Part shown: one piece after another, positions 1-64,000 of the stretch
Numbering within the stretch: position 1 is the stretch's first letter
How the letters are laid out: each line of letters opens with the position of its first letter
Assembly (NCBI GenBank): GCA_002778785.1
Contig: PEZS01000010.1
Location: forward strand, 184,671 to 248,670
Source: Bdellovibrionales bacterium CG10_big_fil_rev_8_21_14_0_10_45_34
Lineage (GTDB): Bacteria > Bdellovibrionota > Bdellovibrionia > Bdellovibrionales > 1-14-0-10-45-34
Length of the DNA: 64,000 bases
Direction: 5' to 3'
Translations under genes and position numbers: made by a program
The notes under the pieces: model-generated
What the model was told of the DNA's origin: nothing
Databases searched by the model: none
The model's input: the letters and a program-made list of their open reading frames with translations, nothing else

Positions 1-472
1 TTGGTTTGAACTGATCGGCGATCCACTCGGGCTCGGAGCGAAATTGCTGATGATAAGTTAGTTCTCTTATCGCAACGTAATACCACTTTGCGTAGTACCT
101 GTACTGTGCTTTTTGAAGGGGATAAACTCGCTCTAATGTTTTAGAGAGGCTGAGTTTCTCGGCAGATTTTTGTTTTTGTTCGTCGGTATCTGCCTGACAA
201 AATTCGACGAGATTTCTGAAGAACTGGGCTTCCTCGGAGTTCAGTTTAAGTGCCTGGCAGAAGATGGAGACGCTTTTGGCAGAGAGATTTCTTTTTCCGT
301 CTATGACCAGTTTTAAAAAATTAGGCGACTGAAATCCGGCCTTCTTTGAGAAATATCTATAGGAGAAATAGTTGGTTTGCTCCTTATTGAAGGAGTAGAG
401 ATCTTTGAGGAAAGTTCTATAGTCAGTGTATTCAAAAACGCTAGGTTTAATAGGCAAGTGAGTTACTCCCAT
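1..472 (-). CDS. TIGR02147-like conserved hypothetical protein (N-terminal part; gene runs off the window)
   Basis: My own minus-strand translation from the ATG at 472-470 gives MGVTHLPIKPSVFEYTDYRTFLKDLYSFNKEQTNYFSYRYFSKKAGFQSPNFLKLVIDGKRNLS... and stays open to position 1. It is absent from the ORF track because it is truncated. It resembles, as I recall it, the multi-paralog family seen in Fibrobacter and Bdellovibrio. Confidence 0.5.
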   Translation of the reverse strand, partial: MGVTHLPIKPSVFEYTDYRTFLKDLYSFNKEQTNYFSYRYFSKKAGFQSPNFLKLVIDGKRNLSAKSVSIFCQALKLNSEEAQFFRNLVEFCQADTDEQKQKSAEKLSLSKTLERVYPLQKAQYRYYAKWYYVAIRELTYHQQFRSEPEWIADQFKP

Positions 473-564
473 CCCCTATCTTATCGGTATCACAAGAAGA
501 TTTAAAAAGAACCTGTTAAATACCCGTATTCTGCTTGAATACGGGTCTAGACGAAAGTCTCTGC

Positions 565-2655
565 TTATTGAAGTTCGAGATATCTCGGATCACATACGCG
601 TTCGTCTATTGTGCTGCAGATATCTTCGGCGCCCTCAAACTTAAGAGTGTCTTCGGCGTCGCAGTCGAAGTCTAAATTGTGAACTTTGGCTCCAAAGAGC
701 GAAAAACTCACAACTTTGTTCTTCACTAAAACCGTGCGATGCACATCGACGGACTTTTGTGGATAATAGCAGTTCTTGGCTAAGCGACTCTGCAAACGTT
801 GGCAAGTTGGTGGAATGAACTCCCAGTGTGTCATCTTGCCTATGATCTCTAGATTTGTGTCAGCATTTAAAGCAACAGCGCCCGAAAAATTCAGCTTTGG
901 CTGTGCGTAGATGTCAGTCCGCGCTTCAAACAAAACCACTGGGAAGATGGCAAGATTCCTATTCTCATCATAAACGAAGGATTTTGGCTCCTGGGTTACA
1001 GAGCTATAAGATGGATGGACGCCAAGTACATTTTGGACTACAAGACGTGGTTTAAATGGATCTGTTAAATCAAAGAGGCTTGTTTGAATTCCGGGGCCAC
1101 TTTGCGGAGGTATGTCGGTAAAACCGATACCTATCAGCTGACCATTTGCAATCTTGTGTAGATAACTCGAAAAACCCGGAGCTTGCGTTTCAGAAATTTT
1201 ATCAATTTTATCTTCGGACTCAATCTCAAATATATGAAGAGGATCTTGCTGTTCGTATGTGACAGCGTATACAAGATTGTGATCGAACTTAACGGAGCGA
1301 ATACTTTCGCCCTGGCCAAATGGCTCTGAAAGCGCCGCTATCGTCATGCGGTTATGAGGCCTCACGGAAAATGTTGGTCCGTAGGCATCGACGCCGCAAT
1401 ATGCTTGCACGTCGTTTGTAAGAAGATTTGTAACAAGGTTTTCTATACCGCGCGGGCCTGAGCGGCTCTGTGATACAATAGTTAAAAAGTCTTTGGTCCC
1501 ATAGGCTTCATCAGAATATTCTTTAATGCTCCAGCGGCTCAGAATTTCTCCGTCTACTTCGCCAACTCTCCCGGCGACCAAGTTGCCGTCGTCCAGGTCA
1601 TGTGAAATTGCCAAAACCCAAGACTTGTTAGAGAGCTCCTCTGGGATGGCACTTTGATAGGAGTAGTGGCTCACCGTGTTCTGAAACGCGTAAATGTTTT
1701 TTGGTGCGACATAAAAGTCGAAATCGCCAATGATCGAGAGCGCTTTTTCATCTCCTGTGTCGGCATTCTCTGAAAGAGAGAACAAGGAATACGCATTCAT
1801 ATTGTGATCGTCGATGATTGGCTCAAGGTATCTGTTGCAGGTCACCTGGTGTAGATCTGTGCCACTGGATTTAACAGGAGTTCGGCGCGAATACCCGCCT
1901 GGTAAAAACTGGAGAGACCGTGCACTTGTGCCCTGATTTGTTGCTTCGTTTCTATAGAGAGTATTTTTTGTGATTACTAGAAGCCTACTTGCAGTAAATC
2001 TCGTAGTCACGAGCTCCCCATGGTATAGGCGCGTGGCCTCAAGCGACGGCACCTTTTTACCCTTAAGTCGATAGCTAGCAACTGTTGTGAGCGGAACTTG
2101 CTCTGTTGGGTCATAGGTGATCGCGTGCAAGTAGTGTTCCGTAAGGTAAAGGTTTGCGGGCGGAGCTTTTTTCGACGTTGAGATTGATCCAACGAGTTTC
2201 AAGGTTTTTGGATCAATCACTTTGACCGAACCGATCGTGGAGGCAAAAACCAACTTTTCGTTCATCTTTACAATATCGGCTTCGTCGACACCAGTAACTT
2301 GAATGTTCGTAATTGATGGACTTGAATGATTCTGGTGAGGGTCTGCTAAACTAGGCGCAGATTGATCTACACCGATACGGCGAGAGAGGTCTTGTACCGC
2401 ATTGCTGACGCTATCAGCTTTTTTTGATATCCAATTGTCTAAGTGCTCGCAATCTTCAAAAGGCTTCGGAGAAAAATTGACAGAGGGCGGGACACCGAAT
2501 GGATCTAGAGGGTCGTCCACGTTTGGATGAAAGTTTTCGCCTTTTGTGCAGCCTATAATTAGAGAACAGACCAGTGCCAGGTTCAATACGGGGTTCAGTG
2601 TTAGGTTTAAGGCTGGGTATAGTGTAAGATTCGAAGGTTTCAGTGTTTGGTTCAA
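565..2655 (-). CDS. Secreted lipoprotein with C-terminal beta-propeller domain (COG4880-like)
   Basis: Track ORF of 696 aa with a TTG start. A lipobox-like LIIGC lies near the N-terminus. The motif NIQVTGVDEADIVKMNEKLVFA resembles the family signature as I recall it. Confidence 0.55.
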   Translation of the reverse strand: MNQTLKPSNLTLYPALNLTLNPVLNLALVCSLIIGCTKGENFHPNVDDPLDPFGVPPSVNFSPKPFEDCEHLDNWISKKADSVSNAVQDLSRRIGVDQSAPSLADPHQNHSSPSITNIQVTGVDEADIVKMNEKLVFASTIGSVKVIDPKTLKLVGSISTSKKAPPANLYLTEHYLHAITYDPTEQVPLTTVASYRLKGKKVPSLEATRLYHGELVTTRFTASRLLVITKNTLYRNEATNQGTSARSLQFLPGGYSRRTPVKSSGTDLHQVTCNRYLEPIIDDHNMNAYSLFSLSENADTGDEKALSIIGDFDFYVAPKNIYAFQNTVSHYSYQSAIPEELSNKSWVLAISHDLDDGNLVAGRVGEVDGEILSRWSIKEYSDEAYGTKDFLTIVSQSRSGPRGIENLVTNLLTNDVQAYCGVDAYGPTFSVRPHNRMTIAALSEPFGQGESIRSVKFDHNLVYAVTYEQQDPLHIFEIESEDKIDKISETQAPGFSSYLHKIANGQLIGIGFTDIPPQSGPGIQTSLFDLTDPFKPRLVVQNVLGVHPSYSSVTQEPKSFVYDENRNLAIFPVVLFEARTDIYAQPKLNFSGAVALNADTNLEIIGKMTHWEFIPPTCQRLQSRLAKNCYYPQKSVDVHRTVLVKNKVVSFSLFGAKVHNLDFDCDAEDTLKFEGAEDICSTIDERVCDPRYLELQ

Positions 2656-2984
2656 ACTAGGGCTTAGCCTTTGGATTAATGTAAAAATTCAGGATGGGGT
2701 AAAATATTCGTTTTAGTATGGGGTTTTCTGTGAGGCTTGATTGTTTCATAATTCTCCGTCGTTATTTTTGTATGTCTTGGCCAACTCATTTAAATCGCAC
2801 ACATAGCAGATTCGCATTTTATCGCGTTGCTCTTTCAAATTGATCATTCGCTTGAGCGACACTTATTTGACCAAAGTTTGTTTTGGGCGACGTACTACTT
2901 GTTTAGTGTAATGTTTGTTTCGGCGGATGAGGTAGAATTCTTAGTGAGTTAATCAACTAAGTGTATGCCCGGTGAATACATGAC

Positions 2985-4346
2985 TTAGCTTTGATCCGAA
3001 CTTATCTGTTTCGCGAATGCCTTCATGACGAAAAGATGTAGCTTCGCTTGAGTGTACTTGTAGATGAACCACGGCAGGGCTGGTTTGAAATCGTGGATGG
3101 CTGCAATGACGAAGCGTCTATTCAAGACAACCCTAAACTCCAAACGCCCGCGGTATCCTTGAGAAACAAGCAACCCCTTTGTGATGTATAAGATCTGTCG
3201 ATCTGGGTCGCTTCTGGTGTCACTAAGCTCCATCTCAATCAACCTCAAACTTCGTTTAAAGAGCGAAAAAATGACTATGTTGGCGTTTTGCTCAACGACA
3301 ATAACGGGGGTTAAGAATGTTGTTAACCAAATCAAATACTCGTTTTTTACCCACTGGGCATTCTTGCCAAGAGGCAATTGGATTCGCTGAACAGAACGAA
3401 CGGTATTTCTTCTGATTCGAAACCGAAAAAACGACTTGCCAGACTTAGATTTAAAGGAAGAGTTTTTCAGAATTTCTCTGTATGTGCGATCTGCGAACTC
3501 GTCTGAAAACAAATGAGACTTCCTAGCTAGCATAGGATGCTCAAGTGACTCTACAAGAGGATACACTAAGTCCCTGGGAGAATTTGTAATCAGGCTCACC
3601 CAAAGCCTCGACAATGTGGGCGTAAAAAAAGGAACGCTTAAAAATAGTCGTTTAAGCTTCATCTCTTTGGCAGTTTGGCGCATCATCTCCAAATAGGTTA
3701 ACGGTTTACATCCTGCCAGGTCGTAGGTCTTTCCGACATGTGAAAGATCGGACGTTGCAGAAGAAATCGCCGTAAGAACAGTTTCGAGGTCTACGGGAGT
3801 GGTTAGGGTTTGAGTCCAGCGAGGACAAATCATAATTGGAAGGCGCTTAACAAGTTTTATGAGGATTTGAAAGGATGAACCAGATTCTCCGAGAATTAAG
3901 CCTGCTCGGAAGATAGTTGCTGGTAAAGCGTGATCATGAAAAATATCTTCCATCTCAAGACGACTTTGAAGATGCAACGAAAGCTTGGTGTCTTCAGGAA
4001 TTAATCCACTTAGGTAAATAAGCTGCTTAAGGCCAGAGTCTTTAAGGCTTCTTGCAAAGTTATCGGCCAAAATGAGGTCGTAATCAGCAAATGATCCTTG
4101 ATCAAGCTGAGCCGTTGGCCCCATTGAGTGAACAAGGTAAAGCGCAAAGTCGATTGTTTTTGGTAGAGCTAGCTCGAGAGACCTTAGTGAAAACAAGTCA
4201 CAGGGTTTCCAAAGAACCCTTGGGTGATCTGACTTCTGTTCGGAGCGCGATAAAGCAGTTATCGTTGCTTCAGGAAACTTTTCAAGAAGTCTTAAGATAA
4301 TCTCTCGCCCTATATAACCGCTCGCGCCAGCAACAACGATGTTCAT
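2985..4346 (-). CDS. NAD(P)-binding SDR/NmrA-like protein with a C-terminal DUF2867-like extension
   Basis: Track ORF of 453 aa. N-terminal Rossmann motif MNIVVAGASGYIGREI. The long C-terminal half is typical of the SDR+DUF2867 architecture. Confidence 0.55.
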   Translation of the reverse strand: MNIVVAGASGYIGREIILRLLEKFPEATITALSRSEQKSDHPRVLWKPCDLFSLRSLELALPKTIDFALYLVHSMGPTAQLDQGSFADYDLILADNFARSLKDSGLKQLIYLSGLIPEDTKLSLHLQSRLEMEDIFHDHALPATIFRAGLILGESGSSFQILIKLVKRLPIMICPRWTQTLTTPVDLETVLTAISSATSDLSHVGKTYDLAGCKPLTYLEMMRQTAKEMKLKRLFLSVPFFTPTLSRLWVSLITNSPRDLVYPLVESLEHPMLARKSHLFSDEFADRTYREILKNSSFKSKSGKSFFRFRIRRNTVRSVQRIQLPLGKNAQWVKNEYLIWLTTFLTPVIVVEQNANIVIFSLFKRSLRLIEMELSDTRSDPDRQILYITKGLLVSQGYRGRLEFRVVLNRRFVIAAIHDFKPALPWFIYKYTQAKLHLFVMKAFAKQISSDQS

Positions 4347-4432
4347 TCACATGTAAAGTACCAGTTACCCCGCGAGGCACCAAGTCTTCTCTCAGCAAGG
4401 TAGCCCGCAGTTTCTGCAACGGGTGTAGCCCT

Positions 4433-4903
4433 TTATAGATACAGTTCGAAGGCTTGGTCGCATCGCTCGACCAAATGTCGATTGGTTATTGGCGTGAAAC
4501 CATGCTTTAGGTAGAGGCCAACAGCTTCTTTAAGTACAGAAGCTGTCTCAAGCTCAACACGCTTAAACCTCATCTCCCGTGCTTTATTTAAAGCTCTTTC
4601 GAGCATTGCTTTGCCTAAACCCTTGCCCCTTTGTGAGCTCGCCAAATACATTTTTCTGAGTTCGCAGCTATCATGCACGTTTGGGTAAAGCCCCCAAGAG
4701 CCAACAACGCACCCTTCTACTTCGCACACCTCAAAGTATCCGCCTTTTTGAAAATAGAAAGCTTCAATGTCGCTCAGATCTAAATCTGTATCATCTGGAT
4801 CAGGTTTCAATCCGTATTCTTCAAGAACAGAAAATACGAGCTCTTTGAGAGCTGGAACGTCTGCATTGGTTGCCATGCGGTACTTCACATTAAAATTCGT
4901 CAT
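4433..4903 (-). CDS. GNAT family N-acetyltransferase
   Basis: Track ORF of 156 aa. Acetyl-CoA binding-type motif SSQRGKGLGKAMLERAL. Confidence 0.75.
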   Translation of the reverse strand: MTNFNVKYRMATNADVPALKELVFSVLEEYGLKPDPDDTDLDLSDIEAFYFQKGGYFEVCEVEGCVVGSWGLYPNVHDSCELRKMYLASSQRGKGLGKAMLERALNKAREMRFKRVELETASVLKEAVGLYLKHGFTPITNRHLVERCDQAFELYL

Positions 4904-4996
4904 CGATGTTTCGTATGGTAGGACATTTTCAATTGCAAAGCCACAACCTTCAGCACGGTAAAACCTCTTCGGGCAAATTCACGCCGTATGCTAACT

Positions 4997-6169
4997 TTAG
5001 TGCATTTTTAGTACGACTTTAATACACTCGTCTTTTTGATCACTGAAAATTTCATAGGCGTGGGAGCCTTCATCGATTTCCATTCGGTGTGTAATTACAA
5101 ACGATGGATCAATCTTGTCTTCAAGAATGAGTTTAAGAAGGGGTTTCATGTATTTTTGGGTATGAGTTTGTCCCATTTTGAAAGTGAGGCCTTTTCCGAA
5201 CGCAGCACCAAATGGGAAGTGATCAGAAAAACCGGCATAAACGCCCGGTACAGATACCGTTCCACCTTTTTTGCATGCCATGATCGCCAATCTTAAAGCG
5301 TCGATGCGATCAGTGACAAGTCCAACGGCTGCTTCAACACGATCACGAATTGATGTTATTGACTGCCCGTGGGCCTCCAGCCCGACAGCATCTATGCAGC
5401 TATCTGGGCCGCGCCCTCCCGTTAAAGCTTTGAGTTCATCCACAAGCTCATCGGCATCTTCGTAATTGATAGTTTCAGCGCCGCTATCCGCCGCCATTTT
5501 TAGTCGCCCCTCGAAATGATCGATGGCAATCACGCGCTCGGCGCCAAGCAAAAAGGCGCTTCGAATACACATTTGACCTACCGGACCCGCACCCCAAACA
5601 GCAACAGTATCACCGCGTTTTATGTTGCAGTTTTCAGCTGCCATGTAGCCGGTGGGAAAGATATCACTCAAGAAGAGAACTTTTTCGTCATCAATGCCTT
5701 GTGGAACAATTAAAGAGTTCGTATCTGCAAAGGGTAAGCGAATGTATTCAGCTTGACCGCCGGCGTAGCCTCCCATCATATGCGAAAATCCAAAGGCCGC
5801 GGCTCCCGATTGACCGTAGAGTTCGTCTGGAATAATTGCGTTGGGGTTCGAGTTGTCGCAGGCGGAGTATTCTTCAACCTTGCAGTGATGGCATTTGCCG
5901 CATCCTATATCAAAAGGGATAACAATTCTGTCGCCAGCTTTCAACGTCTTCACAAGTGGGCCTACTTCAACAACTTCGCCCATGGTTTCGTGGCCTAATA
6001 TATCACCCTTTTTCATGGTGGGAACATACCCATTGTACAAATGAAGATCAGAGCCGCAAATAGCAGAAGTCGTTACCTTCACGATAACATCACCGCTAGA
6101 AAGAACTCGCGGATCTGGGACGTTCATCAAATCTACTTTTTGCTTTCCTTGCCAGGTTAAAGCTTTCAT
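4997..6169 (-). CDS. Zinc-dependent alcohol / formaldehyde dehydrogenase family (MDR)
   Basis: Track ORF of 390 aa. Motifs: CGSDLH and GHETMGEV catalytic Zn, CGKCHHC structural Zn, and GAGPVG NAD-binding. Confidence 0.85.
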
Positions 6170-6183
6170 ATAGTTGGTTTCTC

Positions 6184-6780
6184 CTAGTGTTTTAAGACGG
6201 CTTCTGATTCTGAATCACGTCCGCTAGACTGGCCTTCGATGGTGGCGAACTCTCCAGTTTCAAGAAAGCATTTGAGTCTTCGCAGATTTATAAAGGCCAA
6301 CGATTTTGGATCTTCCCCTGCCATGCTCGTCAGTATTTCCGTAAACGTTCCGCCGGGAAGTTTGTAATCAAGTGCAAGACTAATGACTGTTCCTAAATTC
6401 TGTGGGGCGGGAGAAAACCAAATTGATCCTGACGTTTCTACTTCTGAGTCTTCAGTGCTTTGCCAGGCGATCATTTCATTTGGACGCTCGTTTGTGATCG
6501 TGGCCTCCCACTGGACAGTCTTTCCCTTTACTTCAACTGTCCAAAGCGATTTTGCTGACGACAACACGTCAACTGATTTGAGACTCTTCATAAAAAGTGG
6601 GAGGTTTTGAAAATTTCTGAAAAATGTGTAAGCGACCTCTGGGGAAACTCCAACGGTCACCGCCAGGCGACTCTTATCGTCATCGTGAAAGCGTCCGTCT
6701 TGAAACGGTCCTTTCTCTAAAGCTTTAGATTTTTGAGTTTTGTCGACCTGTGGTTTCTCGTGAATTGGAGGAGTAGGCAT
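6184..6780 (-). CDS. SRPBCC (cyclase/dehydrase-like) domain protein
   Basis: Track ORF of 198 aa. The size and the pattern [29 protein letters not shown] are typical of the polyketide-cyclase/SRPBCC fold. Confidence 0.45.
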
Positions 6781-7113
6781 CTAACGAGTCCTTTCAGTAA
6801 TTTTTATCAATACAAACATTTTTTTGAATCGCACATCTAAACCTGATGCAACAGTGAAGCCACTCGTAGTAGATAACTGAGAGTCAAAAGTGAAGCTTAG
6901 GCCGCATGTAATTTAATTGGACGTGTATTTGTGCCACAAATCAGTAGTAAATTTGCCCCAATACTAGGAATTTTCTTGATTCAAAATCTACCAGCTCCTT
7001 TGAGGAGTGCAGCGCGGCTTTGGTATGTTGTCTAAAGCGTGTGATGTCGCAGAGGTCAGCAAACCGTAAGAGCTAATTTCGAAACGAGAGCAGATAATTC
7101 CATCGGTGGCACG

Positions 7114-7383
7114 GTGAAAAGCGAAGTGAACGGTTTGGCGGTTGAAACGATATTGACCTTTGATCGTATCGAAAGAAAGGATACGAAACTTTTTCTCTCT
7201 CGCAACGGGAAGTCTGTAGAGGTGAAAATCACTTCAGATGGCTTCGCCAACAATCACTTTGAAAATCCCAGATACTCGGTGACCTATGAGGGCGGAACAT
7301 TCGAATACAGTCTTAAGGGCCACGCCTGCTGGGCCTATTCGGTGAATCTCGCGCTTCTTATGATTGGCGCCTACACTCACTGA
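7114..7383 (+). CDS. Hypothetical small protein
   Basis: Track ORF of 89 aa with a GTG start. No recognisable motif and no clear RBS. Confidence 0.2.
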   Translation: MKSEVNGLAVETILTFDRIERKDTKLFLSRNGKSVEVKITSDGFANNHFENPRYSVTYEGGTFEYSLKGHACWAYSVNLALLMIGAYTH

Positions 7384-7542
7384 CTTAGTGTGGGCAGGAG
7401 GATAAATTGATTATATTCCCCCCCCCTTTGTCTGCCTCTTGTCACGGGGCCAGACGATGCCAGAACACTTGATAAAGAGATAATTAACAGACGTGTCACT
7501 CGGGAGCAGTTAGTAAAAGTTGGCTATCAGCGCCGACATTCT

Positions 7543-7827
7543 TTACTCGTTATGCCAGCTGACTTCGATCTTATTCCCGTCAGGGTCAAAGATGAAGAAA
7601 CTCGCGAACTGATTTTCTTTATGCATAAGATCACGAGCGAACTGAATATTCAGTGATTTACATTTCTTATACATGGCTAAAGCCTCTTGTTCCGAAGCCA
7701 AGCAAAATCCTAGATGATACCAGCTCGGGAACTTAGGAAGTTCATCAACAGGATCAATTGCGATTAAAAAGCCTGCTTCGTTATCCAGAAAAACTCCAGG
7801 ATCATGGTCGAACTTCTTCTTAACATT
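7543..7827 (-). pseudogene. 5'-truncated glyoxalase/VOC-family gene fragment
   Basis: My own minus-strand translation gives ...FDHDPGVFLDNEAGFLIAIDPVDELPKFPSWYHLGFCLASEQEALAMYKKCKSLNIQFARDLMHKENQFASFFIFDPDGNKIEVSWHNE*. The frame is closed upstream by a TGA at 7830-7828. There is no start codon before an internal Met that is 43 codons from the end, so the N-terminal beta-alpha-beta module is missing. Confidence 0.55.
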
Positions 7828-7857
7828 TCAGTGAGCCTGTCGGGCTCCGCACTATTG

Positions 7858-8280
7858 CTAAGCTGCTACGTTCCCGAGCTTGTGGCTATAAACCATATTG
7901 GGCAGGTGGACCTCAATGGAGTCATATTTGAACTTCAGCTTGGGGAGCTTGGTGTTTCGATTGTCCCCAACATCCTCAATAACTATGAAACCTGCCGCCG
8001 CCAAGCTGTCACAGTCCTTTTTCACGTTTGCAAAGTCCCGACCCACCAATTTAGCCAGTTGATAAACCGAAGTGGGCTTTAAGTTGTGAATTGCCGCTAG
8101 AATCATATATTTCTGCTCACTCATAAGCTTCTGATAAACGGCTACTGAGGCAAAAATTAAAACATCAGGAGACTGAATCAACCTTTTTTTGCTCTTGATA
8201 ACTTCTTTAAGTTCACTTCGGGTACGGTCTTTGAAGTCTTCCCAGGCTTCAAATGTAATTTTCAAAGTTTTACTTTTCAT
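7858..8280 (-). CDS. Winged-helix DNA-binding protein (MarR/HVO_A0114-like), putative antitoxin/regulator partner
   Basis: Track ORF of 140 aa. The stretch ...QKYMILAAIHNLKPTSVYQLAKLVGRDFANVKKDCDSLAAAGFIVIEDVG... is wHTH-like. Its ATG lies inside the end of the restored upstream gene (ATGAAAAGTAA overlap). Confidence 0.6.
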   Translation of the reverse strand: MKSKTLKITFEAWEDFKDRTRSELKEVIKSKKRLIQSPDVLIFASVAVYQKLMSEQKYMILAAIHNLKPTSVYQLAKLVGRDFANVKKDCDSLAAAGFIVIEDVGDNRNTKLPKLKFKYDSIEVHLPNMVYSHKLGNVAA

Positions 8281-8583
8281 TACTCACGATCCTTTCAGTC
8301 TCGCCAATAAAACTCTCAAAGGCTTCATAAAAATCTTTTGCATCCAAGGCGACACGGGTTGTTTTGTCCTTCGGTAGTCCCGCGTGAATATGGAACCCAA
8401 AGGGTGCATGGTTATCAACAAGAAGTCGCGCCAGGTTACTGCCCCCATATCTATCAGCACAAACCGGGCTTTAATACCCTCTGGGTATTTTTCAGTTGGT
8501 TCAACTTCATAAACTTTAAGCTCGACCCGATAGTTCTCGGTAAGTTGAAATGACTGGTCCCAAACAAGCTTCGCATCACCCAT
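8270..8583 (-). pseudogene. Frameshifted small toxin-like gene (xDNHxxxGxHxH type; TumE/DUF6516-like as I recall)
   Basis: Frame 1 reads MGDAKLVWDQSFQLTENYRVELKVYEVEPTEKYPEGIKARFVLID and then becomes junk. Another frame from about 8470 reads ...DRYGGSNLARLLVDNHAPFGFHIHAGLPKDKTTRVALDAKDFYEAFESFIGETERIVSNEK*, ending at 8270 and overlapping the next gene's ATG. The frame switch must lie within 8442-8470, which includes a C5/G5 run. Confidence 0.6.
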
Positions 8584-8595
8584 ATCTTATTGATG

Positions 8596-8625
8596 AATAT
8601 AGGTAATATTGCCATATATTGGCAA
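8596..8625 (-). promoter_or_regulatory. Putative sigma70 promoter overlapping a 17-bp perfect palindrome (candidate operator)
   Basis: The minus strand reads TTGCCA-N18-TATATT, ending 12 nt before the ATG at 8583. The palindrome TTGCCATATATTGGCAA spans 8609-8625. Confidence 0.4.
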
Positions 8626-8640
8626 GGGGATTTAGCCTTA

Positions 8641-8970
8641 ATGGAAAAGAAGCAAAGTTGGAGTGCTCACTGCTTGGAACTCAGAATCTGTGTTTCCGAG
8701 GGCGACTTTCTTGATTTCACTTAAGAATATAGGTGTTCGAGTGCGTGGCTGGGATACGGCAGAAGTAAGTACCAAAAGAGCGGGTTGGTCTATATACGAA
8801 AGATCAGGTTTTACATTTGTCTAAGAAGGCCAAGCGCATTGATCTCATGAACGTCAGTCGAGAGAAGTATTTTCGAATTTTAGCCGACGTATTCGTCGAT
8901 GGAAATTCGCTTTCAGCGCACTTGATGAAAATGGGCTTAGCTTATTCATACGATGGCGGAATCAATTCTT
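8641..8970 (+). pseudogene. Degraded thermonuclease (SNase-like) gene
   Basis: Three fragments lie in different frames: MEKKQSWSAHCLELRICVSEGDFLDFT*, then ISLKNIGVRVRGWDTAEVSTKRAGWSIYERSGFTFV*, then DQVLHLSKKAKRIDLMNVSREKYFRILADVFVDGNSLSAHLMKMGLAYSYDGGINS*. The RVRGWDTAE and ..R.LADVFVDG..L...L...GLA motifs match the SNase pattern. Confidence 0.5.
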
Positions 8971-9170
8971 AAAACAATTTGGCGTTCCCAAGCTGCTCAA
9001 CTAAGGTATGATTGTTTTCTCTACGCAGCGAAGTATCTAAAGCCTTGAAGCCTCAAGAAAATATGAGATTCATTCCGGGTTCCCGATGGTGGTTCCGGCG
9101 TGGTGCGATTCTAGTTCCCGGCGCAGCTCTCGTTTTTCGGCCTTGGTAAATTCAATCATATCATTTCCCG

Positions 9171-9407
9171 TTAAGCACCCTTTTTATATTTTGCAAGGCC
9201 CTCTGTAATGAACTTGCGCATGAGGGTCTGGTAAGGAACTTCCATCTGCAAAGCCAACGCCTTCAGCCCTGTGATAATTTCTTCGGGCAGGTTAACGCTC
9301 GTGGGGTGTTTGCGCTTGGTCTTAGCCTTGGAATACGCATCCTTGACAGCCTTGGCGTTAAATTTGACGCTTGCATAGCCTTTTTCATTCTTTACATAGT
9401 TCGCCAT
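9171..9407 (-). CDS. BrnA-like / CopG-type ribbon-helix-helix antitoxin
   Basis: Track ORF of 78 aa. The C-terminal part SVNLPEEIITGLKALALQMEVPYQTLMRKFITEGL is typical of BrnA antitoxins. Confidence 0.6.
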   Translation of the reverse strand: MANYVKNEKGYASVKFNAKAVKDAYSKAKTKRKHPTSVNLPEEIITGLKALALQMEVPYQTLMRKFITEGLAKYKKGA

Positions 9408-9516
9408 AAAGACTCCTCTCTTTCTTATTCATTTTCCGAATATGGATGATTCGGATTCCAGATCCACGGATCGTAAAGCAAACAAACACATGCAATCTAC
9501 AAGCCACTGAATGAAC
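9385..9516 (-). pseudogene. BrnT-like toxin remnant (C-terminal ~40 codons only)
   Basis: My own translation gives (stop)VHSVACRLHVFVCFTIRGSGIRIIHIRKMNKKERSLYGELCKE*, overlapping the brnA-like ATG. It matches the BrnT C-terminal pattern ..VVYT.RG..IRIISARKA.kkEr..Y. No start codon and no N-terminal half are present. Confidence 0.45.
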
Positions 9517-9718
9517 TTAAAAGCCTCCATAGTGATTTACACTATAATACACTGTTATTCACTACGTCAAGAAATCGTTTTCGGCCAGCGAGTTAAGAGT
9601 GGTTTGGTAATTTAAGGTAAAAGACAATGTATGAAAGCAGGGCATTCCCTTGGGGAAACACCCACAAATGGACATCGAGCTCAAGGTAAATTTGCACCAA
9701 AGCCCGATTCCTAGAATC

Positions 9719-10144
9719 TCAGTAACAGTTTGGGTTTTTTGTGTGAGGAGGGCAATGAAAGTCCTTAACGGGATTTTTTGCCTCATGGCAATTGAGTCTT
9801 GTTGAATAGCCGCCTTCAAAAACTAACGTTTGATAGGGGTTATTTGCAATTCGAGTAAAGTGATCGATGTAAAAAACATCGGGCAACTGATCATTGGATT
9901 GAGGGGACTTTTCAAATCTTTGGACATGTCCACCAGCATCGTAAGTTGTTTGGGCAAGCATGTATTCTGCCCAATAGTTGGCTCGTCCATTCTTGCCAAA
10001 CCAAAGAACCGCGTCATTGCTTCCCTTGAAGTGAACCGAGTAGCCGTAATAGTTCGCGACTTCTTCGCAGTACTCGAAATCCGCACCGTATGCTGCCTGG
10101 CCACCTATGATTAAGAGCAATGTATAAGTTAGTATCGTTTTCAT
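9719..10144 (-). CDS. Secreted hypothetical protein
   Basis: Track ORF of 141 aa with signal peptide MKTILTYTLLLIIGGQAAYGA. It is divergent from the LysR gene. Confidence 0.45.
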   Translation of the reverse strand: MKTILTYTLLLIIGGQAAYGADFEYCEEVANYYGYSVHFKGSNDAVLWFGKNGRANYWAEYMLAQTTYDAGGHVQRFEKSPQSNDQLPDVFYIDHFTRIANNPYQTLVFEGGYSTRLNCHEAKNPVKDFHCPPHTKNPNCY

Positions 10145-10220
10145 TTTATCCCCCTTTTTGTTTGTTATCTGGAGGTAAACTCGTTTATTTCATAGTGTTA
10201 ATCAAATTAATTGATTTTAT

Positions 10221-11099
10221 ATGTACTTTAAAATAATTAAAACACTTATGGATCTTTCTAGTTTGCAACTTAAGGCATTTTTCGAGACCGCGCGTCTCGG
10301 CAGTTTTTCAAAAGCAGCTGAAGCCTTACACATCACTCAGTCGGCTCTCTCACAGCGAGTGTCGAATTTTGAAAAGGATCTTGAGATCACTCTCATAATA
10401 AGAGACCCGTCCGGACCAGTATTGACTGAGGCTGGGGAGTTACTGTTTAGGTATTGCCAACAGAACGCGGCGCTTGAGAAAGAGGTTCTGGGGCAACTGG
10501 TTTTGGGGAAGGACCAGTTGGCGGGCGTGATTCGCATTGCGGGATTTTCTTCGGTTTTACGATCAGTCATTATACCAAGCCTTGCCCAGTTTCTAAGGTC
10601 TCACACCCATGTTCAGTGCGAGTTTCAGAGTTGTGAGGTCAAGGATTTGGCCGAAGTGCTAAGGACTGCTCGTGCGGAATTAGTCGTTATGGATTATCGC
10701 CTATGTAAGAGCGGAGTTGTGGAAGTGGTGTTGGGGCAAGAAGAGTACGTTGTGATTGAAAGTGCTAAACTGGCAAATTGCAAAGATGTTTATTTGGACC
10801 ATGGCCCTCATGACAACGCCACCGAGTCGTTTTTCAAGTTTCAATCACAAAAGCCTATGGCGTTTAGGAGAACCTTCATGGGGGATGTCTATGGCATTTT
10901 GAATGGAGTTGAAATGGGTTTGGGCAAGGCGGTTATGTCTAAACACCTGCTAAAGGGTAACAATAAAATAAAAATTAAAAAAAGCCACAGAAGGTATTTT
11001 AGGGATGTCACTCTTCATTACTACGAGCAACCCTATTATTCTAAGTTACAGTTGGCGATAGTTCAGGAGCTTAAGTTAAATACCCCTAAGTTTCTTTGA
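10221..11099 (+). CDS. LysR family transcriptional regulator
   Basis: Track ORF of 292 aa with the HTH LQLKAFFETARLGSFSKAAEALHITQSALSQRVSNFEKDL. The true start may be the internal Met at MDLSSLQ. Confidence 0.85.
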   Translation: MYFKIIKTLMDLSSLQLKAFFETARLGSFSKAAEALHITQSALSQRVSNFEKDLEITLIIRDPSGPVLTEAGELLFRYCQQNAALEKEVLGQLVLGKDQLAGVIRIAGFSSVLRSVIIPSLAQFLRSHTHVQCEFQSCEVKDLAEVLRTARAELVVMDYRLCKSGVVEVVLGQEEYVVIESAKLANCKDVYLDHGPHDNATESFFKFQSQKPMAFRRTFMGDVYGILNGVEMGLGKAVMSKHLLKGNNKIKIKKSHRRYFRDVTLHYYEQPYYSKLQLAIVQELKLNTPKFL

Positions 11100-11202
11100 A
11101 TGTGCTAATTGAAGTTCGAATCCGGATTCGACATGGATCCGCTTGGGCAGAAATTTGGTGTCCCCAAGTATGGGGGGTTCAAACTGCGTGTGCTGAAATA
11201 GC

Positions 11203-11625
11203 TTATTGAATCGGCTTGTAACAACACTTTTTGTGAATTTTAACCTCTATGACTTTTTCTAGTTTGTTATCAGGGATAAACACAAGATGCCAGATCTCTT
11301 TGCTTTCACCGGGGTATGGCATAATTTTGTATGCGTAAATTGTGTCACTAAAAAAGTAACTGTCGGGGTCGCCAAGCTCAGTACGCACCAGTTTCATGGG
11401 CTTGCCCACGTATAGCTGATTGACTACAATGTGAACAGCCATCGACTCACGTTTCGTATGGTCGCCATTTTTAAATAAACTTTTATCAAGTTTTTTTATT
11501 CCCCATTTTTTTTGTGCTTCACTTGGGGACATGAAGTCTCCACGATAATATCCTGAGCTAGCAAATGCTATAAAGCAATATAAAGGCAAGAGTGCTGAGA
11601 ATAGGGCGAATCCTTTAAATTTCAT
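11203..11625 (-). CDS. Secreted hypothetical protein (last gene of the 4-gene cassette)
   Basis: Track ORF of 140 aa with signal peptide MKFKGFALFSALLPLYCFIAFASS. There is a 4-nt ATGA-type overlap with the upstream gene. Confidence 0.45.
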   Translation of the reverse strand: MKFKGFALFSALLPLYCFIAFASSGYYRGDFMSPSEAQKKWGIKKLDKSLFKNGDHTKRESMAVHIVVNQLYVGKPMKLVRTELGDPDSYFFSDTIYAYKIMPYPGESKEIWHLVFIPDNKLEKVIEVKIHKKCCYKPIQ

Positions 11626-12281
11626 TTTGCCTCCTTTGGGATGGGCAGTCCAGGACTTATAACGTCAAGATTTTTATTTTGAAGTTCCTCAATTGCTTTG
11701 GCTTCGAGTGTTTTTTCGTTCCACTTGTTGTTTTTAAGAAGAGCTTCGGCCGCGGATTGACCGCGTTCGTTGTTAAAGATATCCATTTGCTTTTCACGGT
11801 TTGATTGGAGCGGGTTGGTTTCGTGAGCATCGAGATATTCTTTTGCTTTTTGTCGGCCCAGTTCCTTGGTTAGCAGGCCGGCCCAAACAAAGTGCCTAAA
11901 GGCATCACTCTCGTCATTAAGGTCTTGGTTAGGGAAGTTGCGGTTGGTAGCATCTTCCGCACGACCTTTTAGCTTATACACGGAGTAGGCTTGTTTAGGA
12001 TTTTTAACGACAAGTTCTTTCTCAGCCTGGGTTAATCCTGGGTAAAAAACAAGTTTTGAAAGTAATGACCCTTTTTCTTTGGGCTTACACAATTCATCGC
12101 ATTGGTTTGGGCACATAAAGGTGCCCATGTCTGTCATTAGCGTCGCACAGTTAAGTTCGCAATTTTTTGAACCCGTTTCAAGCTTGCTTCCTCTAAACCA
12201 ATCGACACAATCCGGGTCAGCTGCGGTAGCGTTGCTTACGATTGAGAGGAGAGCGAAAAAAGTAATCCTATTAAGCCACAT
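11622..12281 (-). CDS. Secreted Cys-rich protein with a DUF6973-like C-terminal domain
   Basis: Track ORF of 219 aa with a signal peptide. The mature N-terminal ~50 aa contain 8 Cys. The motif DAFRHFVWAGLLTKELG...HE...MDIFNNERG resembles the DUF6973 pattern as I recall it. Confidence 0.5.
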   Translation of the reverse strand: MWLNRITFFALLSIVSNATAADPDCVDWFRGSKLETGSKNCELNCATLMTDMGTFMCPNQCDELCKPKEKGSLLSKLVFYPGLTQAEKELVVKNPKQAYSVYKLKGRAEDATNRNFPNQDLNDESDAFRHFVWAGLLTKELGRQKAKEYLDAHETNPLQSNREKQMDIFNNERGQSAAEALLKNNKWNEKTLEAKAIEELQNKNLDVISPGLPIPKEAK

Positions 12282-12591
12282 TAATCTTAACTTCTGCGTT
12301 TGGATAAATTGTGTTTAAAAATTTCATGAGCCGATCTATTGTGAACTCTTCTATATTATAATGGACAACCTTGCTGATCAGGGATTCGTTCTCACCAATC
12401 TTTTCGGCAAGCTCTCTTTGAGTCATACGTTTTTTGTTTTTGTAAATTACGATTTCCTGGCAGATGGCGTACTTAGTGCGATCTATGGCAGAAGCATCTT
12501 TGGGTAAAACCTTAGACGCAGGTCCTTTTGAAAGTCGTTCACGCACTTCTTTTAATTCAGCATCTGAAGGAAATTTTGTTTGTTTGCCCAT
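12271..12591 (-). CDS. XRE-family HTH protein (COG5606/HigA-like antitoxin architecture)
   Basis: Track ORF of 106 aa with the HTH MTQRELAEKIGENESLISKVVHYNIEEFTIDRLMKFL. It starts 6 nt after the upstream small gene and overlaps the downstream gene by 11 nt. Confidence 0.7.
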   Translation of the reverse strand: MGKQTKFPSDAELKEVRERLSKGPASKVLPKDASAIDRTKYAICQEIVIYKNKKRMTQRELAEKIGENESLISKVVHYNIEEFTIDRLMKFLNTIYPNAEVKINVA

Positions 12592-12597
12592 TTTATT

Positions 12598-12897
12598 TTA
12601 CCTCCGATCAACGCGAAATGCGTTGATGACTCCTAAATAATCATCAGAAATACAAATAAGAAGCACGAGGCGAAATGGTGAATTGTTTTTCAGTACAGGT
12701 TCGACGGTGAAATATTGAAATTCGCCATGCACTTCTTCAAGAGGAAAAGTTTGACCATCTAATGCTTGAATAAGATCAAGAATTAATTGGTCATTAACCG
12801 ATTCAGCATGCTTTTCCTTGTAATGCTGATCGATAATGACTCGATTTAGATTTCTACCGTTGATATTTATTCTTAGGTTATATTTTGGTCGAGTCAT
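12598..12897 (-). CDS. Uncharacterised small protein, toxin-like by position (upstream of the XRE gene)
   Basis: The track ORF is 12598..12915. I prefer the ATG at 12897 (MTRPKYNLRININGRNLNRVIIDQHYKEKHAES...GVINAFRVDRR) because the TTG at 12915 lies inside the predicted promoter. Confidence 0.45.
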   Translation of the reverse strand: MTRPKYNLRININGRNLNRVIIDQHYKEKHAESVNDQLILDLIQALDGQTFPLEEVHGEFQYFTVEPVLKNNSPFRLVLLICISDDYLGVINAFRVDRR

Positions 12898-12905
12898 CAA
12901 AACAG

Positions 12906-12936
12906 ACTCTACCAAAGTTTGACAAATTTGTCAAAC
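12906..12936 (-). promoter_or_regulatory. Consensus-like sigma70 promoter embedded in a perfect 20-bp palindrome
   Basis: The minus strand reads gTTTGACAaatttgtcaaactttggTAGAGT, that is TTGACA-N17-TAGAGT. The palindrome GTTTGACAAATTTGTCAAAC (12917-12936) abuts the CCA end of tRNA-Glu. The -10 element ends 8 nt before the ATG at 12897. Confidence 0.5.
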
Positions 12937-13012
12937 TGGCGTTCCCACGGGGATTCGAACCCCGGTATCCACCGTGAAAGGGTGGTGTCCTAGGCCTCTA
13001 GACGATGGGAAC
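12937..13012 (-). tRNA. tRNA-Glu (anticodon UUC), CCA encoded
   Basis: The reverse complement is GTTCCCATCGTCTAGAGGCCTAGGACACCACCCTTTCACGGTGGATACCGGGGTTCGAATCCCCGTGGGAACGCCA. It folds by hand into a cloverleaf with a 7-bp acceptor stem and anticodon loop CTTTCAC. Confidence 0.95.
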
Positions 13013-13140
13013 ATTGCTGAGGCAAAAGAGGTATGAATCTGCCAGAGATTTCTTTAATGAACAACTTTTTCTTCAAGAATTTAGCTCAACTATAAAGGGG
13101 ACACACAAAAAGAGCCGCGGGATTATCAACCCTTGCGAAA

Positions 13141-13216
13141 TGGTGAGCCGCGATGGACTCGAACCATCGACCCCATCCTTAAAAGGGATGTGCTCTACCG
13201 ACTGAGCTAGCGGCCC
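13141..13216 (-). tRNA. tRNA-Lys (anticodon UUU), CCA encoded
   Basis: The reverse complement is GGGCCGCTAGCTCAGTCGGTAGAGCACATCCCTTTTAAGGATGGGGTCGATGGTTCGAGTCCATCGCGGCTCACCA. It folds into a cloverleaf with anticodon loop CTTTTAA. Confidence 0.95.
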
Positions 13217-13270
13217 CTGCAATTGGAAAGACCCTAAGTTCTAAAAGCAGGCCCCCATTGTGTCAACGCT

Positions 13271-14572
13271 CTATTCTGAAAATAACGGCTTGATCCAAAG
13301 ATTTTGCTCTCTGCCAGGTCCGACAGAAATCAAATCTATAGGAGTACCAAGCTCCACTCCAAGAAAGCTTATATATTCCTGAGCCTCTCGGGGTAGGTCT
13401 CGAACAGAGCGAGCGGTATCAATGGGTTCCTTCCATCCTTTAAACGATTTCAATACAGGCTGAGCCATCTTAAGAACCTTTGAACACATCGGATATTCTG
13501 CCGTCGGCTCTAGATCATCAATTCGGTAGTGAGTGCAAACTTTGATCTCATCCATTGCGGTCAGTACATCAAGCTTTGTAAGCACAAGATTGGTGATCCC
13601 ATTAATTCGTATGGCATGTTTTAGTGCCACCAGATCCAGCCAACCACATCGACGAGATCGTCCGGTCGTGGCGCCAAACTCGCCACCAACACTTCTGAGA
13701 TGCTCACCCAATTCATTGTCGAGTTCCGTCGGGAAAGGCCCCTCTCCGACTCGCGTTGTATAAGCCTTCGTAACGCCGACCACACGTGTGATTACGGCGG
13801 GGCCGACGCCTGCAGAAGTGCAGGCAGACGCAGCTAAAGTTGAGCTGCTTGTGACGAACGGAAATGTGCCATGATAAACATCGAGCAAACTGCCTTGAGC
13901 ACCTTCAAAAAGAATATGCTTTTTCTTTCGGTGGGCTTGGTGCAGTTGAAAAGATAAGTTCTGACAGCGAAACTCCTCGAGCGCAGCTGCAAACGGTTTT
14001 GCCCACTTGATGAGTTCGTCAACGCTAAAAGTCTTTGATTTGTAGACAGTCTCAAAAAGGGCATTTTTTTCTTTTAAAGCGATCTCTAGCTTGCTCCGTA
14101 ACACAGACTCTTCAAAAAGATCTCGAAAAAGAATGCATCGCCTTGAAGCGCGATCTTCGTATGCAGGGCCAATTCCTCTGCCGGTGGTTCCAATTTTTGT
14201 TCCAGCGGAGTCTGATTCTCTGGCTTGGTCGAGAGCTTTATGAAAAGGAAGTATCACGGTGCAGTCATCTGAAATTAAGAACTGACCAGGTCGTTGTACC
14301 AGCCCAGCATCTTTGATTTTCGAAAGTTCCTCAGTGAGCTTCTCGATGTCGATGACTACACCTGGAGCAAGTGCACATGTAACGTGGGGGTGAAAGATTC
14401 CAGAGGGAACCAAATGCAAAACGGTTTTTACACCATTTATCACAAGCGTGTGACCTGCATTTGATCCGCCTTGAAACCGTATAACAAAATCGACGTCTTT
14501 TCCGAAAAGGTCGACAATTTTGCCTTTTCCCTCATCTCCCCATTGTGCTCCAACTACTGCAAATGCTGGCAA
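13271..14572 (-). CDS. purA: Adenylosuccinate synthetase
   Basis: The track ORF is 13271..14596, with the GAQWGDEGKGKIVD P-loop and conservation along its length. I prefer the TTG at 14572, which is preceded by AGGAG and removes the overlap with the upstream gene. Confidence 0.93.
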   Translation of the reverse strand: MPAFAVVGAQWGDEGKGKIVDLFGKDVDFVIRFQGGSNAGHTLVINGVKTVLHLVPSGIFHPHVTCALAPGVVIDIEKLTEELSKIKDAGLVQRPGQFLISDDCTVILPFHKALDQARESDSAGTKIGTTGRGIGPAYEDRASRRCILFRDLFEESVLRSKLEIALKEKNALFETVYKSKTFSVDELIKWAKPFAAALEEFRCQNLSFQLHQAHRKKKHILFEGAQGSLLDVYHGTFPFVTSSSTLAASACTSAGVGPAVITRVVGVTKAYTTRVGEGPFPTELDNELGEHLRSVGGEFGATTGRSRRCGWLDLVALKHAIRINGITNLVLTKLDVLTAMDEIKVCTHYRIDDLEPTAEYPMCSKVLKMAQPVLKSFKGWKEPIDTARSVRDLPREAQEYISFLGVELGTPIDLISVGPGREQNLWIKPLFSE

Positions 14573-14580
14573 AATATCTC

Positions 14581-15549
14581 CTAGCTCTGGTACCAAGGTG
14601 CCAGAGGCGGAAGTTTATCAGAGAGCTCTTTGTCGTCAAAAAAATTGACCAGCTTTTGTGCGGCGAGCATTGAGGACTTGTTAAATGCTTCAACCGTCAA
14701 AGAGGCCATGTGTGGGGTCAAAGACGCACTGGGTAGGGCAAGTAAAGGGCTCGCCGGTCTTAGTGGTTCGTTTTCAAAGACATCAAGAGCAATGGTTCGA
14801 AGATTTTTATTTTTGACTGCTTCCGCCAGGTCGAATTCATTGATTACGCCTCCTCGCGAACAATTTACGATGGCTGCATCATCAGAGATCCACTCTAACG
14901 TACGTCGGTTGACCATGTGTTTCGTTTCTTTAGTCAGTGGAACATGAAAACTCACGATATCGCCAACTCTCATGGCTTCTTCGAAGCCAACTAATTCAAC
15001 GCTTTGCTGAAGGGCTAACTCGGGCTCAATGTAAGGGTCATATGCATACAACTTCATTCCAAAAGCTCGTGCGTATCTTGCCACTCGAGAGCCAACTCGC
15101 CCGAAGCCCACGATGCTAAGAGCTTTGCCTTCAAGTTCAAAACCCAAAAGTTCCGAGCGGCTCCAGTCTGGAAGTTTTCCCATCTTGAGGGCCAATGGGA
15201 TATTTCTTGCAACACTGAGTATGTGGCTAAAAGTGAGTTCAGCGGTACTGGTGATATTGGCATCTGGAGTGTAGTAACAGGCAATGTTTCGATTCTCACA
15301 AAATGCAAAATCGAAATGATCAAATCCACTAGTGGCCGTGACCACCATTTGCAGACGTTCAAAACCCTTAAGGCTGGCTTCATTGATCTCTGTATCAGAT
15401 CTCACGACAAGACCTTGCAAAAGCTCCGGCGACTTGAGGTCTTTAAGCTTTTTGACCCATTGAACTTGAAAGTTCGAATGGCTTTGAAGCCAGGCGAGTG
15501 CGTGGGCTTCAAATCTTCCGACAATTCCGACGCAGATTTGTTTCGTCAC
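14581..15549 (-). CDS. serA: D-isomer-specific 2-hydroxyacid dehydrogenase (short-form phosphoglycerate dehydrogenase-like)
   Basis: Track ORF of 322 aa. NAD motif IVGFGRVGSRVA, and the catalytic-region motifs NCSRGGVI and LDVFENEP. A GTGA overlap couples it to the upstream aminotransferase gene. Confidence 0.7.
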   Translation of the reverse strand: MTKQICVGIVGRFEAHALAWLQSHSNFQVQWVKKLKDLKSPELLQGLVVRSDTEINEASLKGFERLQMVVTATSGFDHFDFAFCENRNIACYYTPDANITSTAELTFSHILSVARNIPLALKMGKLPDWSRSELLGFELEGKALSIVGFGRVGSRVARYARAFGMKLYAYDPYIEPELALQQSVELVGFEEAMRVGDIVSFHVPLTKETKHMVNRRTLEWISDDAAIVNCSRGGVINEFDLAEAVKNKNLRTIALDVFENEPLRPASPLLALPSASLTPHMASLTVEAFNKSSMLAAQKLVNFFDDKELSDKLPPLAPWYQS

Positions 15550-16766
15550 GATTCACAACCAAACGCGTGTTTACCCTCAAGCGGCGCCAAGCAAGACCTG
15601 GCCGCTAACAGGGCCGAAGGAATATCGCAGTCATGTCCCGCTACTGACAGCTCTTCGCCAACGGCACTGACAAGTCTAAGATGATCATTAGGAGTCAAAG
15701 CCCCCATATGTCCTACGCGCAAGATTCTGCCAACAAGATGATCTTGTCCGCCTGCCAACGTCATGTGGTGGTGAGACGCGAGTTTCTTCAACAGCAACTT
15801 GCCCTCAGCAGCGGTCATAGAGTCCGGAAGACTGAGTGCCGTAACTGTAGGACTGGGACTTTGAGAGTATATCTTTAGACCTAACGGCTCAGCTGCCAAT
15901 TGTACGGCTTTTGAATAGAGGCTTACTTGTTCGAAAAGATTCGTCAGTCCGAACTTCAACATTCGCTCCAAAATCCACTCAAGGCCGCACCATAAATTAA
16001 CGGGAGAGCTAAACCTAGTTTGACCTTTTTGGTTAGCTTCTTCTTCTTTGAGAAGATCAAAGTAATATCTCCTGCTTTGCGAATTTTTGCAGAGCTGCCA
16101 CGCCCTTTCAGACAAAGCAACAAATCCTAACCCAGTAGGTAGCATGAAGGCTTTCTGTGAAGCGCCAACTACGACGTCGATCTCCCATTGATCCATCGGA
16201 AGATTCATGGCTCCAACTGCGGTAATGGCATCAACCATAAAAAGACAGTCTGTGAGCTTGTGACAAATACGGGCCAGCTCTTCGATGGGATGAAGAGTTG
16301 CCGTGCTTGTTTCGCAGACCTGAGTTAGCACGGCGCGGCAGTCGGGATGAGACTTAAGCTCCTGCTCTAAAAGAGAGGGGGCAAGGGCTTGGCCCCACGG
16401 CACCTTTATTGTCTTCACAGTGAATCCAAGGGTGTCCGCCATCTTTGCCCAGCGCTCGCCGAACTTTCCTGAGTCAACAACGATTACTTTTTCACCGGGA
16501 CTCAGTAGGTTGATGATGGCGGATTCCATCGCACCTGATCCCGTCGTGGCTTGAACAAACACGCGGCCGGCTGTTTGAAATACAGGTTTAAGATTTTGTA
16601 GAACTGATTCTACAGTTGACTCGAAGCTGGCCGTGCGATGGTGTCCAAACGAACGAGCCAGGACTTGTTTGGCTCCGAAGGGCACTTGCACCGGTCCGGG
16701 CGTAAATAGAATGGCAGAACTCTCAGGCATGAAAGCGGTTTTATACTGTTTTCTAAGTGAAGTCAC
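15546..16766 (-). CDS. Class V aminotransferase (serine-pyruvate / phosphoserine aminotransferase-like)
   Basis: Track ORF of 406 aa. The pattern FTPGPV...SQKAFMLPTGLGF (PLP-lysine context SQK) is typical of the AGAT/SerC-like class V family. The start is uncertain: GTG at 16766 or ATG at 16730. Confidence 0.7.
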   Translation of the reverse strand: MTSLRKQYKTAFMPESSAILFTPGPVQVPFGAKQVLARSFGHHRTASFESTVESVLQNLKPVFQTAGRVFVQATTGSGAMESAIINLLSPGEKVIVVDSGKFGERWAKMADTLGFTVKTIKVPWGQALAPSLLEQELKSHPDCRAVLTQVCETSTATLHPIEELARICHKLTDCLFMVDAITAVGAMNLPMDQWEIDVVVGASQKAFMLPTGLGFVALSERAWQLCKNSQSRRYYFDLLKEEEANQKGQTRFSSPVNLWCGLEWILERMLKFGLTNLFEQVSLYSKAVQLAAEPLGLKIYSQSPSPTVTALSLPDSMTAAEGKLLLKKLASHHHMTLAGGQDHLVGRILRVGHMGALTPNDHLRLVSAVGEELSVAGHDCDIPSALLAARSCLAPLEGKHAFGCES

Positions 16767-16845
16767 TCGAGGTTAATTTTTCTACTATTTATCAGTAGAG
16801 CCCTTTCAGTTTTTCAAGTAAAACTGAGCATAAAGAGGAGAGTTT

Positions 16846-17460
16846 TTGAAGCTACACAAAGCGCCTTATTTAGGCAGACTTTTTTCGAGCCCTACGGACT
16901 TAGTTTTAAAAACTCTGATTCTTGTTACGTTCACGTCTTGTGGCTATCAAATCGGCAATGTTCGCCGTGAAGTGCCCGAAAACTTGAAGAAGATTGCGGT
17001 TCCTGTATTTGCCAACCACACCGACGAAATGGGAGTTGAAAGTTATTTCACCTCTTCGCTCATAAAGGAAATCGAACGAACTCATTTAGCGGCGGTGACA
17101 AGTAAAGACGAAGCAGAAGGTTATATCGAAGGCACGGTTACAAACATACACTATGCGCTTGGTCCACAAGTAGATCGCGGGCTTAGTGAGTTTAACTCGC
17201 TTCCGGAGGGGTCGGCACTCGCACGGGAGTATCGAGTTGTTGTGTACATGGGAATTCGTCTTATTAGAAAGGCTGACAACAAAGTTCTCTGGGAAGGGAG
17301 CTTTTCTGGTGAACAAAGCTTTCCGGCTCCGGTTGTTACTGCGCCGATCTTAAATACCGTGAATCCGCTTTACACTCATTCCGCTCGACATCAGGCCATC
17401 CAAACTCTGTCACAGGATCTGATGGCAGAAGCCTTCGATCGTATGACGGAGAACTTTTAA
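16846..17460 (+). CDS. lptE: LptE-like LPS-assembly lipoprotein
   Basis: Track ORF of 204 aa with a TTG start after AAGAGGAG. Lipobox FTSCGY. Its position directly upstream of holA matches the conserved lptE-holA pairing. Confidence 0.5.
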   Translation: MKLHKAPYLGRLFSSPTDLVLKTLILVTFTSCGYQIGNVRREVPENLKKIAVPVFANHTDEMGVESYFTSSLIKEIERTHLAAVTSKDEAEGYIEGTVTNIHYALGPQVDRGLSEFNSLPEGSALAREYRVVVYMGIRLIRKADNKVLWEGSFSGEQSFPAPVVTAPILNTVNPLYTHSARHQAIQTLSQDLMAEAFDRMTENF

Positions 17461-18491
17461 TGCGAAAACTTGGGTACCAAGATGTAATAAAAGATCTTGC
17501 TACAAATAGTCTTCGCACATTTTATCTAATTTCTGGTGAAGAAATGTTTTTGGTCGGCAGAGTGCTTGAGGCCATTGAAAAAGCTGCGGACCTTGGCGCC
17601 ATGGTAGATTTCAATCGTGATGTTATTTACGGAAGTCAGTTTGATCTGGCGAGATTTCAAGAGTCACTCTCTATGCTCCCGATGATGTCACCTCGGCGTC
17701 TTGTGGTTTTGCGTGATGCTCACCAATTAAAGGCAAAAGTTCTTGAAGAACTCATAGAGCCCCTCTCTGACTTAGAAGACACAGTCACGGTTGTGCTGCA
17801 TTTTTCAAAAGTTGATCAAAGAACACGTTTTTATAAGGCTCTTGCAGCAAAGGCTATGTTCATTCAGTTAGGCACACCTTATGAAAATGAAATGCCTCAA
17901 TGGATTCAATGGATTGCCAAAGAGAACGGTGTCTCGTTTGACGATCAAAGTGTCGCCTATATTCATCAGTATGTTGGCTGCGGTCTTCTCGAAACTGAAA
18001 GCGAAATAAAAAAAATTGCCGCCTATATTTCGCCTAAGAATCAGGCTACCTACGCCGACGTTAGACATGTCATATCTTCTGTAAGGGTTCACACGATTTT
18101 TGCATTTACCCAGGCGGTTGGCGAAAAAGATTTGGTGGCCTCACTTTATTGTTTAGCTCAATTGCTACAAAACGGCGAAAGTGCCGTTGGAATTGTGGCC
18201 ATGGTAGCGCGGCATTTGCGGATCATAGAAGCTGTTGCCGATGGCCAGAGATCTGGACTTTCAACTGCACAATTGGCTTCGCGGGCCGGTATCGCGCCGA
18301 TGTTTCTGAAGGAGTATTTGGCCCAATCTTCGGCTTGGAGTAAAGCGCGCCCCAAGGATGCCTTGGAGGTCGTTTTAACTACTGATCGAGCTTTAAAGAG
18401 CTCGCCGGTTTCTTCGCATATATGGCTAGAAAACATGGTACTGAAACTTTGTGGAAGAGGGCTTCAAGCGCCGGAAACTTTTGGCCGATAA
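17460..18491 (+). CDS. holA: DNA polymerase III delta subunit
   Basis: Track ORF of 343 aa. The N-terminus ...FYLISGEEMFL... and the overall pattern are holA-like. Confidence 0.8.
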   Translation: MRKLGYQDVIKDLATNSLRTFYLISGEEMFLVGRVLEAIEKAADLGAMVDFNRDVIYGSQFDLARFQESLSMLPMMSPRRLVVLRDAHQLKAKVLEELIEPLSDLEDTVTVVLHFSKVDQRTRFYKALAAKAMFIQLGTPYENEMPQWIQWIAKENGVSFDDQSVAYIHQYVGCGLLETESEIKKIAAYISPKNQATYADVRHVISSVRVHTIFAFTQAVGEKDLVASLYCLAQLLQNGESAVGIVAMVARHLRIIEAVADGQRSGLSTAQLASRAGIAPMFLKEYLAQSSAWSKARPKDALEVVLTTDRALKSSPVSSHIWLENMVLKLCGRGLQAPETFGR

Positions 18492-18497
18492 GCTACT

Positions 18498-18851
18498 GTG
18501 GTATTTCAAGACGACAAATCATCCAAAAGACGAAAGCATCCCAGACGAAAGACGGATTCACCTATGGGAATTCTGTACCGGGGAGAGTATGAGATATGCA
18601 GACTGTCTGAAATTGGAGAAGGCGGACTGGGGTTTTTCAGCGATTGCACGTATAATAAGGGATCCCAGGCTGTCGTCACATACTCTATTGAAGGTTTTTT
18701 TGTCGTAACAACAGCCGAGATAGTCTCGCAAAATTCCCGTGACGGCAAATACCACCACGGAGTCGCTTTTACAAACGTCAGTTTTGAAGCTAAAAGACGT
18801 ATTCGAGATTTTATTGCCTCTCGAACAGATACTTACTTAGTCAACGACTGA
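18498..18851 (+). CDS. PilZ domain protein
   Basis: Track ORF of 117 aa with the KRRKHPRRK (RxxxR-type) and EIGEGGLGF (D/NxSxxG-type) motifs. Its 3' end overlaps the 3' end of convergent rpsT by 19 nt. Confidence 0.65.
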   Translation: MVFQDDKSSKRRKHPRRKTDSPMGILYRGEYEICRLSEIGEGGLGFFSDCTYNKGSQAVVTYSIEGFFVVTTAEIVSQNSRDGKYHHGVAFTNVSFEAKRRIRDFIASRTDTYLVND

Positions 18852-19099
18852 AGCTGCTGAGAAAGTCTTGAGATCTTTCTCGAGACAGACTTGTAGTGAA
18901 CCACGCCTTTGTTGCCGGCTTTTTGCGCCTTAGACATGAAGTCTTTAAGGAGTTCACCCGCGAGTGATTTATCACTAGCCTTAATGGCTTCACGAACTTT
19001 CTTTTCAAGTGTTCGCACGGTTGACTCGATTCGAGTGTTAACTGCGTTTCTTCGTACTGCCTGGCGGGCGCGTTTCTCTGCCGATTTGTGAGTTGCCAA
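18833..19099 (-). CDS. rpsT: 30S ribosomal protein S20
   Basis: Track ORF of 88 aa beginning MATHKSAEKRARQAVRRNAVN... Confidence 0.95.
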   Translation of the reverse strand: MATHKSAEKRARQAVRRNAVNTRIESTVRTLEKKVREAIKASDKSLAGELLKDFMSKAQKAGNKGVVHYKSVSRKISRLSQQLQSLTK

Positions 19100-19159
19100 G
19101 TTATTGCCTCCAAACTAAGCTTTTTTGACAGATTGCGGTGTAACATACAAAGGGCAGCT

Positions 19160-20749
19160 ATGCAAGAGGCGAGTGGGCAATCGGCCATCAAGAAGACAAG
19201 TGTGGGTAAAGCGGCTCTTTGGATGGCATCCGGCACCCTGGCCAGCCGTATACTTGGACTTATCAGAGATATGACTATGGCGGCAGCTTTTGATCGCACT
19301 GTGACAGACGCGTGGCTTGTAGCGTTTCGGCTCCCTAACCTTTTTCGACGAATCCTAGGAGAGGGCTCCCTGAGCGTCACCTTCATACCTGCGTTTATAA
19401 AAAAGATGGAGACCGAAGGGCTCTCTCAAGCACGCGATTTTGCCTCTGCCATGTGGACGCTTTTATTATGTCTGCTAATACCACTCTGCGGACTTGGGAT
19501 CATCTACAGCGAGCAGATTGTCGGCTTATTCACTCCAGGGGAGGCTTACCAATCCATACCTGGAAAGGTAGAGATGACCGTAATCTTTGCCAAAATCATG
19601 TTTTCATTTCTTGTACTCGTGAGTCTTTATGCCTTTTTTATGGCCGTTCTGCAGAGTCTTGGCCGGTTCGGTCTGGCGGCATTTGCCCCTACTCTTCTAA
19701 ATATTTGCCTCATTGCGAGTGCGTGGGTTCCGCAAAACTGGTTTACGCTTGAGGGCGAAGAGCTAGCGTGGGCTGTTCTCGTGGGAGGCTTCCTGCAGGT
19801 CGCTTTGCTGGTTCCGACTATAGTCAGGTTGGGTCTGTTTCCGCGATTAGTAATTCGGTTTCTTACGCCAGAGGTAAAAGGTGTACTTTTGCGAATGCTC
19901 CCCAGCGTAGTGGGGCTAGGAATCATGCAAATGACCATTTTAGTTAATACTCGATTTGCAAGCCGATTACCAGAAGGCACGAACTCTTGGATATTCTGGG
20001 CGGATCGTATTTTGGAGTTTCCGCTTTCACTTTTTGCTGTGAGCCTCGGGAGTGCTCTACTGCCAACGATGAGTCGTCACTGGAGCCAAGGTGACACAGC
20101 GGCCATGTCGAGGGATGGAGTTCGTTTTTTAAAATCTATTTTAACGATCTCACTTCCCATTGCAGTGTTCACTTATTTTTTAGCGCCGCAAATTGTGACT
20201 GTGCTCTTTGAAAGAGGAAACTTCTCTGCGCATGACTCTTTAATGACTGCTCAGATTTTGCAAATCTATTCCGTAGCTATTTTAGCATACAGTGTAGTTC
20301 GAGTGCTGGCACCTATGTTTTACGCAATGGAAAACACATGGTTTCCGGCTCTTGTTTCGGCCCTTTCTCTCACCGTGCACGTTGTGATGGCTCCTTTCTG
20401 GATTGAAGCTTTTCAGATTCAAGGGTTGGTGTTTTCGACAGTGCTTAGTAGCGCGATGAATGGAATACTTTTAATGCTTGGCCTTCGTTTTTGGATCGGA
20501 CCGATTTGGGGGCGCGATCTAATACTTCATTTTATTAAGTTGATCGTTATAGGGTCTTTAGTGGCACTCAGTTGTATCGTTATCGGAAACATACAAATGT
20601 TTGAGACACATTATTTAGACATGCTGTCGCAACTAATTTTATCGGCCGTAGTATTTGTGGCAGTTGTATATGCTTTTGGTAGCTTCATTGGTGTGGGTGA
20701 AGTTGTTGAGATAAAAAACAGAATACTCAACCGATTCAAGCGCACCTAG
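19160..20749 (+). CDS. murJ: Lipid II flippase MurJ (MviN)
   Basis: The track ORF is 19088..20749. A polytopic membrane protein with the SRILGLIRD motif. The ATG at 19160 avoids the overlap with rpsT. Confidence 0.88.
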   Translation: MQEASGQSAIKKTSVGKAALWMASGTLASRILGLIRDMTMAAAFDRTVTDAWLVAFRLPNLFRRILGEGSLSVTFIPAFIKKMETEGLSQARDFASAMWTLLLCLLIPLCGLGIIYSEQIVGLFTPGEAYQSIPGKVEMTVIFAKIMFSFLVLVSLYAFFMAVLQSLGRFGLAAFAPTLLNICLIASAWVPQNWFTLEGEELAWAVLVGGFLQVALLVPTIVRLGLFPRLVIRFLTPEVKGVLLRMLPSVVGLGIMQMTILVNTRFASRLPEGTNSWIFWADRILEFPLSLFAVSLGSALLPTMSRHWSQGDTAAMSRDGVRFLKSILTISLPIAVFTYFLAPQIVTVLFERGNFSAHDSLMTAQILQIYSVAILAYSVVRVLAPMFYAMENTWFPALVSALSLTVHVVMAPFWIEAFQIQGLVFSTVLSSAMNGILLMLGLRFWIGPIWGRDLILHFIKLIVIGSLVALSCIVIGNIQMFETHYLDMLSQLILSAVVFVAVVYAFGSFIGVGEVVEIKNRILNRFKRT

Positions 20750-20831
20750 GAAGAAATCTAATTGCAATGATGTAACAAAAAAGCAAAGGAACCGCTCCAA
20801 AATTAATTGAAAAAGAACGGTACCTAAAATA

Positions 20832-21983
20832 TTAGTTTGAGCGCCATTTGACGTAATCGAAGCTCCATCGATAATTTTGAGAGAACTGCTTGCCGCTCCA
20901 GAATTCAGCCCCCTTAACTCCACCCGCAAAAATCTTGTCTCCGCGCTCAAGGTAAACGGCATTTCCGGTGTGCTTCCAAAGCCAGGCATACGCCGGTGCA
21001 ATAAGAAGATTCAAATCGGGTTCGCCCGCAGATTTACTCTTAACGTCGTAGAAAAAAGAAAGGTCTTTTTCAATCCAAGCAGCCTTCCAAAGTTGATCTG
21101 TGGCTTTTTCTAGCGCGGCAATTGCTGACGTTGAGTTTGTGAGCTCGATGTATTCGATTAACGCGGCAAAATTAAGACCCAGCATATAGGGCGCCCACCA
21201 CGAGCATGTCTGTTTATCTAGTACAGTATCTAGATGGCCTAGCGCAAATCCCACAGCCTTTTCGAGATTAGGATGTCTGCCAAATCCTGCCTTTTCGTAG
21301 GCAATGTATGCTTGAATAATATAGGCAATTTCTCGGACGTATTGGCACTTGTCGCCTACAGTTAACGGAGCAAAGGCGGAGTACAATGCCATTCTTTTAA
21401 TTGCTTCCTTTGAGCTTGCATCACCTCGTAGCTGCCAGTTCGTATACATTCCGTGCGGGAATATTCGCCAACCTGAGAGGCGGCCAACCGGATAAGTGAC
21501 TCCGTTTGTTGTAGACAATACCCAGTCTCTGTAGGCTTCAGCCGCCCATCTCGCGCATTCAAGCCAACTGTTATCTCCTGTGTATTCAGCAATCTGAAAA
21601 TAAACTCGAGCGCCATCGTAGAACCAAACGTTGCCTTCATTTGAAACTCCTGACGACCCAATCGCCCCGCGAATTTGAGACTCAACGCAATATTTCTTTC
21701 CGTCAAGCATACGTGTTTTCCAAAGCTCAAGTTCTGGAATCGGTCCACCAATCGCCGGAAGTTGTGTCGACCCATCGTTTTCTCCAACACCTATTTCGTT
21801 AGAGTTACCCGACTGGTCAGGATTATCTGAAGAGTTTTTGCCGGGGTCGTGAGAAGAAGAGCTCAAGTTTGAGACTTCTCCGGCAACCTTGAAAGGTGAC
21901 TCAGAAGAACAAGATACAACGAAAGCTGCAAATGCCAACTGCGACAATAATCTAAAAATGAAACGTATCATTGTGAACCCCAC
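20832..21983 (-). CDS. Hypothetical lipoprotein (possibly alpha/alpha-toroid fold)
   Basis: Track ORF of 383 aa with lipobox FVVSCSS and a low-complexity Ser/Asn/Asp linker. I cannot assign a family. Confidence 0.45.
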   Translation of the reverse strand: MGFTMIRFIFRLLSQLAFAAFVVSCSSESPFKVAGEVSNLSSSSHDPGKNSSDNPDQSGNSNEIGVGENDGSTQLPAIGGPIPELELWKTRMLDGKKYCVESQIRGAIGSSGVSNEGNVWFYDGARVYFQIAEYTGDNSWLECARWAAEAYRDWVLSTTNGVTYPVGRLSGWRIFPHGMYTNWQLRGDASSKEAIKRMALYSAFAPLTVGDKCQYVREIAYIIQAYIAYEKAGFGRHPNLEKAVGFALGHLDTVLDKQTCSWWAPYMLGLNFAALIEYIELTNSTSAIAALEKATDQLWKAAWIEKDLSFFYDVKSKSAGEPDLNLLIAPAYAWLWKHTGNAVYLERGDKIFAGGVKGAEFWSGKQFSQNYRWSFDYVKWRSN

Positions 21984-22127
21984 CCTCTACTACTGTATTT
22001 AAATGCAATCCGCATACCCAGGTATTGCATTCCAGAGCGACCTAGAAGAGAGCTCGTAATGTGTTGCTGTCGAAACTATGAGAAGCAAACTTTTTTTTTA
22101 CAGTATTGGAAGGGGATTCTGCGGTGT

Positions 22128-22181
22128 AATTACCAAGCGATTCTGACCCTATTTAATTACCAAGGGAATTTAACCCTATTT
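22128..22181. repeat. Imperfect tandem 27-bp direct repeat (2 copies, 23/27 identical)
   Basis: AATTACCAAGCGATTCTGACCCTATTT is followed directly by AATTACCAAGGGAATTTAACCCTATTT, about 145-200 bp upstream of the lipoprotein gene start at 21983. Confidence 0.85.
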
Positions 22182-22284
22182 GTGTTTCATTTGGTAACAG
22201 CAGGTCGTACAAATTCAACTAACCTGGTTGGGATATCATTTGATTCGGAGAGGTTAAAAACAAAGTTGTCTTTGATTTGGACAC

Positions 22285-23172
22285 TTATTTTTGCAAAGAA
22301 TGCGTGGATTCAGATGAAGCAACCTCGCCGGTGCGCAGGAGTTTTTTTGCTTTGTCCCAAAGCTCTTCTTTTTTAGCATTGTCCAAAGTTTTAAAATCGA
22401 GTTTTTCCTCTGAACAGATCTCATCCATTTTTGCGAATCTCTTTAAAAATTTTCGATTGGCGTTTCTTAAGCTAGTTTCGGCGTCTATTTCGAGATGCCT
22501 GGCGAGCTGAGAAACGCAAAACAGCAAATCGCCTATTTCTTCCGCCTGTCGCTCGCGGGTTTCAAACAGGGCCTCTTCTACTTCCCTTAACTCTTCTTTC
22601 ACTTTTTCGACGACTGCGTCTGAGCTACTCCAATCAAAATTTACAAGCCGAGATTTTTCGCCAATCTTTTGTGCGACCTGAAGTGCTGGAAGGCCTTTAG
22701 GAATTCTGCGAAGGGAATCCAAAAGCTGTTTCTGTTGAGACCGAGCGCTGTCGTCGCGCGATTCTTTAGCTTTGATTTCTTCCCATTGAGCGCGAAGCTC
22801 CACGTCATTAAGAGTTTGCTTGGTGGCAAAAACGTGAGGATGCCTACTTACTAATTTTTCGTTCAGCTGTTTAGCTACCTCGCCGAAATCAAATTGATTG
22901 TTTAGGCGGGCTATTTCGCAATGAAAAACAACTTGCAAAAGCACATCACCGAGTTCCTTGATAAACTCTTGATTCCCGGATTCGCTAGTGCCATCAGTTT
23001 CGTGAAGATTTTCAATAGCCTCGATCAACTCGTGGGTCTCTTCTATCAGGTACGGGACTAGGCTTTTGTGGGTCTGTTTTTGATCCCAAGGGCATCCATT
23101 TGGGCCAAGTAATTGTGACATGGTAGACAAAAGTTGATTAACCGGGCCTATATCGGGGACTGTGTAAGACAA
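22285..23172 (-). CDS. mazG: Nucleoside triphosphate pyrophosphohydrolase MazG
   Basis: Track ORF of 295 aa with tandem MazG domains. Motifs: CPWDQKQTHKSL, EETHELIEAI, EELGDVLLQV and EEIGDLLF. Confidence 0.85.
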   Translation of the reverse strand: MSYTVPDIGPVNQLLSTMSQLLGPNGCPWDQKQTHKSLVPYLIEETHELIEAIENLHETDGTSESGNQEFIKELGDVLLQVVFHCEIARLNNQFDFGEVAKQLNEKLVSRHPHVFATKQTLNDVELRAQWEEIKAKESRDDSARSQQKQLLDSLRRIPKGLPALQVAQKIGEKSRLVNFDWSSSDAVVEKVKEELREVEEALFETRERQAEEIGDLLFCVSQLARHLEIDAETSLRNANRKFLKRFAKMDEICSEEKLDFKTLDNAKKEELWDKAKKLLRTGEVASSESTHSLQK

Positions 23173-23274
23173 AATAGACGTCCTTTCGTGTCAATTCCTT
23201 GAAAATTCCGATAGGATAAATAGCAAGCTCGGAATATTTTTTATATAGATCTCGTGAAGGATATCTAACAAAAG

Positions 23275-25716
23275 ATGGGCGATAGTTCAAAGCTCGGAAA
23301 ATATGAAAGTCCTAAGTCACCATGGCGCCGTGGTGGGGTGGTGTACAGGTTTAAAAAGTTCCTCAGTTGGATAGACAGCCTGGGGCTTGAGAAGAGCTTC
23401 GTAGGCAGAGGATTACTTAAACTAGAGGACAGATTCAAAATTCGCCGGATAGTCTTATTATTCGTGTACGGCCTTGTGCTCGCATTTATATCTAATCTCG
23501 ACCTCGATTTTTTCTATACCGGATATTCCGAAGGCGATATTGCAGCCACAGATATAAAATCTCCGATAGGGCTAGATTACATTGACTACGCACAGACCGA
23601 GAACAAGCGGCTCGAGCAGGAGCGAGCCGTACCGCCAGTTATGGACTTTGATCGAGAGCTCTATGAAGGCCTCATCAACGGAATTTACGCTGGCTTTCGC
23701 GAAATGCGAAAGCTTATCCGCCAAGAAGGGATTCCGGCTAAAGGAATAGGACGCGACGAAAAGATCAAAGAATTCATTCAGCATCGAAGTCGTTTCGACA
23801 CTTTGTTAGGTGCGGGATCGATTCAAAACCGAGATTTTGAATGGTTGGTCGAGAAGAATTTTAGCGTCGCGATTGAAAACTTTATTTTAAGAGTCCTAGA
23901 GGCCCGAGCCGGGTTGTACCTTACAAGCGATCTTGCCGCCTTAAATGCTATGACTGACGAGAAAATCGTCTTGCGTGTTGTTCGCCAGGGTGGAGGGGGC
24001 AATGAGTTACCAGTAAGAATAACAGAGCTTTCCGATGTTTCCGAAGCAAGAAAGCTTAACGAAAAAAATGCAGGCCGAGCTGATAGACTTGGAGCAGATG
24101 CAAAGCTTCACCTTCAAAGGATTGTCGATGCTCTTGTTATTGCAAATGTCACACTGAATCGACAAGAGACATTAGATAGGAAGCAAAAAGCAAGGGATTC
24201 GGTGAGGCCGCTTAAGACGAGTATTGCTAAAAATCAGACAATTCTCACATCTGGGTCTGTTGTACAACCATCGCACATAGAAATTCTCAACGAAATAGAG
24301 CGTAAGCAAAAAGAAAAGGTAGATGACTTTAACTCATTGGTTCTTTCTCTGATCTTTGTAGTTGTCGTGTTGGTTTTTGCATCGTATTTGCGACGGTTTA
24401 CACTCAACAAAGTCAAAATTCCGAACAAAGATTTAACAGCGATGGGGGTTGCCACATTGGCGGTTCTTATTGCCTCGAAGATTTCCTATTTTCTAGTCAA
24501 TGAGTCTCTTGGAGAAAGGTTCTCAGGGCTAATACCCCAAATGGCTTACATTTATCTGCTTCCGTTTGCAGCAGCGCCAATGCTGGTTGGGCTGATCATT
24601 TCCTTTGGCGAAGTCGTATGGTTGTTCACATTGTTTGCGTCTATTGTCTTTGGCCTCTCGTTTGATGGTGATGCCACGATTCTTCTCGTTACGGCAGTGG
24701 GTGGTATTGCCGCAGCTCGAGGCGTATATGGGTGTAAAAAGAGAAACGATATCTATTTTGCCGGATTGAGGACTGGAGTTGTAAACGCTTCGGTCATAAC
24801 ATTGTTAATGCTTCTTACGTCGAGTACATCCGAGTGGGGCCGAGATATCCTTTGGTGCGCACTTGCTGGTTTAATATCGGGTGTATTTAGTTCCTTTGTT
24901 GCCATGACTTTGGTGCCTTTGTTCGAGAGCTTGTTCAATTACACGACGGATGTGAAGCTACTTGAGTTAGGCAATTTAGATCATCCCCTGATGAAAGAGA
25001 TGTTAGTTAAAGCGCCTGGGACCTACCACCATTCACTTGTCGTTGGCAGCATGGTTGAAGCAGCAGCTGAGCGTATCGGAGCTAATCCTTTGCTGGCGAA
25101 AGTGGCCAGCTACTACCACGATATTGGTAAGCTTAAGCATCCTCAGTACTTTATTGAGAATCAGAGGCCGGGGCATAACCCGCACGATCATTTGTCTCCT
25201 CATATGAGTAAGACTGTCTTAATAGCTCACGTAAAAGATGGTGTCGAAATGGCGAAACGCTACAAGCTGGGTAAGCCTATTGTCGATGTCATACTTCAAC
25301 ACCATGGTACGACGCTCATTTCCTATTTTTACAATCGAGCGCTTGAAAGAGCCGAAGTGAGTCTTTCAGATCCAGATGAAGGCGATTTTAGGTATCCGGG
25401 GCCTAAGCCTCAGTTTCGAGAGGCAGCACTTTGTATGTTGGCTGATAGCATAGAGGCGGCCGCACGATCTTTAGATGAGCCAACGCCGGTTAGGCTTCGC
25501 AATATAGTGAAGAATATAATTAACAGAAAATTTTTAGACGGTCAGCTCGATGAATGTAATCTCACATTGAGAGACCTTTCTTCAATTGAATCAGCCTTTA
25601 CCAAAGTAATTTTGGGAATCTATCACCAGCGCATTGATTATCCGAAACATGCTGGAGGCGGTGCATCTGAACCGTCACCTACGAGACCAAAGATTGTTTC
25701 CGTTCGCAATCATTGA
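23275..25716 (+). CDS. 7TM-receptor HD/HDIG phosphohydrolase (YqfF/PgpH family)
   Basis: Track ORF of 813 aa. Architecture: N-terminal extracellular region, 7 TM segments, and an HD domain (HHSLVVG...YHDIGK). It sits upstream of ybeY, as in the conserved phoH-yqfF-ybeY neighbourhood. Confidence 0.85.
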   Translation: MGDSSKLGKYESPKSPWRRGGVVYRFKKFLSWIDSLGLEKSFVGRGLLKLEDRFKIRRIVLLFVYGLVLAFISNLDLDFFYTGYSEGDIAATDIKSPIGLDYIDYAQTENKRLEQERAVPPVMDFDRELYEGLINGIYAGFREMRKLIRQEGIPAKGIGRDEKIKEFIQHRSRFDTLLGAGSIQNRDFEWLVEKNFSVAIENFILRVLEARAGLYLTSDLAALNAMTDEKIVLRVVRQGGGGNELPVRITELSDVSEARKLNEKNAGRADRLGADAKLHLQRIVDALVIANVTLNRQETLDRKQKARDSVRPLKTSIAKNQTILTSGSVVQPSHIEILNEIERKQKEKVDDFNSLVLSLIFVVVVLVFASYLRRFTLNKVKIPNKDLTAMGVATLAVLIASKISYFLVNESLGERFSGLIPQMAYIYLLPFAAAPMLVGLIISFGEVVWLFTLFASIVFGLSFDGDATILLVTAVGGIAAARGVYGCKKRNDIYFAGLRTGVVNASVITLLMLLTSSTSEWGRDILWCALAGLISGVFSSFVAMTLVPLFESLFNYTTDVKLLELGNLDHPLMKEMLVKAPGTYHHSLVVGSMVEAAAERIGANPLLAKVASYYHDIGKLKHPQYFIENQRPGHNPHDHLSPHMSKTVLIAHVKDGVEMAKRYKLGKPIVDVILQHHGTTLISYFYNRALERAEVSLSDPDEGDFRYPGPKPQFREAALCMLADSIEAAARSLDEPTPVRLRNIVKNIINRKFLDGQLDECNLTLRDLSSIESAFTKVILGIYHQRIDYPKHAGGGASEPSPTRPKIVSVRNH

Positions 25717-25728
25717 GAAGCTAACGGA

Positions 25729-26175
25729 ATGAAGTTAGAAATCTTTAAAAACACGCGCGCAAATATTTCTTTAAAATTTATAGAAACCAAACTGAAAGAA
25801 GTAGAGAAGAGTTTACGAAAAGTATGTGGCTACAAAAGTCACGAAGTTCTGAGAGTCGTCTTTATTGATGCCGCGCAGATGAAAAAACTTAATCATCAGT
25901 ATCGATCCAAAAATAAGGTGACGGATGTTTTAAGCTTTCAAGGGGTTGAAGATGGAGTCTTCGGAGAGCTCGTTTTCTGTATGCCCGTTCTTAGGGAGCA
26001 AGCAAAGCAGAATAGCTGGCCTGTTTCTACCGAATTCCTCTATTTAACGATTCACGGCCTTTTGCATTTGCATGGCATGGATCACGAACGCTCAGTAGTA
26101 GAAGCCGAAAAAATGTTCAGCATCCAAGATCGAATATTTTCTCAAATCACAGGGATTCCCTTAAAAGGCACCTAA
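25729..26175 (+). CDS. ybeY: rRNA maturation endoribonuclease YbeY
   Basis: Track ORF of 148 aa with the metal motif HGLLHLHGMDH. Confidence 0.9.
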   Translation: MKLEIFKNTRANISLKFIETKLKEVEKSLRKVCGYKSHEVLRVVFIDAAQMKKLNHQYRSKNKVTDVLSFQGVEDGVFGELVFCMPVLREQAKQNSWPVSTEFLYLTIHGLLHLHGMDHERSVVEAEKMFSIQDRIFSQITGIPLKGT

Positions 26176-26301
26176 CAGGTGCCTGTCAAATCGCTAGCTC
26201 AGCTGCGTTAATTGCAACCTGAACGGACAATTGCTACCATCCAGTATCGGGTACCATTATAGATTTTCGCGTTAGCTAGTTCATAGATCGAGGGATAAAA
26301 A

Positions 26302-27421
26302 ATGTCATTGGCAACAGAGTTGGGTGAGCTGAATGGTCGAGTGGCGAATCTTCAGGAGGAACTGAGCAAATTGCGGAGGTATCTTTGACGTCGAACGCCG
26401 TAAGGCTCGACTCGAAGAGGTCGGTAACTCTTTAAAGAACCCCGCTGTCTGGGAAAAGCCAGCTGAGCTTCAGAAGTTCAATAAAGAAAAAGTACTCCTC
26501 GAAAAGTCTCTAGAAACTTGGAGCTCTTTTGAGTCTGGCGTTTCAGACGCTTTAGTCCTACTTGGGTTTGCTAAAGAAGATGACGATGAAAATTCCTTTG
26601 AAGAGCTTAAACAATTAGTTAAGAGGCTCGAAAAACAGTCTGAAGATCTAGAACTTGAAAAGATGCTTCGAGGCGAGACAGACGCCAACTCGGCGTATCT
26701 TTCTATCAATTCGGGCGCAGGAGGTACAGAGGCCTGTGACTGGGCCGATATGCTTTTTCGAATGTACACTCGGTATGCCCAAAATAGTGGTTTTAAAGTG
26801 GAGATACTCGACATCTCCCATGGAGAAGAAGCGGGAATAAAATCTGCAACCATACAGATTCAGGGCCCATTCGCGTACGGATTTCTCAAGGCAGAAAATG
26901 GGGTCCATAGGTTGGTGCGAATAAGTCCGTTTGATTCAAACGCAAGAAGACATACCAGTTTTGCATCGGTTTTTGCTTGGCCAGAGATCGATGATGAGAT
27001 CGAGATCGAAATTCGCACCGAAGACTTAAGAATTGATACCTATCGCTCGAGTGGTGCGGGTGGTCAGCATGTCAATAAAACTGACTCCGCCGTACGAATG
27101 ACACATATTCCGACGGGTATAGTTGTACAGTGTCAGAACCAGAGAAGCCAGCATGCCAATAGAGACAAGGCTATGAAAATGATGAAGGCAGCTCTCTACG
27201 AGAGAGAAGTAGAAGAGCGCAATAAGCTGAAAGATGAAGTGGAGTCGACAAAAAAAGCGAATGAGTGGGGAAGCCAAATTCGCTCTTATGTGATGCAGCC
27301 CTACCAGCTCGTTAAAGACCACAGAACAGGCTATGAAACGAGTCAGGTTCAAGATGTTATGAACGGGGATCTAGACGCATTCATCAAGTCTTACTTAAGA
27401 AGTTCCACGGCTGGGATATAA
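26302..27421 (+). CDS. prfB: Peptide chain release factor 2, join(26302..26385,26387..27421) via programmed +1 frameshift
   Basis: Frame 0 reads MSLATELGELNGRVANLQEELSKLRRYL and then TGA. Frame +1 continues DVERRKARLEEVGNSLKNPAVWEKP... into track ORF 26663..27421, which carries the SPF and GGQ (SGAGGQHVNKTDSAV) motifs. Confidence 0.95.
26375..26389 (+). promoter_or_regulatory. prfB recoding site (internal SD-like GGAGG + slippery CTT TGA C)
   Basis: The sequence is GGAGGTATCTTTGAC. It is essentially the canonical RF2 autoregulatory frameshift cassette. Confidence 0.9.
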
Positions 27422-27423
27422 CT

Positions 27424-28698
27424 TTGAAAAAACCCAAAGCCTCCACTACATGGAAGTTCGACCTCTGGTTGGCACTAAGGTACCTCAAGGGCAGGCGGGT
27501 CTGGCGATCGCCTTCCTTTGTCTTCTCAGCTTTAGGAGTCATATTGGGAGTCGGCTGCATGGTCGTTGCCATGGCCGTTGTTAGTGGCGTTGAATCCCTG
27601 CTCAAGCAAGCCGTGATGGATGTAACTGGGCACATCCTTGTTATGAAGCCTGTCGGCTTTGATAGAGATGACACAGGAATGAGCACTAAACTGGAAAAAT
27701 TCTCTAACACGATTACGGGGATAACGCCCTTTCTTCATATCGAGGGGCTAAGTGCTCATAAAGGTGTTGTGTCAGGAGTCGTACTTCAAGGAGTTGACCC
27801 CTCATCCGTAGGATCGGTTTTGAACTTGAGAAACCGTGTATTAGAAAGTACCCAAAATGCGGGCGCCGAGATCTCTGGTTTTGATAGGTTTTTGCAGGCG
27901 TCCCAAGGGAGCGTACTTGTAGGCAAGGAACTAGCTAAAAAATTATCATTGTCACTCGACGATGATATTACTCTTATCATTCCCCGAGCTACGACGGTGC
28001 ACAAACAGGGATTCACAAGACAAATAGGCCGATTTAAAGTTGTTGGGTTTCTGGATCTTGGCAAGTACGAGTTCAACGAACGCTACATCATGATGAACAT
28101 ACAAGATGCGCAAGAGTTAGCGAAGGTCGGTAAAACGATTTCAGGCTACAGGCTCAAAATTTCAGATCCCTCGAAGGCACAAGATGTCGGATTTGATATC
28201 AACAGAGAGCTAGGTCACCCCTATTGGACGCGCGACTGGATGGAGGTGAGCCGCAATTACTTTTCAGCCGTAACCTTAGAAAAGACAGTGTTGTTCATAG
28301 TGCTCCTCTTTGTTGTTATGATTGCCAGTTTTAACGTGAGCTCAGCTCTATTTGTTCACGTTTTAAGAAGGTTTTCAGATATCAGCCTACTTAGAACTTT
28401 TGGTATGAGTCAAAAAAGTGTGGCACGGGTTTTTTCACTACAAGGGCTCATCGTGGGAGTTTTTGGCGTGGCCTCGGGTCTTCTTTTTGGACTTTTTTTA
28501 ACGAAGCTCGTTGAAATTAGCACTTGGCTTTACGTACCGGCTGAAATTTACAAATTCGACCATCTGCCAATTGAATTAAGGTGGTTGGATTGGCTATTGA
28601 TAATATCAGCTTCTCTATTACTGTGCTGGGTATCATCGTTAGCTCCTGCGCGAAGAGCAAGTCGGATGAACCCCGTGGAGGGAATTCGCTATGAGTGA
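27424..28698 (+). CDS. lolC: Lipoprotein-release ABC transporter permease (single LolC/E-type gene)
   Basis: Track ORF of 424 aa with a TTG start, N-terminus FDLWLALRYLKGRR, and the FtsX-type 4-TM plus periplasmic-loop architecture. It is followed by lolD. Confidence 0.85.
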   Translation: MKKPKASTTWKFDLWLALRYLKGRRVWRSPSFVFSALGVILGVGCMVVAMAVVSGVESLLKQAVMDVTGHILVMKPVGFDRDDTGMSTKLEKFSNTITGITPFLHIEGLSAHKGVVSGVVLQGVDPSSVGSVLNLRNRVLESTQNAGAEISGFDRFLQASQGSVLVGKELAKKLSLSLDDDITLIIPRATTVHKQGFTRQIGRFKVVGFLDLGKYEFNERYIMMNIQDAQELAKVGKTISGYRLKISDPSKAQDVGFDINRELGHPYWTRDWMEVSRNYFSAVTLEKTVLFIVLLFVVMIASFNVSSALFVHVLRRFSDISLLRTFGMSQKSVARVFSLQGLIVGVFGVASGLLFGLFLTKLVEISTWLYVPAEIYKFDHLPIELRWLDWLLIISASLLLCWVSSLAPARRASRMNPVEGIRYE

Positions 28699-29395
28699 AG
28701 AGACTGTTGAATCCTATCAACCCACTCTGGGTGCCTTGTTAGAGGCGAGGAACGTATCAAAAGTTTATACGAGCACGGACGTCGCAGTGCCTGTTTTGAA
28801 AGACGTCGATTTCGCGCTCCAGATCAACGAAGCCGTTTGTATAATGGGAAGATCTGGTGCAGGTAAGAGCACGCTGCTACACATACTAGGTACACTTGAT
28901 GCCCCAACCGAGGGCAAAGTGTACTATAAAGAAGAAGACATTACTAAATGGGATGACACTCAGTTAAGTCGGTTTAGGAATGTCAAAATGGGTTTTGTCT
29001 TTCAATTTCATCATTTGCTCAGCGAATTCACAGCACTCGAGAACGTGATGCTTCCTGGTCAGATCGCGGGTCTTTCTCTAGAGACTTGCGAGTCCAAAGC
29101 AAAGTCTCTTTTGTCAGAGTTAGGGCTTTCTCATCGCTTGAGTCACTGGCCGGCACATCTCAGTGGCGGAGAGCAACAAAGGGTTGCCATTGCGCGAGCA
29201 CTTATTTGTGAGCCAGAAGTCCTATTTGCCGACGAGCCGACGGGGAATCTTGACTCAAAGAATGCGCTGGCCCTTCAAGAGCTCCTTTTTGAGTTATTAG
29301 AAGATAAGGGCTTTAGCCTCCTCACCGTGACCCACGATCAGGCCTTTGCTAAGCGGTTTACGCGGGTACTCACGCTTCGGGACGGCAGGTTTTGA
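28691..29395 (+). CDS. lolD: Lipoprotein-release ABC transporter ATPase
   Basis: Track ORF of 234 aa with Walker [10 protein letters not shown], signature [15 protein letters not shown], and Walker B LFADEPTG. Confidence 0.9.
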
Positions 29396-29475
29396 CATGG
29401 GATGTGAATCCGTATACTCTCCCTCGTTGTTACGTAACCCACTAAAACCATTGGATTTTTGGAGATTCTAAAATC

Positions 29476-31851
29476 GTGTTGATACCACCGATAAGCATTA
29501 GGCAACAATGGCCAAGTGGGGAGTGCGATTCCACTCAATCCTTACAAGCGTCGCTTTTCTCTTTCGTAAACCCCCTATTTTGCACCCCCTTTCTTATTTG
29601 TTTGCTGCTGTTTGCTGGAGTTACGAGCGGTGAATCCGCTTTAGGTGCCGGAAAGATTTCAAAGATTGAAATAGAAGGTCAACGAAAGATAGACGTCGAG
29701 GCAATAAGGGCCAAGATTCAAAGTGCACTCGGTGAAACCGTCGATCAAAAAAAAATCAGCGAAGATGTGAAACGGATATTTGCCTTAGGATATTTCAAGA
29801 ACATTCAGGTCTCCAAAGTGAATCGAGCTGACGGCGATCTTGAACTGAAGTTTAAAGTGTTCGAGAAACCCTCGATGTCCGAGATTAAATTTCTTGGCAA
29901 TAGCGATCAAAAAGAAGAAGATCTACTCGATGCTTCGGGCGTCAAACCCTACGAAATTCTTGACTACCAGAAGCTCAACACCGCCGTAGAAAAGCTTTCA
30001 AAGTTCTACGAAGAAAAGGGCTATTTTTTAGCTCGAATCAGCTATGAAGTTCAAGAGACTGAATCTGCCGACGCGGTAAAAGTAAACTTTATTGTGAGCG
30101 AAAATGAAAAGGTTAAAGTAAAGAGGATTACTTTAGTAGGAAACTACAGAATCTCAGATACAGAAATTAAAACAAAACTTTTTACACGAGAAGATGGTTT
30201 CTTTTCATTTCTATCGGGTTCCGGTTCTTACCGGCAGGACGCTTTTGAGAGAGATGTTCAGATTGTTAGTATGGTTTATTTCAACAAAGGCTTTGTGCAG
30301 GCAAAGGTTGATCGCCCTCAAGTCTATATAACGCCAGACAAAAAATCGATTTATATTACAATTAGAGTTGAAGAAGGCGAACAGTTTGGGGTTGGTGAAG
30401 TGAACTTCTCTGGAGACCTTCTCTTTACCTCGAGTGAACTTGAAGAGTCTGTGAATCTAGACGGCAGAGACATTTTTAGCTCAGAGGTGCTCCGTTCTGA
30501 CATTGAGTCGCTTCAAGCAAAGTATGGTGATCTTGGTTACGCGTTTGCCAATATCATTCCTCAAACAAGAGTCCGAGAGCAGGAGCGCCTAGTCGATATT
30601 ACCTTTGAAATTGATAAGGGTGAAAAAGTCTATCTTGGTAGAATTCAAACGAAGGGCAATACAAAAACACGAGATAAAGTGGTTCGCCGTGAGCTGAGGA
30701 TCGCTGAGGGGGAGCTTTACAATGAAACCCGAAAGCGTAAATCCGAGGGCAATGTAAAACGGCTTGGATATTTTGACGATGTTGCATTTACGAGCAAAAC
30801 CTTCCCGGATGATCCAAGTCGTATGGATTTGGACATCGTGGTAAAGGAGCGTAATACCGGACAGATTATTGTTGGCGCCGGTTATAGTTCATTCCAGGGG
30901 GCCGTGTTTCAGGGGCAGATTCAGCAGCAGAACTTTTTAGGCCGGGGCCAATCGATCGGTCTGAATTTTCAAGTTAGTAAGGTTAATAGCATCTTCAATG
31001 TTAGTTTTACCGAACCCTATGTCTACGACACTCTTTGGTCCTTTGGCGCTAATGCCTATCGAACAGAAAATAGGTACAATGAATTCACGGATACCAGGCT
31101 TGGAGCCTCGGTCACCGTTGGCCACCCACTTGCAGAAGATCTCATCGCATCCTTGCGATACAGAAACGATTATGCCCAGATAGATCTCGCAAAGGCTGAT
31201 CTTCAAGAGATTTATCCCGTAGAAACAACCAATGGTCGCACAAGTTCGGTGACGGCCATTATCGATTATGACAAACGAAACGACCGAATGTTCCCGTCTG
31301 ATGGTTACTACCTAAGTGCATCGCATGAGTACGCCGGTCTAGGCGGCGAAATTTACTTCAATAAATCGCTGGCAACGGCTCGTTATTATCGACCACTGAT
31401 CTGGGATTTGGTACTCAGGACCAACTTCACCTACGGAAGCATTTCTCCGGCGGGCAATAGAGCTCCCCCTTTCAATGAACTCTTTAGATTGGGTAGTGAT
31501 CGCACTCTTCGCGGGTTTAATTGGTTTTCGATTGGCCGCAAAAAAGTCATCACCAATCCAGCAAGTGACAGTCGAGGTTTAGAGTTTGTATTTGGTGGTC
31601 GGCAGCAGGCTTACTATAACCTCGAGCTTGAGTTCCCGGTAATTAGCGAGGCCGGTATTAAAGGGGTGTTGTTTTACGACTCTGGATATGCGGACGATGA
31701 GATTACTTTTGAAGACTTTAGAAGTAACTACGGTATGGGCTTTAGATGGTTCTCTCCGCTGGGACCACTGCGGTTTGAATGGGGTATTCCCATCAATCCT
31801 CAAAGAAATGAAGGCACCAACTTTATCTTCTCGATAGGCGCACCTTTTTAG
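29476..31851 (+). CDS. bamA: Outer membrane protein assembly factor BamA
   Basis: Track ORF of 791 aa with POTRA repeats and a C-terminal barrel ending ...FIFSIGAPF. The N-terminal start is ambiguous (see noticed_but_rejected). Confidence 0.9.
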   Translation: MLIPPISIRQQWPSGECDSTQSLQASLFSFVNPLFCTPFLICLLLFAGVTSGESALGAGKISKIEIEGQRKIDVEAIRAKIQSALGETVDQKKISEDVKRIFALGYFKNIQVSKVNRADGDLELKFKVFEKPSMSEIKFLGNSDQKEEDLLDASGVKPYEILDYQKLNTAVEKLSKFYEEKGYFLARISYEVQETESADAVKVNFIVSENEKVKVKRITLVGNYRISDTEIKTKLFTREDGFFSFLSGSGSYRQDAFERDVQIVSMVYFNKGFVQAKVDRPQVYITPDKKSIYITIRVEEGEQFGVGEVNFSGDLLFTSSELEESVNLDGRDIFSSEVLRSDIESLQAKYGDLGYAFANIIPQTRVREQERLVDITFEIDKGEKVYLGRIQTKGNTKTRDKVVRRELRIAEGELYNETRKRKSEGNVKRLGYFDDVAFTSKTFPDDPSRMDLDIVVKERNTGQIIVGAGYSSFQGAVFQGQIQQQNFLGRGQSIGLNFQVSKVNSIFNVSFTEPYVYDTLWSFGANAYRTENRYNEFTDTRLGASVTVGHPLAEDLIASLRYRNDYAQIDLAKADLQEIYPVETTNGRTSSVTAIIDYDKRNDRMFPSDGYYLSASHEYAGLGGEIYFNKSLATARYYRPLIWDLVLRTNFTYGSISPAGNRAPPFNELFRLGSDRTLRGFNWFSIGRKKVITNPASDSRGLEFVFGGRQQAYYNLELEFPVISEAGIKGVLFYDSGYADDEITFEDFRSNYGMGFRWFSPLGPLRFEWGIPINPQRNEGTNFIFSIGAPF

Positions 31852-32043
31852 CTCTTACTCGATCCGCGAGAAGTCTTAGCGAAGGACAATGGTCTAATTT
31901 AGGGGGCGATGACGAAACGCCAGGTTTTGTCAGCTTCATGACGCGTATCAAATGCAAACAGCTCTAAGCTTGGGCGAGAAATTGCTGGCCACATTTGCTC
32001 GGATATCGTATCCATTGGGTTCTTATTTGAAAAAAGAGAGGTT

Positions 32044-32595
32044 GTGTTTATGAGATTTAATAAAGGTTTGCCCGCTGTAACACTGTTAACAATTGCGATG
32101 TCACTTTTGACAGTAGGCTTTTCTTCTGCCGCAACTACAGCTGCAGCTGACGCTAAAATTGGATATGTAGACTTGCAAAAGGCGATTCAGTCAACAAAGG
32201 CCGGCAAAGTTGCACGAACTAGCCTTGAAAAGGAATACGAATCCAAAAAGAAAAAACTTCAAGAGCGAGAAAAAGAAATTACAAAATTACGTGATGATCT
32301 CGAAAAGAATGCAATGCTATTGAAGGACGATGCAAGAATAGAAAAACAAAAGAATCTTCAGCAAAAAATGCTCGACTATCAAAAACTCGTTCAACAGAGC
32401 CAGCAGGACATGTCTGAACAAGAAAAAAATCTCACACAACCTATTCTTGAGAAGCTAAGAAAAGTTATGGATGGCATGGCTAAAGAGGGCGATTACACTT
32501 TAATACTCGAGAAGTCAGAGCAGAGTGTACTTTGGGCCAAGAAAGACATTGATTTAACTGACGAGCTTATCAAAAAGTTCGAGAAAGAGAAGTAA
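32044..32595 (+). CDS. skp: OmpH/Skp periplasmic chaperone
   Basis: Track ORF of 183 aa with a signal peptide and a lysine/glutamate-rich coiled coil. It sits between bamA and fabZ. Confidence 0.75.
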   Translation: MFMRFNKGLPAVTLLTIAMSLLTVGFSSAATTAAADAKIGYVDLQKAIQSTKAGKVARTSLEKEYESKKKKLQEREKEITKLRDDLEKNAMLLKDDARIEKQKNLQQKMLDYQKLVQQSQQDMSEQEKNLTQPILEKLRKVMDGMAKEGDYTLILEKSEQSVLWAKKDIDLTDELIKKFEKEK

Positions 32596-33059
32596 TGAAG
32601 GAGTTTGTGATGGATATCTGCGGGATTCAAGAAATCTTGCCACATAGGTATCCATTTCTCTTGGTTGATCGAGTTTTGAAACGAGAGAAAAAGAATCCAA
32701 ATGAAAATCACGTTGGTGACCGGATTGTTACATTAAAGAATGTGACTTTGAATGAGCCTTTCTTTGTAGGTCACTTTCCTCATTTGCCGGTAATGCCTGG
32801 AGTTTTACAGATTGAAGCTTTGGCCCAATCTTGCGGGTTGCTTGCTCATATCCCCCACCCAGAGGGAAAGAAGTGGGATGTATTTATTCTGGGCGTCGAC
32901 AATGCTAAGTTTCGTAAACAAGTAACGCCCGGAGATACTCTCATTATGAAGGCGGAGATCATTAAAGCACGCACGGCCCTTTATGTCTTTAGTTGTTCAG
33001 CAGAGGTAGAAGGCGAAACAGTCTCACAGGCGGAGTTAATGGCAAAAATGTTTGCCTGA
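32595..33059 (+). CDS. fabZ: 3-hydroxyacyl-ACP dehydratase FabZ
   Basis: Track ORF of 154 aa with the motifs LPHRYPFLLVDRV and FFVGHFPHLPVMPGVLQIEALAQ. Confidence 0.95.
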   Translation: MKEFVMDICGIQEILPHRYPFLLVDRVLKREKKNPNENHVGDRIVTLKNVTLNEPFFVGHFPHLPVMPGVLQIEALAQSCGLLAHIPHPEGKKWDVFILGVDNAKFRKQVTPGDTLIMKAEIIKARTALYVFSCSAEVEGETVSQAELMAKMFA

Positions 33060-33862
33060 TGGAGTGTGATTTGAGCGAAGTGAGTATTCATCCATCGAGT
33101 GTTATCTCCTCAGAAGCCATCATCGAAAAAGGCGTCTCCATCGGTCCGTTTTGTACCCTGAGGGGCCGAGTGCGTATTGGCGCGAACACGCATCTACATA
33201 GCAATGTGAGTATTGGCATAGAGTCAGGAATCGTGGAAATTGGTGAAGGTAATCAGATCTACCCAGGTTGCGTGCTGGGCGGTGCACCTCAGGACAAGAA
33301 GTACAAAGGCGAACCCACACGCCTTCATATTGGAAACAACAATCATATTCGCGAACATGTGACAATTTCTTTAGCCACTGCGACTGCAAAAGGTACTACC
33401 AAAATTGGGAACAACAACATGGTTATGGCCTATTGCCACTTTGGTCACGATTGCGAGATTGGCGATGACAACGTTTTTGCGAATGCGAGTCAGCTTGCTG
33501 GGCACGTGCAAATTGGGAATCAGGTAAACGTCGGTGGAGTTTGTGCATTCAATCAGTTTGTTAGAGTTGGCGACTATGCTTTCTTAGGTGGGTACAGTTC
33601 TGTCAATAAGGACATACTTCCTTACGCCATAGCTCAAGGAAACTACGCTGTTATGCGGGCGACGAACAAGATTGGTATGGAGCGCGGCGGGATGAATGCA
33701 GCCGATATCGATGGATTGCATAAAGCTATAAGAATTATTATCAAAGGTTCTTCCACGTTGAGCGAGGGCCTTCAGCGAATACACGATGAGTGCACTCCGA
33801 GTCCTGCCATTGAGTACTTGATTCGTTTTATCAAAGAGTCAAAAAGAGGACTTGCTATTTAG
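33059..33862 (+). CDS. lpxA: UDP-N-acetylglucosamine acyltransferase LpxA
   Basis: The track ORF is 32993..33862. The ATG at 33059 overlaps the fabZ stop (ATGA). It has hexapeptide repeats and the C-terminal LpxA domain. Confidence 0.9.
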   Translation: MECDLSEVSIHPSSVISSEAIIEKGVSIGPFCTLRGRVRIGANTHLHSNVSIGIESGIVEIGEGNQIYPGCVLGGAPQDKKYKGEPTRLHIGNNNHIREHVTISLATATAKGTTKIGNNNMVMAYCHFGHDCEIGDDNVFANASQLAGHVQIGNQVNVGGVCAFNQFVRVGDYAFLGGYSSVNKDILPYAIAQGNYAVMRATNKIGMERGGMNAADIDGLHKAIRIIIKGSSTLSEGLQRIHDECTPSPAIEYLIRFIKESKRGLAI

Positions 33863-33881
33863 ATACTAGCGAGGTGTTACG

Positions 33882-34814
33882 ATGTTAACGGGCGAACCGC
33901 GGCGACTCCCACGAGTTGGCATAGTTGGGGTCGGATACTTGGGGCGATTTCATGCCCTTAAACATATGAAGCTTGGAACGCTCGCGTGTGTTTACGATGC
34001 AAATAGAGAACAGGCTAACAAGGTTGCCGAAGAAACAGGTGTATCGGTTTCAGCGAGCCTGGAGCATTTATTGAGCAACGTTGATGCGGTCGTTTGTGCG
34101 TCGACAACAACCACTCACTTCGATGTCGCCAAACAGGCTTTAGAAAGAAAACTTCCGTTGTTCATTGAAAAACCAATGACTTCTGATGTGACAACGGCCA
34201 GGCAGCTAGAGGAATTTTCTAGGTCTGCAGGCCTTTTGGTTCAAGTGGGTCATATTGAGAGGTTTAATCCTGCCTATCAATGGATCAAAGAAAACTGCAG
34301 AGAATGTTCATTGCTTCGTTTTAAGCGCTGGGCCCCATTTCGCGAAAGAGGGGCAGATGTCAATGTCGTCCGAGATGTTATGATCCATGACATTGATTTG
34401 GCGCTGGATTTTTTTGGCGAAGAACCAACTCGAATCGTGGCCACTGGAGCGAAAGGCCCTTCAGGGGATTGGGATCTTGTAGAGGCAGAGTTCTTTTTTT
34501 CAAAAAATGCGCGGGTAATGATTTCTGCAAACCGCATGGCTGCAAAGATAGAAAGATCGGTCGAAGCCTATCAGGGTGGCAGGTGGTGGCATGTAGATTT
34601 GGGATCGTTAAGTGTAAGTCGATTTGAAAAAATTGGGGCGGAAGTAAAGACAACTGAGATGTTGCTTGAAAAGCGAGACGCACTTGAAGCAGAAGCTGCC
34701 GACTTTGTTGAATCAGTCGTAAGTAGGAGAACTCCATCTGTCACCGCCAGGGACGGGCTTAATGCTCTGATTTATGCTTCTAAAATTGAAAGTGCTTTAG
34801 CCGGCGCAGACTGA
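33882..34814 (+). CDS. Gfo/Idh/MocA oxidoreductase, GnnA-like (putative UDP-GlcNAc 3-dehydrogenase)
   Basis: Track ORF of 310 aa with the Rossmann motif VGIVGVGYLGRFH, the EKP motif (LFIEKPM) and GHIERFNP. It sits between lpxA and lpxB. Confidence 0.55.
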   Translation: MLTGEPRRLPRVGIVGVGYLGRFHALKHMKLGTLACVYDANREQANKVAEETGVSVSASLEHLLSNVDAVVCASTTTTHFDVAKQALERKLPLFIEKPMTSDVTTARQLEEFSRSAGLLVQVGHIERFNPAYQWIKENCRECSLLRFKRWAPFRERGADVNVVRDVMIHDIDLALDFFGEEPTRIVATGAKGPSGDWDLVEAEFFFSKNARVMISANRMAAKIERSVEAYQGGRWWHVDLGSLSVSRFEKIGAEVKTTEMLLEKRDALEAEAADFVESVVSRRTPSVTARDGLNALIYASKIESALAGAD

Positions 34815-34821
34815 GGAGTTT

Positions 34822-36009
34822 ATGCCGGAGGCGGTTACACCAAGAATTACCGAAAAGTACTTAGTCATTGCGGCCGAGGCCTCAAGCGCCAAGTACGCTG
34901 AAATGTTGATAGAAGAATTGCGCACTACAAGTAGCGAAGCCGCAACTAAGAAGGAGTTTTTTGGTATCGGCTCTGCTGAAATGCAAAAGCTGGGATTTAG
35001 GGCCATTGCAAAGAGTGAAGATATGGCTCTTGTCGGCTTAAAAGAAGTCGTCAAGCATTTGCCCTACATCCGGCAAGTGTTTAAGTCTATTGTGAATGAG
35101 TGCAAAGTCGATAGGCCAAAGGTGGCCATTCTCTTAGACTATCCAGATTTTAACTTTAGATTGGCTAAAGAACTCACAAAGTTGAAGATACCTGTTATCT
35201 ATTACATTTCTCCTCAGATATGGGCATGGCGCAAATCACGTGTTGAGCTCGTCAAAAAGTATGTTACCCAGCTGGCTGTTATCTTTCCGTTTGAGGTTGA
35301 TTTCTATAAAAAGCAAGGCGTTAGCGTGCATTTTGTAGGCCATCCAATCTTAGAAGCTTTGCCCTCAGCAAATGAGCGACAGATCCTTCATGATGAACGA
35401 AGTCGGTATGGGGTTCTACCATCAGATAATGTGTTGGCTCTTATGCCAGGAAGTCGCGGTAGTGAAATTCAAAACCACTTAGATGTTCAACTCAAAGTGG
35501 CGTCTCGTCTGCAAGCAGAGTTTTCGAATCTTAAAGTCATGCTTTTTGTGGCTCCAACTCAAAATGTCACTACCTTGAAGGCAAAAATCCAAACATCGAC
35601 GAACATCATCATCGTTCAGCGAGATCCGTTTGAGATGATACCAATGGCCGACGTTGTGTTATGTGCATCCGGTACGGCCACCCTCATGGTGGGGCTATGT
35701 CAAAAACCAATGGTTATAATGTACAAGGTTTCACGAATGACAGCCTTTGTAGTGAGACGACTTTTTGATTTCCCGAAGTTTTTTGGACTTCCAAATCTCA
35801 TACTTGATAGATTAGTTAGTCCTGAGTTGTTTCAAGAACAAGCAAATGAGTCTGTTATTTACGACAAGCTTAAGGGACTACTAAATAATCCGTCAGAGCG
35901 AGAAGAGCAGCGAGTAGAACTCGCAAAACTTGAAAACCTCTTAGGATCTAAGGGTGCCACCAGACGCGTAGCTAGCCTGGTAGCGACGGCCGGTGGAGAT
36001 CAAGTGTGA
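34822..36009 (+). CDS. lpxB: Lipid-A-disaccharide synthase
   Basis: Track ORF of 395 aa with the typical LpxB pattern ...DYPDFNFRLAKELTKLKIPVIYYISPQIWAWRKSR... Confidence 0.9.
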   Translation: MPEAVTPRITEKYLVIAAEASSAKYAEMLIEELRTTSSEAATKKEFFGIGSAEMQKLGFRAIAKSEDMALVGLKEVVKHLPYIRQVFKSIVNECKVDRPKVAILLDYPDFNFRLAKELTKLKIPVIYYISPQIWAWRKSRVELVKKYVTQLAVIFPFEVDFYKKQGVSVHFVGHPILEALPSANERQILHDERSRYGVLPSDNVLALMPGSRGSEIQNHLDVQLKVASRLQAEFSNLKVMLFVAPTQNVTTLKAKIQTSTNIIIVQRDPFEMIPMADVVLCASGTATLMVGLCQKPMVIMYKVSRMTAFVVRRLFDFPKFFGLPNLILDRLVSPELFQEQANESVIYDKLKGLLNNPSEREEQRVELAKLENLLGSKGATRRVASLVATAGGDQV

Positions 36010-37067
36010 GCAAGGCTCTCAGTGGTCGACACTTGGCTGAATTCTTGACTGTCGTTATTGGGTGGCCTTTGTATCTTCTTACCTACTCATTAGTTGCCGC
36101 AAGAAACCTTCTTTATAATAAAAATAAATTAAAAACTGTGAGGGCGCCGGCGCCTGTCGTAAGTGTGGGTAATATCACCTTTGGGGGAACAGGTAAAACT
36201 CCGCTGATTGTGTGGCTGCTTGAGCGTTTGACAAAGAGAGGCCTACGCGTTGGCTATGTGAGTAGAGGCTATTCCAGAAGTGTTAAGCAAGACATATACC
36301 TGGCTCCGGGTGATCTGATCTCTCTTGAGCAAGTTGGCGATGAGGCACTTGAGATTCATAGTAGAGTACCAAGCGTGTATATGGCGATTGGTGATTCAAA
36401 ATCTGATATTGTGTCTGGCTGGTCAGCGGCAAAGAGCCTAGACCTCATTCTAGTGGATGACGGATTTCAACATCGACGACTTCAGCGCGATATCGATATT
36501 GTACTCTTGGATTTGTCGGTGCCTTGGTCTGACTACTGGTTGTTTCCGCTAGGGAGATCACGAGAACCAATAAGTTCCTTAAATAGGGCGAAATATGTAA
36601 TAGCAACAAAGGCGGAAACTGCTCATCCTGACACCGCCTATCAGTTGGAGAGTCGCGGTATCATAAATGAAAAGACTCCTAGGGCCGAGTATCAAGTCCT
36701 GTTTGCTGAAGAGCAAAGTTCGATCATGAACAAAAAAGTTTTGTTGGTTTCTGGTATAGGTAATCCTACGCAGTTCGAGCAATCGGTGAAAAACGCCCAG
36801 ATCAAAGTTGTGTATCATAAGATCTTCAAGGATCATTATCGATATGGTGTAGATTCTGGCAGTGAAATCAAGCGGCTCCTGCGGCTACATGGGGCTGATA
36901 TGGCTATCACGACAGAGAAAGACTGGGCGAAACTGAAGGATTTTTGCAGCGAGGATTTGCCAATTTCAGTTGCCAGAGTGCAATTAGCGTTTGTGCCCCC
37001 TAATTTTGCAGAGACTCTCATCAACGATGTTTGCAGTCTGATTGAACAAAATCCGGTATCCCGGTGA
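36006..37067 (+). CDS. lpxK: Tetraacyldisaccharide 4'-kinase
   Basis: Track ORF of 353 aa with P-loop VGNITFGGTGKTP and the DDGFQH motif. It overlaps lpxB by 4 nt. Confidence 0.85.
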   Translation: MSKALSGRHLAEFLTVVIGWPLYLLTYSLVAARNLLYNKNKLKTVRAPAPVVSVGNITFGGTGKTPLIVWLLERLTKRGLRVGYVSRGYSRSVKQDIYLAPGDLISLEQVGDEALEIHSRVPSVYMAIGDSKSDIVSGWSAAKSLDLILVDDGFQHRRLQRDIDIVLLDLSVPWSDYWLFPLGRSREPISSLNRAKYVIATKAETAHPDTAYQLESRGIINEKTPRAEYQVLFAEEQSSIMNKKVLLVSGIGNPTQFEQSVKNAQIKVVYHKIFKDHYRYGVDSGSEIKRLLRLHGADMAITTEKDWAKLKDFCSEDLPISVARVQLAFVPPNFAETLINDVCSLIEQNPVSR

Positions 37068-37080
37068 GAAGGATTGAACA

Positions 37081-37956
37081 TTGAACAGAATTCTAACTAA
37101 GTTTTTACTTGGGAGCGTGATTACCCTCGGTGCGTTGTTGATTTTGTTACCTCGAAAAGTGACTTTGCTTATCGGAAACTTTCTAGGTGTGCTTTGGTTC
37201 GATGTTTTGAGAATACGAAGAAATTTAGCCATCGATCATGTGCTCCTGGCGTTTCCAAAGTTAACTCGAGGAGAGGCCGTTAAGATCGCGAGGCGTTCGC
37301 TTTACAATGTTGGCAACACAATAGTTGAAATTGTCATGATGGCCGCGTTAAAAGAGCGTCATTTCGAAGATTTTTTTGAAATGGAAGATTTGTCAGTCCT
37401 CGGCAATCAACTTGCAAAAGGTAGAGGTGCTCTGGTTCTGACACTTCACCTCGGTAACGGCGATCTTGGTTGTGCCGCCCTTTCTTTGAGTAAGTTCCCC
37501 GTTTCGCTTATCTCAAAGCGGTTCAAATCAGAGGTACTCAATAAAATTTGGTTTCAAATTCGTAACAGGCTTGGGACGGAATTTTTACGAGAAGAAAAAA
37601 GTCAGTTCGAGATACTGAGGCATTTAAAAAGAAACCGCGCCGTTATTTTTGTTCTAGACCAGTTTATGGGGCCGCCAGTGGGAGTTGCCGTCAAATTTTT
37701 TGGTGTTCCCACCGGGACTGCCGCGGGTCTTGCGGTTTTTGCAAAGAAACTAGGGCAACCGGTTATACCAATGTACACTTACAGGAATGAGCAAACAGGA
37801 AAACTGCACATTGTAGCAGATGAGCCTATCGAAACTATTGCTACGGAAAGCATAGAATCATTGACCCAAAAGTATACCGATTGGACTGAGAAGGCCATAA
37901 GGAAGCATCCTGGACAATGGATGTGGATTCACCGAAGATGGAAGAGATTTGCGTGA
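37081..37956 (+). CDS. Lipid A biosynthesis late acyltransferase (LpxL/HtrB family)
   Basis: Track ORF of 291 aa with a TTG start, an N-terminal TM segment, the HLGNGDL (HX4D-like) motif, and the C-terminal HPGQWMWIHRRWK signature. Confidence 0.75.
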   Translation: MNRILTKFLLGSVITLGALLILLPRKVTLLIGNFLGVLWFDVLRIRRNLAIDHVLLAFPKLTRGEAVKIARRSLYNVGNTIVEIVMMAALKERHFEDFFEMEDLSVLGNQLAKGRGALVLTLHLGNGDLGCAALSLSKFPVSLISKRFKSEVLNKIWFQIRNRLGTEFLREEKSQFEILRHLKRNRAVIFVLDQFMGPPVGVAVKFFGVPTGTAAGLAVFAKKLGQPVIPMYTYRNEQTGKLHIVADEPIETIATESIESLTQKYTDWTEKAIRKHPGQWMWIHRRWKRFA

Positions 37957-37964
37957 AACAATAG

Positions 37965-39200
37965 TTGTCACGTAGGCATGGATATGGTGGCCTGAAGGTG
38001 ACCAGCGGAGCTACTAAATTGGGAGTTTTTTTGAAGAATTGGAACGGGCAAACAGCTGCTAATGTCTTCTTACAAACTGCCTATCTTTTGCTTCTTTCAG
38101 CGTGCGCAAAAGAGTTTCTGGTCTATGAGAACTCCCAAGAACTCACTCGCATCAATGAGTATGAAAAAAAGCTAGAAGTAAAAGAGATTGATCCACCATC
38201 TGTAGAGCCACCAAAGGGGCCAGAGGTTCGCCCATCGTCGGAAAACGCAAAAGAAGCTTCGGAGTCAAAGGCAGGCGCCAAGGACCAACGTACGAAGAAT
38301 TCATCTGCGACGGCGAAAGCACACGTAGATAAAAAGGCAGTAAAGGCAGAACAAGAGAAAAAGGTAACAAAAAAAGATAACTCCAAAAAAGAGCAACCTC
38401 GGCTACCCGAGATAGAGAGCTCGGAAGGTTTTGTTGGTCGTCGACCGATTGAAGATCCTTTTCGCGTCGGTGAGAAAGTGGTTCTCAAGCTTTCCTATTT
38501 TAATGTCGTCGCTGGAGATTTAGCTATAGAGGTGCTCCCTTTTGTTGAAGTGAACGGCAATAAATCGTATCGGTTTCGAATCAGTGTCAAATCTAATGAT
38601 TTGTTCTCTCTGGTTTACGCAGTCGATGACTATGCAGAAACCTACCTCGATTACGAGCAAATGCGGCCCTACAACTTTATGATCTCAGTAAAAGAAAGTA
38701 AGCAGCTTCGTGAAGTAAGAAGTCTTTTTGACTGGAAGAAGCAAACATCTCATTTTTGGGAAAAGCGAATCACAAAAGAAGATGGCGTTAAAACTGAGGA
38801 GATGGAATGGAAAGTTCCTGACTTTTCTCAAAACGTTATTAGTGCTGTTTTTTATATGAGGGCCTTTCAAATGAAACCAGGCAATAAGGTGCAGTTTCAT
38901 TTGGCTGATAAAGGTAAGAATATGTTAGCAAAGGCGGTCCTGGTGAGAAAAGAAGTGCTCAAAACCGATCTGGGAAATTTGCGCACTTTAGTTATGAAAC
39001 CAGAAGTAGAGATTGAAGGCGTGTTCCAACCCGTGGGCGACATTCTGTTTTGGCTAACTGACGATGATAGAAAGCTGCTAGTAAGAATTGAATCGGCGAT
39101 TCGAATCGGTACGATTTTAGGAAAAGTTTCTGAGATCAAACTCGGCGAAGGCGGCGGCGAGCTGCCTCTCGTTCCGGACGAAAAGAAGTTTTCATTCTAA
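37965..39200 (+). CDS. DUF3108-like lipoprotein with a Lys/Glu-rich linker
   Basis: Track ORF of 411 aa. The likely real start is the TTG at 38031, giving MKNWNGQTAANVFLQTAYLLLLSAC (lipobox). The C-terminal domain pattern LKLSYFNVVAGDLAIEV... is DUF3108-like. Confidence 0.5.
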   Translation: MSRRHGYGGLKVTSGATKLGVFLKNWNGQTAANVFLQTAYLLLLSACAKEFLVYENSQELTRINEYEKKLEVKEIDPPSVEPPKGPEVRPSSENAKEASESKAGAKDQRTKNSSATAKAHVDKKAVKAEQEKKVTKKDNSKKEQPRLPEIESSEGFVGRRPIEDPFRVGEKVVLKLSYFNVVAGDLAIEVLPFVEVNGNKSYRFRISVKSNDLFSLVYAVDDYAETYLDYEQMRPYNFMISVKESKQLREVRSLFDWKKQTSHFWEKRITKEDGVKTEEMEWKVPDFSQNVISAVFYMRAFQMKPGNKVQFHLADKGKNMLAKAVLVRKEVLKTDLGNLRTLVMKPEVEIEGVFQPVGDILFWLTDDDRKLLVRIESAIRIGTILGKVSEIKLGEGGGELPLVPDEKKFSF

Positions 39201-39291
39201 GGGTTTCTTTGCAACCATGAGAAAGAGTTTGTCCTATTCGTGTTGGGTCAACCACGCAAGGAGTTTGAAAGTAGTTCGGAGGCTTTGCGGT

Positions 39292-40488
39292 CTACCGCTG
39301 AGACGTCATATTAGCGTAAGAATCGTAGACCATGGCGGCAGTGATATCTTTCATGCATTTGTGGTGACCGAGCGGGCACTCATTGTGACCGTGCTTTCCA
39401 CAAGGTCGACACGAAAGTTCATTGTTTTCAACGATGATACTTTTAGCATTCCATGGTTGATACCCCAAAGACAGTGTCGTAGGCCCAAATATGGCCACAG
39501 TAGGTGTGCCAGCTAAACTTGCTACATGCATGGCACCTGAATCGTTCGTGATTACACACTTTGCGTCTCTCATGATTAGAATCAAGTCAGAGACAGAAGT
39601 AAGGCCGCAAAGATTTATTGCTGAGTTGCTATCTGAAATACCTTCGCATTTCGCCAAGGCCTGATGCAAAATACTATCCGCTAGTGTTTTCTCTGTCTGG
39701 GTTCCGACGACCACAATTCGATTGTTTTGGCGGAGCAGAATTTCTATGAGTGCTGCAAATCCCCCTTGGGTCCATTGCTTTGTCGCCCACTGACTGCCTG
39801 GTGCAATGACAAGGTAGTCTTTCAAGCGGGATCTCACGAAGAAATCCTTCACACCAACACTAGGCTGAAGTGTGTCGGCGGGATTTTTAGGATTGCGATT
39901 TTGCAAAAGATAACTCTCTTGATTAGAGACAACTGTTTGCTCCCCATTATGAGACTCCATCGGCGGCAAAGCGGCAGGGGCAGCTTCTATAAAAGACATT
40001 TCCTTTTCTGAAAGTTGCATCGTAAACTTTTCTTGCAAGGCAGCCACATTCTTAGAAGAGACATTTTCATTTGATAGGTTTGTAACCAAAGATACTTGTC
40101 TTAAAGCGTCTGGCAAATGGCGAGGCCAGTTTTTTGTCTCTGTAAAAGCCCACCGCGTTTTAAGTTGTTGAAACCCCACGCGCCTAGGGGCGCCAATGCG
40201 AAAAGAAAGCCACGCACTTGAAAAGGATTTGTGAGGGCAGTAAATGGTTTCAAACCGTTCGGCTTTTAACTTTCGGGAAGTCTCATTTCGCCAAGAACTC
40301 TGACTTTTATCTACTTGGTGAAGGCGATCAACGATCTTTACATTTAAATAAAAATCTCCGAGACCTTTTTTTGCAAGCAAATGAATCTCTGACAGCGGGT
40401 GAAGCTTTCTAACTTCTCTCAATAGGGGAATCGACAGGAGTAGATCGCCTAGAAAGGCTGTTTGGATGACCAAAATTTTGCTTTTCAA
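39292..40488 (-). CDS. Glycosyltransferase family 9 (heptosyltransferase-like)
   Basis: The track ORF is 39292..40605. I prefer the TTG at 40488, which gives (M)KSKILVIQTAFLGDLLLSIPLL, the canonical GT9 N-terminus. The C-terminal Cys/His cluster CRPCGKHGHNECPLGHHKC is present. Confidence 0.75.
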   Translation of the reverse strand: MKSKILVIQTAFLGDLLLSIPLLREVRKLHPLSEIHLLAKKGLGDFYLNVKIVDRLHQVDKSQSSWRNETSRKLKAERFETIYCPHKSFSSAWLSFRIGAPRRVGFQQLKTRWAFTETKNWPRHLPDALRQVSLVTNLSNENVSSKNVAALQEKFTMQLSEKEMSFIEAAPAALPPMESHNGEQTVVSNQESYLLQNRNPKNPADTLQPSVGVKDFFVRSRLKDYLVIAPGSQWATKQWTQGGFAALIEILLRQNNRIVVVGTQTEKTLADSILHQALAKCEGISDSNSAINLCGLTSVSDLILIMRDAKCVITNDSGAMHVASLAGTPTVAIFGPTTLSLGYQPWNAKSIIVENNELSCRPCGKHGHNECPLGHHKCMKDITAAMVYDSYANMTSQR

Positions 40489-41704
40489 GATAGTGCAATC
40501 CTTTTTCGATACCTTTAAGAATTTCGACTTCTGGCACGTGATCATAACACATAACCGGTCGATCACAACTGCGCTTCCAGCAGGGACCGCACGGAACATT
40601 TGCAATCACCTTGTAGCCGCAATCAAATAGATCGATTTCATGGGAGCATGTGGGTCCAAACCAAGCAATGGTCCACTTTCGTTGAGAAATGGCAAAATGC
40701 ATCCCCAATGAATCGCCAGAGAGCACGAGATCGCATGCAGCTATCGATGAAAGCCCATCCCTTAAGCCCAAGTCATGGGGCGACATGATTGCTCCGGGTG
40801 AAAGATCCAGAATCTGCTTATTTCTTTCTAGATCTTCTTTTCCGCCCAAAAGCACAACGCGGACGCCGGTGAAAGTTTGATGAATTAAATTAATGAGCTG
40901 AGCTGACCCTTCTACGGTCATCTTTTTGTAAGGTATAACATTGCTGCAGCCCGTATTGAATCCAAGTAATAGACGAACCGGGAGCTGAGCTTCGTTCCGA
41001 CTGTTATAGTGGGAAAGCGAACCCCTCTTGGTGGCCCATGGAATCTCATTCTTTGTGATTTTACATTTAAAGTCGTTGTTTTTGGAAAGCCATTCTAAGC
41101 GGCGGCGAGAGGACAGTGCCTTTTCTGTTTCAGAAAGTGGAAGGCTGTATTGCGAACGCCAGTACTCTAACTCTAAACTCTCACAGAGCAATTGCGCTTC
41201 GGACTTTTTGTTAACAAAGAATTTTTCATTATTGTCTATTCCGAGTTGCCAGAGCCGATCAGCTGCTTTGGTAGCAGGTACAACGACTCCGTTTTGGTCA
41301 GATACAAATCCAAAAGTCTTTTTTACTGAAAGGTTGTCGACAAACCCAGCGGCGCGAATATCTTTGTCGACAATATAGGCTGCTTCAAACTGTATTGGTG
41401 TTAATTGCATGAGCGATTCAAAAGAGAGGTTGAGCTTTTGGTAGATGCCGGGGTGATCACCTAAAATTTCTGGCCTTTCAGTAACCCAGAAGATTTGACA
41501 ACCAGGATGCTTCTTCGCAATAGGTTCAAGCAATGATGTTGAGCGAACAACGGCACCGAGAGCCCCGAGATGCACCAAAAGAATATTTGGCCCGCGTTTA
41601 GTGGGTGAAGACGAGGGCGAGGGCGATTCAAAATGACAACGCTGAGTACATCCGTATTGACACGGGCGATCACCTTTAAAATTTCGACATTCAGTAATCG
41701 ACAC
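40409..41704 (-). CDS. Glycosyltransferase family 9 with an N-terminal Cys cluster
   Basis: Track ORF of 431 aa with N-terminal CRNFKGDRPCQYGCTQRC, GT9 core motifs (GDSLGMHFA) and C-terminal CGPCWKRSC. Its 3' end overlaps the next GT9 gene by at least 80 nt. Confidence 0.75.
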   Translation of the reverse strand: MSITECRNFKGDRPCQYGCTQRCHFESPSPSSSPTKRGPNILLVHLGALGAVVRSTSLLEPIAKKHPGCQIFWVTERPEILGDHPGIYQKLNLSFESLMQLTPIQFEAAYIVDKDIRAAGFVDNLSVKKTFGFVSDQNGVVVPATKAADRLWQLGIDNNEKFFVNKKSEAQLLCESLELEYWRSQYSLPLSETEKALSSRRRLEWLSKNNDFKCKITKNEIPWATKRGSLSHYNSRNEAQLPVRLLLGFNTGCSNVIPYKKMTVEGSAQLINLIHQTFTGVRVVLLGGKEDLERNKQILDLSPGAIMSPHDLGLRDGLSSIAACDLVLSGDSLGMHFAISQRKWTIAWFGPTCSHEIDLFDCGYKVIANVPCGPCWKRSCDRPVMCYDHVPEVEILKGIEKGLHYLEKQNFGHPNSLSRRSTPVDSPIERS

Positions 41705-41881
41705 ATCTTTAGTTTACCCAAGTCGGGCACGCCATTAGAGGCTAAGTCTTTGAATTACCGAGGAACGCGACGTTCGCATGGGAAAATTATTCCATCTTCT
41801 CGAAATGTTTTCCCCGCCCAGAACAATTTCTCAGCAAATTTCTAGACGCGTAAACAGCTTCAGCGAGGAGTTCTGGTCTAT

Positions 41882-41915
41882 TTAATTCGATGATCATTTT
41901 AATTCGATGATCATT
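41882..41915. repeat. Perfect 17-bp tandem duplication, each copy containing the 10-bp palindrome AATGATCATT
   Basis: TTAATTCGATGATCATT occurs twice, at 41882-41898 and 41899-41915. The second copy overlaps the stop codon of the response-regulator gene (41911-41913). Confidence 0.9.
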
Positions 41916-43317
41916 CGTTCACGAAAAACTCTTTTGCAATAATGCCGTACTTGCGCATTTTTCTAAGAAGAGTGTTCTTAGGTATGTTGGCCTGGGCCAC
42001 TGTTTGGTTAATTCTGCCGTTGTTAGCCTTTAGAGCAGCCAAAATAAATTCTCGCTCGGCCTTCTCTTTAAACTCTTCGAAGTCTAAGGCACTCTCTACA
42101 TGCACACCCGGCGCAGGCGCAGTCGTTTTTGCAGCCGCCTGAATTTGCTGGGGCAAGCTGGCCAAAGAAATGGTAGAGGAGTTCTCAACAATAAAAGCGT
42201 GTTCAATAACATTTTCGAGCTCACGAATGTTGCCTGGCCACCCATAATGTTTAATCGCCTTTAACGACTCATCAGAAACACCAGTCATTTTTCGCTTGTG
42301 CTGCAAATTAAATTTTTCAATAAAGCGACTCACCAAAGACTCAATGTCATCGAGCCTTTCACGTAGAGGCGGAATAAAAATTGGCATGACGTTGAGCCGG
42401 TAGAACAAATCTTCGCGAAACGAACCATCGACGATCATTCTCTCTAGATTTCGATTTGTTGCGGCTATCACCCGAGATCCGGTGCGCACTTCTCGGTTGC
42501 TACCCACCGGCATAAAAGTTTTGTCTTGAAGTACTCTCAGTAGTTTCACCTGCATCTCAGGAGGTAACTCACCAATCTCATCTAAAAAAAGTGTCCCTTG
42601 ATTAGCCAGTTGGAATTTGCCAATTTTTCTCTCTGTCGCACCTGTAAAAGCACCTCTTTCATGTCCGAACAGTTCGCTCTCCATTAAGTTGACTGGAATG
42701 GCTCCGCAATTGATGGCTACAAAGGGGCCGGCTTTCCTGGGCGAGTTAAAATGAATGGCCCTAGCGACGAGCTCTTTTCCGGTACCGTTTTCTCCGCGTA
42801 TGAGAACAGTTGTCTCTACTTTGGTAAGCCTACTTACCAAATCAAAGATTTGCCTCATTTGGGTAGACCCGCCTACCATGTCACTTTCAATGTCGTCGTC
42901 AAAAATGGGGTTCGACATGGCAATCTTTGAAACCATCTCTCTGGCATCTAAGGCTTTTCTTACAATCTCAGAAAGCTTTTCAGCCTGAATGGGTTTTTCG
43001 ACGTAATCATAGGCACCTTCTTTTATAGCATCGATGGCGTCTTGCACGTTCCCGTGAGCCGTGATCAACACAACAAAAGTGGAAGGGTCTATCTCTTTGA
43101 TCTTTTTAAGGGTTGTAAGTCCGTCCATCTCGGGCATTCGGACGTCAAGAAGGATGAGATCCCATTTAGTTTGAGAGAACATCTGAAGTGCCTTTGCGCC
43201 ATTGTCAGCTTCTGCCGTAACCACGGGCAACCCAAAATCTTCCCGCTCTAGCGCCAGCTTTATTGACTCTCGAAGTTCCGGTTCATCATCGACTATTAAT
43301 ACTTGTATTTTGTTCAT
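41911..43317 (-). CDS. Sigma54-dependent response regulator (NtrC family)
   Basis: The track ORF is 41911..43362. The ATG at 43317 gives MNKIQVLIVDDEPELRE. Domains: receiver, AAA+ (GENGTGKELVARAIH, GAFTGA) and a C-terminal Fis-type HTH. Confidence 0.9.
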   Translation of the reverse strand: MNKIQVLIVDDEPELRESIKLALEREDFGLPVVTAEADNGAKALQMFSQTKWDLILLDVRMPEMDGLTTLKKIKEIDPSTFVVLITAHGNVQDAIDAIKEGAYDYVEKPIQAEKLSEIVRKALDAREMVSKIAMSNPIFDDDIESDMVGGSTQMRQIFDLVSRLTKVETTVLIRGENGTGKELVARAIHFNSPRKAGPFVAINCGAIPVNLMESELFGHERGAFTGATERKIGKFQLANQGTLFLDEIGELPPEMQVKLLRVLQDKTFMPVGSNREVRTGSRVIAATNRNLERMIVDGSFREDLFYRLNVMPIFIPPLRERLDDIESLVSRFIEKFNLQHKRKMTGVSDESLKAIKHYGWPGNIRELENVIEHAFIVENSSTISLASLPQQIQAAAKTTAPAPGVHVESALDFEEFKEKAEREFILAALKANNGRINQTVAQANIPKNTLLRKMRKYGIIAKEFFVNE

Positions 43318-43417
43318 TTGAAGCCTTTTAAAAGAGATTCTTTGATTAAAGGTATTTCGCAAGTAAAATTCATTTCACTAGCGACCTTTTGAAAAAAGAT
43401 TCTAAATATTTTAGTGT

Positions 43418-43504
43418 CCGATCACCGATCACCGATCACCGATCACCGATCACCGATCACCGATCACCGATCACCGATCACCGATCACCGATCACCGATC
43501 ACCG
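43418..43504. repeat. Heptanucleotide microsatellite (CCGATCA)x12.4, with 12 GATC sites
   Basis: I read a perfect 7-bp periodicity over 87 nt with no interruption. It lies in the 155-nt gap between the kinase stop (43518) and the regulator start. Confidence 0.98.
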
Positions 43505-43517
43505 TGCCCGGATTTTA

Positions 43518-45362
43518 TCATAGGGGCAAGGTAAAGCCAATCTTCGTGCCTTGGTTTATTTCGCTGCTGACAAATACCCTACCCCCGTGAAGCTCGACAA
43601 AATATTTCACAAAGTAAAGTCCCAGGCCACTGCCACGGGTGTGAAGTTCAGACTGGCTACCGCGGTAAAATTTCTCCCAAACTCGCTCCAGGTCACTTTG
43701 CCCTATACCAGGTCCATTATCGATGACAGTCACGTCTACCATATTTTCGTGTTCCCGAGTGATAACCTTAACAATAGAGCCATTAGGAGTGTATTTAATG
43801 GCGTTTTCGATAAGGTTCTGTAGCACCTCTTTGATGAGTACCGGATCGACTTCGACCGAGAAAAGTGGTTCCAAATCTTGCAGTATCATTGAATTTTTTT
43901 CCTGGGCAAGCGGCTTGAGCTCATCGACCAACCTAAGAACAATATCGTTAATATCTACAGGTTGTTTATGCAGTTTGAAGTCTACGGCCTCCACCCGAAT
44001 AACCTGAAGTATCGACTGAATGTATCGATGGAGTTCATAGCTGGCTTTTCTCAGTGAACCCAGCTCTTCAGAAATTTCACTCTCTAAAGCAGAAAACTTG
44101 AGTTTGTCGAGTGTTGCAGAGATTTTTGCTAAGGGTGTCTTAAGGTCGTGAGAAAAAAGGCTCACAAAGTTATTCTTCATTATTTCAAGCTCTCTAAGAT
44201 TGCTGCTTTCTTGCTCGAGTAGCCAATTGAGACGATCCTTTTCTGTGAGCTGCCAGGTGACAAACAAAGCCAAAATTAAAGTGCCCATAATAATAGGGCT
44301 AGCAATAGGGAGCCAAAAGTGGACGACGTCGAACATCCAAGTCGACGCTGCAGCAATAAATCCCCAAACGACGAAAAATATCGTAAGTGTTAGCAAGGGC
44401 GGAAAGACTATGGAAATTAAGGCAAACAGAAAACAAAGGACAAGCAAGTAAATGGCGTAAAACCAAGTCGGCGCTTTCTTAACCCATTCATCAAATGCGA
44501 GGTTGTGAAGGATGTTGCCAATAACGGCAGCTTTTGGCATCGGCCCCAATGGAGTCTGAAGTTCTTGACCTGCAGATTGTCTGGCTCCAACCAAAACAAC
44601 GTGACCTCGGAGTTTCGCTCGCTGAACGGAATTCGTTAAGATCTCTGCAAAGGTGAAGGTGGGAAAGACATCGGGTGGGCCCAAATAGTTTATCGTTTCT
44701 ACCACATGATTAGGCCTAACTACGTCGCCGATTTCACGAGCTAGTGATAGGGGCAAACTTGTCGCCGTCGAAGGTGTTGGAATAACTCTTCTGAGCACAC
44801 CATCAAGATCTTCAGTTAGGTCTACGAGGCCCGCGTTTGGCGAGTAAATTCGTGGTGCAAATCGAGGCAGGCGCGTGCGCCCTTCAGCATCAAGCCTAGC
44901 CGACCAATAAACGCGAGGGTTCTCAAACACAACCATAGAAGACAGTCGTCTTGGTCGTGGAATGTTTTCACCGAAGAAAAAGGTTACGCCTATCGCCTTT
45001 ACTTCTACTTCTAATAGCCGCCTAATGAGAGTAGTCCAAAGTTCTTCGTTCCAAAAGTAGCTGTCTGTAAGGGGGCCGATTTCTTTAAGTGGACGGATCA
45101 TATTGATCGATGGTTCGACCCACCTGTACCACTCTTGCTCGTTAACGAGCACGAGGGCTATAGGAGCTTTCAATGGCTGAGAAGGTCTTACCTGAAAGCG
45201 GTAATCATAATTTGTAGATTCGTCATACTGTAATGCCACGAGTGAAATGAGCCAGGCTATGAGCGCTCGAGCTGCCAAACTGCCTATGACTCTCCCCCCC
45301 CACATCTGTAGGCGGTTTGGCTTTTTCATGGTTTTGTTATTTAACGACATTTTGCTGCCCAC
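43518..45362 (-). CDS. Sensor histidine kinase with a CHASE2-like extracytoplasmic domain
   Basis: Track ORF of 614 aa. Architecture: N-terminal TM, ~250-aa periplasmic region, 3 TM segments, the HisKA H-box SLFSHDLKTPL, and the HATPase N/G boxes (NLIENAIKYT, GSGLGL). A G8 tract lies at codons W-G-G-R (45294-45301). Confidence 0.8.
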   Translation of the reverse strand: MGSKMSLNNKTMKKPNRLQMWGGRVIGSLAARALIAWLISLVALQYDESTNYDYRFQVRPSQPLKAPIALVLVNEQEWYRWVEPSINMIRPLKEIGPLTDSYFWNEELWTTLIRRLLEVEVKAIGVTFFFGENIPRPRRLSSMVVFENPRVYWSARLDAEGRTRLPRFAPRIYSPNAGLVDLTEDLDGVLRRVIPTPSTATSLPLSLAREIGDVVRPNHVVETINYLGPPDVFPTFTFAEILTNSVQRAKLRGHVVLVGARQSAGQELQTPLGPMPKAAVIGNILHNLAFDEWVKKAPTWFYAIYLLVLCFLFALISIVFPPLLTLTIFFVVWGFIAAASTWMFDVVHFWLPIASPIIMGTLILALFVTWQLTEKDRLNWLLEQESSNLRELEIMKNNFVSLFSHDLKTPLAKISATLDKLKFSALESEISEELGSLRKASYELHRYIQSILQVIRVEAVDFKLHKQPVDINDIVLRLVDELKPLAQEKNSMILQDLEPLFSVEVDPVLIKEVLQNLIENAIKYTPNGSIVKVITREHENMVDVTVIDNGPGIGQSDLERVWEKFYRGSQSELHTRGSGLGLYFVKYFVELHGGRVFVSSEINQGTKIGFTLPL

Positions 45363-45475
45363 TTTAGGAGATTTTGTGCAAGAAGGCTAGGGGAGGAGCT
45401 CATTTCAACTTGCTACTGCAAAAAGCATATCGTATCCAGTCTAAAACGGGCTCACAATAAGGACACACCTTAATT

Positions 45476-46399
45476 ATGGAAATATTTCGCGGAGTTCACA
45501 CTCTCAATAGACCACTGCCGGGCTCTGTCGTCACTATAGGAAATTTTGATGGAGTTCACTTGGGGCACCAAAAAATTGTCTCAGACCTCCAAGATATGGC
45601 CCGGCGTTTGGGTTTGACGACTGTGGTGTTTTCTTTCTCCCCTCATCCACGCCGGGTGCTATTCCCGCAGCTAGATTTCAAGTGTCTTTCGACCGAAAAA
45701 GAACAGTTGGCTCGTTTTGAAGAGCTGGGAGTGGATAAAGTAGTTATAGAGCCATTTTCTCGTGCGGTATCGCAGCTATCTCCGCAGAGATTTTTTAATG
45801 AATGGATTTTAAAGCCACTGGCCGCGCAAGGTTTAGTTGTGGGGTACGACTTTTCTTTCGGAGCCAATCGAGAGGGAAATTTCGAGATACTTCAGTCACT
45901 TTGTGAATGTGCCGGAGTTGAGCTGCGGACAACTTCCGCGTTACGTATAGCAGGCGAGATAGTTTCAAGTAGCCGAATTCGAAAACTCTTGCTGGAGTCT
46001 CAGGTCGAAAAAGCTGCACTTTTACTAGGACGCCCTTTTAGTATTGTCGGTTTAGTCAAAAAGGGAGATGGCCGTGGCAAGTCCCTTGGATTTCCAACAG
46101 CCAATCTCGAAGTCGAAGGCGAGTTTCTCCCGCGGTCTGGCGTATATTTTGGAAAAGCGAAGTGGCAGGGTCGATCGGACTGGGCCATTGCCAATATCGG
46201 TAGCAGGCCTACTTTTTATTCTGATGGCCAAGTTCAACCCGAAGTTCATATCTTAGAACAGGACGTTAATCTTTATGGAACCAGCTTGGAGTTTGAATTT
46301 CATGCACACCTTAGGAGTGAGAAAAAGTTCGCTGGACCAAACGAACTGATTGAGCAAATCAAAATTGATGTTCAACAAGCCCGAAATCATATTCAATAG
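45476..46399 (+). CDS. ribF: Bifunctional riboflavin kinase / FAD synthetase
   Basis: Track ORF of 307 aa with the motifs GNFDGVHLGHQ and GRGKSLGFPTANL. Confidence 0.95.
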   Translation: MEIFRGVHTLNRPLPGSVVTIGNFDGVHLGHQKIVSDLQDMARRLGLTTVVFSFSPHPRRVLFPQLDFKCLSTEKEQLARFEELGVDKVVIEPFSRAVSQLSPQRFFNEWILKPLAAQGLVVGYDFSFGANREGNFEILQSLCECAGVELRTTSALRIAGEIVSSSRIRKLLLESQVEKAALLLGRPFSIVGLVKKGDGRGKSLGFPTANLEVEGEFLPRSGVYFGKAKWQGRSDWAIANIGSRPTFYSDGQVQPEVHILEQDVNLYGTSLEFEFHAHLRSEKKFAGPNELIEQIKIDVQQARNHIQ

Positions 46400-46403
46400 A
46401 ACT

Positions 46404-47201
46404 ATGACCTATCGATACTATGGCTTTGGTTGGCAAGAGAAGTGGGTGAGTGAATTATCCAAGGCCGCTTCTGTCGAATTCGAATTTAGAACTTTAGATG
46501 ATGAAGTCTTTTCGAATCAACAGGCGCTTCAGGAACTAAAACAAGATTTCAAAAAACTCTTTGAAGAGGATGAGAAGTTTGTTTTGGGCCACCCTGACTT
46601 TGGAAGATTCCTTGTAAAGGAACTTCCCCAGGTCCCTTACAGAATGATCGGCATGGGGTGGGTCGATTCTCTTATTATCAAGCATCGAAAAGTCGCAGTT
46701 GTTGAGAATGCTCACTATTACTCGTGCATCTCTCAACTGGAAACAATTGGGTATATCGATCCTAAAAGACCGGCACTTGTCGTGGGCGAGGGAGCCGAAG
46801 TTTACTCAGCAGTAGCAGCTTTGTTCTATAGAGGGCTGCGCAATATTCATCTTTGCTCCAGTGACAAGTTCGTTTGCCAAAAAATCTCAGACCACCTGTC
46901 AAAATACTATCTCGGTTTGAATGTTGATTGGATTGATCCCGAAAGATTGACATCAATTGCCGGCATATTTTCCTTGGCTATAAATACGGGGGATCTCTTT
47001 AGTGATGAGTATCTGCTGAATGGTCTCAGCTTCTTTAACTATCTCACGAAGGGCGGATGGGTTATGAACTGGACCCTTCGGCCAGGAAGCGAGGATATGT
47101 TTACGGAAAGAGCGAAAGAAGTTGGAGCAAGCGTTATTACACCAGACCAGTTTCTTCAGGAAATGGCGAATCAAGTTCAAAAGATCCAGGCCTCCGTCTA
47201 G
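46404..47201 (+). CDS. Divergent shikimate-dehydrogenase-like Rossmann protein (weak call)
   Basis: The track ORF is 46350..47201. The ATG at 46404 follows the ribF stop. There is only loose resemblance to AroE (VVGEGAEVYSAVAAL, LAINTGD). Confidence 0.3.
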   Translation: MTYRYYGFGWQEKWVSELSKAASVEFEFRTLDDEVFSNQQALQELKQDFKKLFEEDEKFVLGHPDFGRFLVKELPQVPYRMIGMGWVDSLIIKHRKVAVVENAHYYSCISQLETIGYIDPKRPALVVGEGAEVYSAVAALFYRGLRNIHLCSSDKFVCQKISDHLSKYYLGLNVDWIDPERLTSIAGIFSLAINTGDLFSDEYLLNGLSFFNYLTKGGWVMNWTLRPGSEDMFTERAKEVGASVITPDQFLQEMANQVQKIQASV

Positions 47202-47257
47202 TTACAAAAACTGTCACTGCTCGATACAATTAAAAGGATAAGGTTCGGGCATTTTGT

Positions 47258-49027
47258 GTGTTCATTGAGAGGTGCGTCGTGGCAGCTAAAAATTTAGGAG
47301 AACTACTTGTCACCGAAAATGTCATTGGCGTTGATCAACTGGAACAAGCAAAAAAAGAACAGCGGCTAAACGGCGGTCGACTGGGAGCAGCTCTCGTCAA
47401 ACTTGGCCATATTAATGATAAGCAGCTCGCGGAATTCCTTTCAAAGCAATATCAAGTGCCGTCCATCGATTTAAACAACTTCGAAATTGATCACACAATA
47501 CTTAAGACAATTCCTAAGGAAGTTTGTGAAAAGTACAGTGTGATTCCCATTCAAAAAGCGGGCTCTAGTATTGTGGTAGCGATGGCTGACCCGGGAAACT
47601 TGCACGCAAGAGACGATTTGGCTTTCTTACTAAGAGCAAAAATTGAAGTTGTTGTCGCCTCCGAAAAGGAAATCAATCAGTCCATCGAGCGATACTATGG
47701 CGGCAATGTCAGCTACGAATCAATCATGACGGAGATTGAGCAGACAGTTTCTGGCGGGGAAGAAACAGCCGCTCAAGTAGAAATCGTCGATGTGGATCGA
47801 CACGATAAAGACTCACCTATTATAAAATTTGTTAACCTCATGTTAACTGAGGCCATAAATATGCGGGCCTCAGATATTCATATCGAACCATATGAAAAAA
47901 GAATGAGAGTTCGTTTTAGAATCGACGGAGTGCTCTACGAAAAGGTTCAGCCCCCTCAAGGTATTGCTACAGCACTATCTAGTCGGATCAAAGTTATGGC
48001 TAAGCTAGATATCTCAGAAAAGCGCAGACCGCAAGATGGTCGCATCAAGATCAATATCAAGGGCAAAAAAGAAATGGATTTTCGTGTAAGTGTGCTTCCG
48101 ACGGTCAACGGAGAGAAAATCGTGCTACGCCTCCTTGACCAAAGCAATTTGCAGCTGGATATGAGTCTACTTGGTTTTGAGCCCGATGAAGTTGAAATAT
48201 TCACAAGAGCAATATTTCTACCTAATGGAATGGTACTAATAACAGGACCGACAGGCAGCGGTAAGACGACGACCATTTATTCCGCCCTCGCTACTCTCAA
48301 TACAACTGACCGAAATATTTCAACAGCGGAAGATCCGGTAGAGTTTCGCATTGATGGTATCAATCAGGTTCAAATGAATGCCGATGTGGAATTAAATTTT
48401 GCGTCAGCTTTAAGAAGTTTCCTCAGACAAGATCCTGATATCATAATGGTTGGTGAGATTCGGGATTACGAAACTGCGGACATAGCCTTCAAGGCTGCCC
48501 TGACGGGCCATTTGGTTGTAAGCACTCTTCACACCAATGATGCTCCACAAACGGTGAACCGTCTACTCAACATGGGTTTTGAGCCATTTCTTGTAAGCTC
48601 GGCCATTAATCTTATTGTAGCGCAAAGGCTCGTGCGGCGTATTTGCCCAAAATGCAAGGTGCCCGAAAAAGTTGAAGACGAGATTTTGTTAGAAATGGGC
48701 TTCAAAAAAGAGGAAATTGGTACGTTTGAGCCTATGAAGGGGGTGGGATGCGAAGCCTGCAGTGAAATAGGTTACAAAGGCCGCGTTGCCGTTTACGAAA
48801 TGCTTGAGTTCAGCGAAGCGTTTAAGTCTGGAATTTTTCAAAACCTCAATCCCAGTCAGTTAAAAACGTTAGCGATGAAATCGGGAATGAGATCTATGCG
48901 CCAAAGCGGACTTCTAAAGATCAAAGCTGGGGCGACAACAGTAGAAGAAGTTCTTGAAACGACTGTTCGTGATGAAGTAGTGGACCTAGAGCCCAAAGTG
49001 GAGCTGAAAGTCGAACAGGCTGGGTAA
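47258..49027 (+). CDS. pilB: Type IV pilus assembly ATPase PilB
   Basis: Track ORF of 589 aa with an N-terminal GspE-N (T2SSE_N) domain, Walker A GPTGSGKTTT, and a tetracysteine motif (CPKC...CEAC). The start may be the GTG at 47279. Confidence 0.92.
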   Translation: MFIERCVVAAKNLGELLVTENVIGVDQLEQAKKEQRLNGGRLGAALVKLGHINDKQLAEFLSKQYQVPSIDLNNFEIDHTILKTIPKEVCEKYSVIPIQKAGSSIVVAMADPGNLHARDDLAFLLRAKIEVVVASEKEINQSIERYYGGNVSYESIMTEIEQTVSGGEETAAQVEIVDVDRHDKDSPIIKFVNLMLTEAINMRASDIHIEPYEKRMRVRFRIDGVLYEKVQPPQGIATALSSRIKVMAKLDISEKRRPQDGRIKINIKGKKEMDFRVSVLPTVNGEKIVLRLLDQSNLQLDMSLLGFEPDEVEIFTRAIFLPNGMVLITGPTGSGKTTTIYSALATLNTTDRNISTAEDPVEFRIDGINQVQMNADVELNFASALRSFLRQDPDIIMVGEIRDYETADIAFKAALTGHLVVSTLHTNDAPQTVNRLLNMGFEPFLVSSAINLIVAQRLVRRICPKCKVPEKVEDEILLEMGFKKEEIGTFEPMKGVGCEACSEIGYKGRVAVYEMLEFSEAFKSGIFQNLNPSQLKTLAMKSGMRSMRQSGLLKIKAGATTVEEVLETTVRDEVVDLEPKVELKVEQAG

Positions 49028-49030
49028 ATT

Positions 49031-50098
49031 ATGTTGAGCCTTCGCCAGTTGTTAAAAGCGGTTATTGATCAAGGTGCCACAGATTTACACATATCAGCTG
49101 GGGCTGCACCGGCGCTTCGGATCAATGGGCGATTGGTAAAAATCAAATACCGAGAGCTCGAGCCCAATGAAACTAAAGAGATCTGTTACTCAATACTGTC
49201 AGATCATCAAAAGCACAAGTTTGAGGAGCTTAAAGAATTGGACTTTGCATTTGGCCTAAAAAATAGCTCTCGTTTTCGAGCAAACTATTTTTATTCTAAC
49301 AAAGCGGTGGCTGCGGCGTTTAGGCGAATCCCATTTCAAGTACCCACGACCGAAGAACTTAAACTGCCGCGAGTGATATCTGATTTAGTTAAACACTCGA
49401 ATGGACTTATACTCGTAACAGGACCCACCGGAAGTGGCAAATCCACAACATTGGCATCTCTTATTGATAGGATAAATGCCACTTACCATGGTCACATTCT
49501 TACAATTGAGGATCCCGTAGAGTACAGACACCAACACAAAAACTGCATCGTTAACCAGCGAGAGTTAGGAGTTGATACCCTCTCTTATGCTGCGGCTCTT
49601 CGAGGTGCACTCAGGGAAGATCCAGATTATTGTCTTATCGGAGAGCTTAGAGACGCGGAAGTTTTAGAAGAAGCTCTTAAGCTTGCCGAAACCGGGCATT
49701 TGTGTTTTGCAACTCTCCACACCAACTCAGCACTTCAAACTGTCAGTCGTGTCGTTTCTATGTACCCTGTATCTCAACAAGATCGTGTTCGAGGGGTACT
49801 TAGTCTTGTCCTTCAAGGCGTAGTGAGCCAACAACTGCTGCCTGGCAAGGACGGCGGATTGTGCTTGGCACTAGAGGTTTTGACGCTAACTCCTGCTATC
49901 AGGCATCTCATTCGCGAAAACAAACTTCACCAAATTTATAGCCATATGCAAACGGGCCAAAGTAAAACGGGTATGATCACAATGAATCAGTCGCTTCTAG
50001 AGCTGGTCATGAGACGTAAAATCGAGATCAAAACTGCCTTCGAAGCAACGCAAGATATAGAAGAACTTAACCAAATGTTAAAGAAAGTTGGACTCTAA
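49031..50098 (+). CDS. pilT: Twitching motility ATPase PilT
   Basis: Track ORF of 355 aa containing SDLHISAGAAPALRINGRL, GPTGSGKSTT and the AIRHLIRENK motif. Confidence 0.92.
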   Translation: MLSLRQLLKAVIDQGATDLHISAGAAPALRINGRLVKIKYRELEPNETKEICYSILSDHQKHKFEELKELDFAFGLKNSSRFRANYFYSNKAVAAAFRRIPFQVPTTEELKLPRVISDLVKHSNGLILVTGPTGSGKSTTLASLIDRINATYHGHILTIEDPVEYRHQHKNCIVNQRELGVDTLSYAAALRGALREDPDYCLIGELRDAEVLEEALKLAETGHLCFATLHTNSALQTVSRVVSMYPVSQQDRVRGVLSLVLQGVVSQQLLPGKDGGLCLALEVLTLTPAIRHLIRENKLHQIYSHMQTGQSKTGMITMNQSLLELVMRRKIEIKTAFEATQDIEELNQMLKKVGL

Positions 50099-50101
50099 TT
50101 C

Positions 50102-51310
50102 ATGGCGCAGTATGTGTATCAGGCAAAAGGCAGCGGAGGAAGGTTAATCAAAGGCGAGATTGATGCATCCTCTGATGTAGAGGCCAGAGTTAAGCTTCGT
50201 GCCCAGAGTTTGATACCAGTCAAGGTTGTACAAAAAGGCGAAAATGCTGCAAAGGGTGCAGTAATCAAATCCTCCGGTAAGGTAAAGCCGAAAGATCTGC
50301 AAGTCTTTACAAGGCAGTTCGCAACTCTGATCAATTCGGGTGTAGCTGCTGTGCAGGCACTTCAGATTCTTGCAAACAATTCCAGAAGTCCCGTATTGAA
50401 GGCGGCGACTACGAAGATTCGAATTGACGTCGAAAGCGGAAAGCCATTAGCAGATGCAATGATGAGTTTTCCGAATATCTTTGATGATCTTTACATCAAT
50501 CTCGTGAGAGCAGGGCAAGAGGCAGGCTTACTCGATACGATTTTGAATCGCTTGGCGGCATACATTGAAAAATCGGTAAAGCTTGTCGGAAAAATCAAGG
50601 GAGCAATGGTTTATCCCGTTGCCATTATCGGAGTTGCTGTTTTAGTTGTTACGGGCATTATGACTTTTGTGATTCCCAAGTTTGAAGAAATGTTTAAAGG
50701 GACGGGTCGCGACCTGCCGCTTCTCACTCAGTATGTCATCCAGTTTAGTCATTTATTAAGAGATTATTGGTACGCAATTTTTGGCGGGCTATTTGCTGTG
50801 ATTGTCGGCGTCGGTCAATATCGAAAAACGAAAGAAGGAAAGATCTTCTTTGATCAGTACATGCTCAAGGTACCATTGATAGGCGACATCATATTTAAAG
50901 GCGGGATAGCGCGGTTTAGTCGAACATTGAGCACACTCATTTCTAGCGGTGTTACTTTGTTAGACGCATTAGATATCTCTAGCCGAGTCGTTGGCAACTT
51001 CATACTCGAGCAATCCGTACTAAAAGCAAAGGCTATGGTTCAAGAGGGTAAGACTTTGCAATTCGCATTTACAAAGATTGGAATATTTCCGGATATGGTT
51101 ATTAACATGATGGCCGTAGGGGAGCAAACGGGTGATTTGCCAGGAATGCTAGGCAAGGTTGCAGATTTTTATGAAGAAGAAGTCGAAACAGCGGTTGGCA
51201 CCTTGACCAGCATGATGGAGCCCATTCTTATGGTCGTTCTCGGCGGAATAATTGCCTTCATCGTGATAGCGATGTATCTGCCAATATTTGATCTTGCAGG
51301 TGGAGTGTGA
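50102..51310 (+). CDS. pilC: Type IV pilus platform protein PilC
   Basis: Track ORF of 402 aa with duplicated GspF domains and 3 TM segments. Confidence 0.9.
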   Translation: MAQYVYQAKGSGGRLIKGEIDASSDVEARVKLRAQSLIPVKVVQKGENAAKGAVIKSSGKVKPKDLQVFTRQFATLINSGVAAVQALQILANNSRSPVLKAATTKIRIDVESGKPLADAMMSFPNIFDDLYINLVRAGQEAGLLDTILNRLAAYIEKSVKLVGKIKGAMVYPVAIIGVAVLVVTGIMTFVIPKFEEMFKGTGRDLPLLTQYVIQFSHLLRDYWYAIFGGLFAVIVGVGQYRKTKEGKIFFDQYMLKVPLIGDIIFKGGIARFSRTLSTLISSGVTLLDALDISSRVVGNFILEQSVLKAKAMVQEGKTLQFAFTKIGIFPDMVINMMAVGEQTGDLPGMLGKVADFYEEEVETAVGTLTSMMEPILMVVLGGIIAFIVIAMYLPIFDLAGGV

Positions 51311-51313
51311 GAC

Positions 51314-53014
51314 TTGATTGGATTTTTTGAATCCAGCGAACCCACTCAGACGACTAAAAACAGTCAACTAGTGTGGCTTTGGGTGATGCCTCTGGCGTAC
51401 ACCCTTGTTGAATTTATTTTCTTAACTTTACAGTGGCGAGAAGTTCGGTTTATTTCGACGGATTTAATTGTTCCGGTGTTAAGTCTGCTTGCTTTGGGTC
51501 TTGCTTTTCAAGGCTTAGAGCTGCTCGAGCTTAAAACACATTTTGCCGCGAGACTCTTCGATGTGGTGGTTGCAGCGGGGCTAGTCCACTACATGGGCGT
51601 TCAGTCGACTTCGGTTATTTTTTTGTTCTTCCTCAATATCATTATGAGCGCATTTCTTTTTGGCAGAAGATCGTGGCTGATAACGATGCTGTCTTGCGCG
51701 CTTCTCAACTTGGTTTTCATTCTTTCAAGGCAAGAGCTCACGCAATCTTATTTTCTCTATTTGGTCGGCAACCAATTGGGTTTCATGAGCATCAATTGGT
51801 TAGCGCTTCAAATGAGCCAAGTTCTCTCTTCGTTGAGTGGAAGGGTGGCAATACAAGGAAGAAAAATCCGAGACCTGAAGCTCCTCAATGAAATGATCGT
51901 CAGTAAAGTTCCTGCTGGGCTAATTACTTTCGATAACGAAGTAAAAGTTAATTTTGCCAATCCTTCGGCACAATTGTACCTCAATCGCTTGCAACTTATG
52001 AAGACCCCTCCGGCTAGTGAATGGCAAGGATCCGAGCTGAGAGTAATTTGGCCCGAGCTTTTCAACTTTTTAGTCAGCGAAGATTTTCAAAATTTGGTGG
52101 TCGGGAGCGTGTTAACTTTTAGCGTTTCCTTTTTGGATGCTGACGCAGAATTCGTAGAGGGTGCAGTCGTGAGATTGGTCAGTGAAAATGGTGAAAAACT
52201 AGGATGGATGGTATTCTTTCTCGATCAAACAAAAATATACAAGTTGCGTGAGCGAGCGAAGCGCTCTGAGAAGTTAGCAGCCATAGGGCAACTTGCAGCA
52301 GGAATAGCCCATGAGATCAGAAACCCCCTAGCTGGAATCAGTGGTAGCGTTCAGCTTTTAAAGAGCACGTTCAAAGCATCCACTGATGACGACCAAAAGC
52401 TGATGAACATTATGATTAAAGAGATCGATAGACTAAATGGTCTTGTAGAAGAGTTTTTATCATTTGTTCGCCCCGATGAACTTATTAACGATACCATCAA
52501 TGTAAATGATATCGTCCATGAGATAGAGCAAGACATGATGGTTCGGAGGAGTCCCATCAAAGCTCATTTCGAGTACAAAAGTACTCACTTGGTGCGCGGC
52601 AATCGTGATAAGCTCAGGCAGGTACTTTTAAATCTTGTCATCAACGCCGAACAAGCTATGGTGACACTTGCGGATCCAAATCTCTTTGTGATCTCTAGAG
52701 ATCAGGGCGACGGGGTTGAAGTTGTTATCAGAGACAACGGTTCTGGAATGAATGCAGAGGTCAAAAGAAAGTTGTTTGAACCTTTCTATACAACCAAACC
52801 GAAAGGAACTGGACTCGGCCTGGCAATTGTACATAAGATTATAGAAGCACACAGGGGCCAGATTTCAGTAAACTCAGAAGAAGGAATGGGAAGTGAGTTT
52901 GTCATCTCACTTCCAGGAGTCAGTTCTTTTGATAATGTAGAATTTCTTGATGACTCTGAGGCTGTCAGATCAGGCTTTGGTGATTATTCCGTGCGTAAAA
53001 AGGGGGGGCTATGA
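51314..53014 (+). CDS. pilS: PilS-like sensor histidine kinase
   Basis: Track ORF of 566 aa with a TTG start, a multi-TM N-terminus, H-box AAGIAHEIRNPL, and the HATPase boxes. It overlaps pilR by 4 nt. Confidence 0.8.
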   Translation: MIGFFESSEPTQTTKNSQLVWLWVMPLAYTLVEFIFLTLQWREVRFISTDLIVPVLSLLALGLAFQGLELLELKTHFAARLFDVVVAAGLVHYMGVQSTSVIFLFFLNIIMSAFLFGRRSWLITMLSCALLNLVFILSRQELTQSYFLYLVGNQLGFMSINWLALQMSQVLSSLSGRVAIQGRKIRDLKLLNEMIVSKVPAGLITFDNEVKVNFANPSAQLYLNRLQLMKTPPASEWQGSELRVIWPELFNFLVSEDFQNLVVGSVLTFSVSFLDADAEFVEGAVVRLVSENGEKLGWMVFFLDQTKIYKLRERAKRSEKLAAIGQLAAGIAHEIRNPLAGISGSVQLLKSTFKASTDDDQKLMNIMIKEIDRLNGLVEEFLSFVRPDELINDTINVNDIVHEIEQDMMVRRSPIKAHFEYKSTHLVRGNRDKLRQVLLNLVINAEQAMVTLADPNLFVISRDQGDGVEVVIRDNGSGMNAEVKRKLFEPFYTTKPKGTGLGLAIVHKIIEAHRGQISVNSEEGMGSEFVISLPGVSSFDNVEFLDDSEAVRSGFGDYSVRKKGGL

Positions 53015-54420
53015 AGGCTCGCATTCTAGTTGTTGATGATGAAGAGTCGATTCGCGAGTTTTTAGATATTATGCTCAAGAAAGAGGGCTATGAGGTCAGC
53101 TGCGTCGAAGACGGCGAGAGAGCGATCGATGCCCTCAAGAAAAAGAATTTTCATTTAGTTATCTCGGATTTGCAAATGCCTAAGGTGACTGGTATCGAGC
53201 TGCTCGACTTTTGTCGGCAAAATTATCCAGGCGTGTTGTTTATGATGATTACAGCTTTCGGCACCACGGAATCTGCAGTAGATGCCATGAAAAAGGGTGC
53301 TTACGATTACATAACTAAGCCCTTTAAAATAGATGAAGTTCGTATCAACATTGCAAATGCACTCAGAACGCTCACACTTGAAAGTGAAAACCGTGTACTG
53401 AGAAAAGAGCTTCAAAAAGAGTACACTTTTCAGAGTCTTGTCGGTGATTCCGAAGCCATACACAAAACATTTGATTTAATTCGCAGGGTTTCTCAATCGC
53501 CAACAAACGTTTTGATTACTGGCGAAAGCGGAACCGGTAAAGAAATGGTTGCTAAAGCGATCCACTTTAACGGACCACTAAAAGATAGACCGTTCGTCAC
53601 TGTGAACTGCGGAGCCATACCTGAAAACCTGATGGAATCGGAAATGTTCGGTCATAAAAAGGGTTCGTTTACTGGGGCTATCAACGACAAAGAAGGTATG
53701 TTTGAAGTAGCTGACGGGGGCACGCTCTTTTTAGACGAAGTCGGTGAACTTCCGCTGTCGATTCAAGTGAAATTACTGCGAGCTATTCAAGAGCGGATCA
53801 TTCGACGGGTGGGCGCAATTGACGATATTAAAATTGAAGTGCGGATTATCGCTGCAACCAATCGTGAACTCGAAAAGATGATCAGTACCGCTGCTTTTCG
53901 CGAAGATCTTTATTATAGACTCAATGTGATAAACATTCGCACTCCTGCGCTGAGAGAGCGACGAGAAGACATCCCACTTTTGGCCAATCACTTTTTACAA
54001 AAATACAATCAGAAGATGAACAAAGCTATTGGCGGAATTTCCCAAGACGCGATGGAAATACTTAAAAAGTACAATTATCCTGGTAACGTTCGAGAGTTAG
54101 AGAACGTTATCGAACGAACGGTAGCTCTTGAGCCGGGTTCAACAATTCTTCCAGAATCACTGCCTCCGTTTGTCATGACTCCGACAGGGCGACGATTGGC
54201 ATCTAGTCAGGAGATCGAAGTTGGCGACGACGGATTAGATCTTGAAAGAGTCATTGGACAAATCGAAAAAGAGCTTCTTATCAAAGCCATTCACCGAGCC
54301 AATGGAGTTAAAAAGCAAGCCGCCAAACTTTTAGGAATCACCTTTCGCTCTATGCGCTACAGATGTGACAAGTATGGGCTGGGGGGGCCGGGGGATGATG
54401 AGTTGGACTCTGACGACTAA
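53011..54420 (+). CDS. pilR: PilR-like sigma54-dependent response regulator
   Basis: Track ORF of 469 aa. Domains: receiver, AAA+ (GESGTGKEMVAKAIH, GSFTGA) and a Fis-type HTH. Confidence 0.88.
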   Translation: MKARILVVDDEESIREFLDIMLKKEGYEVSCVEDGERAIDALKKKNFHLVISDLQMPKVTGIELLDFCRQNYPGVLFMMITAFGTTESAVDAMKKGAYDYITKPFKIDEVRINIANALRTLTLESENRVLRKELQKEYTFQSLVGDSEAIHKTFDLIRRVSQSPTNVLITGESGTGKEMVAKAIHFNGPLKDRPFVTVNCGAIPENLMESEMFGHKKGSFTGAINDKEGMFEVADGGTLFLDEVGELPLSIQVKLLRAIQERIIRRVGAIDDIKIEVRIIAATNRELEKMISTAAFREDLYYRLNVINIRTPALRERREDIPLLANHFLQKYNQKMNKAIGGISQDAMEILKKYNYPGNVRELENVIERTVALEPGSTILPESLPPFVMTPTGRRLASSQEIEVGDDGLDLERVIGQIEKELLIKAIHRANGVKKQAAKLLGITFRSMRYRCDKYGLGGPGDDELDSDD

Positions 54421-54422
54421 CC

Positions 54423-54602
54423 CTGCTGCAGATACGCAGCGCTCAACGTCGTTGCCTTCGAGTCTCCTTCGCTGCGGCCTATTTGCATAGGCCTCGCTCA
54501 TTCGCTCTTTGGCGCCTTGTTGAGCTTGCGTCTCTTTGCAGGGCTGGGGCCTTGCAGCTGCAGCATTTTGAATCGCGAGTCTGCTGCAGATACGCAGCGC
54601 TC
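54423..54602. repeat. Two copies of a 22-nt direct repeat (CTGCTGCAGATACGCAGCGCTC) in a GC-rich non-coding block
   Basis: The copies are at 54423-54444 and 54581-54602. Each contains the small hairpin GCTGC-AGATAC-GCAGC. The first starts 3 nt after the pilR stop. Confidence 0.9.
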
Positions 54603-54732
54603 TTGAAGAATTGCAAAAGCCTCTTCAAACACTCAGACATCCGTTCGGCAGCAGCGCTCGCTGTGCGCGAGCACTGCACCGATCCGAACTCGTATTTGAT
54701 GAGGCTTTTGCAAGTCTTCAGGAATTTCGTCC

Positions 54733-54932
54733 TTAGGGAAGTCCGTCTGGAAAGATTAGATGTTGGAGCTTCTCAAAGTTTTTTCTGTAGCGTGCTTTCT
54801 CTTTCGCAACTTGTTCGTGTCTTTTCACTGTCTTTGGAAACTCATTGAAAACCTTTTGAAGTTCCGCGGAGGGGACGACTTTATCCTGTTTCTTTGTAGA
54901 GCTGAGAATTTTTTTGATTTGCGTTTACTCAT
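54733..54932 (-). other. Possible small ORF interrupted at an A7 tract (very tentative)
   Basis: The ATG at 54932 gives MSKRKSKKF... and then stops early. The frame after the A7 run (plus-strand T7 at 54909-54915) reads ...ILSSTKKQDKVVPSAELQKVFNEFPKTVKRHEQVAKEKARYRKNFEKLQHLIFPDGLP*. There is no clear RBS. Confidence 0.2.
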
Positions 54933-54958
54933 TGTATTCAACTTGCATTCGCAACAAA

Positions 54959-55378
54959 CTAGCGGGACTTCTGAAGTACAACTGTTGCGATAGTTTCTGC
55001 AACAAACTTCGCAAATTCGAGTGCCTCTTCGGCATCCGCTTTTTTGTAGAAATCTTGCGGGGTCAAATCTTCACTGCCATAAAACGCCAGTTCGCGGTCG
55101 CGGCGTAAGGTTCGAGAAATTTCAGTAAATTTCGGAATATGCTTTTGCAACTCCTTGGGAAGCGAAGATTTCTCGGCAATCAGAATTTCAGAAACATCAT
55201 GGACTCTGGGTACATCGATGGCTGCGTGGCGAAGTAAACCTTTGAGAGAAAGCTCCACAATTTCTTGTGCTTCTCTGACAACATCGGCCCAGGCTTCTTC
55301 TTGAAACAGGGTTTCAAGCGCCTTGAGACGTTTGAGCGATCGACTGAGATAATCTTTAGCCAAGTCTTTATTAAACAA
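54959..55378 (-). CDS. HEPN domain protein (putative toxin of the MNT/HEPN pair)
   Basis: Track ORF of 139 aa with the HEPN-type helices ...SLKGLLRHAAIDVPRVHDV... and ...RRDRELAFYG... It overlaps the upstream NTase gene by 8 nt. Confidence 0.75.
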   Translation of the reverse strand: MFNKDLAKDYLSRSLKRLKALETLFQEEAWADVVREAQEIVELSLKGLLRHAAIDVPRVHDVSEILIAEKSSLPKELQKHIPKFTEISRTLRRDRELAFYGSEDLTPQDFYKKADAEEALEFAKFVAETIATVVLQKSR

Positions 55379-55937
55379 TTCTGCCCTCTTCTTTTACCCA
55401 GTACGGATGACCATGTAGATAGTTGCGCCTAAACATTCCGCTGGCAATTTGATTTCTTAACCGACTAAGGACGCTACTAACTTCACCGGCCTTGTCGACA
55501 AGAACAATGCCCTCGAGTGCCGACTCTAACCATAGGCCAGAGGGGCGCCCGTCAACATCGAAATGAGGCAAGTGCACAAAGTGGAAAGAATAATTTTTTC
55601 TCCATGTTGGACTTTTGTGGTCCCAGGTTCTGTAGAGCTCTCGGCTGATAGGAACTGAAGGATCCACTATAACAAGCAAATCAATGTCAGAGGATGCTCT
55701 CGACTCTCCTCGAGCATGGGACCCAAAAACGACTAACCCTAAAAATCTTTCCCCAAAGAAGTTTTCACACGCCGTAGCAACTTCAGTGTAGGTATTTTGA
55801 GTTTTAGAATCTTTGATCATCGATACGATGAGATCATTCAAAGAAAGTTTTCTTTGTTCGGCTTCTTTTTTAAGTTTTGTGTGGAGCTCGCCGCCCACCC
55901 TCAGGACGAACTTGCCAGAAGGAGTCTGTCTTTTCAA
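55371..55937 (-). CDS. Minimal nucleotidyltransferase (MNT) with an N-terminal ribbon-helix-helix (Arc/HicB-like) module
   Basis: Track ORF of 188 aa. The N-terminus FVLRVGGELHTKLKKEAEQRKLSLNDLIVSMI is RHH-like. The NTase motif is GSHARGESRASSDIDLLV. Confidence 0.8.
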   Translation of the reverse strand: MKRQTPSGKFVLRVGGELHTKLKKEAEQRKLSLNDLIVSMIKDSKTQNTYTEVATACENFFGERFLGLVVFGSHARGESRASSDIDLLVIVDPSVPISRELYRTWDHKSPTWRKNYSFHFVHLPHFDVDGRPSGLWLESALEGIVLVDKAGEVSSVLSRLRNQIASGMFRRNYLHGHPYWVKEEGRIV

Positions 55938-56394
55938 TGGGACCTCCTATATAGTACTATGATACTATATTAGGTTTTTGGTTCCATCAAGCACAAATTA
56001 GGCCCGAAGTTGCTACCGTTGTCTTCCGTAAATCGATTTCTAATTTTTTAGACCTTTTCAAGGTGGCAAATTGAACAACGAAAATGCTCGACGAAGCGCT
56101 AGTTTTTATCAGTATGAAACACTTAGAACTTCTGGTCTCGACGGCGTGGGGAATAGGTTTCACAATGAAAGTGTCTCGGTTAGGGAAAGATCTTTAGAGA
56201 TTTTTGACTTCCTTTTAGATTATAGAGTGGCTACGCAAGAATCTCTCTAAAAACTTGAAGTCAACATCTTTAGTCGATCAAACCTATGTCCGATAAAAAT
56301 TTGTTCGTGAGTGTGAATGGTCCTTCAAAAAGATTCTTTGCATTCAATAAAGCGAACTTTAAAAAAATTCCCGTTTGACGGGGGAGGAGAATTT

Positions 56395-56955
56395 ATGAAC
56401 GTATCTATGAAAGCACTGAGCTCCAAAAGCTCAAAGGGCTTCTCACTCATCGAGTTGATGATTGTGGTCGCCATCATCGGTATTTTGGCCGCTATTGCCG
56501 TACCGAACTTCCAAAAGTTTCAAAGAAAAGCGCGTCAGTCAGAAGCCCGAACAAATCTCTCAGCCCTGTATGCTGGGCAAAAGACTTTCTTCGTTGACTG
56601 GAACCAATATTCTTCGGATTTGATTTACACTGGCTTTGCACCAGAAGGTAACTTGGTTTACCAATATGCTATTGGGGACACTTGTGGTGATGCTCCTACA
56701 ATGCCTACTGCGATTGCTACCGCTCACAACCCGGCCAACAATACTTCGGCGGCAGTTTGTGCTGCAGCTAATGCGAACTGCGTAAATGGTCCAACTGCGA
56801 TTGCTGCTGTGGTTCCTGCCTGCGCAGTTCTTGCAGGTTCTGGTGACACTTTCTTGGCTGGTGCTGAGGGAAACATCGGAGGCGGTCAGAATGATGCCTG
56901 GTCAATTACTCAAGGAAAGGTTCTTGACAACGTTCTCGATGGAACAATCAACTAA
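56395..56955 (+). CDS. pilA: Type IVa major pilin
   Basis: The track ORF is 56317..56955. The ATG at 56395 follows GGAGGAG. The class III signal is ...SSKG|[24 protein letters not shown], with G-1, F+1 and E+5. Confidence 0.9.
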
Positions 56956-56991
56956 GAGTTGGTCTTAGTTTCGTAATACAGTTTGATTTTC

Positions 56992-57027
56992 AAAAAAAGG
57001 CCCTTAACTGGGCCTTTTTTCTTTTTT
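56992..57027 (+). terminator. Rho-independent terminator after pilA
   Basis: The sequence AAAAAAAGGCCC-TTAACT-GGGCCTTTTTTCTTTTTT forms a GC stem with an A/T extension and a long T tract. Confidence 0.8.
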
Positions 57028-57084
57028 AAAGGTACGGAGTCACTTGTGGGACGCAAGGCGTCCCACAAGTGACTCCGTACCTTT
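57028..57084. repeat. 57-bp perfect palindromic hairpin element, copy 1 (27-bp stem, 3-nt loop AAG)
   Basis: AAAGGTACGGAGTCACTTGTGGGACGC-AAG-GCGTCCCACAAGTGACTCCGTACCTTT. I checked the arm complementarity base by base. Confidence 0.95.
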
Positions 57085-57145
57085 TGCGGGGAGAGCTTTC
57101 TTCGTAGAGGGATCAGGCCTATACTGGATTCAGAGGCGGATAAGA

Positions 57146-57889
57146 ATGAACAGCAATAAAAAAGTTATCATTGCAGTCGTGCTGTCGGCAGCGGTGATGC
57201 TAATTTCGCAGCAGCGAATGGAGGGCTTTAGCGAGGATTACAAAAAGAATCACGCAAGGCTGATTCCGCCGCCACAGAACCTAGATAAGTTCACCCCCGG
57301 CTATAAGCTGGTACTGGCGGATTCGCTTTGGCTGAGGGCGATACAAGACCTTGATATGTGCCAAGGTGTCAATGCGATCGGCGATCTCAAAGCAATTTCA
57401 AAGAATCGCTGCAGCCAGGGTTGGGTCTATCAAATGATCGACGTCATCACTGACCTCGATCCGCGCTACAGAATTGTCTACTCCGTTGGAGCAATCACAC
57501 TCAGTGTGATTTTGTCAGATGTTGTTGGCGCCGATAGAATCTACGCTAAAGCGATTTACCACTTTCCGAAAGATTGGGGTCTTCCTTATCGTTATGCCTA
57601 CCACTTGCTAGAAGAAACTTATGATCCGGTAAAAGCAGCACGCATGTTAACAATGGCCGCTGAAAACGGTGCTCCCGATTGGACTCGGATGTTGGCGGCA
57701 AAACTCTTAAGTGAAAATCATCGTATTGCCTACTCCTTCACGGTTCTTGGAGACTTGGCGACAAACTACCCCGAGTTTGCAGCAAATGATCGCTTCAAAG
57801 AGCGATTCCTTATGATCTGCAAAAGAGCTCGCGAGGCAGGTATAACTCTCCCTAACAATCACCCCCGCGGCCTTGAGTGCCCGCGCTGA
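57146..57889 (+). CDS. Hypothetical membrane-anchored protein
   Basis: The track ORF is 57044..57889. The first 34 codons merely read through the palindromic element. The ATG at 57146 gives MNSNKKVIIAVVLSAAVMLISQQ (signal anchor). Confidence 0.5.
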   Translation: MNSNKKVIIAVVLSAAVMLISQQRMEGFSEDYKKNHARLIPPPQNLDKFTPGYKLVLADSLWLRAIQDLDMCQGVNAIGDLKAISKNRCSQGWVYQMIDVITDLDPRYRIVYSVGAITLSVILSDVVGADRIYAKAIYHFPKDWGLPYRYAYHLLEETYDPVKAARMLTMAAENGAPDWTRMLAAKLLSENHRIAYSFTVLGDLATNYPEFAANDRFKERFLMICKRAREAGITLPNNHPRGLECPR

Positions 57890-58082
57890 AGTAGGCGCAC
57901 AAAAAATTCTCATTAAACTCAGCTGTTACTTGTAATCTCTACCACTTTCATTTGGCATCTGTTGCTTTGAATAGAAAGCAAGAATGGAGTCAGTTCGGGT
58001 TTGACTCGACGTCGTTCTGATCCGACTTGGTCTTGACCAAAATGCACTATGACGTCGATTTGGTCAGAAGGATTTACCAATA

Positions 58083-58611
58083 GTGAAGAGATACCTTAGC
58101 TTCCCAATAGAAAATCTGGCGCTACGCCGAAAAAAGATGGTTTTTGTATCGGGTCCGCGACAAAGCGGAAAAACGACACTTAAATGCTCATTAGCCTTTT
58201 ACCCGAAAAAGTAGGAGCTCCCCTTAGCCTTCAAAGTTTAAGAGAAGATCTTGAGGTCTCCCACGCCACAGTCAAAAGATGGTTGTCGTATCTCAAAGAG
58301 CTCTACTATTGTTTTGAAATTAAGCCTTATTCAACCACTATTGGACAGACGTAGGTTTTGGTACTTTTGACCTGTTCTATTTGAGGAATAAAGAAAAGCA
58401 AGAGATCGATTTTTTGGTATCTCGTAACCGTCGACCTTGGTTTACCGCTGAGGCCAAGCTGCCGCCTCAGTCCCTCTCAAAAAGTATCTTTGCCTTTCAG
58501 AAGCACGTCAAAGTACCGCATTTTCAGGTGAGCCTCGGCGACAAGTGGAAATCACCGCATCCTCATGTGTACATTTGTGGAAGTGCGGGATTTCTTAGCC
58601 TATTACCTTGA
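58083..58611 (+). pseudogene. Degraded AAA-ATPase/DUF4143-family gene
   Basis: Fragments: VKRYLSFPIENLALRRKKMVFVSGPRQSGKTTLKCSLAFYPKK* (Walker A), then an in-frame stop, then GAPLSLQSLREDLEVSHATVKRWLSYLKELYYCFEIKPYSTTIGQT*, then a frame change to track ORF 58381..58611 (...RNKEKQEIDFLVSRNRRPWFTAEAK...). The total is far shorter than the ~400 aa typical of this family. Confidence 0.65.
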
Positions 58612-58718
58612 CACGTATTGGTTCGCCATCAGATTGACAAGAAGCTTTCAATCGCTAAATTGCTGTTTTTGCTCCAATGCCCTCAGGCGGGCGAAGACGT
58701 TTAAGGGATCTAGATTCG

Positions 58719-59837
58719 ATGGCACAAGATTATTACGAAATATTAGGCGTAGCGCGCAATGCGGATGCAGACACAATCAAGAAGGCTTATCGAAAGCTAG
58801 CTATGAAATTTCACCCCGATCAAAATCCGGGGGATAAAGCGGCCGAAGATAAATTTAAAGAGGCGGCTCAAGCCTACGAAGTACTCGGGAATGCAGATAA
58901 ACGCTCCAAATACGATCAGATAGGGCACGCGGCGTACACTCAAAGTGGAATGGGCGGGCAAGGCTACGGCGGAGCTGGCTTTCAAGACATTGATGATATC
59001 TTTGCGTCATTTGGCGATATTTTTGGCGACATGTTTGGCGGGGGCCGCAGAACTTCGCGAGGAGGCCGGTCAAAAGCAACACGTGGGGCGGATCTTCGCT
59101 ATCGGCTTCAAATAGATTTGCTCACGGTCTTAGATGGCGGCGAGCAAGAAGTAGAGTTTGAAACAGAAGATAACTGCAAACGTTGTAGCGGCAGTGGGGC
59201 AGAACCCGGTACCGCCCCCGAGGTCTGTGGTACATGCCGAGGTGCCGGCCAAGTTGTTCGTGCGCAAGGTTTTTTCTCGATGGCGACAACTTGCCCAACA
59301 TGTCACGGAAACGGGCAGCTCATCAAAAACTCCTGTAACTTGTGCCGCGGCCATGGCCGAGTCGCAGCAAAACGTCATCTCACCGTGAAGATTCCGCCTG
59401 GAGTTCGCACGGGTACACGCTTACGTGTAGCTGGAGAGGGCGAGGGAGGCTTTCGTGGCGGACCATCCGGCGATCTCTATGTAGAAATCCATGTAAAAGA
59501 CCATCCACAATTTGAGCGTGATGGTGACCACCTGATCAGTCGCTTGAAAGTTTCTTACCTGCAGGCGATTTTGGGAGCAGAAATTCAAGCCCCTGCTCTC
59601 AAGGGGTCTGAAATGGTCACAGTGCCCGAAGGCTCCCAGCCCGCAGACCTTGTCAAATTAGCCCATAAAGGTTTACCAAGTCTTAGAGGCGGGGCTCGCG
59701 GCGATCTTTACTACCGACTAGAAGTGGAGATTCCGAAAAAAATCTCGAAAGACGAAGAGAAGCTTTTGAGAGAGATCGCTTCTTCTAAAAATGAGACAGT
59801 CTCAGAGGGTGGGAACGGGCTTTTTCGGCGCAGATAA
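58719..59837 (+). CDS. dnaJ: Chaperone DnaJ
   Basis: The track ORF is 58677..59837. The ATG at 58719 gives MAQDYYEILGV. It has the HPD motif, a G/F region and four CxxCxGxG zinc-finger repeats. Confidence 0.95.
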   Translation: MAQDYYEILGVARNADADTIKKAYRKLAMKFHPDQNPGDKAAEDKFKEAAQAYEVLGNADKRSKYDQIGHAAYTQSGMGGQGYGGAGFQDIDDIFASFGDIFGDMFGGGRRTSRGGRSKATRGADLRYRLQIDLLTVLDGGEQEVEFETEDNCKRCSGSGAEPGTAPEVCGTCRGAGQVVRAQGFFSMATTCPTCHGNGQLIKNSCNLCRGHGRVAAKRHLTVKIPPGVRTGTRLRVAGEGEGGFRGGPSGDLYVEIHVKDHPQFERDGDHLISRLKVSYLQAILGAEIQAPALKGSEMVTVPEGSQPADLVKLAHKGLPSLRGGARGDLYYRLEVEIPKKISKDEEKLLREIASSKNETVSEGGNGLFRRR

Positions 59838-59858
59838 TCAGAAAAATATCGCCAATCG

Positions 59859-59915
59859 AAAGGTACGGAGTCACTTCTGGGACGCATAGCGTCCCAGAAG
59901 TGACTCCGTACCTTT
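59859..59915. repeat. 57-bp perfect palindromic hairpin element, copy 2 (27-bp stem, 3-nt loop ATA)
   Basis: AAAGGTACGGAGTCACTTCTGGGACGC-ATA-GCGTCCCAGAAGTGACTCCGTACCTTT. It differs from copy 1 by one stem position changed in both arms (G>C and C>G) and by the loop. Confidence 0.95.
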
Positions 59916-59947
59916 TGAGAAAACTGTCTCAAATCGAGACCTTGGGG

Positions 59948-59975
59948 CTTGACCAAAGCGGCAGACGCCCCAAAT
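59948..59975 (+). promoter_or_regulatory. Candidate sigma32-type heat-shock promoter upstream of dnaK
   Basis: CTTGACC-N13-CCCCAAAT compared with the consensus CTTGAAA-N13/14-CCCCATNT. It lies about 40 nt upstream of the dnaK ATG. Confidence 0.4.
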
Positions 59976-60016
59976 TGAAGAAGTACATTTACAAATTGTT
60001 TTAAGGAGATAGCGAC

Positions 60017-61939
60017 ATGGCGAAGAAAATTATTGGAATTGACTTAGGTACAACGAATTCAGTTGTGGCATTGATGGAGGGCGGGGAGCCTAAGGTTCTT
60101 ACAAATGAAGAAGGTGGTCGCACCACTCCTTCAGTTGTGGGTTTTGCTAAAAACGGTGAACGACTTGTTGGTCAAGTAGCAAAACGGCAGGCTGTTACAA
60201 ATCCAGAAAATACAATTTCTTCTGCAAAGCGCTTTATCGGGCGAGCTTACTCAGAGGTGACTGAAGAGGTCAGGCGCATTCCGTATAAAGTCGTGCAAAG
60301 AGGAGGCGGTTGCGGCTTTGACGTTCGAGGAGAGGTTTATACACCAGAGCAGATTTCAGCCTTTATTCTTCAAAAATTAAAAAAGACTGCGGAGGATTAC
60401 CTGGGCGAAGAGGTGACTGATGCAGTTATTACGGTACCTGCTTACTTTAATGACTCTCAAAGACAAGCCACTAAGGACGCAGGAAAAATAGCCGGCCTTA
60501 ATGTTTTGCGTATTATCAACGAGCCAACGGCGGCGGCGCTTGCCTATGGGCTTGATAAAAAGAAAGATCAAAAAATTGTTATTTACGACTTCGGTGGTGG
60601 TACCTTCGATATCTCCGTTCTTGAAGTCGGCGACAATGTTGTAGAAGTGAAATCAACAAATGGTGATACACACCTTGGTGGGGATGATTTCGATAAAAAG
60701 ATTCTTGATTGGCTCATCGACGAATTTAAAAGAGAAAATGGCATAGATTTGTCGAACGACAAGATGGCACTTCAGCGACTTCGCGAAGGTGCAGAAAAGG
60801 CGAAAATTGAGCTGAGCACTGCTCAGACGACAGAAATAAATCTTCCATTCATAAGTGCTGATGCAACAGGTCCGAAGCATTTGAATGTGTCTTTAAGTCG
60901 CGCAAAATTTGATCAAATGACAGAAGACCTTGTGAAGCGCTCGATCGAACCTTGTAGAAAAGCTCTCCAGGATGCCGGGCTAAAAGCATCAGAAATAGAT
61001 GAAGTAGTTCTTGTCGGTGGTTCGACAAGAATCCCTGCAATTCAAAAGTCGGTGAAAGATTTTTTTGGTAAGGAGCCTAATCGTTCAGTGAATCCTGATG
61101 AAGTTGTTGCCGTTGGTGCCGCTGTTCAAGGAGGAGTTCTTGGTGGTGACGTGAAGGATGTCTTACTTCTTGATGTGACGCCGCTTTCTTTGGGTATTGA
61201 AACTCTTGGTGGTGTAGCGACAAAGCTGATTCCGAGAAACACAACAATTCCTACAAAACGCTCTCAAACTTTTTCAACAGCAGCAGATAATCAGCCAAGC
61301 GTGGATATTCATGTTGTTCAAGGTGAGCGTGAGATGTCGAGTGATAATAAGACTCTTGGAAGATTTGAATTATCTGGGTTGCCGCCTGCTCCGCGTGGTG
61401 TGCCTCAAATTGAGGTTGCGTTTGATATTGATGCAAACGGAATTTTGAGTGTGCATGCTAAAGATTTAGGTACAGGCAAGGAGCAGTCCATCAAGATCAC
61501 AGCAAAGTCGAACCTTGATGATAATGAAATTAAAAAGATGGTCGAAGACGCTGAAGCGAATGCTGAAGCTGATCGTATGAAGCGAGAAAAAGTCACTGCG
61601 AAAAATGATCTTGACGGTGTGATTTATCAAACAGAGAAGCTGATGAGTGACAATAAAGAGAAGATCTCACCAAGTGACCGATCAGAGCTGGAAGCGGCTC
61701 TTACGAAAGCAAAGAGCGTCTTGAATTCTGACGATGTAGCTGTTTTGAAATCTGAGTACGAATCTCTTTCTAAAACAGTTCAAAAGGTGAGTAGTCAGCT
61801 GTACTCTACACAGGGTGCAGCGCCAGGTGGTTCTGCTGATGGTGCTGCGGCCGGCGGTAACACAGGCAAGGCCGGCGGCTCCGAAGGCGACAAAGGTGGC
61901 GACGACGTTGTCGATGCTGAATTCAAGGACGTGAACTAA
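60017..61939 (+). CDS. dnaK: Chaperone DnaK (Hsp70)
   Basis: Track ORF of 640 aa containing [18 protein letters not shown] and [10 protein letters not shown], preceded by the RBS AAGGAG. Confidence 0.98.
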
Positions 61940-61996
61940 AGTTTTCTTTTTAGAGGATACGCAAGTTCCTGGAAAAATTGTTTGGTTCTAAATCGC

Positions 61997-62029
61997 AAAC
62001 AAGGGCTCTTCGAAAAGGAGCCCTTGTTT
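61997..62029 (+). terminator. Hairpin after dnaK (terminator-like, short T tract)
   Basis: AAACAAGGGCTC-TTCGAAAAG-GAGCCCTTGTTT forms a 12-bp stem. Confidence 0.55.
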
Positions 62030-62115
62030 ATGAAATACAGTCTTTTGTCGAATATGTTAGAAAAGAGTCTTGAGACAGTTCCTTACGCAGCTTTGCTCGT
62101 GTAAAAGTAAGGAAC

Positions 62116-63249
62116 ATGGTTAAGAATTCAAATTGTTTTTTTCTGCAAGCAAGTATTTCTCTTATCTTACTTTTGAGTTGTTTTTCGTATGCGCAAGATC
62201 GGTACGGAGCCTATGGGTTGTTTCCGCAGGGCTCTCACCGGGTGATGGCAATGGGCGGCGCCTATGCTGCACTAAGTGACGATGCGACGGGCGTAACCTA
62301 TAACCCTGCGGGTTTGGCTTTTCAACCCTACTGGGGCGATCTTGGCGGGAACGTCAACACCGTCTACAACAGAGAAGTTGATTTAGACGGTGATGGCCAG
62401 AAGGATGGCATTCCTTATACCTACCATTATTACGCTGCGACCTTTCGTGCCGGCGATTTTGGTTTTGGAGTTGGGTCCAACTCTCCCTACAATTTAAACA
62501 TATCTTTTAATTCGGACTTAGGCGGTTTTACAGAAACTCGCACATTGCAGCTAACAGTAGAAACGTTCAACCTCCCGGTTGCGTACAGAATAAGCAAGCA
62601 GTGGAGCTTTGGGGTCAATCTTCAAGGGCACACAGTGACAGAGCGATACCGTTTTGTCTCTACCAACCCTTCAACAAGCGAGGTTGATGTAGCCACGAAA
62701 GCCACAGCTGCAACTATTGTGAGTGGTATTATGTTTAGGCCCGATGAAACATGGAGCTTCGGTCTATTTTATTCGCCGCGCGCTGAGTTCAATGACATCA
62801 ACTCAGAGCTGAACAATCAAACTGGCGGAGTGAATTGGTTTCGGAATGTAGTGATTCCTTCAAAGACCACGCTTGGCGGTGCCTATCGTTTGGATCGCTG
62901 GGTTTTTACGCTCGATTTAGATCACTTCGAAGGTTTGTCTAACGTTCAGTATGTTGGTTCACAGTTGATTCCTGAGTTTCGAAGAGTGGAGTTTGACGGT
63001 AAAGAAAAGTGGGTTCTTCACGGCGGAGTTGAATGGAACCCGGTTTCTACAAACATGTGGGACTGGTATCTACGTGCGGGGTCTTACAACGAACCGCCGA
63101 GGGCTTTAGGCGTCGGCTCTCGGCAGCACACCACCTTCGGTACGGAACTTCGATACTGGGTGCTTTCATTGAGCGCTGCGGTCGATGGCGCCGAGAATTT
63201 CGCAAACTTCGCAGTCGGTCTTGGTGTGAGTTTAAAACCTTACCTTTAA
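62116..63249 (+). CDS. Outer-membrane beta-barrel protein (FadL/OmpP1-like)
   Basis: Track ORF of 377 aa with a signal peptide ending FSYAQD. The N-terminal motif MGGAYAALSDDATGVTYNPAGLAF is typical of FadL-family hatch regions. The C-terminus has aromatic residues. Confidence 0.5.
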   Translation: MVKNSNCFFLQASISLILLLSCFSYAQDRYGAYGLFPQGSHRVMAMGGAYAALSDDATGVTYNPAGLAFQPYWGDLGGNVNTVYNREVDLDGDGQKDGIPYTYHYYAATFRAGDFGFGVGSNSPYNLNISFNSDLGGFTETRTLQLTVETFNLPVAYRISKQWSFGVNLQGHTVTERYRFVSTNPSTSEVDVATKATAATIVSGIMFRPDETWSFGLFYSPRAEFNDINSELNNQTGGVNWFRNVVIPSKTTLGGAYRLDRWVFTLDLDHFEGLSNVQYVGSQLIPEFRRVEFDGKEKWVLHGGVEWNPVSTNMWDWYLRAGSYNEPPRALGVGSRQHTTFGTELRYWVLSLSAAVDGAENFANFAVGLGVSLKPYL

Positions 63250-63388
63250 GTACGGTCAGTTTTTGTGAGGCGATCTATTTAGGCCGTGAAGAGCCCCCCT
63301 TTGGCTAATTAATTTATTCGTCCCTTAAAGTTGAGTGTATTGATCACGATAGTCTTGCACATACCAATTAGAATGTACCTACTGGGGA

Positions 63389-64000
63389 TTAGTTTTTCTG
63401 TCGCAACAGAATATCTATTAAAAAATCACGATCTTCTTGCGTGATACTGAGCGGAGGGGCAGGCATTCTGTTTGTCTCAAGATATTCAACAACTTTTGCC
63501 TTCCCTTTGCTACTGTCATATTTGTAATTATAAAATTTTTGCGGATCAAAGATCGGCAGCGAAAGAGCCACGTTTTCTCCATGGCAGTTGAGACACTTCT
63601 GAGTTACAATGTTGTTGTAACGCTTCCACTCCGTAAGTGACACATGCATTCTGTTGAGAAATGTATCGTCCACTTTTTGGGTCGTTACGTCGTTCACTTG
63701 TTTCGTTGCCGAAGCGGGATTCTGCGTAGAAACTTTTGAAGAGCTAGTTGCTAAGATTTGTCGTTTTTTGTTAGCGCTTTCGTTGGCCGCAGAGTGTGGC
63801 TGTTGCTCGATAAAACTTTTATTCAAAAGAGCAAAATCTTTCTTTGTTTGGTTAGGATGTCCAGGGTCTATCTGAAGATCGGCGTAATAGAGCATAAGCT
63901 GCTCTAAAATTTTTCGGTCCACTTGATTTTTGAGATCTTGCGATTGGCTTAGTGTTCTAACTGCTATCTCAGCAATCGCAGCGCCATTTGGCGGCCAGCT
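63389..64000 (-). CDS. c-type cytochrome-like protein (partial; frame stays open to the window end)
   Basis: The track ORF is 63389..63922 with a GTG start. The same frame has no stop between 63923 and 64000, so the gene may start outside the window. There is a single CxxCH motif (QKCLNCHG). Confidence 0.45.
   Translation of the reverse strand, partial: SWPPNGAAIAEIAVRTLSQSQDLKNQVDRKILEQLMLYYADLQIDPGHPNQTKKDFALLNKSFIEQQPHSAANESANKKRQILATSSSKVSTQNPASATKQVNDVTTQKVDDTFLNRMHVSLTEWKRYNNIVTQKCLNCHGENVALSLPIFDPQKFYNYKYDSSKGKAKVVEYLETNRMPAPPLSITQEDRDFLIDILLRQKN

Follow-up and report, generated by a model that had tools for sequence, protein, structure and literature searches.

Organisation of the locus and its promoter

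The window, which is the whole stretch of 64,000 nucleotides that was analysed, carries a cassette of four minus-strand genes (g1 to g4) next to a tRNA-Glu gene. The features of the locus are as follows:

13271–14596: purA, upstream of the cassette
13141–13216: tRNA-Lys(UUU), upstream of the cassette
12937–13012, minus strand: tRNA-Glu(UUC), found with ARAGORN; its 3' end adjoins the palindrome
12917–12936: perfect 20-bp palindrome GTTTGACAAATTTGTCAAAC, directly after the tRNA-Glu 3' end
12919–12934: palindrome core TTGACA-N4-TGTCAA, predicted operator for a g2 HTH dimer, overlapping the -35 element
12906–12934, minus strand: sigma-70-type promoter, with -35 TTGACA at 12934–12929, a 17-nt spacer and -10 TAGAGT at 12911–12906
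12598–12897, minus strand: g1, 99 aa, C-terminus GVINAFRVDRR, putative toxin
12271–12591, minus strand: g2, 106 aa, HTH_37 (COG5606, Ata/HigA-type) antitoxin/repressor candidate
11622–12281, minus strand: g3, 219 aa, predicted exported DUF6973 protein
11203–11625, minus strand: g4, 140 aa, predicted exported partner of g3, candidate immunity protein
11100–11202, minus strand: 3' region between g4 and the LysR-type gene, with hairpins including the palindrome TCGAATCCGGATTCGA at 11116–11131
10221–11099, plus strand: LysR-type gene, convergent with g4

The gene coordinates confirm the tight packing described in the original prediction, with a 6-nt gap between g1 and g2, an 11-nt overlap between g2 and g3 and a 4-nt overlap between g3 and g4; g1 encodes 99 aa and not 100 as first counted. 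A strong GGAGG motif precedes the ATG of g2 and a further GGAGG that of g4, which overlaps the g3 stop codon by 4 nt, while a clear Shine-Dalgarno sequence is absent before g3. The mechanical ORF start of g1 is a TTG at 12915, which lies within the -10 region and is unlikely to be the true start. At the distal end, the region 11100–11202 is the likely end of the operon transcript; its RNA fold has a z of -2.6, and a simple scan did not find a canonical terminator there. T6SS genes are absent within 10 kb on either side of the cassette, and the 3' end of tRNA-Glu has no repeat elsewhere in the window, so that no island edge can be defined.

Both the perfect palindrome flush with tRNA-Glu and a TTGACA-N17-TAGAGT promoter with a -10 element ending 8 nt before the g1 ATG had been predicted, and both were recovered at the expected positions. 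In a consensus scan of 10900–13300 this promoter was the sole 10/12 match, and its spacer has a TG ahead of the -10. One copy of the palindrome core is present in the window when shuffles give 0.35 (at most one mismatch), a rarity that says little by itself. Of 43 distinct loci of the g1 family, 33 have the core (at most one mismatch) 35–48 nt ahead of the first codon of g1; a 34th is locus L072, in which an intron displaces the core, and L035 has a different palindrome, TTGCTA-N4-TAGCAA, in the same position. Because 34 of the 43 independent loci keep the core at a constant spacing ahead of g1, it is likely to be functional, and the comparison supports the palindrome as an operator-like element that is shared across the family and overlaps the -35, in line with the built-in operator initially suggested. 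The arrangement of -35, 17 nt, -10, 4–8 nt and start codon is common to most loci. With the start codon so close to the -10, the g1 mRNA is predicted to have little or no leader, and the earlier proposal of such a transcript gains support from most of the family.

A toxin-antitoxin-like pair and an exported pair

The g2 protein matches Pfam HTH_37 (6.7e-08, 32.7 bits, cut-off 27), as anticipated by its description as a COG5606/HigA-like XRE protein, and its closest solved relative is PDB 2o38 (7e-05). The HTH spans residues 38–103 and follows a 37-residue N-terminal extension. Membership of a defence system was rejected: the sole PADLOC matches are the candidates PDC-M64/M69, to which g2 is only weakly similar in the HTH.

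For g1, no Pfam, NCBIfam or PADLOC family was matched above noise by single sequences or by any member of the alignment, and the g1 profile retrieved nothing useful from PDB sequences. Its relatives, all of about 100 aa, comprise 111 close homologues and 367 cluster representatives (50% identity), the latter from a deep HMM search with the g1 profile. Residues D23, H25, Y26, H30, D36, R76, G89, N92, A93, F94 and R95 are invariant in the alignment. The AF2 model (pLDDT 90.7) has a predicted beta-beta-alpha-alpha-beta4 fold, and RelE, HigB and HigB2 chains are numerous among its best Foldseek matches in the PDB; these matches (probability at most 0.93, E at least 0.05, TM 0.4–0.5) point weakly to a RelE/HigB2-like fold. 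Among ten distant members tested, one gave weak DUF4258, LPD13 and MuF_C matches and the others no informative domain; alignment of the g1 family with a DUF4258 protein by hhalign was not significant, though the IIDQHY and IIRKHC motifs align. The g1 family is a previously unannotated, Bdellovibrionota-restricted, toxin-like family of about 370 clusters at 50% identity.

In every locus with a full g1 and downstream sequence, g2 lies directly downstream of g1, and the two stay together in about 50 loci of the Bdellovibrionota, which come from about 44 species genomes and, in addition, from metagenomes. This toxin-first order, conserved together with the operator, supports a toxin-first type II toxin-antitoxin (TA)-like pair, in agreement with the toxin-like/XRE pair of the original prediction. 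TA systems of the toxin-first Gp49/HTH_37 type have been described (PMC2701414, PMC7157771). As in the Tad-Ata and HigB-HigA-type systems (Gp49/COG4679 toxin, COG5606/HTH_37 antitoxin, including V. cholerae HigB2-HigA2), the g1–g2 pair combines a small toxin-like protein of about 100 aa, with a predicted fold resembling RelE/HigB2, and an HTH_37 antitoxin candidate that is extended at its N-terminus; further common features are a promoter containing a palindromic operator and an association with variable regions rich in TA-like and mobile genes. In contrast to these systems, g1 is not recognised by Gp49, RelE or HigB profiles and forms a family of its own, the operator coincides with the -35 of an apparently leaderless mRNA, and in this lineage the operon runs on into two exported proteins.

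The g3 protein consists of a signal peptide (about residues 1–21), a helical module with six cysteines (25–65) and a DUF6973 domain (89–202). The cysteines are at positions 25, 41, 45, 57, 61 and 65, so that the module described at first as having eight has six, while the DUF6973-like domain was confirmed (PF22322, 5.6e-20, 71.6 bits, cut-off 27) and is matched by all 34 aligned g3 homologues. Both g3 and g4 had been thought to be secreted, and both have a signal-peptide-like N-terminus as read from the sequence, that of g4 ending in AFA. Invariant positions of the g3 alignment are D123, E124, D126, AFRH (127–130), W133, H153, E154, M166, D167, N170, N171 and G174. A literature search on DUF6973 found no paper. 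A viral contig scan returned no g3 relatives and gave in consequence no evidence of a phage origin.

Searching the PDB with the g3 profile retrieved 9uu0, i.e. BteO, at 1.5e-05 with all motifs aligned. BteO and BtiO are a T6SS effector-immunity pair of Bacteroides fragilis (PMC12541434; PDB 9UU0/9UU1); BteO acts in the periplasm, where its immunity protein also resides, and its toxicity requires the residues R143/H144, H167/E168 and D187/D191 (PMC12541434). The residues R129/H130, H153/E154 and D167 of g3 align with R143/H144, H167/E168 and D191 of BteO; the two share the AFRH, AHE and D..NN..G motifs, in which the Arg-His, His-Glu and Asp are essential in BteO for toxicity and OmpA binding. 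A partner gene with a signal peptide immediately downstream and a predicted periplasmic site of action are also common to both pairs. However, BteO has an N-terminal transmembrane helix and reaches its target through a GA3 T6SS; g3 instead carries a cleavable Sec signal and a 6-Cys module and lies in T6SS-free surroundings. Likewise BtiO is an OmpA-C-like mimic to which g4 has no similarity, and the host of g3 is a Bdellovibrio-like bacterium.

The AF2 model of g3 (pLDDT 87.9) is all-alpha, and its best Foldseek match in the PDB is Wnt3 (6ahy_F; probability 0.92, E 0.79, TMq 0.33); Pfam wnt is weakly matched by one of 34 g3 family members (E 0.024). The SAW clade (Min-Wnt / prok-SAA) of the Lipocone superfamily contains secreted toxins with two-gene immunity systems (PMC12419801), which resemble the g3–g4 pair in having a soluble all-alpha domain preceded by a signal peptide and a periplasmic or membrane partner in a two-gene layout. 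The fold typical of the clade is a core of four helices with a fifth added, and the immunity partners of Lipocone toxins can be BamE-like, with two helices and three strands. The SAW motif at the H4 active-site position, sNxxGR, is resembled by the invariant N170-N171-x-x-G174 of g3, which is followed by Q so that the Arg is missing; BteO has NNQIGR. BteO is reported to be non-enzymatic whereas Lipocones are predicted enzymes, and DUF6973 is unnamed in the Lipocone paper and its supplements (PMC12419801). With a Wnt3 match at E 0.79 and TM 0.33, the link to g3 is only a lead.

The g4 protein has a highly conserved core, LGDPDSYFFSDTIYAYKI...WHLVFIPD...KKCCY. Neither g4 nor any alignment member matched Pfam, including SmpA_OmlA, or NCBIfam or PADLOC, and the g4 profile found no PDB chain, including 9UU1, at E of 10 or below. 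Mean column identity over 195 homologues is 69%, which is unusually high for an immunity protein. In all loci with g3, g4 follows it, and in nearly all of them with the 4-nt overlap. Moreover, at least 10 loci have an intact g4 where g3 is disrupted, truncated or missing, some of the g3 frameshifts in metagenome contigs being possible assembly errors, while no intact g3 was found without g4. The persistence of g4 where g3 decays is immunity-like behaviour. The g3–g4 pair thus resembles an effector–partner pair that is exported, and we infer from these sequence comparisons that g4 may be an immunity protein neutralising g3.

Linkage and separability of the two modules

The original prediction asked whether the secreted genes are linked to the toxin-like/XRE pair elsewhere, and the neighbourhood survey, a test set beforehand, found that they are. 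The four-gene order recurs in L072, L069 and L068, in other genomic contexts and with 57–92% protein identity, and in L069 each gene junction has overlapping stop and start codons. Linkage is not the rule: g3–g4 is absent within 6 kb in 42 of 44 genome loci with g1–g2, none of the independently found g3–g4 loci carries g1–g2, and g3–g4 is alone in most loci, stand-alone examples being L075, L080, L085, L049, L065 and L057. Of the earlier idea of a TA switch with exported cargo acting as a single system, the recurrent linkage therefore stands; an obligatory association is not supported, since most loci hold one module only.

In the g1 tree, the sequences from the window, L072, L068 and L069 cluster with those of L005 and L076, and in this tree the fusion marks out a single clade of g1 (window, L072, L069, L068). 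L005 retains the first nine or so codons of g3, showing that g3–g4 has been deleted there, and the fusion was probably lost secondarily in L076 too. Within the close relatives g3–g4 is thus deleted in L005, decayed in L068 and replaced in L076 and L012, where other genes lie downstream of g2. Homology between the window and L072 covers only the promoter and g1 through 38 nt past g4, ending at 11165. In the g4 tree, sequences linked to g1–g2 are interspersed with unlinked ones, and the g3–g4 pair of the window is nearer to unlinked pairs than to that of L069, so that one old fusion, repeated fusions or recombination could each account for the present distribution. An integron-cassette origin was set aside, as attC sites could not fit between genes whose stop and start codons overlap.

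Fusion of g3–g4, again with overlapping stop and start codons, was also observed behind two further TA-like pairs: a DUF4258 and MqsA-like pair in L050, and a 109-aa wHTH with a 182/183-aa nucleotidyltransferase-like protein in L019 and the P0113 contig. A TA-like pair heading g3–g4 as a recurrent, non-obligatory arrangement is therefore partly supported.

A proposed composite operon and its alternatives

The reading that we favour, with moderate confidence, is that the cassette is a composite operon of two separable two-gene conflict modules that both reside in the variable region downstream of tRNA-Lys/tRNA-Glu. In the purA–tRNA-Lys–tRNA-Glu neighbourhood, g1–g2 is present in L012 and L076 and g3–g4 in L085. 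In such an operon, g1 would be an mRNA-cleaving toxin, as suggested by its RelE/HigB2-like predicted fold and its invariant His, Arg, Tyr and Asp, while a dimer of the C-terminal HTH of g2 would bind TTGACA-N4-TGTCAA, including the -35, and thereby repress the operon. From the overlapping stop and start codons and the lack of a detectable internal promoter or terminator, we infer that g3–g4 is transcribed from the TA promoter, with translation of g3 presumably coupled to that of g2. Derepression of the TA operator would then lead to synthesis of both the exported toxin and its partner. The g3 protein, a Sec-exported homologue of the periplasm-acting BteO, keeps the Arg-His, His-Glu and Asp residues that BteO needs for toxicity and OmpA binding; g4, exported by the same route, would neutralise it in the periplasm of the producer, and the TA pair may additionally stabilise the locus.

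It is unlikely, in our view, that the four genes form a single integrated system in which the TA-like pair is a dedicated sensor or switch required for controlled effector release and selection acts on the genes as a unit. The gene order kept in three other loci of different contexts and the codon overlaps at every junction of L069 would fit such a system, and that g3–g4 was fused independently behind two further TA-like pairs points to selection for control of the TA type rather than to accident. However, most g1–g2 and most g3–g4 loci lack the other module, g3–g4 has been deleted (L005), has decayed (L068) or is absent (L076) inside the fusion clade itself, and g1–g2 heads other cargo in L012 and L076. 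We give a similarly low probability to passive juxtaposition, whereby residents of a tRNA-Glu hot spot were joined by deletion, the signals for g3–g4 lie inside g2 and the TA pair is a selfish addiction element. Such signals were looked for: the minus strand of g2 has no promoter-like site of at least 9/12 in a consensus scan, which a weak promoter could escape, and a simple scan found no terminator between g2 and g3. The 11-nt overlap of g3 with g2 and its lack of a clear Shine-Dalgarno favour coupling, and the fusion of three different TA-like pairs to g3 with overlapping codons is hardly due to chance. A hot spot would nevertheless be consistent with the occurrence of g1–g2 (L012, L016, L023, L076) and g3–g4 (L085) in the region downstream of tRNA-Lys/tRNA-Glu, with the tRNA 3' fragments found beside the palindrome, which indicate repeated insertions, with surroundings rich in further TA-like genes and with the GC content of g1, g2 and g4 (0.36–0.385), which is below that of the window (0.449).

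A third explanation, which we regard as very improbable, takes g3–g4 as a conserved envelope-maintenance pair in an ordinary stress-regulated envelope operon, with g3 acting for instance on lipid carriers or on the link between OmpA and peptidoglycan in the cell that makes it, and g4 as its cofactor. This would account for the high conservation of g4, for the location of some pairs amid housekeeping genes, such as that of L080 near smpB, rsmA and tsaD, and for export of both proteins by the general Sec route in place of a dedicated weapon. Against it, g3 is repeatedly pseudogenised while g4 persists, a typical toxin-antidote signature, g3 invariably has the residues on which BteO toxicity depends, and the pairs are patchily distributed, often in TA-rich variable regions.

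Extending the composite-operon reading, we tentatively suggest, as a speculation with less than even chances, that unrelated TA-type pairs (g1/HTH_37, DUF4258/MqsA-like, wHTH/nucleotidyltransferase-like) have been repeatedly recruited in Bdellovibrio-like bacteria as leaderless, self-repressed drivers of an envelope toxin and its antidote, the toxin being Sec-exported, BteO-like and possibly related to Wnt/Lipocone proteins. Derepression of the TA pair, e.g. under stress, phage attack or predation, would gate the release of an extracellular or periplasmic weapon. The fusion behind three kinds of TA-like pair suggests that TA modules can be placed as transferable heads before other conflict genes, regulating or stabilising them; should the coupling be passive, the locus would simply illustrate, at good resolution, how modules are shuffled at a tRNA hot spot. 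The comparison ties BteO, an experimentally characterised weapon of a gut bacterium, to the Pfam family DUF6973. In many loci of the Bdellovibrionota this family is represented by Sec-exported proteins that are apparently independent of a T6SS and have a different partner. The comparison also brings out a toxin-like family that had gone unannotated, whose operator is clear and whose promoter seems to be leaderless. A related arrangement is found in Tn3-family transposition modules, in which TA pairs, including toxin-first Gp49/HTH_37, are embedded (PMC7157771). There, as here, a type II TA pair lies directly upstream of co-oriented genes, and it was put forward as an integral, regulatory or stabilising component of the larger unit; the downstream genes are resolvase and transposase, whereas in the present cassette they encode an exported toxin-like protein and its partner, with no transposition genes.

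Architecture of the cassette and its promoter

The cassette contains four minus-strand open reading frames, in which a toxin-antitoxin (TA)-like pair, g1-g2, is followed by a second pair, g3-g4.

Open reading frames of the cassette in the window
12598-12897, minus strand: g1, 99 aa
12271-12591, minus strand: g2, 106 aa
11622-12281, minus strand: g3, 219 aa
11203-11625, minus strand: g4, 140 aa

There is a 6-nt gap between g1 and g2, while g2/g3 overlap by 11 nt and g3/g4 by 4 nt, and a scan of the minus strand found no terminator-like site between the four genes. The tRNA-Glu(UUC) gene ends at 12937 and a perfect palindrome, GTTTGACAAATTTGTCAAAC, directly follows it (12936-12917). The sole promoter of the region to match at 10 of 12 positions in a consensus scan is TTGACA-17-TAGAGT, in which a TG precedes the -10, and the g1 ATG lies 8 nt after this -10. 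The open reading frames, the tRNA call and the promoter scan bear out the gene order, the spacings, the palindrome flush with tRNA-Glu and the promoter of the original prediction, which had given g1 100 aa instead of 99 and g3 eight cysteines where we count six. As read from the sequence, GGAGG ribosome-binding sites are present for g2 and g4 and absent for g1 and g3. The GC content of g1, g2 and g4 is 0.36-0.385, against 0.44 for g3 and 0.449 for the whole window. Loci identical to this cassette were seen on several metagenome contigs, and a protein identical to g3 is assigned in the public record to a Bdellovibrionales MAG.

The reading that we moderately favor is that of a composite operon, in which a g1/HTH_37 TA-like pair, whose conserved putative operator includes the -35 and whose start appears leaderless, is joined to an exported toxin resembling the Bacteroides fragilis effector BteO and to its probable antidote. 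We infer that g1 would be a toxin neutralized by g2, that g3 would be a toxin neutralized by its immunity protein g4, and that g2 would act as repressor of a co-transcribed g1-g4 unit; the TA promoter likely drives all four genes.

We compared homologous loci from other genomes and metagenome contigs. In 33 of 43 distinct loci, which have unrelated genomic contexts, TTGACA-N4-TGTCAA is found 35-48 nt 5' of the first g1 codon with one mismatch or none, and in a 34th (L072) the palindrome has been moved away from g1 by an intron. By sequence, this palindrome is assigned to the g1-g2 module, and g2 would sit on it, over the -35, leading to autorepression of the operon. At one locus (L035, g1 at 6001-6294) another palindrome, TTGCTA-N4-TAGCAA, occupies the same place, ~30-45 nt 5' of g1; this swap is the pattern expected of an operator evolving together with the HTH of g2, and may reflect co-variation of the two. 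The same spacing recurs across g1 loci, with 17 nt between -35 and -10 and a further 4-8 nt to the start codon, so that the g1 mRNA would be leaderless or nearly so. In L072, a group II intron (6053-8002) lies within the g1 start codon, between AT and G, thereby separating the palindrome and promoter (6014-6029) from the g1 body; it was recognized by matches to Rfam RF02005 (6109-6366) and RF00029 (7921-8002), an RT ORF (6518-7903) and a GTGCG 5' end. Should the g1 mRNA indeed lack a leader, only ~2 nt would be left as 5' exon of this intron, which bears on the transcription start.

Predicted toxins and their partners

No family was found for g1 in Pfam, NCBIfam or PADLOC. Its relatives (111 close homologues and 367 cluster representatives) are nearly all ~100 aa long, and a genome scan returned 44 loci, nearly all in Bdellovibrionota MAGs, with a few records labeled Nitrospinota or Alphaproteobacteria. 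Every locus with a full g1 and downstream sequence has a g2 homologue directly 3' of it. The g1 alignment displays invariant D23, H25, Y26, H30, D36, R76, G89 and N92-A-F-R95. AlphaFold models g1 confidently (pLDDT 90.7), in a beta-beta-alpha-alpha-beta4 topology, and the Foldseek matches of this model in the PDB are mostly HigB2, RelE and HigB chains, all weak (prob <=0.93, E >=0.05, TM 0.4-0.5). One distant member of the g1 family weakly matches DUF4258, LPD13 and MuF_C; hhalign comparison of the g1 family with a DUF4258 protein was not significant. The g2 product is an HTH_37 protein (Pfam), and proteins of the HTH_37/COG5606 type are the antitoxins in Tad-Ata, HigBA and other Gp49/RelE-type systems that have the toxin gene first (PMC2701414, PMC7157771).

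In the g3 protein, a signal peptide precedes a helical module with six cysteines and a DUF6973 domain. A profile of 34 g3 homologues matched PDB entry 9UU0 at E 1.5e-05, with the ESxAFRHxxW, AHExNP and DxxNNxxG motifs each aligned. This entry is BteO, an effector of the B. fragilis T6SS. It is toxic in the periplasm only, binds OmpA C-terminal domains and is neutralized by the periplasmic immunity protein BtiO; its toxicity is abolished by mutations of R143, H144, H167, E168, D187 and D191 (PMC12541434). In the alignment, the g3 counterparts R129, H130, H153, E154 and D167 are invariant and E163 is mostly conserved. The best PDB match of the g3 model in Foldseek is Wnt3, a weak one (prob 0.92, E 0.79), and Pfam wnt weakly matches one member of the g3 family. 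As a lead only, g3 may be related to the Lipocone superfamily, and within it to the SAA-Wnt clade, whose secreted members form two-gene toxin-immunity systems (PMC12419801).

Profile and PDB searches detected no family and no solved relative for g4. The protein is strongly conserved and has an invariant C-terminal KKCC (residues 132-136 with the nearly invariant Tyr that comes after; 27 aligned sequences). Its vicinal cysteines are an unusual feature and may serve in metal binding, in a disulfide bond to g3 or in lipidation. In almost all loci g4 directly follows g3 with a 4-nt overlap, and in the loci sampled an intact g3 is always accompanied by g4. Conversely, g4 is intact beside an interrupted g3 (L053/54, L057, L058, L064), beside g3 remnants (L052, L066, L068, L074) or without g3 (L060, L062). 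That g4 persists where g3 decays, and never the reverse, is the signature of a toxin and its antidote, in a sample partly gathered through g4 and with some frameshifts that are possibly assembly errors. In addition, 59 nt of L019 (11571-11629), 5 kb from the main locus, are 88% identical to window 11189-11247, i.e. the g4 3' end and downstream sequence, and look like a second g4 remnant.

Linkage between the two pairs

The original prediction suggested that the four genes could be one system, a TA-type switch driving exported cargo. The fusion is real within one lineage, as the closest g1 relatives of the window have the four genes in the same order. In L072 (g1 89% identical) the surroundings differ and include integrases and IS66, in L069 (74%) each junction is a 4-nt overlap, and in L068 (79%) g3 has decayed and g4 remains intact. 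In the g1 tree, the three loci group with the window, L005 and L076 in a single clade; L005 keeps the ~9 first g3 codons after g2, which argues that g3-g4 was deleted there. At the nucleotide level, the window and L072 are homologous only in the promoter and from g1 to 38 nt beyond g4. However, most g1-g2 and g3-g4 loci stand apart. Homologues of g3/g4 occur within 6 kb in 1 of 44 g1-g2 genome loci (L019), there upstream of g1-g2, and g1-g2 is absent from all loci found via g4 or g3, among them the following.

Loci with g3-g4 and without g1-g2
L075: divergent XRE gene upstream
L080: housekeeping context
L085: order purA-tRNA-Lys-tRNA-Glu-PrsW-g3-g4-HigBA

Moreover, genes other than g3-g4 follow g2 in L076, L077 and L078. 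A same-strand 244-aa ORF whose C-terminal half is GNAT-like begins 3 nt past the g2 stop in L012 (6613-7347), and a same-strand protein with Polbeta-NTase and zf_Tbcl matches lies close behind g1-g2 in L076 (3016-3660), so that the cargo is variable.

Other TA-like pairs precede g3-g4 elsewhere. In L050 (412-1137), the genes directly 5' of g3-g4 encode a 73-aa DUF4258 protein and a 163-aa zinc-finger/HTH protein of the MqsA-like type, with the end of the MqsA-like gene overlapping the g3 start. L019 carries, 0.8 kb 5' of a g1-g2 pair, four consecutive genes (2454-5173) whose codons overlap; they encode proteins of 109 aa (wHTH), 183 aa (nucleotidyltransferase-like), 452 aa (longer than g3, with a C-terminal DUF6973) and 164 aa (g4-like). 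On the P0113 contig, g4 is 86% identical to window g4 and the 109 + 182 aa arrangement of L019 is seen again; the 109-aa + 182/183-aa gene pair, matched to L019 by size, is found twice on this contig. Counting g1-g2, three different TA-like pairs thus have g3-g4 fused behind them. About two of the six g3-intact loci found independently of g1 are fused behind TA-like pairs, a proportion drawn from small numbers. This recurrence is the strongest point for a TA-type switch driving exported cargo, although the association is non-obligatory.

In the g4 tree, copies linked to g1-g2 are interspersed with unlinked ones, and the window g3/g4 are 66/71% and 62/78% identical to the L050 and L075 pairs, which lack g1-g2, as compared to 57/66% for the L069 pair. 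The mixed tree and the closeness of the window pair to unlinked ones would fit one old fusion with losses, repeated fusions or recombination. Altogether, the four genes do not make up an obligatory four-part system, and their joining is no mere accident; the fusion is maintained within a clade and is seen again with other TA-like pairs.

The tRNA-Glu region and its neighborhood

The region 3' of tRNA-Lys/tRNA-Glu is a variable spot common to several loci. In L012, as in the window, g1-g2 directly abuts tRNA-Glu, and 0.3-2.4 kb of other DNA lies between tRNA-Lys/tRNA-Glu and g1-g2 in L016, L023 and L076.

Intact tRNA-Lys/tRNA-Glu-region positions
L016: 3492-3567
L023: 379-454
L076: 200-275
L085: 2304-2379

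Fragments resembling the tRNA-Glu 3' end (..ACGCCA) are found immediately 5' of the palindrome in L005, L013, L016, L019, L030 and L072. These fragments, and L085, where g3-g4 lies downstream of tRNA-Lys/tRNA-Glu, suggest that tRNA-Glu is a hot spot where insertions took place repeatedly. A second copy of the tRNA-Glu 3' end that would mark an island edge was not found in the window.

Further TA-like genes lie in the neighborhood of the cassette in the window. On the minus strand at 7858-8583, a 99-aa protein without family precedes a winged-helix protein of the HVO_A0114/MarR-like type (140 aa), a pair that looks like a further TA-like module of the variable region. At 9171-9507 (minus strand), a 78-aa protein weakly matches CopG_antitoxin, and the short upstream ORF 9385-9507 may be a remnant of the corresponding toxin gene. 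Finally, a 141-aa protein with a signal peptide, several cysteines and no Pfam family is encoded at 9719-10144 (minus strand), adjoining the divergent gene of a LysR-type regulator (10221-11099).

Follow-up and report, generated by a model that had tools for sequence, protein, structure and literature searches.

The window, by which we mean the whole 64-kb stretch of DNA analysed here (45% G+C), carries on its minus strand a gene for a CHASE2-HisKA-HATPase_c sensor histidine kinase (43518..45305; 595 aa in public assemblies), followed by a gene for an NtrC-type sigma54-dependent response regulator (41911..43317; 468 aa). The kinase was identified from Pfam and its translation, and the regulator from Pfam, its translation and public gene calls. 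The kinase ORF can be extended to 45362 and ends with a TGA at 43518-43520, while the regulator starts with an ATG at 43317-43315 and comprises Response_reg (receiver), Sigma54_activat (AAA+ sigma54-interaction) and HTH_8 domains. Pfam thus confirmed the two flanking genes of the original prediction, and the kinase stop at 43518 is as given there. The regulator start, previously placed at 43317 or 43362, could be narrowed down, as all public gene calls (468 aa) and the lengths of homologues (468-473 aa) back 43317. Because the regulator starts with the ATG at 43317, the spacer between the two genes measures 200 nt (43318-43517) instead of the 155 nt first given, and the repeat array within it occupies 44% of the spacer and not most of it. 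The array begins 13 nt past the kinase stop and ends 100 nt before the regulator ATG. The remaining 100 nt on the regulator side (43318..43417, minus strand) are unique, AT-rich and non-repetitive, and contain a weak Shine-Dalgarno-like AAAGG at 43324-43328. This segment and the other non-repeat parts of the spacer occurred only once in the window and matched none of the loci retrieved, and an origin of the spacer from a mobile element or MITE was rejected on these grounds. The only RNA genes located in the window by Rfam and ARAGORN were tRNA-Glu(ttc) and tRNA-Lys(ttt), which lie about 130 nt apart at 12937-13216 on the minus strand; between 43250 and 43600, Rfam returned nothing at E<=1.

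The array itself (43418..43504) is a heptanucleotide simple sequence repeat (SSR) with the unit CCGATCA, which reads C(GGTGATC)12GG over 87 nt on the minus strand, that of the genes, and holds 12 GATC sites, the number originally counted. TRF described it as a period-7 array of 12.4 copies with 100% matches, 0 indels and a score of 174, and detected no second comparable array in the 64-kb window. A regex scan limited to perfect repeats (units of 1-9 nt, repeated 3 times or more over 15 nt or more) likewise returned it as the sole perfect SSR in the 64 kb. Both methods agree with the earlier description of a perfect 7-nt array at these positions, (GGTGATC)n on the coding strand, that nothing else in the window resembles. 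When the window was searched with the double-unit 14-mer CCGATCACCGATCA at up to 2 mismatches, all 11 matches fell within the array, compared to 0.22 expected from shuffles. As in a contingency locus, the heptamer tract is long, pure and prone to slipped-strand mispairing.

The host organism is known from metagenomes only. Its closest non-identical kinase homologues showed only 45% identity, and those that carried names belonged to MAG Bdellovibrionales, Bdellovibrionaceae or Bdellovibrionota; with homologues at or below 45% identity and the named ones all in Bdellovibrionota, the host is therefore a divergent uncultured member of that phylum. In the six relatives examined, synteny ran from a divergent ribF to the kinase and then the regulator, and the locus often had T2SSE/MshEN genes at one end and heptosyltransferases at the opposite end. 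The kinase-to-regulator spacing in these relatives was -4, +11, +10, -32, -32 and +16 nt, and the Shine-Dalgarno sequence of the regulator lay inside the kinase 3' end. No SSR was found in 52 kb of the relatives' loci. Since in all six syntenic relatives the genes either overlap or are separated by no more than 16 nt, the 200-nt spacer with its tract represents a lineage-specific insertion. The ancestral kinase-regulator operon was tight and probably translationally coupled, judging from the gene spacing.

The original prediction held that the tract is mutable by slipped-strand mispairing and proposed a comparison of copy number among metagenome-assembled relatives. We surveyed contigs encoding exactly the same regulator and exactly the same kinase, which gave 10 loci (L001-L010); alleles were read from assemblies, not from raw reads. 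Compared to the 12 perfect units of the window, L001/L007 (ENA ERZ27293414) carried 11 units, of which unit 7 was TGTGATC (one G>T), and L002 (JGI 3300025850) likewise carried 11 units with TGTGATC as unit 7. A second contig of JGI 3300025850 (L008) had 7 perfect units with both flanks present, and this one sample therefore holds two alleles, of 11 and 7 units. The 2.6-kb contig L005 (ENA ERZ27293413) had 4 units, a doubtful count, and the contig ended inside the tract in L003, L004, L006, L009 and L010. The flanks showed 0 mismatches to the window, over 5821 nt towards the kinase and 7509 nt towards the regulator (13,330 nt). The tract would thus have undergone at least two or three length changes and one substitution within 87 nt, whereas the 13,330 nt of flanks had undergone none. 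These results indicate that copy number (12, 11 interrupted, 7 and possibly 4 units) differs between contigs encoding identical proteins, as slipped-strand mutability predicts, and that the tract is very probably a hypermutable SSR with real natural length polymorphism. At assembly level, it shares with contingency loci a copy number that varies among otherwise isogenic strains, here amid 13.3 kb of identical flanks. A flank-anchored gapped pattern, which matched L001, L002, L005, L007 and L008 locally, gave 0 matches in a metagenome contig collection that does not include these samples.

The broken contigs bear on how far each allele can be trusted. The contig ends inside the tract lie at L003:1, L004:1, L006:1, L009:4861 and L010:4831; about 4 units are carried at the broken ends in Logan L004 and L010 (k = 31) and in JGI L003, and about 8 in JGI L006 and L009. 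The amount of repeat at contig ends tracks the k-mer length of the assembler. Assemblies break systematically at the tract, which is what polymorphism or a length above k would lead one to expect. Because the tract breaks assemblies at a k-dependent length, short collapsed alleles such as the 4-unit L005 are untrustworthy. A de Bruijn assembler can shorten a tract of 7n+3 nt to the smallest in-phase length of at least k-1. Since collapse at k = 29-31 gives exactly 4 units, doubt falls on the 4-unit allele as well as on contig ends with 4 units, and L005 may be an artefact, a minimal assembly shortcut at that k. The 7-unit allele (52 nt) needs real spanning reads, because a shortcut to it arises only at the uncommon k = 47-53 and both flanks are present; this argument reasons from contig geometry. 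The interrupted 11-unit allele is not prone to collapse, as its pure sub-tracts never exceed 45 nt, and its occurrences in L001 and L002 may stem from the same reads assembled twice, since their contig coordinates nearly coincide. At least three true alleles (12, 11 interrupted and 7) are likely, and we hold this with high confidence.

One reading of this variation is a true phase-variation locus, in which slippage alters promoter or operator spacing or UTR structure and thereby causes heritable, reversible switching of the regulator in a diversified population. It fits a long, pure tract with a unit length that is not a multiple of 3 and a copy number that varies between otherwise identical genomes, and a candidate promoter lies just upstream, so that the tract would be a 5' leader. 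This sigma70-like candidate, TTGGCT-17 nt-TAAAAT with an extended -10 TG (TTGGCT-17-TGaTAAAAT; 43512..43540, minus strand; 9/12 match), overlaps the stop codon and last codons of the kinase, and its predicted start falls at about the first repeat unit; the region holds 3 sigma70-like matches compared to 4.1 expected by chance from shuffles. However, a length of 87 nt rules out any action of the tract through -35/-10 spacing, and a promoter downstream of it would be blind to unit number, because a periodic tract presents the same upstream sequence (about 80 nt) at any copy number. The spacer contains no enhancer-like element and no match to the sigma54 promoter TGGCAC-N5-TTGCW, whose matches across the window are attributable to chance. 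Nor can the tract frameshift a protein, since in the sense orientation all three frames contain stops and reach a TGA within 21 nt. Two short antisense ORFs (44 and 58 aa) with TTG/GTG starts cross the tract and read (SPITDHR)n; they were rejected as genes, as no Shine-Dalgarno sequence was seen and they exist only through the stop-free antisense reading of the tract.

What makes a contingency locus, a unit change that alters expression from within an ORF, between -35 and -10 or over an operator, was thus not found here. The "classic contingency layout" originally proposed does not hold for a tract of 87 nt that lies in no credible ORF and directly after a stop codon, in an operon tightly coupled in relatives. 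The regulator is moreover cytoplasmic, its operon is probably translationally coupled in relatives, and the 64 kb contain no other SSR, unlike genomes that use contingency loci. Precedents do exist, namely the heptanucleotides about 100 bp upstream of hmw1A/hmw2A (summarised in PMC2651432) and the short tracts of C. jejuni flgS/flgR (summarised in PMC8355987), but the described class of G-rich heptamers is not tied to phase variation (PMC4692102). We consider phase variation quite improbable at this locus; an effect through a UTR or between the cistrons is possible.

The 12 GATC sites in 87 nt could alternatively mark an element acting at the DNA level on transcription or replication, as a methylation patch, an array bound by a protein (e.g., the regulator itself) or a two-tetrad G-quadruplex. 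Three units (21 bp) would amount to two helical turns, placing every third unit on the same face, and related GGGNATC repeats form G-quadruplexes (G4) in vitro (PMC4692102). The dense GATC patch first suggested stands as far as its 12 sites are concerned, but its methylation found no support in the window: outside the array, GATC occurred 300 times against 310.6 expected (0.97), and no DPPY-type methyltransferase ORF was present within the 64-kb window. The window thus gave no sign of GATC avoidance or enrichment, or of a Dam system. The array has runs of GG only, without the GGG needed for a stable G4 of the known class, and neither a cognate binding protein nor a regulator binding site could be identified. 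Single-stranded DNA folds of both strands were no better than those of shuffles, on which basis a DNA cruciform or hairpin was rejected as well. An element of this kind is highly improbable.

We searched for exact (GGTGATC)3 with one genome per species and obtained at least 120 stretches (L011-L130). Among the matches listed, the phyla included Bacteroidota, Verrucomicrobiota, Planctomycetota, Chloroflexota, Acidobacteriota, Calditrichia, Actinomycetota and others, arrays reached up to 19 units, and about 13 genomes had 2-4 separate loci. Examples of arrays are L093:5172-5290, L045:3667-3799, L064:252-363, L095:5619-5716, L030:6779-6841 and L116:5497-5566; genomes with multiple loci include Bacteroidia gw_gwSRR_metabat.15 (L059, L061, L069 and L093), Akkermansiaceae Prado245 (L044, L045 and L048) and Caldilineales DTUCFX11 (L024, L041, L082 and L112). 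Many arrays grade into one-base variants (GGTAATC, GGTGAGC, GGTGACT, GGTAGTC and GGGGATC), and several are followed by an inverted array, which would give a long perfect hairpin between convergent genes. With crude ORF calls and among the matches listed, intergenic arrays between co-oriented ORFs were sense in 23 cases and antisense in 12 (P = 0.09), and other intergenic arrays lay between convergent genes in 17 cases compared to 6 between divergent ones (P = 0.035); an orientation bias is suggestive at best. In viral contigs, GGTGATC gave 10 stretches compared to 3-6 for each of four composition-matched control heptamers, and arrays of at least 6 units occurred only for GGTGATC (4/10 vs 0/19; Fisher P = 0.009). 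Unique over-representation of GGTGATC was rejected, as its excess is only modest apart from the longer arrays.

These counts bear on a neutral reading, in which the tract is a by-product of selfish or mutational heptamer expansion in dispensable intergenic DNA that affects neither gene, with slippage outpacing decay by point mutation. GGTGATC at 3 or more copies recurs in at least 120 stretches of unrelated genomes, control heptamers in viral contigs are of similar magnitude (3-6 stretches vs 10), and the tolerated range of 7-12 units suggests no strong length constraint; heptameric SSRs are over-represented in bacteria, possibly for reasons of polymerase mechanics (Mrazek et al. 2007, as cited in PMC4692102). 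The RNA hairpin described below is also generic. The neutral reading sits less easily with a perfect 12-unit array that is the sole SSR in 64 kb, when 52 kb of relatives hold none, with the excess of GGTGATC arrays of 6 or more units over controls, or with the position of the tract between two genes whose stoichiometry matters, where a structure of about -50 kcal/mol in an operon transcript is unlikely to be wholly silent. We regard the neutral reading as a tentative but serious alternative, and the copy-number variation may be selectively neutral.

Together, the GGTGATC arrays of these many phyla look like a wider group related to the GGGNATC/STRR heptamer families and for the most part undescribed. 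These comprise the G-rich heptamers GGGAATC (Xanthomonas) and GGGGA(C/T)T (Nostoc; STRR repeats) (Rehm et al. 2015, PMC4692102), the cyanobacterial STRR heptamers going back to Mazel et al. 1990, as cited in PMC4692102. Such repeats are intergenic, mostly between co-oriented ORFs, transcribed and variable in length between close relatives; GGGNATC-type repeats prefer to follow a stop codon within 50 bp and to have their G-rich strand as the coding one, and the authors found no link to surface genes and no role in gene regulation (PMC4692102). The tract studied here shares the 7-nt unit, the G-rich coding strand, the location 13 nt past a stop between co-oriented genes, the length variation (7 to 12 units with identical flanks) and the lack of any link to surface genes, and it is putatively transcribed. 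GGTGATC matches GGGGATC at 6/7 positions, and GGGGATC adjoins GGTGATC units in L104. The locus thus fits the known class of long G-rich heptanucleotide SSRs just after stop codons, with the qualification that its unit, having GG in place of GGG and no canonical G4 tract, makes it a sequence relative. It further differs in having 12 units compared to the preferred 4, a single array in the 64-kb window compared to hundreds dispersed per genome, and a Bdellovibrionota host (45% G+C) in place of a cyanobacterium or a large genome of high G+C. The recurrence of GGTGATC and its variants across phyla widens the known range of heptamer SSR families. Literature searches on the GGTGATC unit itself and on the sample accessions found nothing relevant.

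Other repeat systems resemble the locus in part. Upstream of H. influenzae hmw1A/hmw2A, (TGAAAGA)13-38 modulates expression quantitatively (Dawid et al. 1999, as summarised in PMC2651432). As far as that summary goes, both cases have a long and pure 7-nt SSR that precedes a start codon by about 100 bp (here 100 nt) and varies in copy number between strains, and the effect there is quantitative, not a frameshift on/off effect, as the putative expression effect here would be. According to the same summary, the H. influenzae tract is part of the actual promoter region of an adhesin gene, in a host-adapted pathogen with many contingency loci, whereas ours separates two cistrons of a regulatory operon in an environmental bacterium poor in SSRs. 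Tract mutations in C. jejuni flgS/flgR (Hendrixson 2006, 2008, as summarised in PMC8355987) likewise target a sigma54-dependent NtrC-type regulator and its kinase, but in the summarised work these are short poly-A/T tracts within coding sequences that shift the frame, and an intergenic 7-nt unit permits no frameshift. The intergenic TAACTGA heptamer direct repeats of Beggiatoaceae, Cyanobacteria and Bacteroidetes, for which a post-transcriptional role was proposed (MacGregor 2015, PMC4679880), are also transcribed and also recur as the same unit in distant phyla. They differ in occurring as 2-6 copies, in 169 sets in one genome and a few nt upstream of starts (PMC4679880), in contrast to the single long array beside a stop codon here.

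On the RNA level, a 241-nt segment folded at -82.7 kcal/mol (z = -5.6) as the sense strand and at -53.5 kcal/mol (z = -2.5) as the antisense strand. The predicted fold of (GGUGAUC)n is one long hairpin of 6-bp UGAUCG/UGAUCG helices (with G-U wobbles) separated by single G-G mismatches, and its length grows with copy number, the local folds of the alleles being -54.3 (12 units), -47.3 (11 interrupted), -30.5 (7) and -16.7 kcal/mol (4). An exceptional hairpin was rejected: among all 2340 heptamer classes, (GGUGAUC)12 reached only the top 11%, and its stability is equalled or exceeded by many units of identical composition. Such folding is general to G+U-rich repeats and does not point to selection. 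Immediately downstream of the repeat hairpin, RNA folds placed a small AT-rich stem-loop (GGACACUAAAAUAUUUAGAAUCU) running into a U6 tract (43392..43419, minus strand), which may represent a weak terminator-like feature; a consensus terminator scan, which needs at least 3 G-C pairs, did not report it. The tract fairly probably forms such a hairpin in a transcript. Stem-loops between cistrons are known from REP/BIME-type elements and RNase III sites, where inverted repeats of fixed length set differential expression within an operon. The tract resembles these in its stable intercistronic transcript hairpin, predicted to uncouple the mRNA fates of the two cistrons, and differs in that its stem arises from a self-complementary direct repeat of mutating length.

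Taken together, we favour the reading that the tract is a slippage-prone, long, G-rich, stop-codon-proximal heptanucleotide SSR that arose in a lineage-specific 200-nt insertion splitting the kinase-regulator operon, and we give this account about an even chance of being right. Under this account, transcription on the gene strand would run through the tract, coming from the kinase by read-through or starting at the candidate promoter that overlaps the kinase stop, and the transcribed (GGUGAUC)n would pair with itself in a stem that lengthens with each added unit. The most likely effect would be a graded, heritable shift in the amount of regulator mRNA made or surviving, relative to kinase mRNA. 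The hairpin might serve as an insulator between the cistrons, as a leaky terminator jointly with the downstream AT-rich stem and U6, as a substrate for an RNase III-type enzyme when the stem is longer than about 20 bp (i.e., from about 7 units), or as a 5' stabiliser. The functional step from tract to regulator level is pure inference, and any effect would be graded and exerted through the transcript, an on/off switch being unlikely. That copy number measurably tunes the regulator level is possible but doubtful, and that such tuning has been selected for is rather unlikely. A further version, a heritable and reversible "rheostat" in which (GGUGAUC)n stem length sets the regulator:kinase ratio, e.g., through an RNase III threshold or read-through attenuation, is unlikely.

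If the rheostat were real, sibling cells would differ in the gain of a signalling pathway, and the locus would represent SSR-driven variation of two-component stoichiometry in a free-living, non-pathogenic bacterium. Should copy number tune the regulator, SSR bet-hedging would extend from the surface genes of pathogens to signalling in an environmental predator lineage. The proposed mechanism, in which an RNA stem of variable length lies between cistrons, lends itself to a simple test. A neutral locus would still offer a clean natural example of fast heptamer mutation, and the tract also shows how such repeats fragment metagenome assemblies.

Two further repeats were observed in the window. 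A perfect 17-nt direct repeat (ATGATCATCGAATTAAA x2.1) at 41881-41915 on the minus strand overlaps the stop codon of the sigma54 regulator and contains GATC; it could be a duplication or a direct repeat for protein binding. At 22127-22181, TRF detected a 27-nt unit (TAATTACCAAGCGAATCTAACCCTATT) present twice with 85% identity.

Follow-up and report, generated by a model that had tools for sequence, protein, structure and literature searches.

The DNA analysed here (the window: a 64-kb stretch of the groundwater MAG Bdellovibrionales bacterium CG10_big_fil_rev_8_21_14_0_10_45_34) carries two nearly identical 57-nt perfect hairpins, 2.8 kb apart, and the question is what kind of element they are. 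With about even confidence, we take them for members of a low-copy, REPIN/MITE-like family of non-coding palindromic repeats that occupies several intergenic sites of the MAG.

Sequence, pairing and folding of the hairpins

Copy 1 (57028..57084, no strand assigned) has the sequence AAAGGTACGGAGTCACTTGTGGGACGC-AAG-GCGTCCCACAAGTGACTCCGTACCTTT: all 27 of its 27 stem positions are paired, the loop is AAG and the stem is that of the consensus (G at arm position 19). Copy 2 (59859..59915, no strand assigned) has the loop ATA and the stem pair CACTTCTGGG/CCCAGAAGTG, produced by a G·C to C·G change at 59877 and 59897, and is otherwise the same; with its flanks counted, 30 nt are paired at 97%. The two 57-nt hairpins of the original prediction (27-bp perfect stem, 3-nt loop, one compensated stem pair between the copies) were thus confirmed in sequence and in pairing. 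The layout, A3-stem-T3/4, is the same on both strands.

RNA folding of either strand gave -53 to -59 kcal/mol (z = -12 to -13), and DNA folding gave approximately -34.5 kcal/mol (z = -14 to -15). With up to 3 mismatches allowed, the 24-nt arm was counted four times in the window (both arms of both copies), versus 0.00 expected from 100 shuffles. The 64-kb window has no long inverted repeats other than copies 1 and 2, and further long hairpins were found neither there, nor in the other contigs with copies, nor in the relatives. Hairpin sites can break or confuse metagenome assemblies; both copies were matched base for base in the independent ENA and Logan assemblies, and an assembly artefact was therefore ruled out.

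Gene neighbourhood and comparison with relatives

Copy 1 lies 72 nt after the stop codon of pilA (type IV pilin; 56395..56955, plus strand) and 7 nt downstream of the canonical intrinsic terminator of that gene (56993..57020, plus strand; 11-bp stem and T-run). Copy 2 begins 21 nt after the stop codon of dnaJ (58719..59837, plus strand), and the two copies bracket a variable segment that includes a decayed AAA_14/DUF4143 ATPase gene (58083-58611). The identities of pilA and dnaJ upstream of the copies, the conventional terminator directly before copy 1 and the decayed ATPase gene between the copies had all been proposed earlier, and all held; the identity of dnaK in the window was confirmed as well. 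The dnaK promoter was read from sequence downstream of copy 2 (59948..59975, plus strand; CTTGACC-N13-CCCCAAAT) and is presumably sigma-32-like; a similar promoter is also found in relatives that lack the hairpin. The CIRCE operator of HrcA (TTAGCACTC-N9-GAGTGCTAA) was absent from the window when up to 3 mismatches were allowed, and a sigma-54 promoter was looked for near pilA and not found.

The spacer between dnaJ and dnaK measures 179 nt here versus 67 and 107 nt in the relatives compared, whose DnaJ proteins are approximately 60% identical (62% in the nearest). The hairpin is absent from these two shorter spacers, so copy 2 reads as an addition, by comparison with distant relatives. Against a mobile family stands the fact that no close relative offered an empty site, the relatives compared being distant (DnaJ at most 62%).

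Further copies in the same MAG

A scan of metagenomes for the exact arm returned two further loci only, both on other contigs of the same MAG: L011, a perfect hairpin with a different loop, and L012, a truncated copy that keeps the left arm and the loop but only 6 nt of the right arm. The contigs with copies were tied together by tetranucleotide correlation (0.90-0.96), GC content (45-46%) and protein names. The right side of L012 was also tried as a diverged arm: the alignment was suggestive, but its score was no better than that of random genomic 26-mers (p = 0.70), and L012 is accordingly read as a truncation.

Four copies were therefore found on three contigs (approximately 600 kb in all), which is a lower bound: the scan required an exact arm, and this organism is incompletely represented in the collection, as shown by the copies of the window, which it did not return. 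The 78-kb contig holds no extra copy outside copies 1 and 2, with up to 6 mismatches per arm. The dispersed family that had been predicted is thus real and not merely a local duplication, as L011 and L012 sit on other contigs; the genome-wide spread was not borne out, with only four copies in approximately 600 kb and no others on the 78-kb contig. Pairing is kept in L011 as had been proposed; perfect hairpins are not universal in the family, though, since L012 is without its right arm.

All four copies are intergenic. The full copies (3/3) follow a stop codon at a distance of 21-97 nt, and L012 lies between divergent genes; a canonical terminator adjoins two of the three full copies, and at L011 this terminator is bidirectional. 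Similarity among the copies ends exactly at 57 nt in every case.

Stem constancy, loop variability and flanks

Variation in the family is concentrated in the loop, with 3/3 loop positions variable versus 2/54 stem positions (hypergeometric p = 3.4e-4). Only one stem change is seen, double and exactly complementary; it is derived in copy 2, with G in the three remaining copies.

Copy 2 is flanked by an imperfect direct repeat of 21 nt on the plus strand (TCAGAAAAATATCGCCAATCG at 59838..59858 and TGAGAAAACTGTCTCAAATCG at 59916..59936), with 16/21 positions identical in register (binomial p = 1.5e-6). Such a repeat would be compatible with an old target duplication whose sequence has since drifted, the hairpin itself having remained perfect. 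The corresponding repeats at copy 1 (11/22) and L011 (13/29) were not significant, and no 2-10 nt target duplication is common to the copies. Tandem duplications span the junctions of L011 (TACCTTTAG, three times) and L012 (TGCAGATGGTAC, twice), as expected of replication slippage at the base of a hairpin.

Searches of databases and literature

Searches with the hairpin gave no blastn match in collections of 72,556 plasmids and 50,697 phages; viral contigs, scanned for the pattern, gave none either, and the same collections contained no autonomous IS with such ends. Neither a transposase nor an HUH/RAYT (Y1_Tnp) gene was detected in the approximately 100 kb examined (the window, approximately 10 kb upstream of it, L011 and L012), which agrees with the earlier statement that no such enzyme is encoded in the window. 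Rfam at the gathering threshold reported two tRNAs in the window and nothing else, and at permissive thresholds generic hairpin matches only (best 29 bits, versus a threshold of 45-70). The peptides of the hairpin's open frames were used in a protein search for spurious ORFs over other copies, with no matches. Literature searches on the hairpin sequence and on Bdellovibrio REP/RAYT returned primers and unrelated papers only, and such elements were not described for Bdellovibrionota in the literature searched. Two other hairpin classes were considered and rejected: a telomere-resolvase (tel) site by the asymmetric, variable centre, and an integron attC site by the absence of extrahelical bases, of imperfect pairing and of an integrase.

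Known repeats and rival explanations

In the REPINs of Pseudomonas fluorescens SBW25 the arms are more conserved than the centre, changes are compensatory and defunct singlets occur (PMC3116915). The present family resembles them in being extragenic, in its symmetrical hairpin with conserved arms and a less conserved centre, in its position near gene 3' ends, in the compensatory stem change and in a single-arm remnant, here L012 (PMC3116915). A rival reading is a true REP/REPIN, or another recognition hairpin, cut and moved as ssDNA by an HUH Y1 enzyme encoded elsewhere in the genome (RAYT or IS200/IS605 TnpA); insertion sites that adjoin other hairpins or terminators point the same way, and so does the absence of a short target duplication of fixed length, a trait of HUH elements. 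We nevertheless consider this quite unlikely. REP sequences (20-40 nt) are imperfect palindromes with a small hairpin of their own, unlike the arms here: a single arm reaches only 0 to -1.7 kcal/mol on folding, which is no lower than for shuffled sequences (z -0.4 to +0.8). A conserved GT[AG]G tetranucleotide marks the REP 5' end; the arm starts with (AAA)GGTACGG and so has GTAC, neither GTAG nor GTGG. On these two points the REP-like identity suggested by the original prediction failed. HUH Y1 enzymes use bulges or mismatches for hairpin recognition, but the 27-bp stem has none, and its centre is only 3 nt, unlike that of REPINs. Copy number also appears low, approximately four in some 600 kb of contigs versus tens to hundreds per genome for REPINs, and the cognate RAYT gene, usually flanked by the repeats, has no counterpart in the approximately 100 kb examined. 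Small MITEs (Neisseria Correia/NEMIS, ERIC/IRU, RUP) are likewise short, non-coding and intergenic, with terminal inverted repeats, and as co-transcribed hairpins they can affect mRNA ends, as may the present element. Terminal inverted repeats are indeed present here, but trivially, the whole element being two 27-nt arms. Unlike these MITEs, it consists of arms only (57 nt), has no constant short target duplication (e.g. TA) and comes without a known parent IS or matches in plasmid and phage collections. This last point weighs against a further reading, which we find improbable, that segmental duplication or gene conversion produced the copies with no mobility involved, or that they are the TIR remnants of a lost DDE-type IS (an inactive 'TIR-only' MITE). 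The low copy number and the 21-nt repeat around copy 2 are consistent with it, as is the spacing of copies 1 and 2 on either side of the variable segment with its decayed DUF4143 gene; at an overall density of approximately one copy in 150-300 kb, a distance of 2.8 kb may point to local duplication and not to transposition. The sharp end of similarity at 57 nt in all copies is unlike a segmental duplication, however, and the other copies are found on separate contigs of 193 and 333 kb.

The hairpins also resemble bidirectional rho-independent terminators (A-tract, GC-rich stem and T-tract after stop codons), and they may primarily serve the host as an RNA or transcription module: they would terminate transcription in both directions, insulate, or stabilise 3' ends, with RNase III perhaps cutting there. 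Recombination would have carried such a module to a few sites, where selection on the RNA structure would retain it. In support of such a module, all three full copies closely follow stop codons, the layout is symmetrical between strands, RNA folding is extremely stable, pairing is preserved across the stem change and, between dnaJ and the dnaK promoter, copy 2 alone resembles a terminator. The terminator scan flagged both copies, copy 2 on both strands, but only after stem trimming. We judge this explanation unlikely: because a good canonical terminator adjoins two of the three full copies, the hairpin is redundant at those sites, and the relatives do without it between dnaJ and dnaK. Moreover, the T-run is only 3-4 nt long and partly paired, with the A-run, the stem is longer than that of an ordinary terminator, as had been noted (27 bp; the other terminators of the window all stay below 14 bp, at 11 bp or less), and, unlike intrinsic terminators, the same sequence recurs at unrelated loci, conserved beyond what selection on structure alone requires. 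Of the earlier terminator or stabiliser proposal, a possible role in transcription stands and the need for it does not. A further parallel is offered by the inverted DNA-uptake-sequence terminators of Neisseria and Haemophilus: here too a repeated sequence forms an inverted pair downstream of genes and the organism has type IV pili; uptake sequences are 9-12 nt long and number hundreds to thousands, versus a 27-nt arm and a handful of copies here.

Proposed origin and maintenance

The preferred reading, a low-copy palindromic repeat family, would work as follows. An element that consists solely of two inverted 27-nt arms and a 3-nt centre would have spread to several intergenic sites of the Bdellovibrionales genome; copies would persist where they are harmless (beyond gene 3' ends and beside terminators) and decay elsewhere. 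During replication or repair the strand would fold back, so that a change in one arm is either eliminated or transferred to its partner arm, and such hairpin-templated (quasipalindrome) correction would keep the stem perfect. Selection on the folded ssDNA or RNA may add to this upkeep, and the unpaired centre would be free to vary, or even prone to change. When transcribed, a hairpin of approximately -55 kcal/mol followed by U3-4 may therefore act as a secondary transcription barrier or as a 3'-end protector in either direction, and the sites may affect the transcript ends of dnaJ and pilA.

The family is genuine but of an ordinary kind, and it opens no long-standing question. It gives Bdellovibrionota a clean, minimal example of a 57-nt palindromic repeat made of arms only, and its invariant stem, hypervariable 3-nt centre and drifting flank offer a natural case in which templated correction can be set against selection.

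Resemblance to hairpins of other phyla

The collection of GTDB representatives (596 Gb; the source genome is absent from it) was scanned for the outer stems with any interior, giving 8 matches in unrelated phyla. This is close to the number that chance would give for an 11-mer in a hairpin, and the matches are a lead only. Hairpins in MAGs of Planctomycetota, Verrucomicrobiota and Gemmatimonas have the same 11-bp basal stem (GGTACGGAGTC/GACTCCGTACC), and the apical GTGGGACG(C) is also common to the Verrucomicrobiota family. That these belong to one cross-phylum class of structured repeats served by a conserved, putative hairpin-specific enzyme is very improbable. Such a class, with its hypervariable loops and long variable flanking duplication, could mark a new mechanism of mobilisation, other than REP/RAYT or DDE. 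At the Planctomycetota loci, the same 11-mer is also present next to the hairpin in additional direct copies.

Sequence and folding of the hairpins

Two near-identical perfect hairpins of 57 nt, each with a 27-bp stem and a 3-nt loop, were located at 57028-57084 (copy 1) and 59859-59915 (copy 2), in agreement with the original prediction. By sequence reading, copy 1 consists of AAAGGTACGGAGTCACTTGTGGGACGC, the loop AAG and GCGTCCCACAAGTGACTCCGTACCTTT; copy 2 is the same except for its loop (ATA) and one swapped pair in the stem (…CACTTCTGGG… / …CCCAGAAGTG…). When the window was searched with a 24-nt arm (an arm being one half of the stem) and up to 3 mismatches were allowed, exactly four arms were matched (0.00 expected), and no long inverted repeats other than these two elements were present in the 64 kb. 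The copies folded at -53.5 to -58.6 kcal/mol as RNA of either strand (z of about -12 to -13) and at about -34.5 kcal/mol as DNA (z of about -14 to -15); a single arm folded alone had no structure of its own. Both copies were base-identical in the independent assemblies ENA ERZ27293414 and Logan SRR6240784, and the hairpins are therefore real and not an artefact.

Further copies and copy number

A metagenome scan with GGTACGGAGTCACNNNNGGGACGC matched two loci, on a 193-kb contig (L011) and a 333-kb contig (L012). L011 carries another full copy, the third, whose stem is the consensus and whose loop is GGC; the palindrome there reaches 31+1+31 nt. L012 carries the entire left arm and the loop ATC, followed by a right arm reduced to GCGTCC, and on sequence grounds is read as a truncated copy. 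A diverged right arm was not supported at L012, as the sequence after GCGTCC resembled the arm no better than genomic DNA taken at random (p = 0.70). Both contigs have a GC content of 45.8%, their tetranucleotide correlations with the window are 0.90 (L011) and 0.96 (L012), and the L012 proteins were deposited under a Bdellovibrionales MAG; the two loci are therefore attributed to other contigs of this genome or of one almost identical to it. The DnaJ of the window was named by NCBI as a protein of Bdellovibrionales bacterium CG10_big_fil_rev_8_21_14_0_10_45_34, and the next-best DnaJ was only 62% identical, so that the databases are without close relatives.

No additional copies were found in the 78-kb ENA contig holding the window or in the other loci, even when as many as 6 mismatches were tolerated in each 24-nt arm. 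The proposal of a dispersed family was thus supported, at low copy number: as far as can be seen, there is roughly one copy per 150-300 kb, and the two copies in the window are unusually close to each other. This count is a lower bound, as the scan demanded an exact arm and the window's own copies were absent from its results, which indicates that the metagenome collection is incomplete for this organism.

Variation between copies

In alignments, the similarity between copies ended at the 57 nt and the flanks were mutually unrelated. All three loop positions vary across the copies (AAG, ATA, GGC, ATC), and the stem has one variable pair only, changed in both arms. With 5 variable sites among 57, the three loop sites would all be included by chance with a probability of 3.4e-4. 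Judged from the sequences, copy 2 is the derived stem state, because the other three copies have G. The swap of a G·C to a C·G pair passes through a mismatch, without a wobble state. Together with the lack of unpaired changes among the copies, this fits the copying of a change from arm to arm on fold-back. Such quasipalindrome correction would account for the pattern no less well than two mutations selected independently.

Genomic location and junctions

All four copies are intergenic, and the genes originally named around the hairpins (pilA, a hypothetical gene, a decayed AAA/DUF4143 ATPase and dnaJ) were recovered, together with dnaK. Copy 1 begins 72 nt past the pilA stop and 7 nt past the pilA terminator (56993-57020), the conventional terminator already noted directly 5' of it. 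Copy 2 begins 21 nt past the dnaJ stop, upstream of a sigma-32-like dnaK promoter (59948-59975, CTTGACC-N13-CCCCAAAT). Convergent protease genes flank the L011 copy, their stops 97 nt and 24 nt away, and a bidirectional terminator adjoins it; the genes on either side of the truncated L012 copy are divergent.

The dnaJ-dnaK spacer measures 179 nt here versus 67 and 107 nt at the loci of two relatives with the same gene arrangement (L017 and L018). Their spacers hold a promoter of the same type and no hairpin, and no comparable hairpins were found elsewhere in those loci; copy 2 was therefore added in this lineage. The sigma-32-type heat-shock promoter before dnaK (CTTGAC-N13/14-CCCCAAAT-like) is kept in both relatives (L017:7116-7142, L018:7147-7175). 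The gene order, with dnaJ before dnaK, is unusual.

In L017, dnaJ closely follows pilR, whereas the same interval of the window contains a HEPN/nucleotidyltransferase pair, pilA, copy 1, a gene for a 247-aa protein without a Pfam match and the decayed ATPase gene, and is therefore a variable region. The AAA_14/DUF4143 ATPase remnant between the hairpins (58083-58611) consists of three short reading frames (Pfam DUF4143, E = 7e-12). The minus strand at 54959-55937 encodes a 139-aa HEPN protein that overlaps a 188-aa nucleotidyltransferase with an N-terminal HicB-like domain; the two form a pair of the MNT-HEPN toxin-antitoxin type, an insertion between pilR and pilA. Just before the pair are about 540 nt without a convincing gene (54421-54958).

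An imperfect direct repeat of 21 nt, TCAGAAAAATATCGCCAATCG / TGAGAAAACTGTCTCAAATCG, borders copy 2 in register on its two sides (59838-59858, 59916-59936; 16/21, p = 1.5e-6). It may be the trace of an ancient long target duplication whose members have drifted apart around a hairpin that remained perfect. The same comparison gave 11/22 for copy 1 and 13/29 for L011, neither of which was significant once the lengths tried were taken into account. TACCTTTAG occurs three times across the right junction at L011 (1694-1722, third copy imperfect) and TGCAGATGGTAC twice across the left junction at L012 (3818-3843); slippage at the foot of a stable hairpin would be expected to yield tandem duplications of this sort.

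Relationship to known repeat families

On the best-supported reading, which is about as likely as not, the hairpins belong to a family of small non-coding palindromic repeats of the REPIN/MITE type. Copies would have entered a small number of permissive intergenic sites; hairpin-templated correction and/or selection for the folded form would maintain the perfect stem, and the centre would be under no constraint. Mobility, the mechanism of correction and any role of the RNA are putative. In REPINs the arms are conserved and the centre less so, compensatory changes are common, and singlets are defunct remnants (PMC3116915); the arm/centre pattern, the compensatory change and the defunct singlet are paralleled here. 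The hairpin would work like a REPIN, but its arms lack a REP sub-hairpin and GT[AG]G, the two features on which it falls outside the REPINs. The suggested REP/RAYT label was not established; no transposase of any kind was found in the approximately 100 kb examined. Compared with a MITE, the element would be 'ends only', without a constant target duplication, and no parent IS was found in plasmids, phages or viral contigs. The A3-stem-T3/4 layout was flagged on both strands by a terminator scan, and a side effect in the form of terminator or insulator activity is plausible; such a role is not required, since a terminator is already in place at two of the copies and the relatives do without one. 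No Rfam family matched, a motif search excluded CIRCE, a protein search with read-through products gave no matches, and no description of such an element was found in the Bdellovibrio literature searched.

A GTDB scan with the 11-bp basal stem GGTACGGAGTC/GACTCCGTACC and any interior returned eight loci in six unrelated lineages (L001-L008). Most of this resemblance is compatible with chance: by our own estimate, made without a control, this 11-mer is expected about 3x10^5 times in 596 Gb. Hairpins are abundant in genomes. A Verrucomicrobiota pair (L004:2122-2183, L007:2912-2973) also has the apical GTGGGACG(C) in common with the window element (p of about 0.01-0.02, a rough estimate without a control), two Planctomycetota loci (L002:4164-4220, L003:5951-6007) show GGTACGGAGTC, unaltered, in further direct copies next to the hairpin, and a Gemmatimonas locus (L006:2178-2237) has a nested palindrome of about 180 nt made of GGAGTC-type units. 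The likeness may reflect chance or a shared recognition motif; a cross-phylum reading of the hairpin class, the sole route to something more novel, is very improbable.

Other features of the window

The prfB gene (release factor 2) has a classical programmed +1 frameshift site (26340-26400: GGAGG, 3-nt spacer, CTT TGA C, with CTTTGAC at 26383), and the gene caller gives the 252-aa downstream part only. A cluster of small genes (7600-13220; CopG-like, HTH_37, DUF6973, HVO_A0114-like and several without a Pfam match) adjoins tRNA-Glu(TTC) and tRNA-Lys(TTT) on the minus strand (12937-13216), and may represent a small accessory islet located at tRNA genes.
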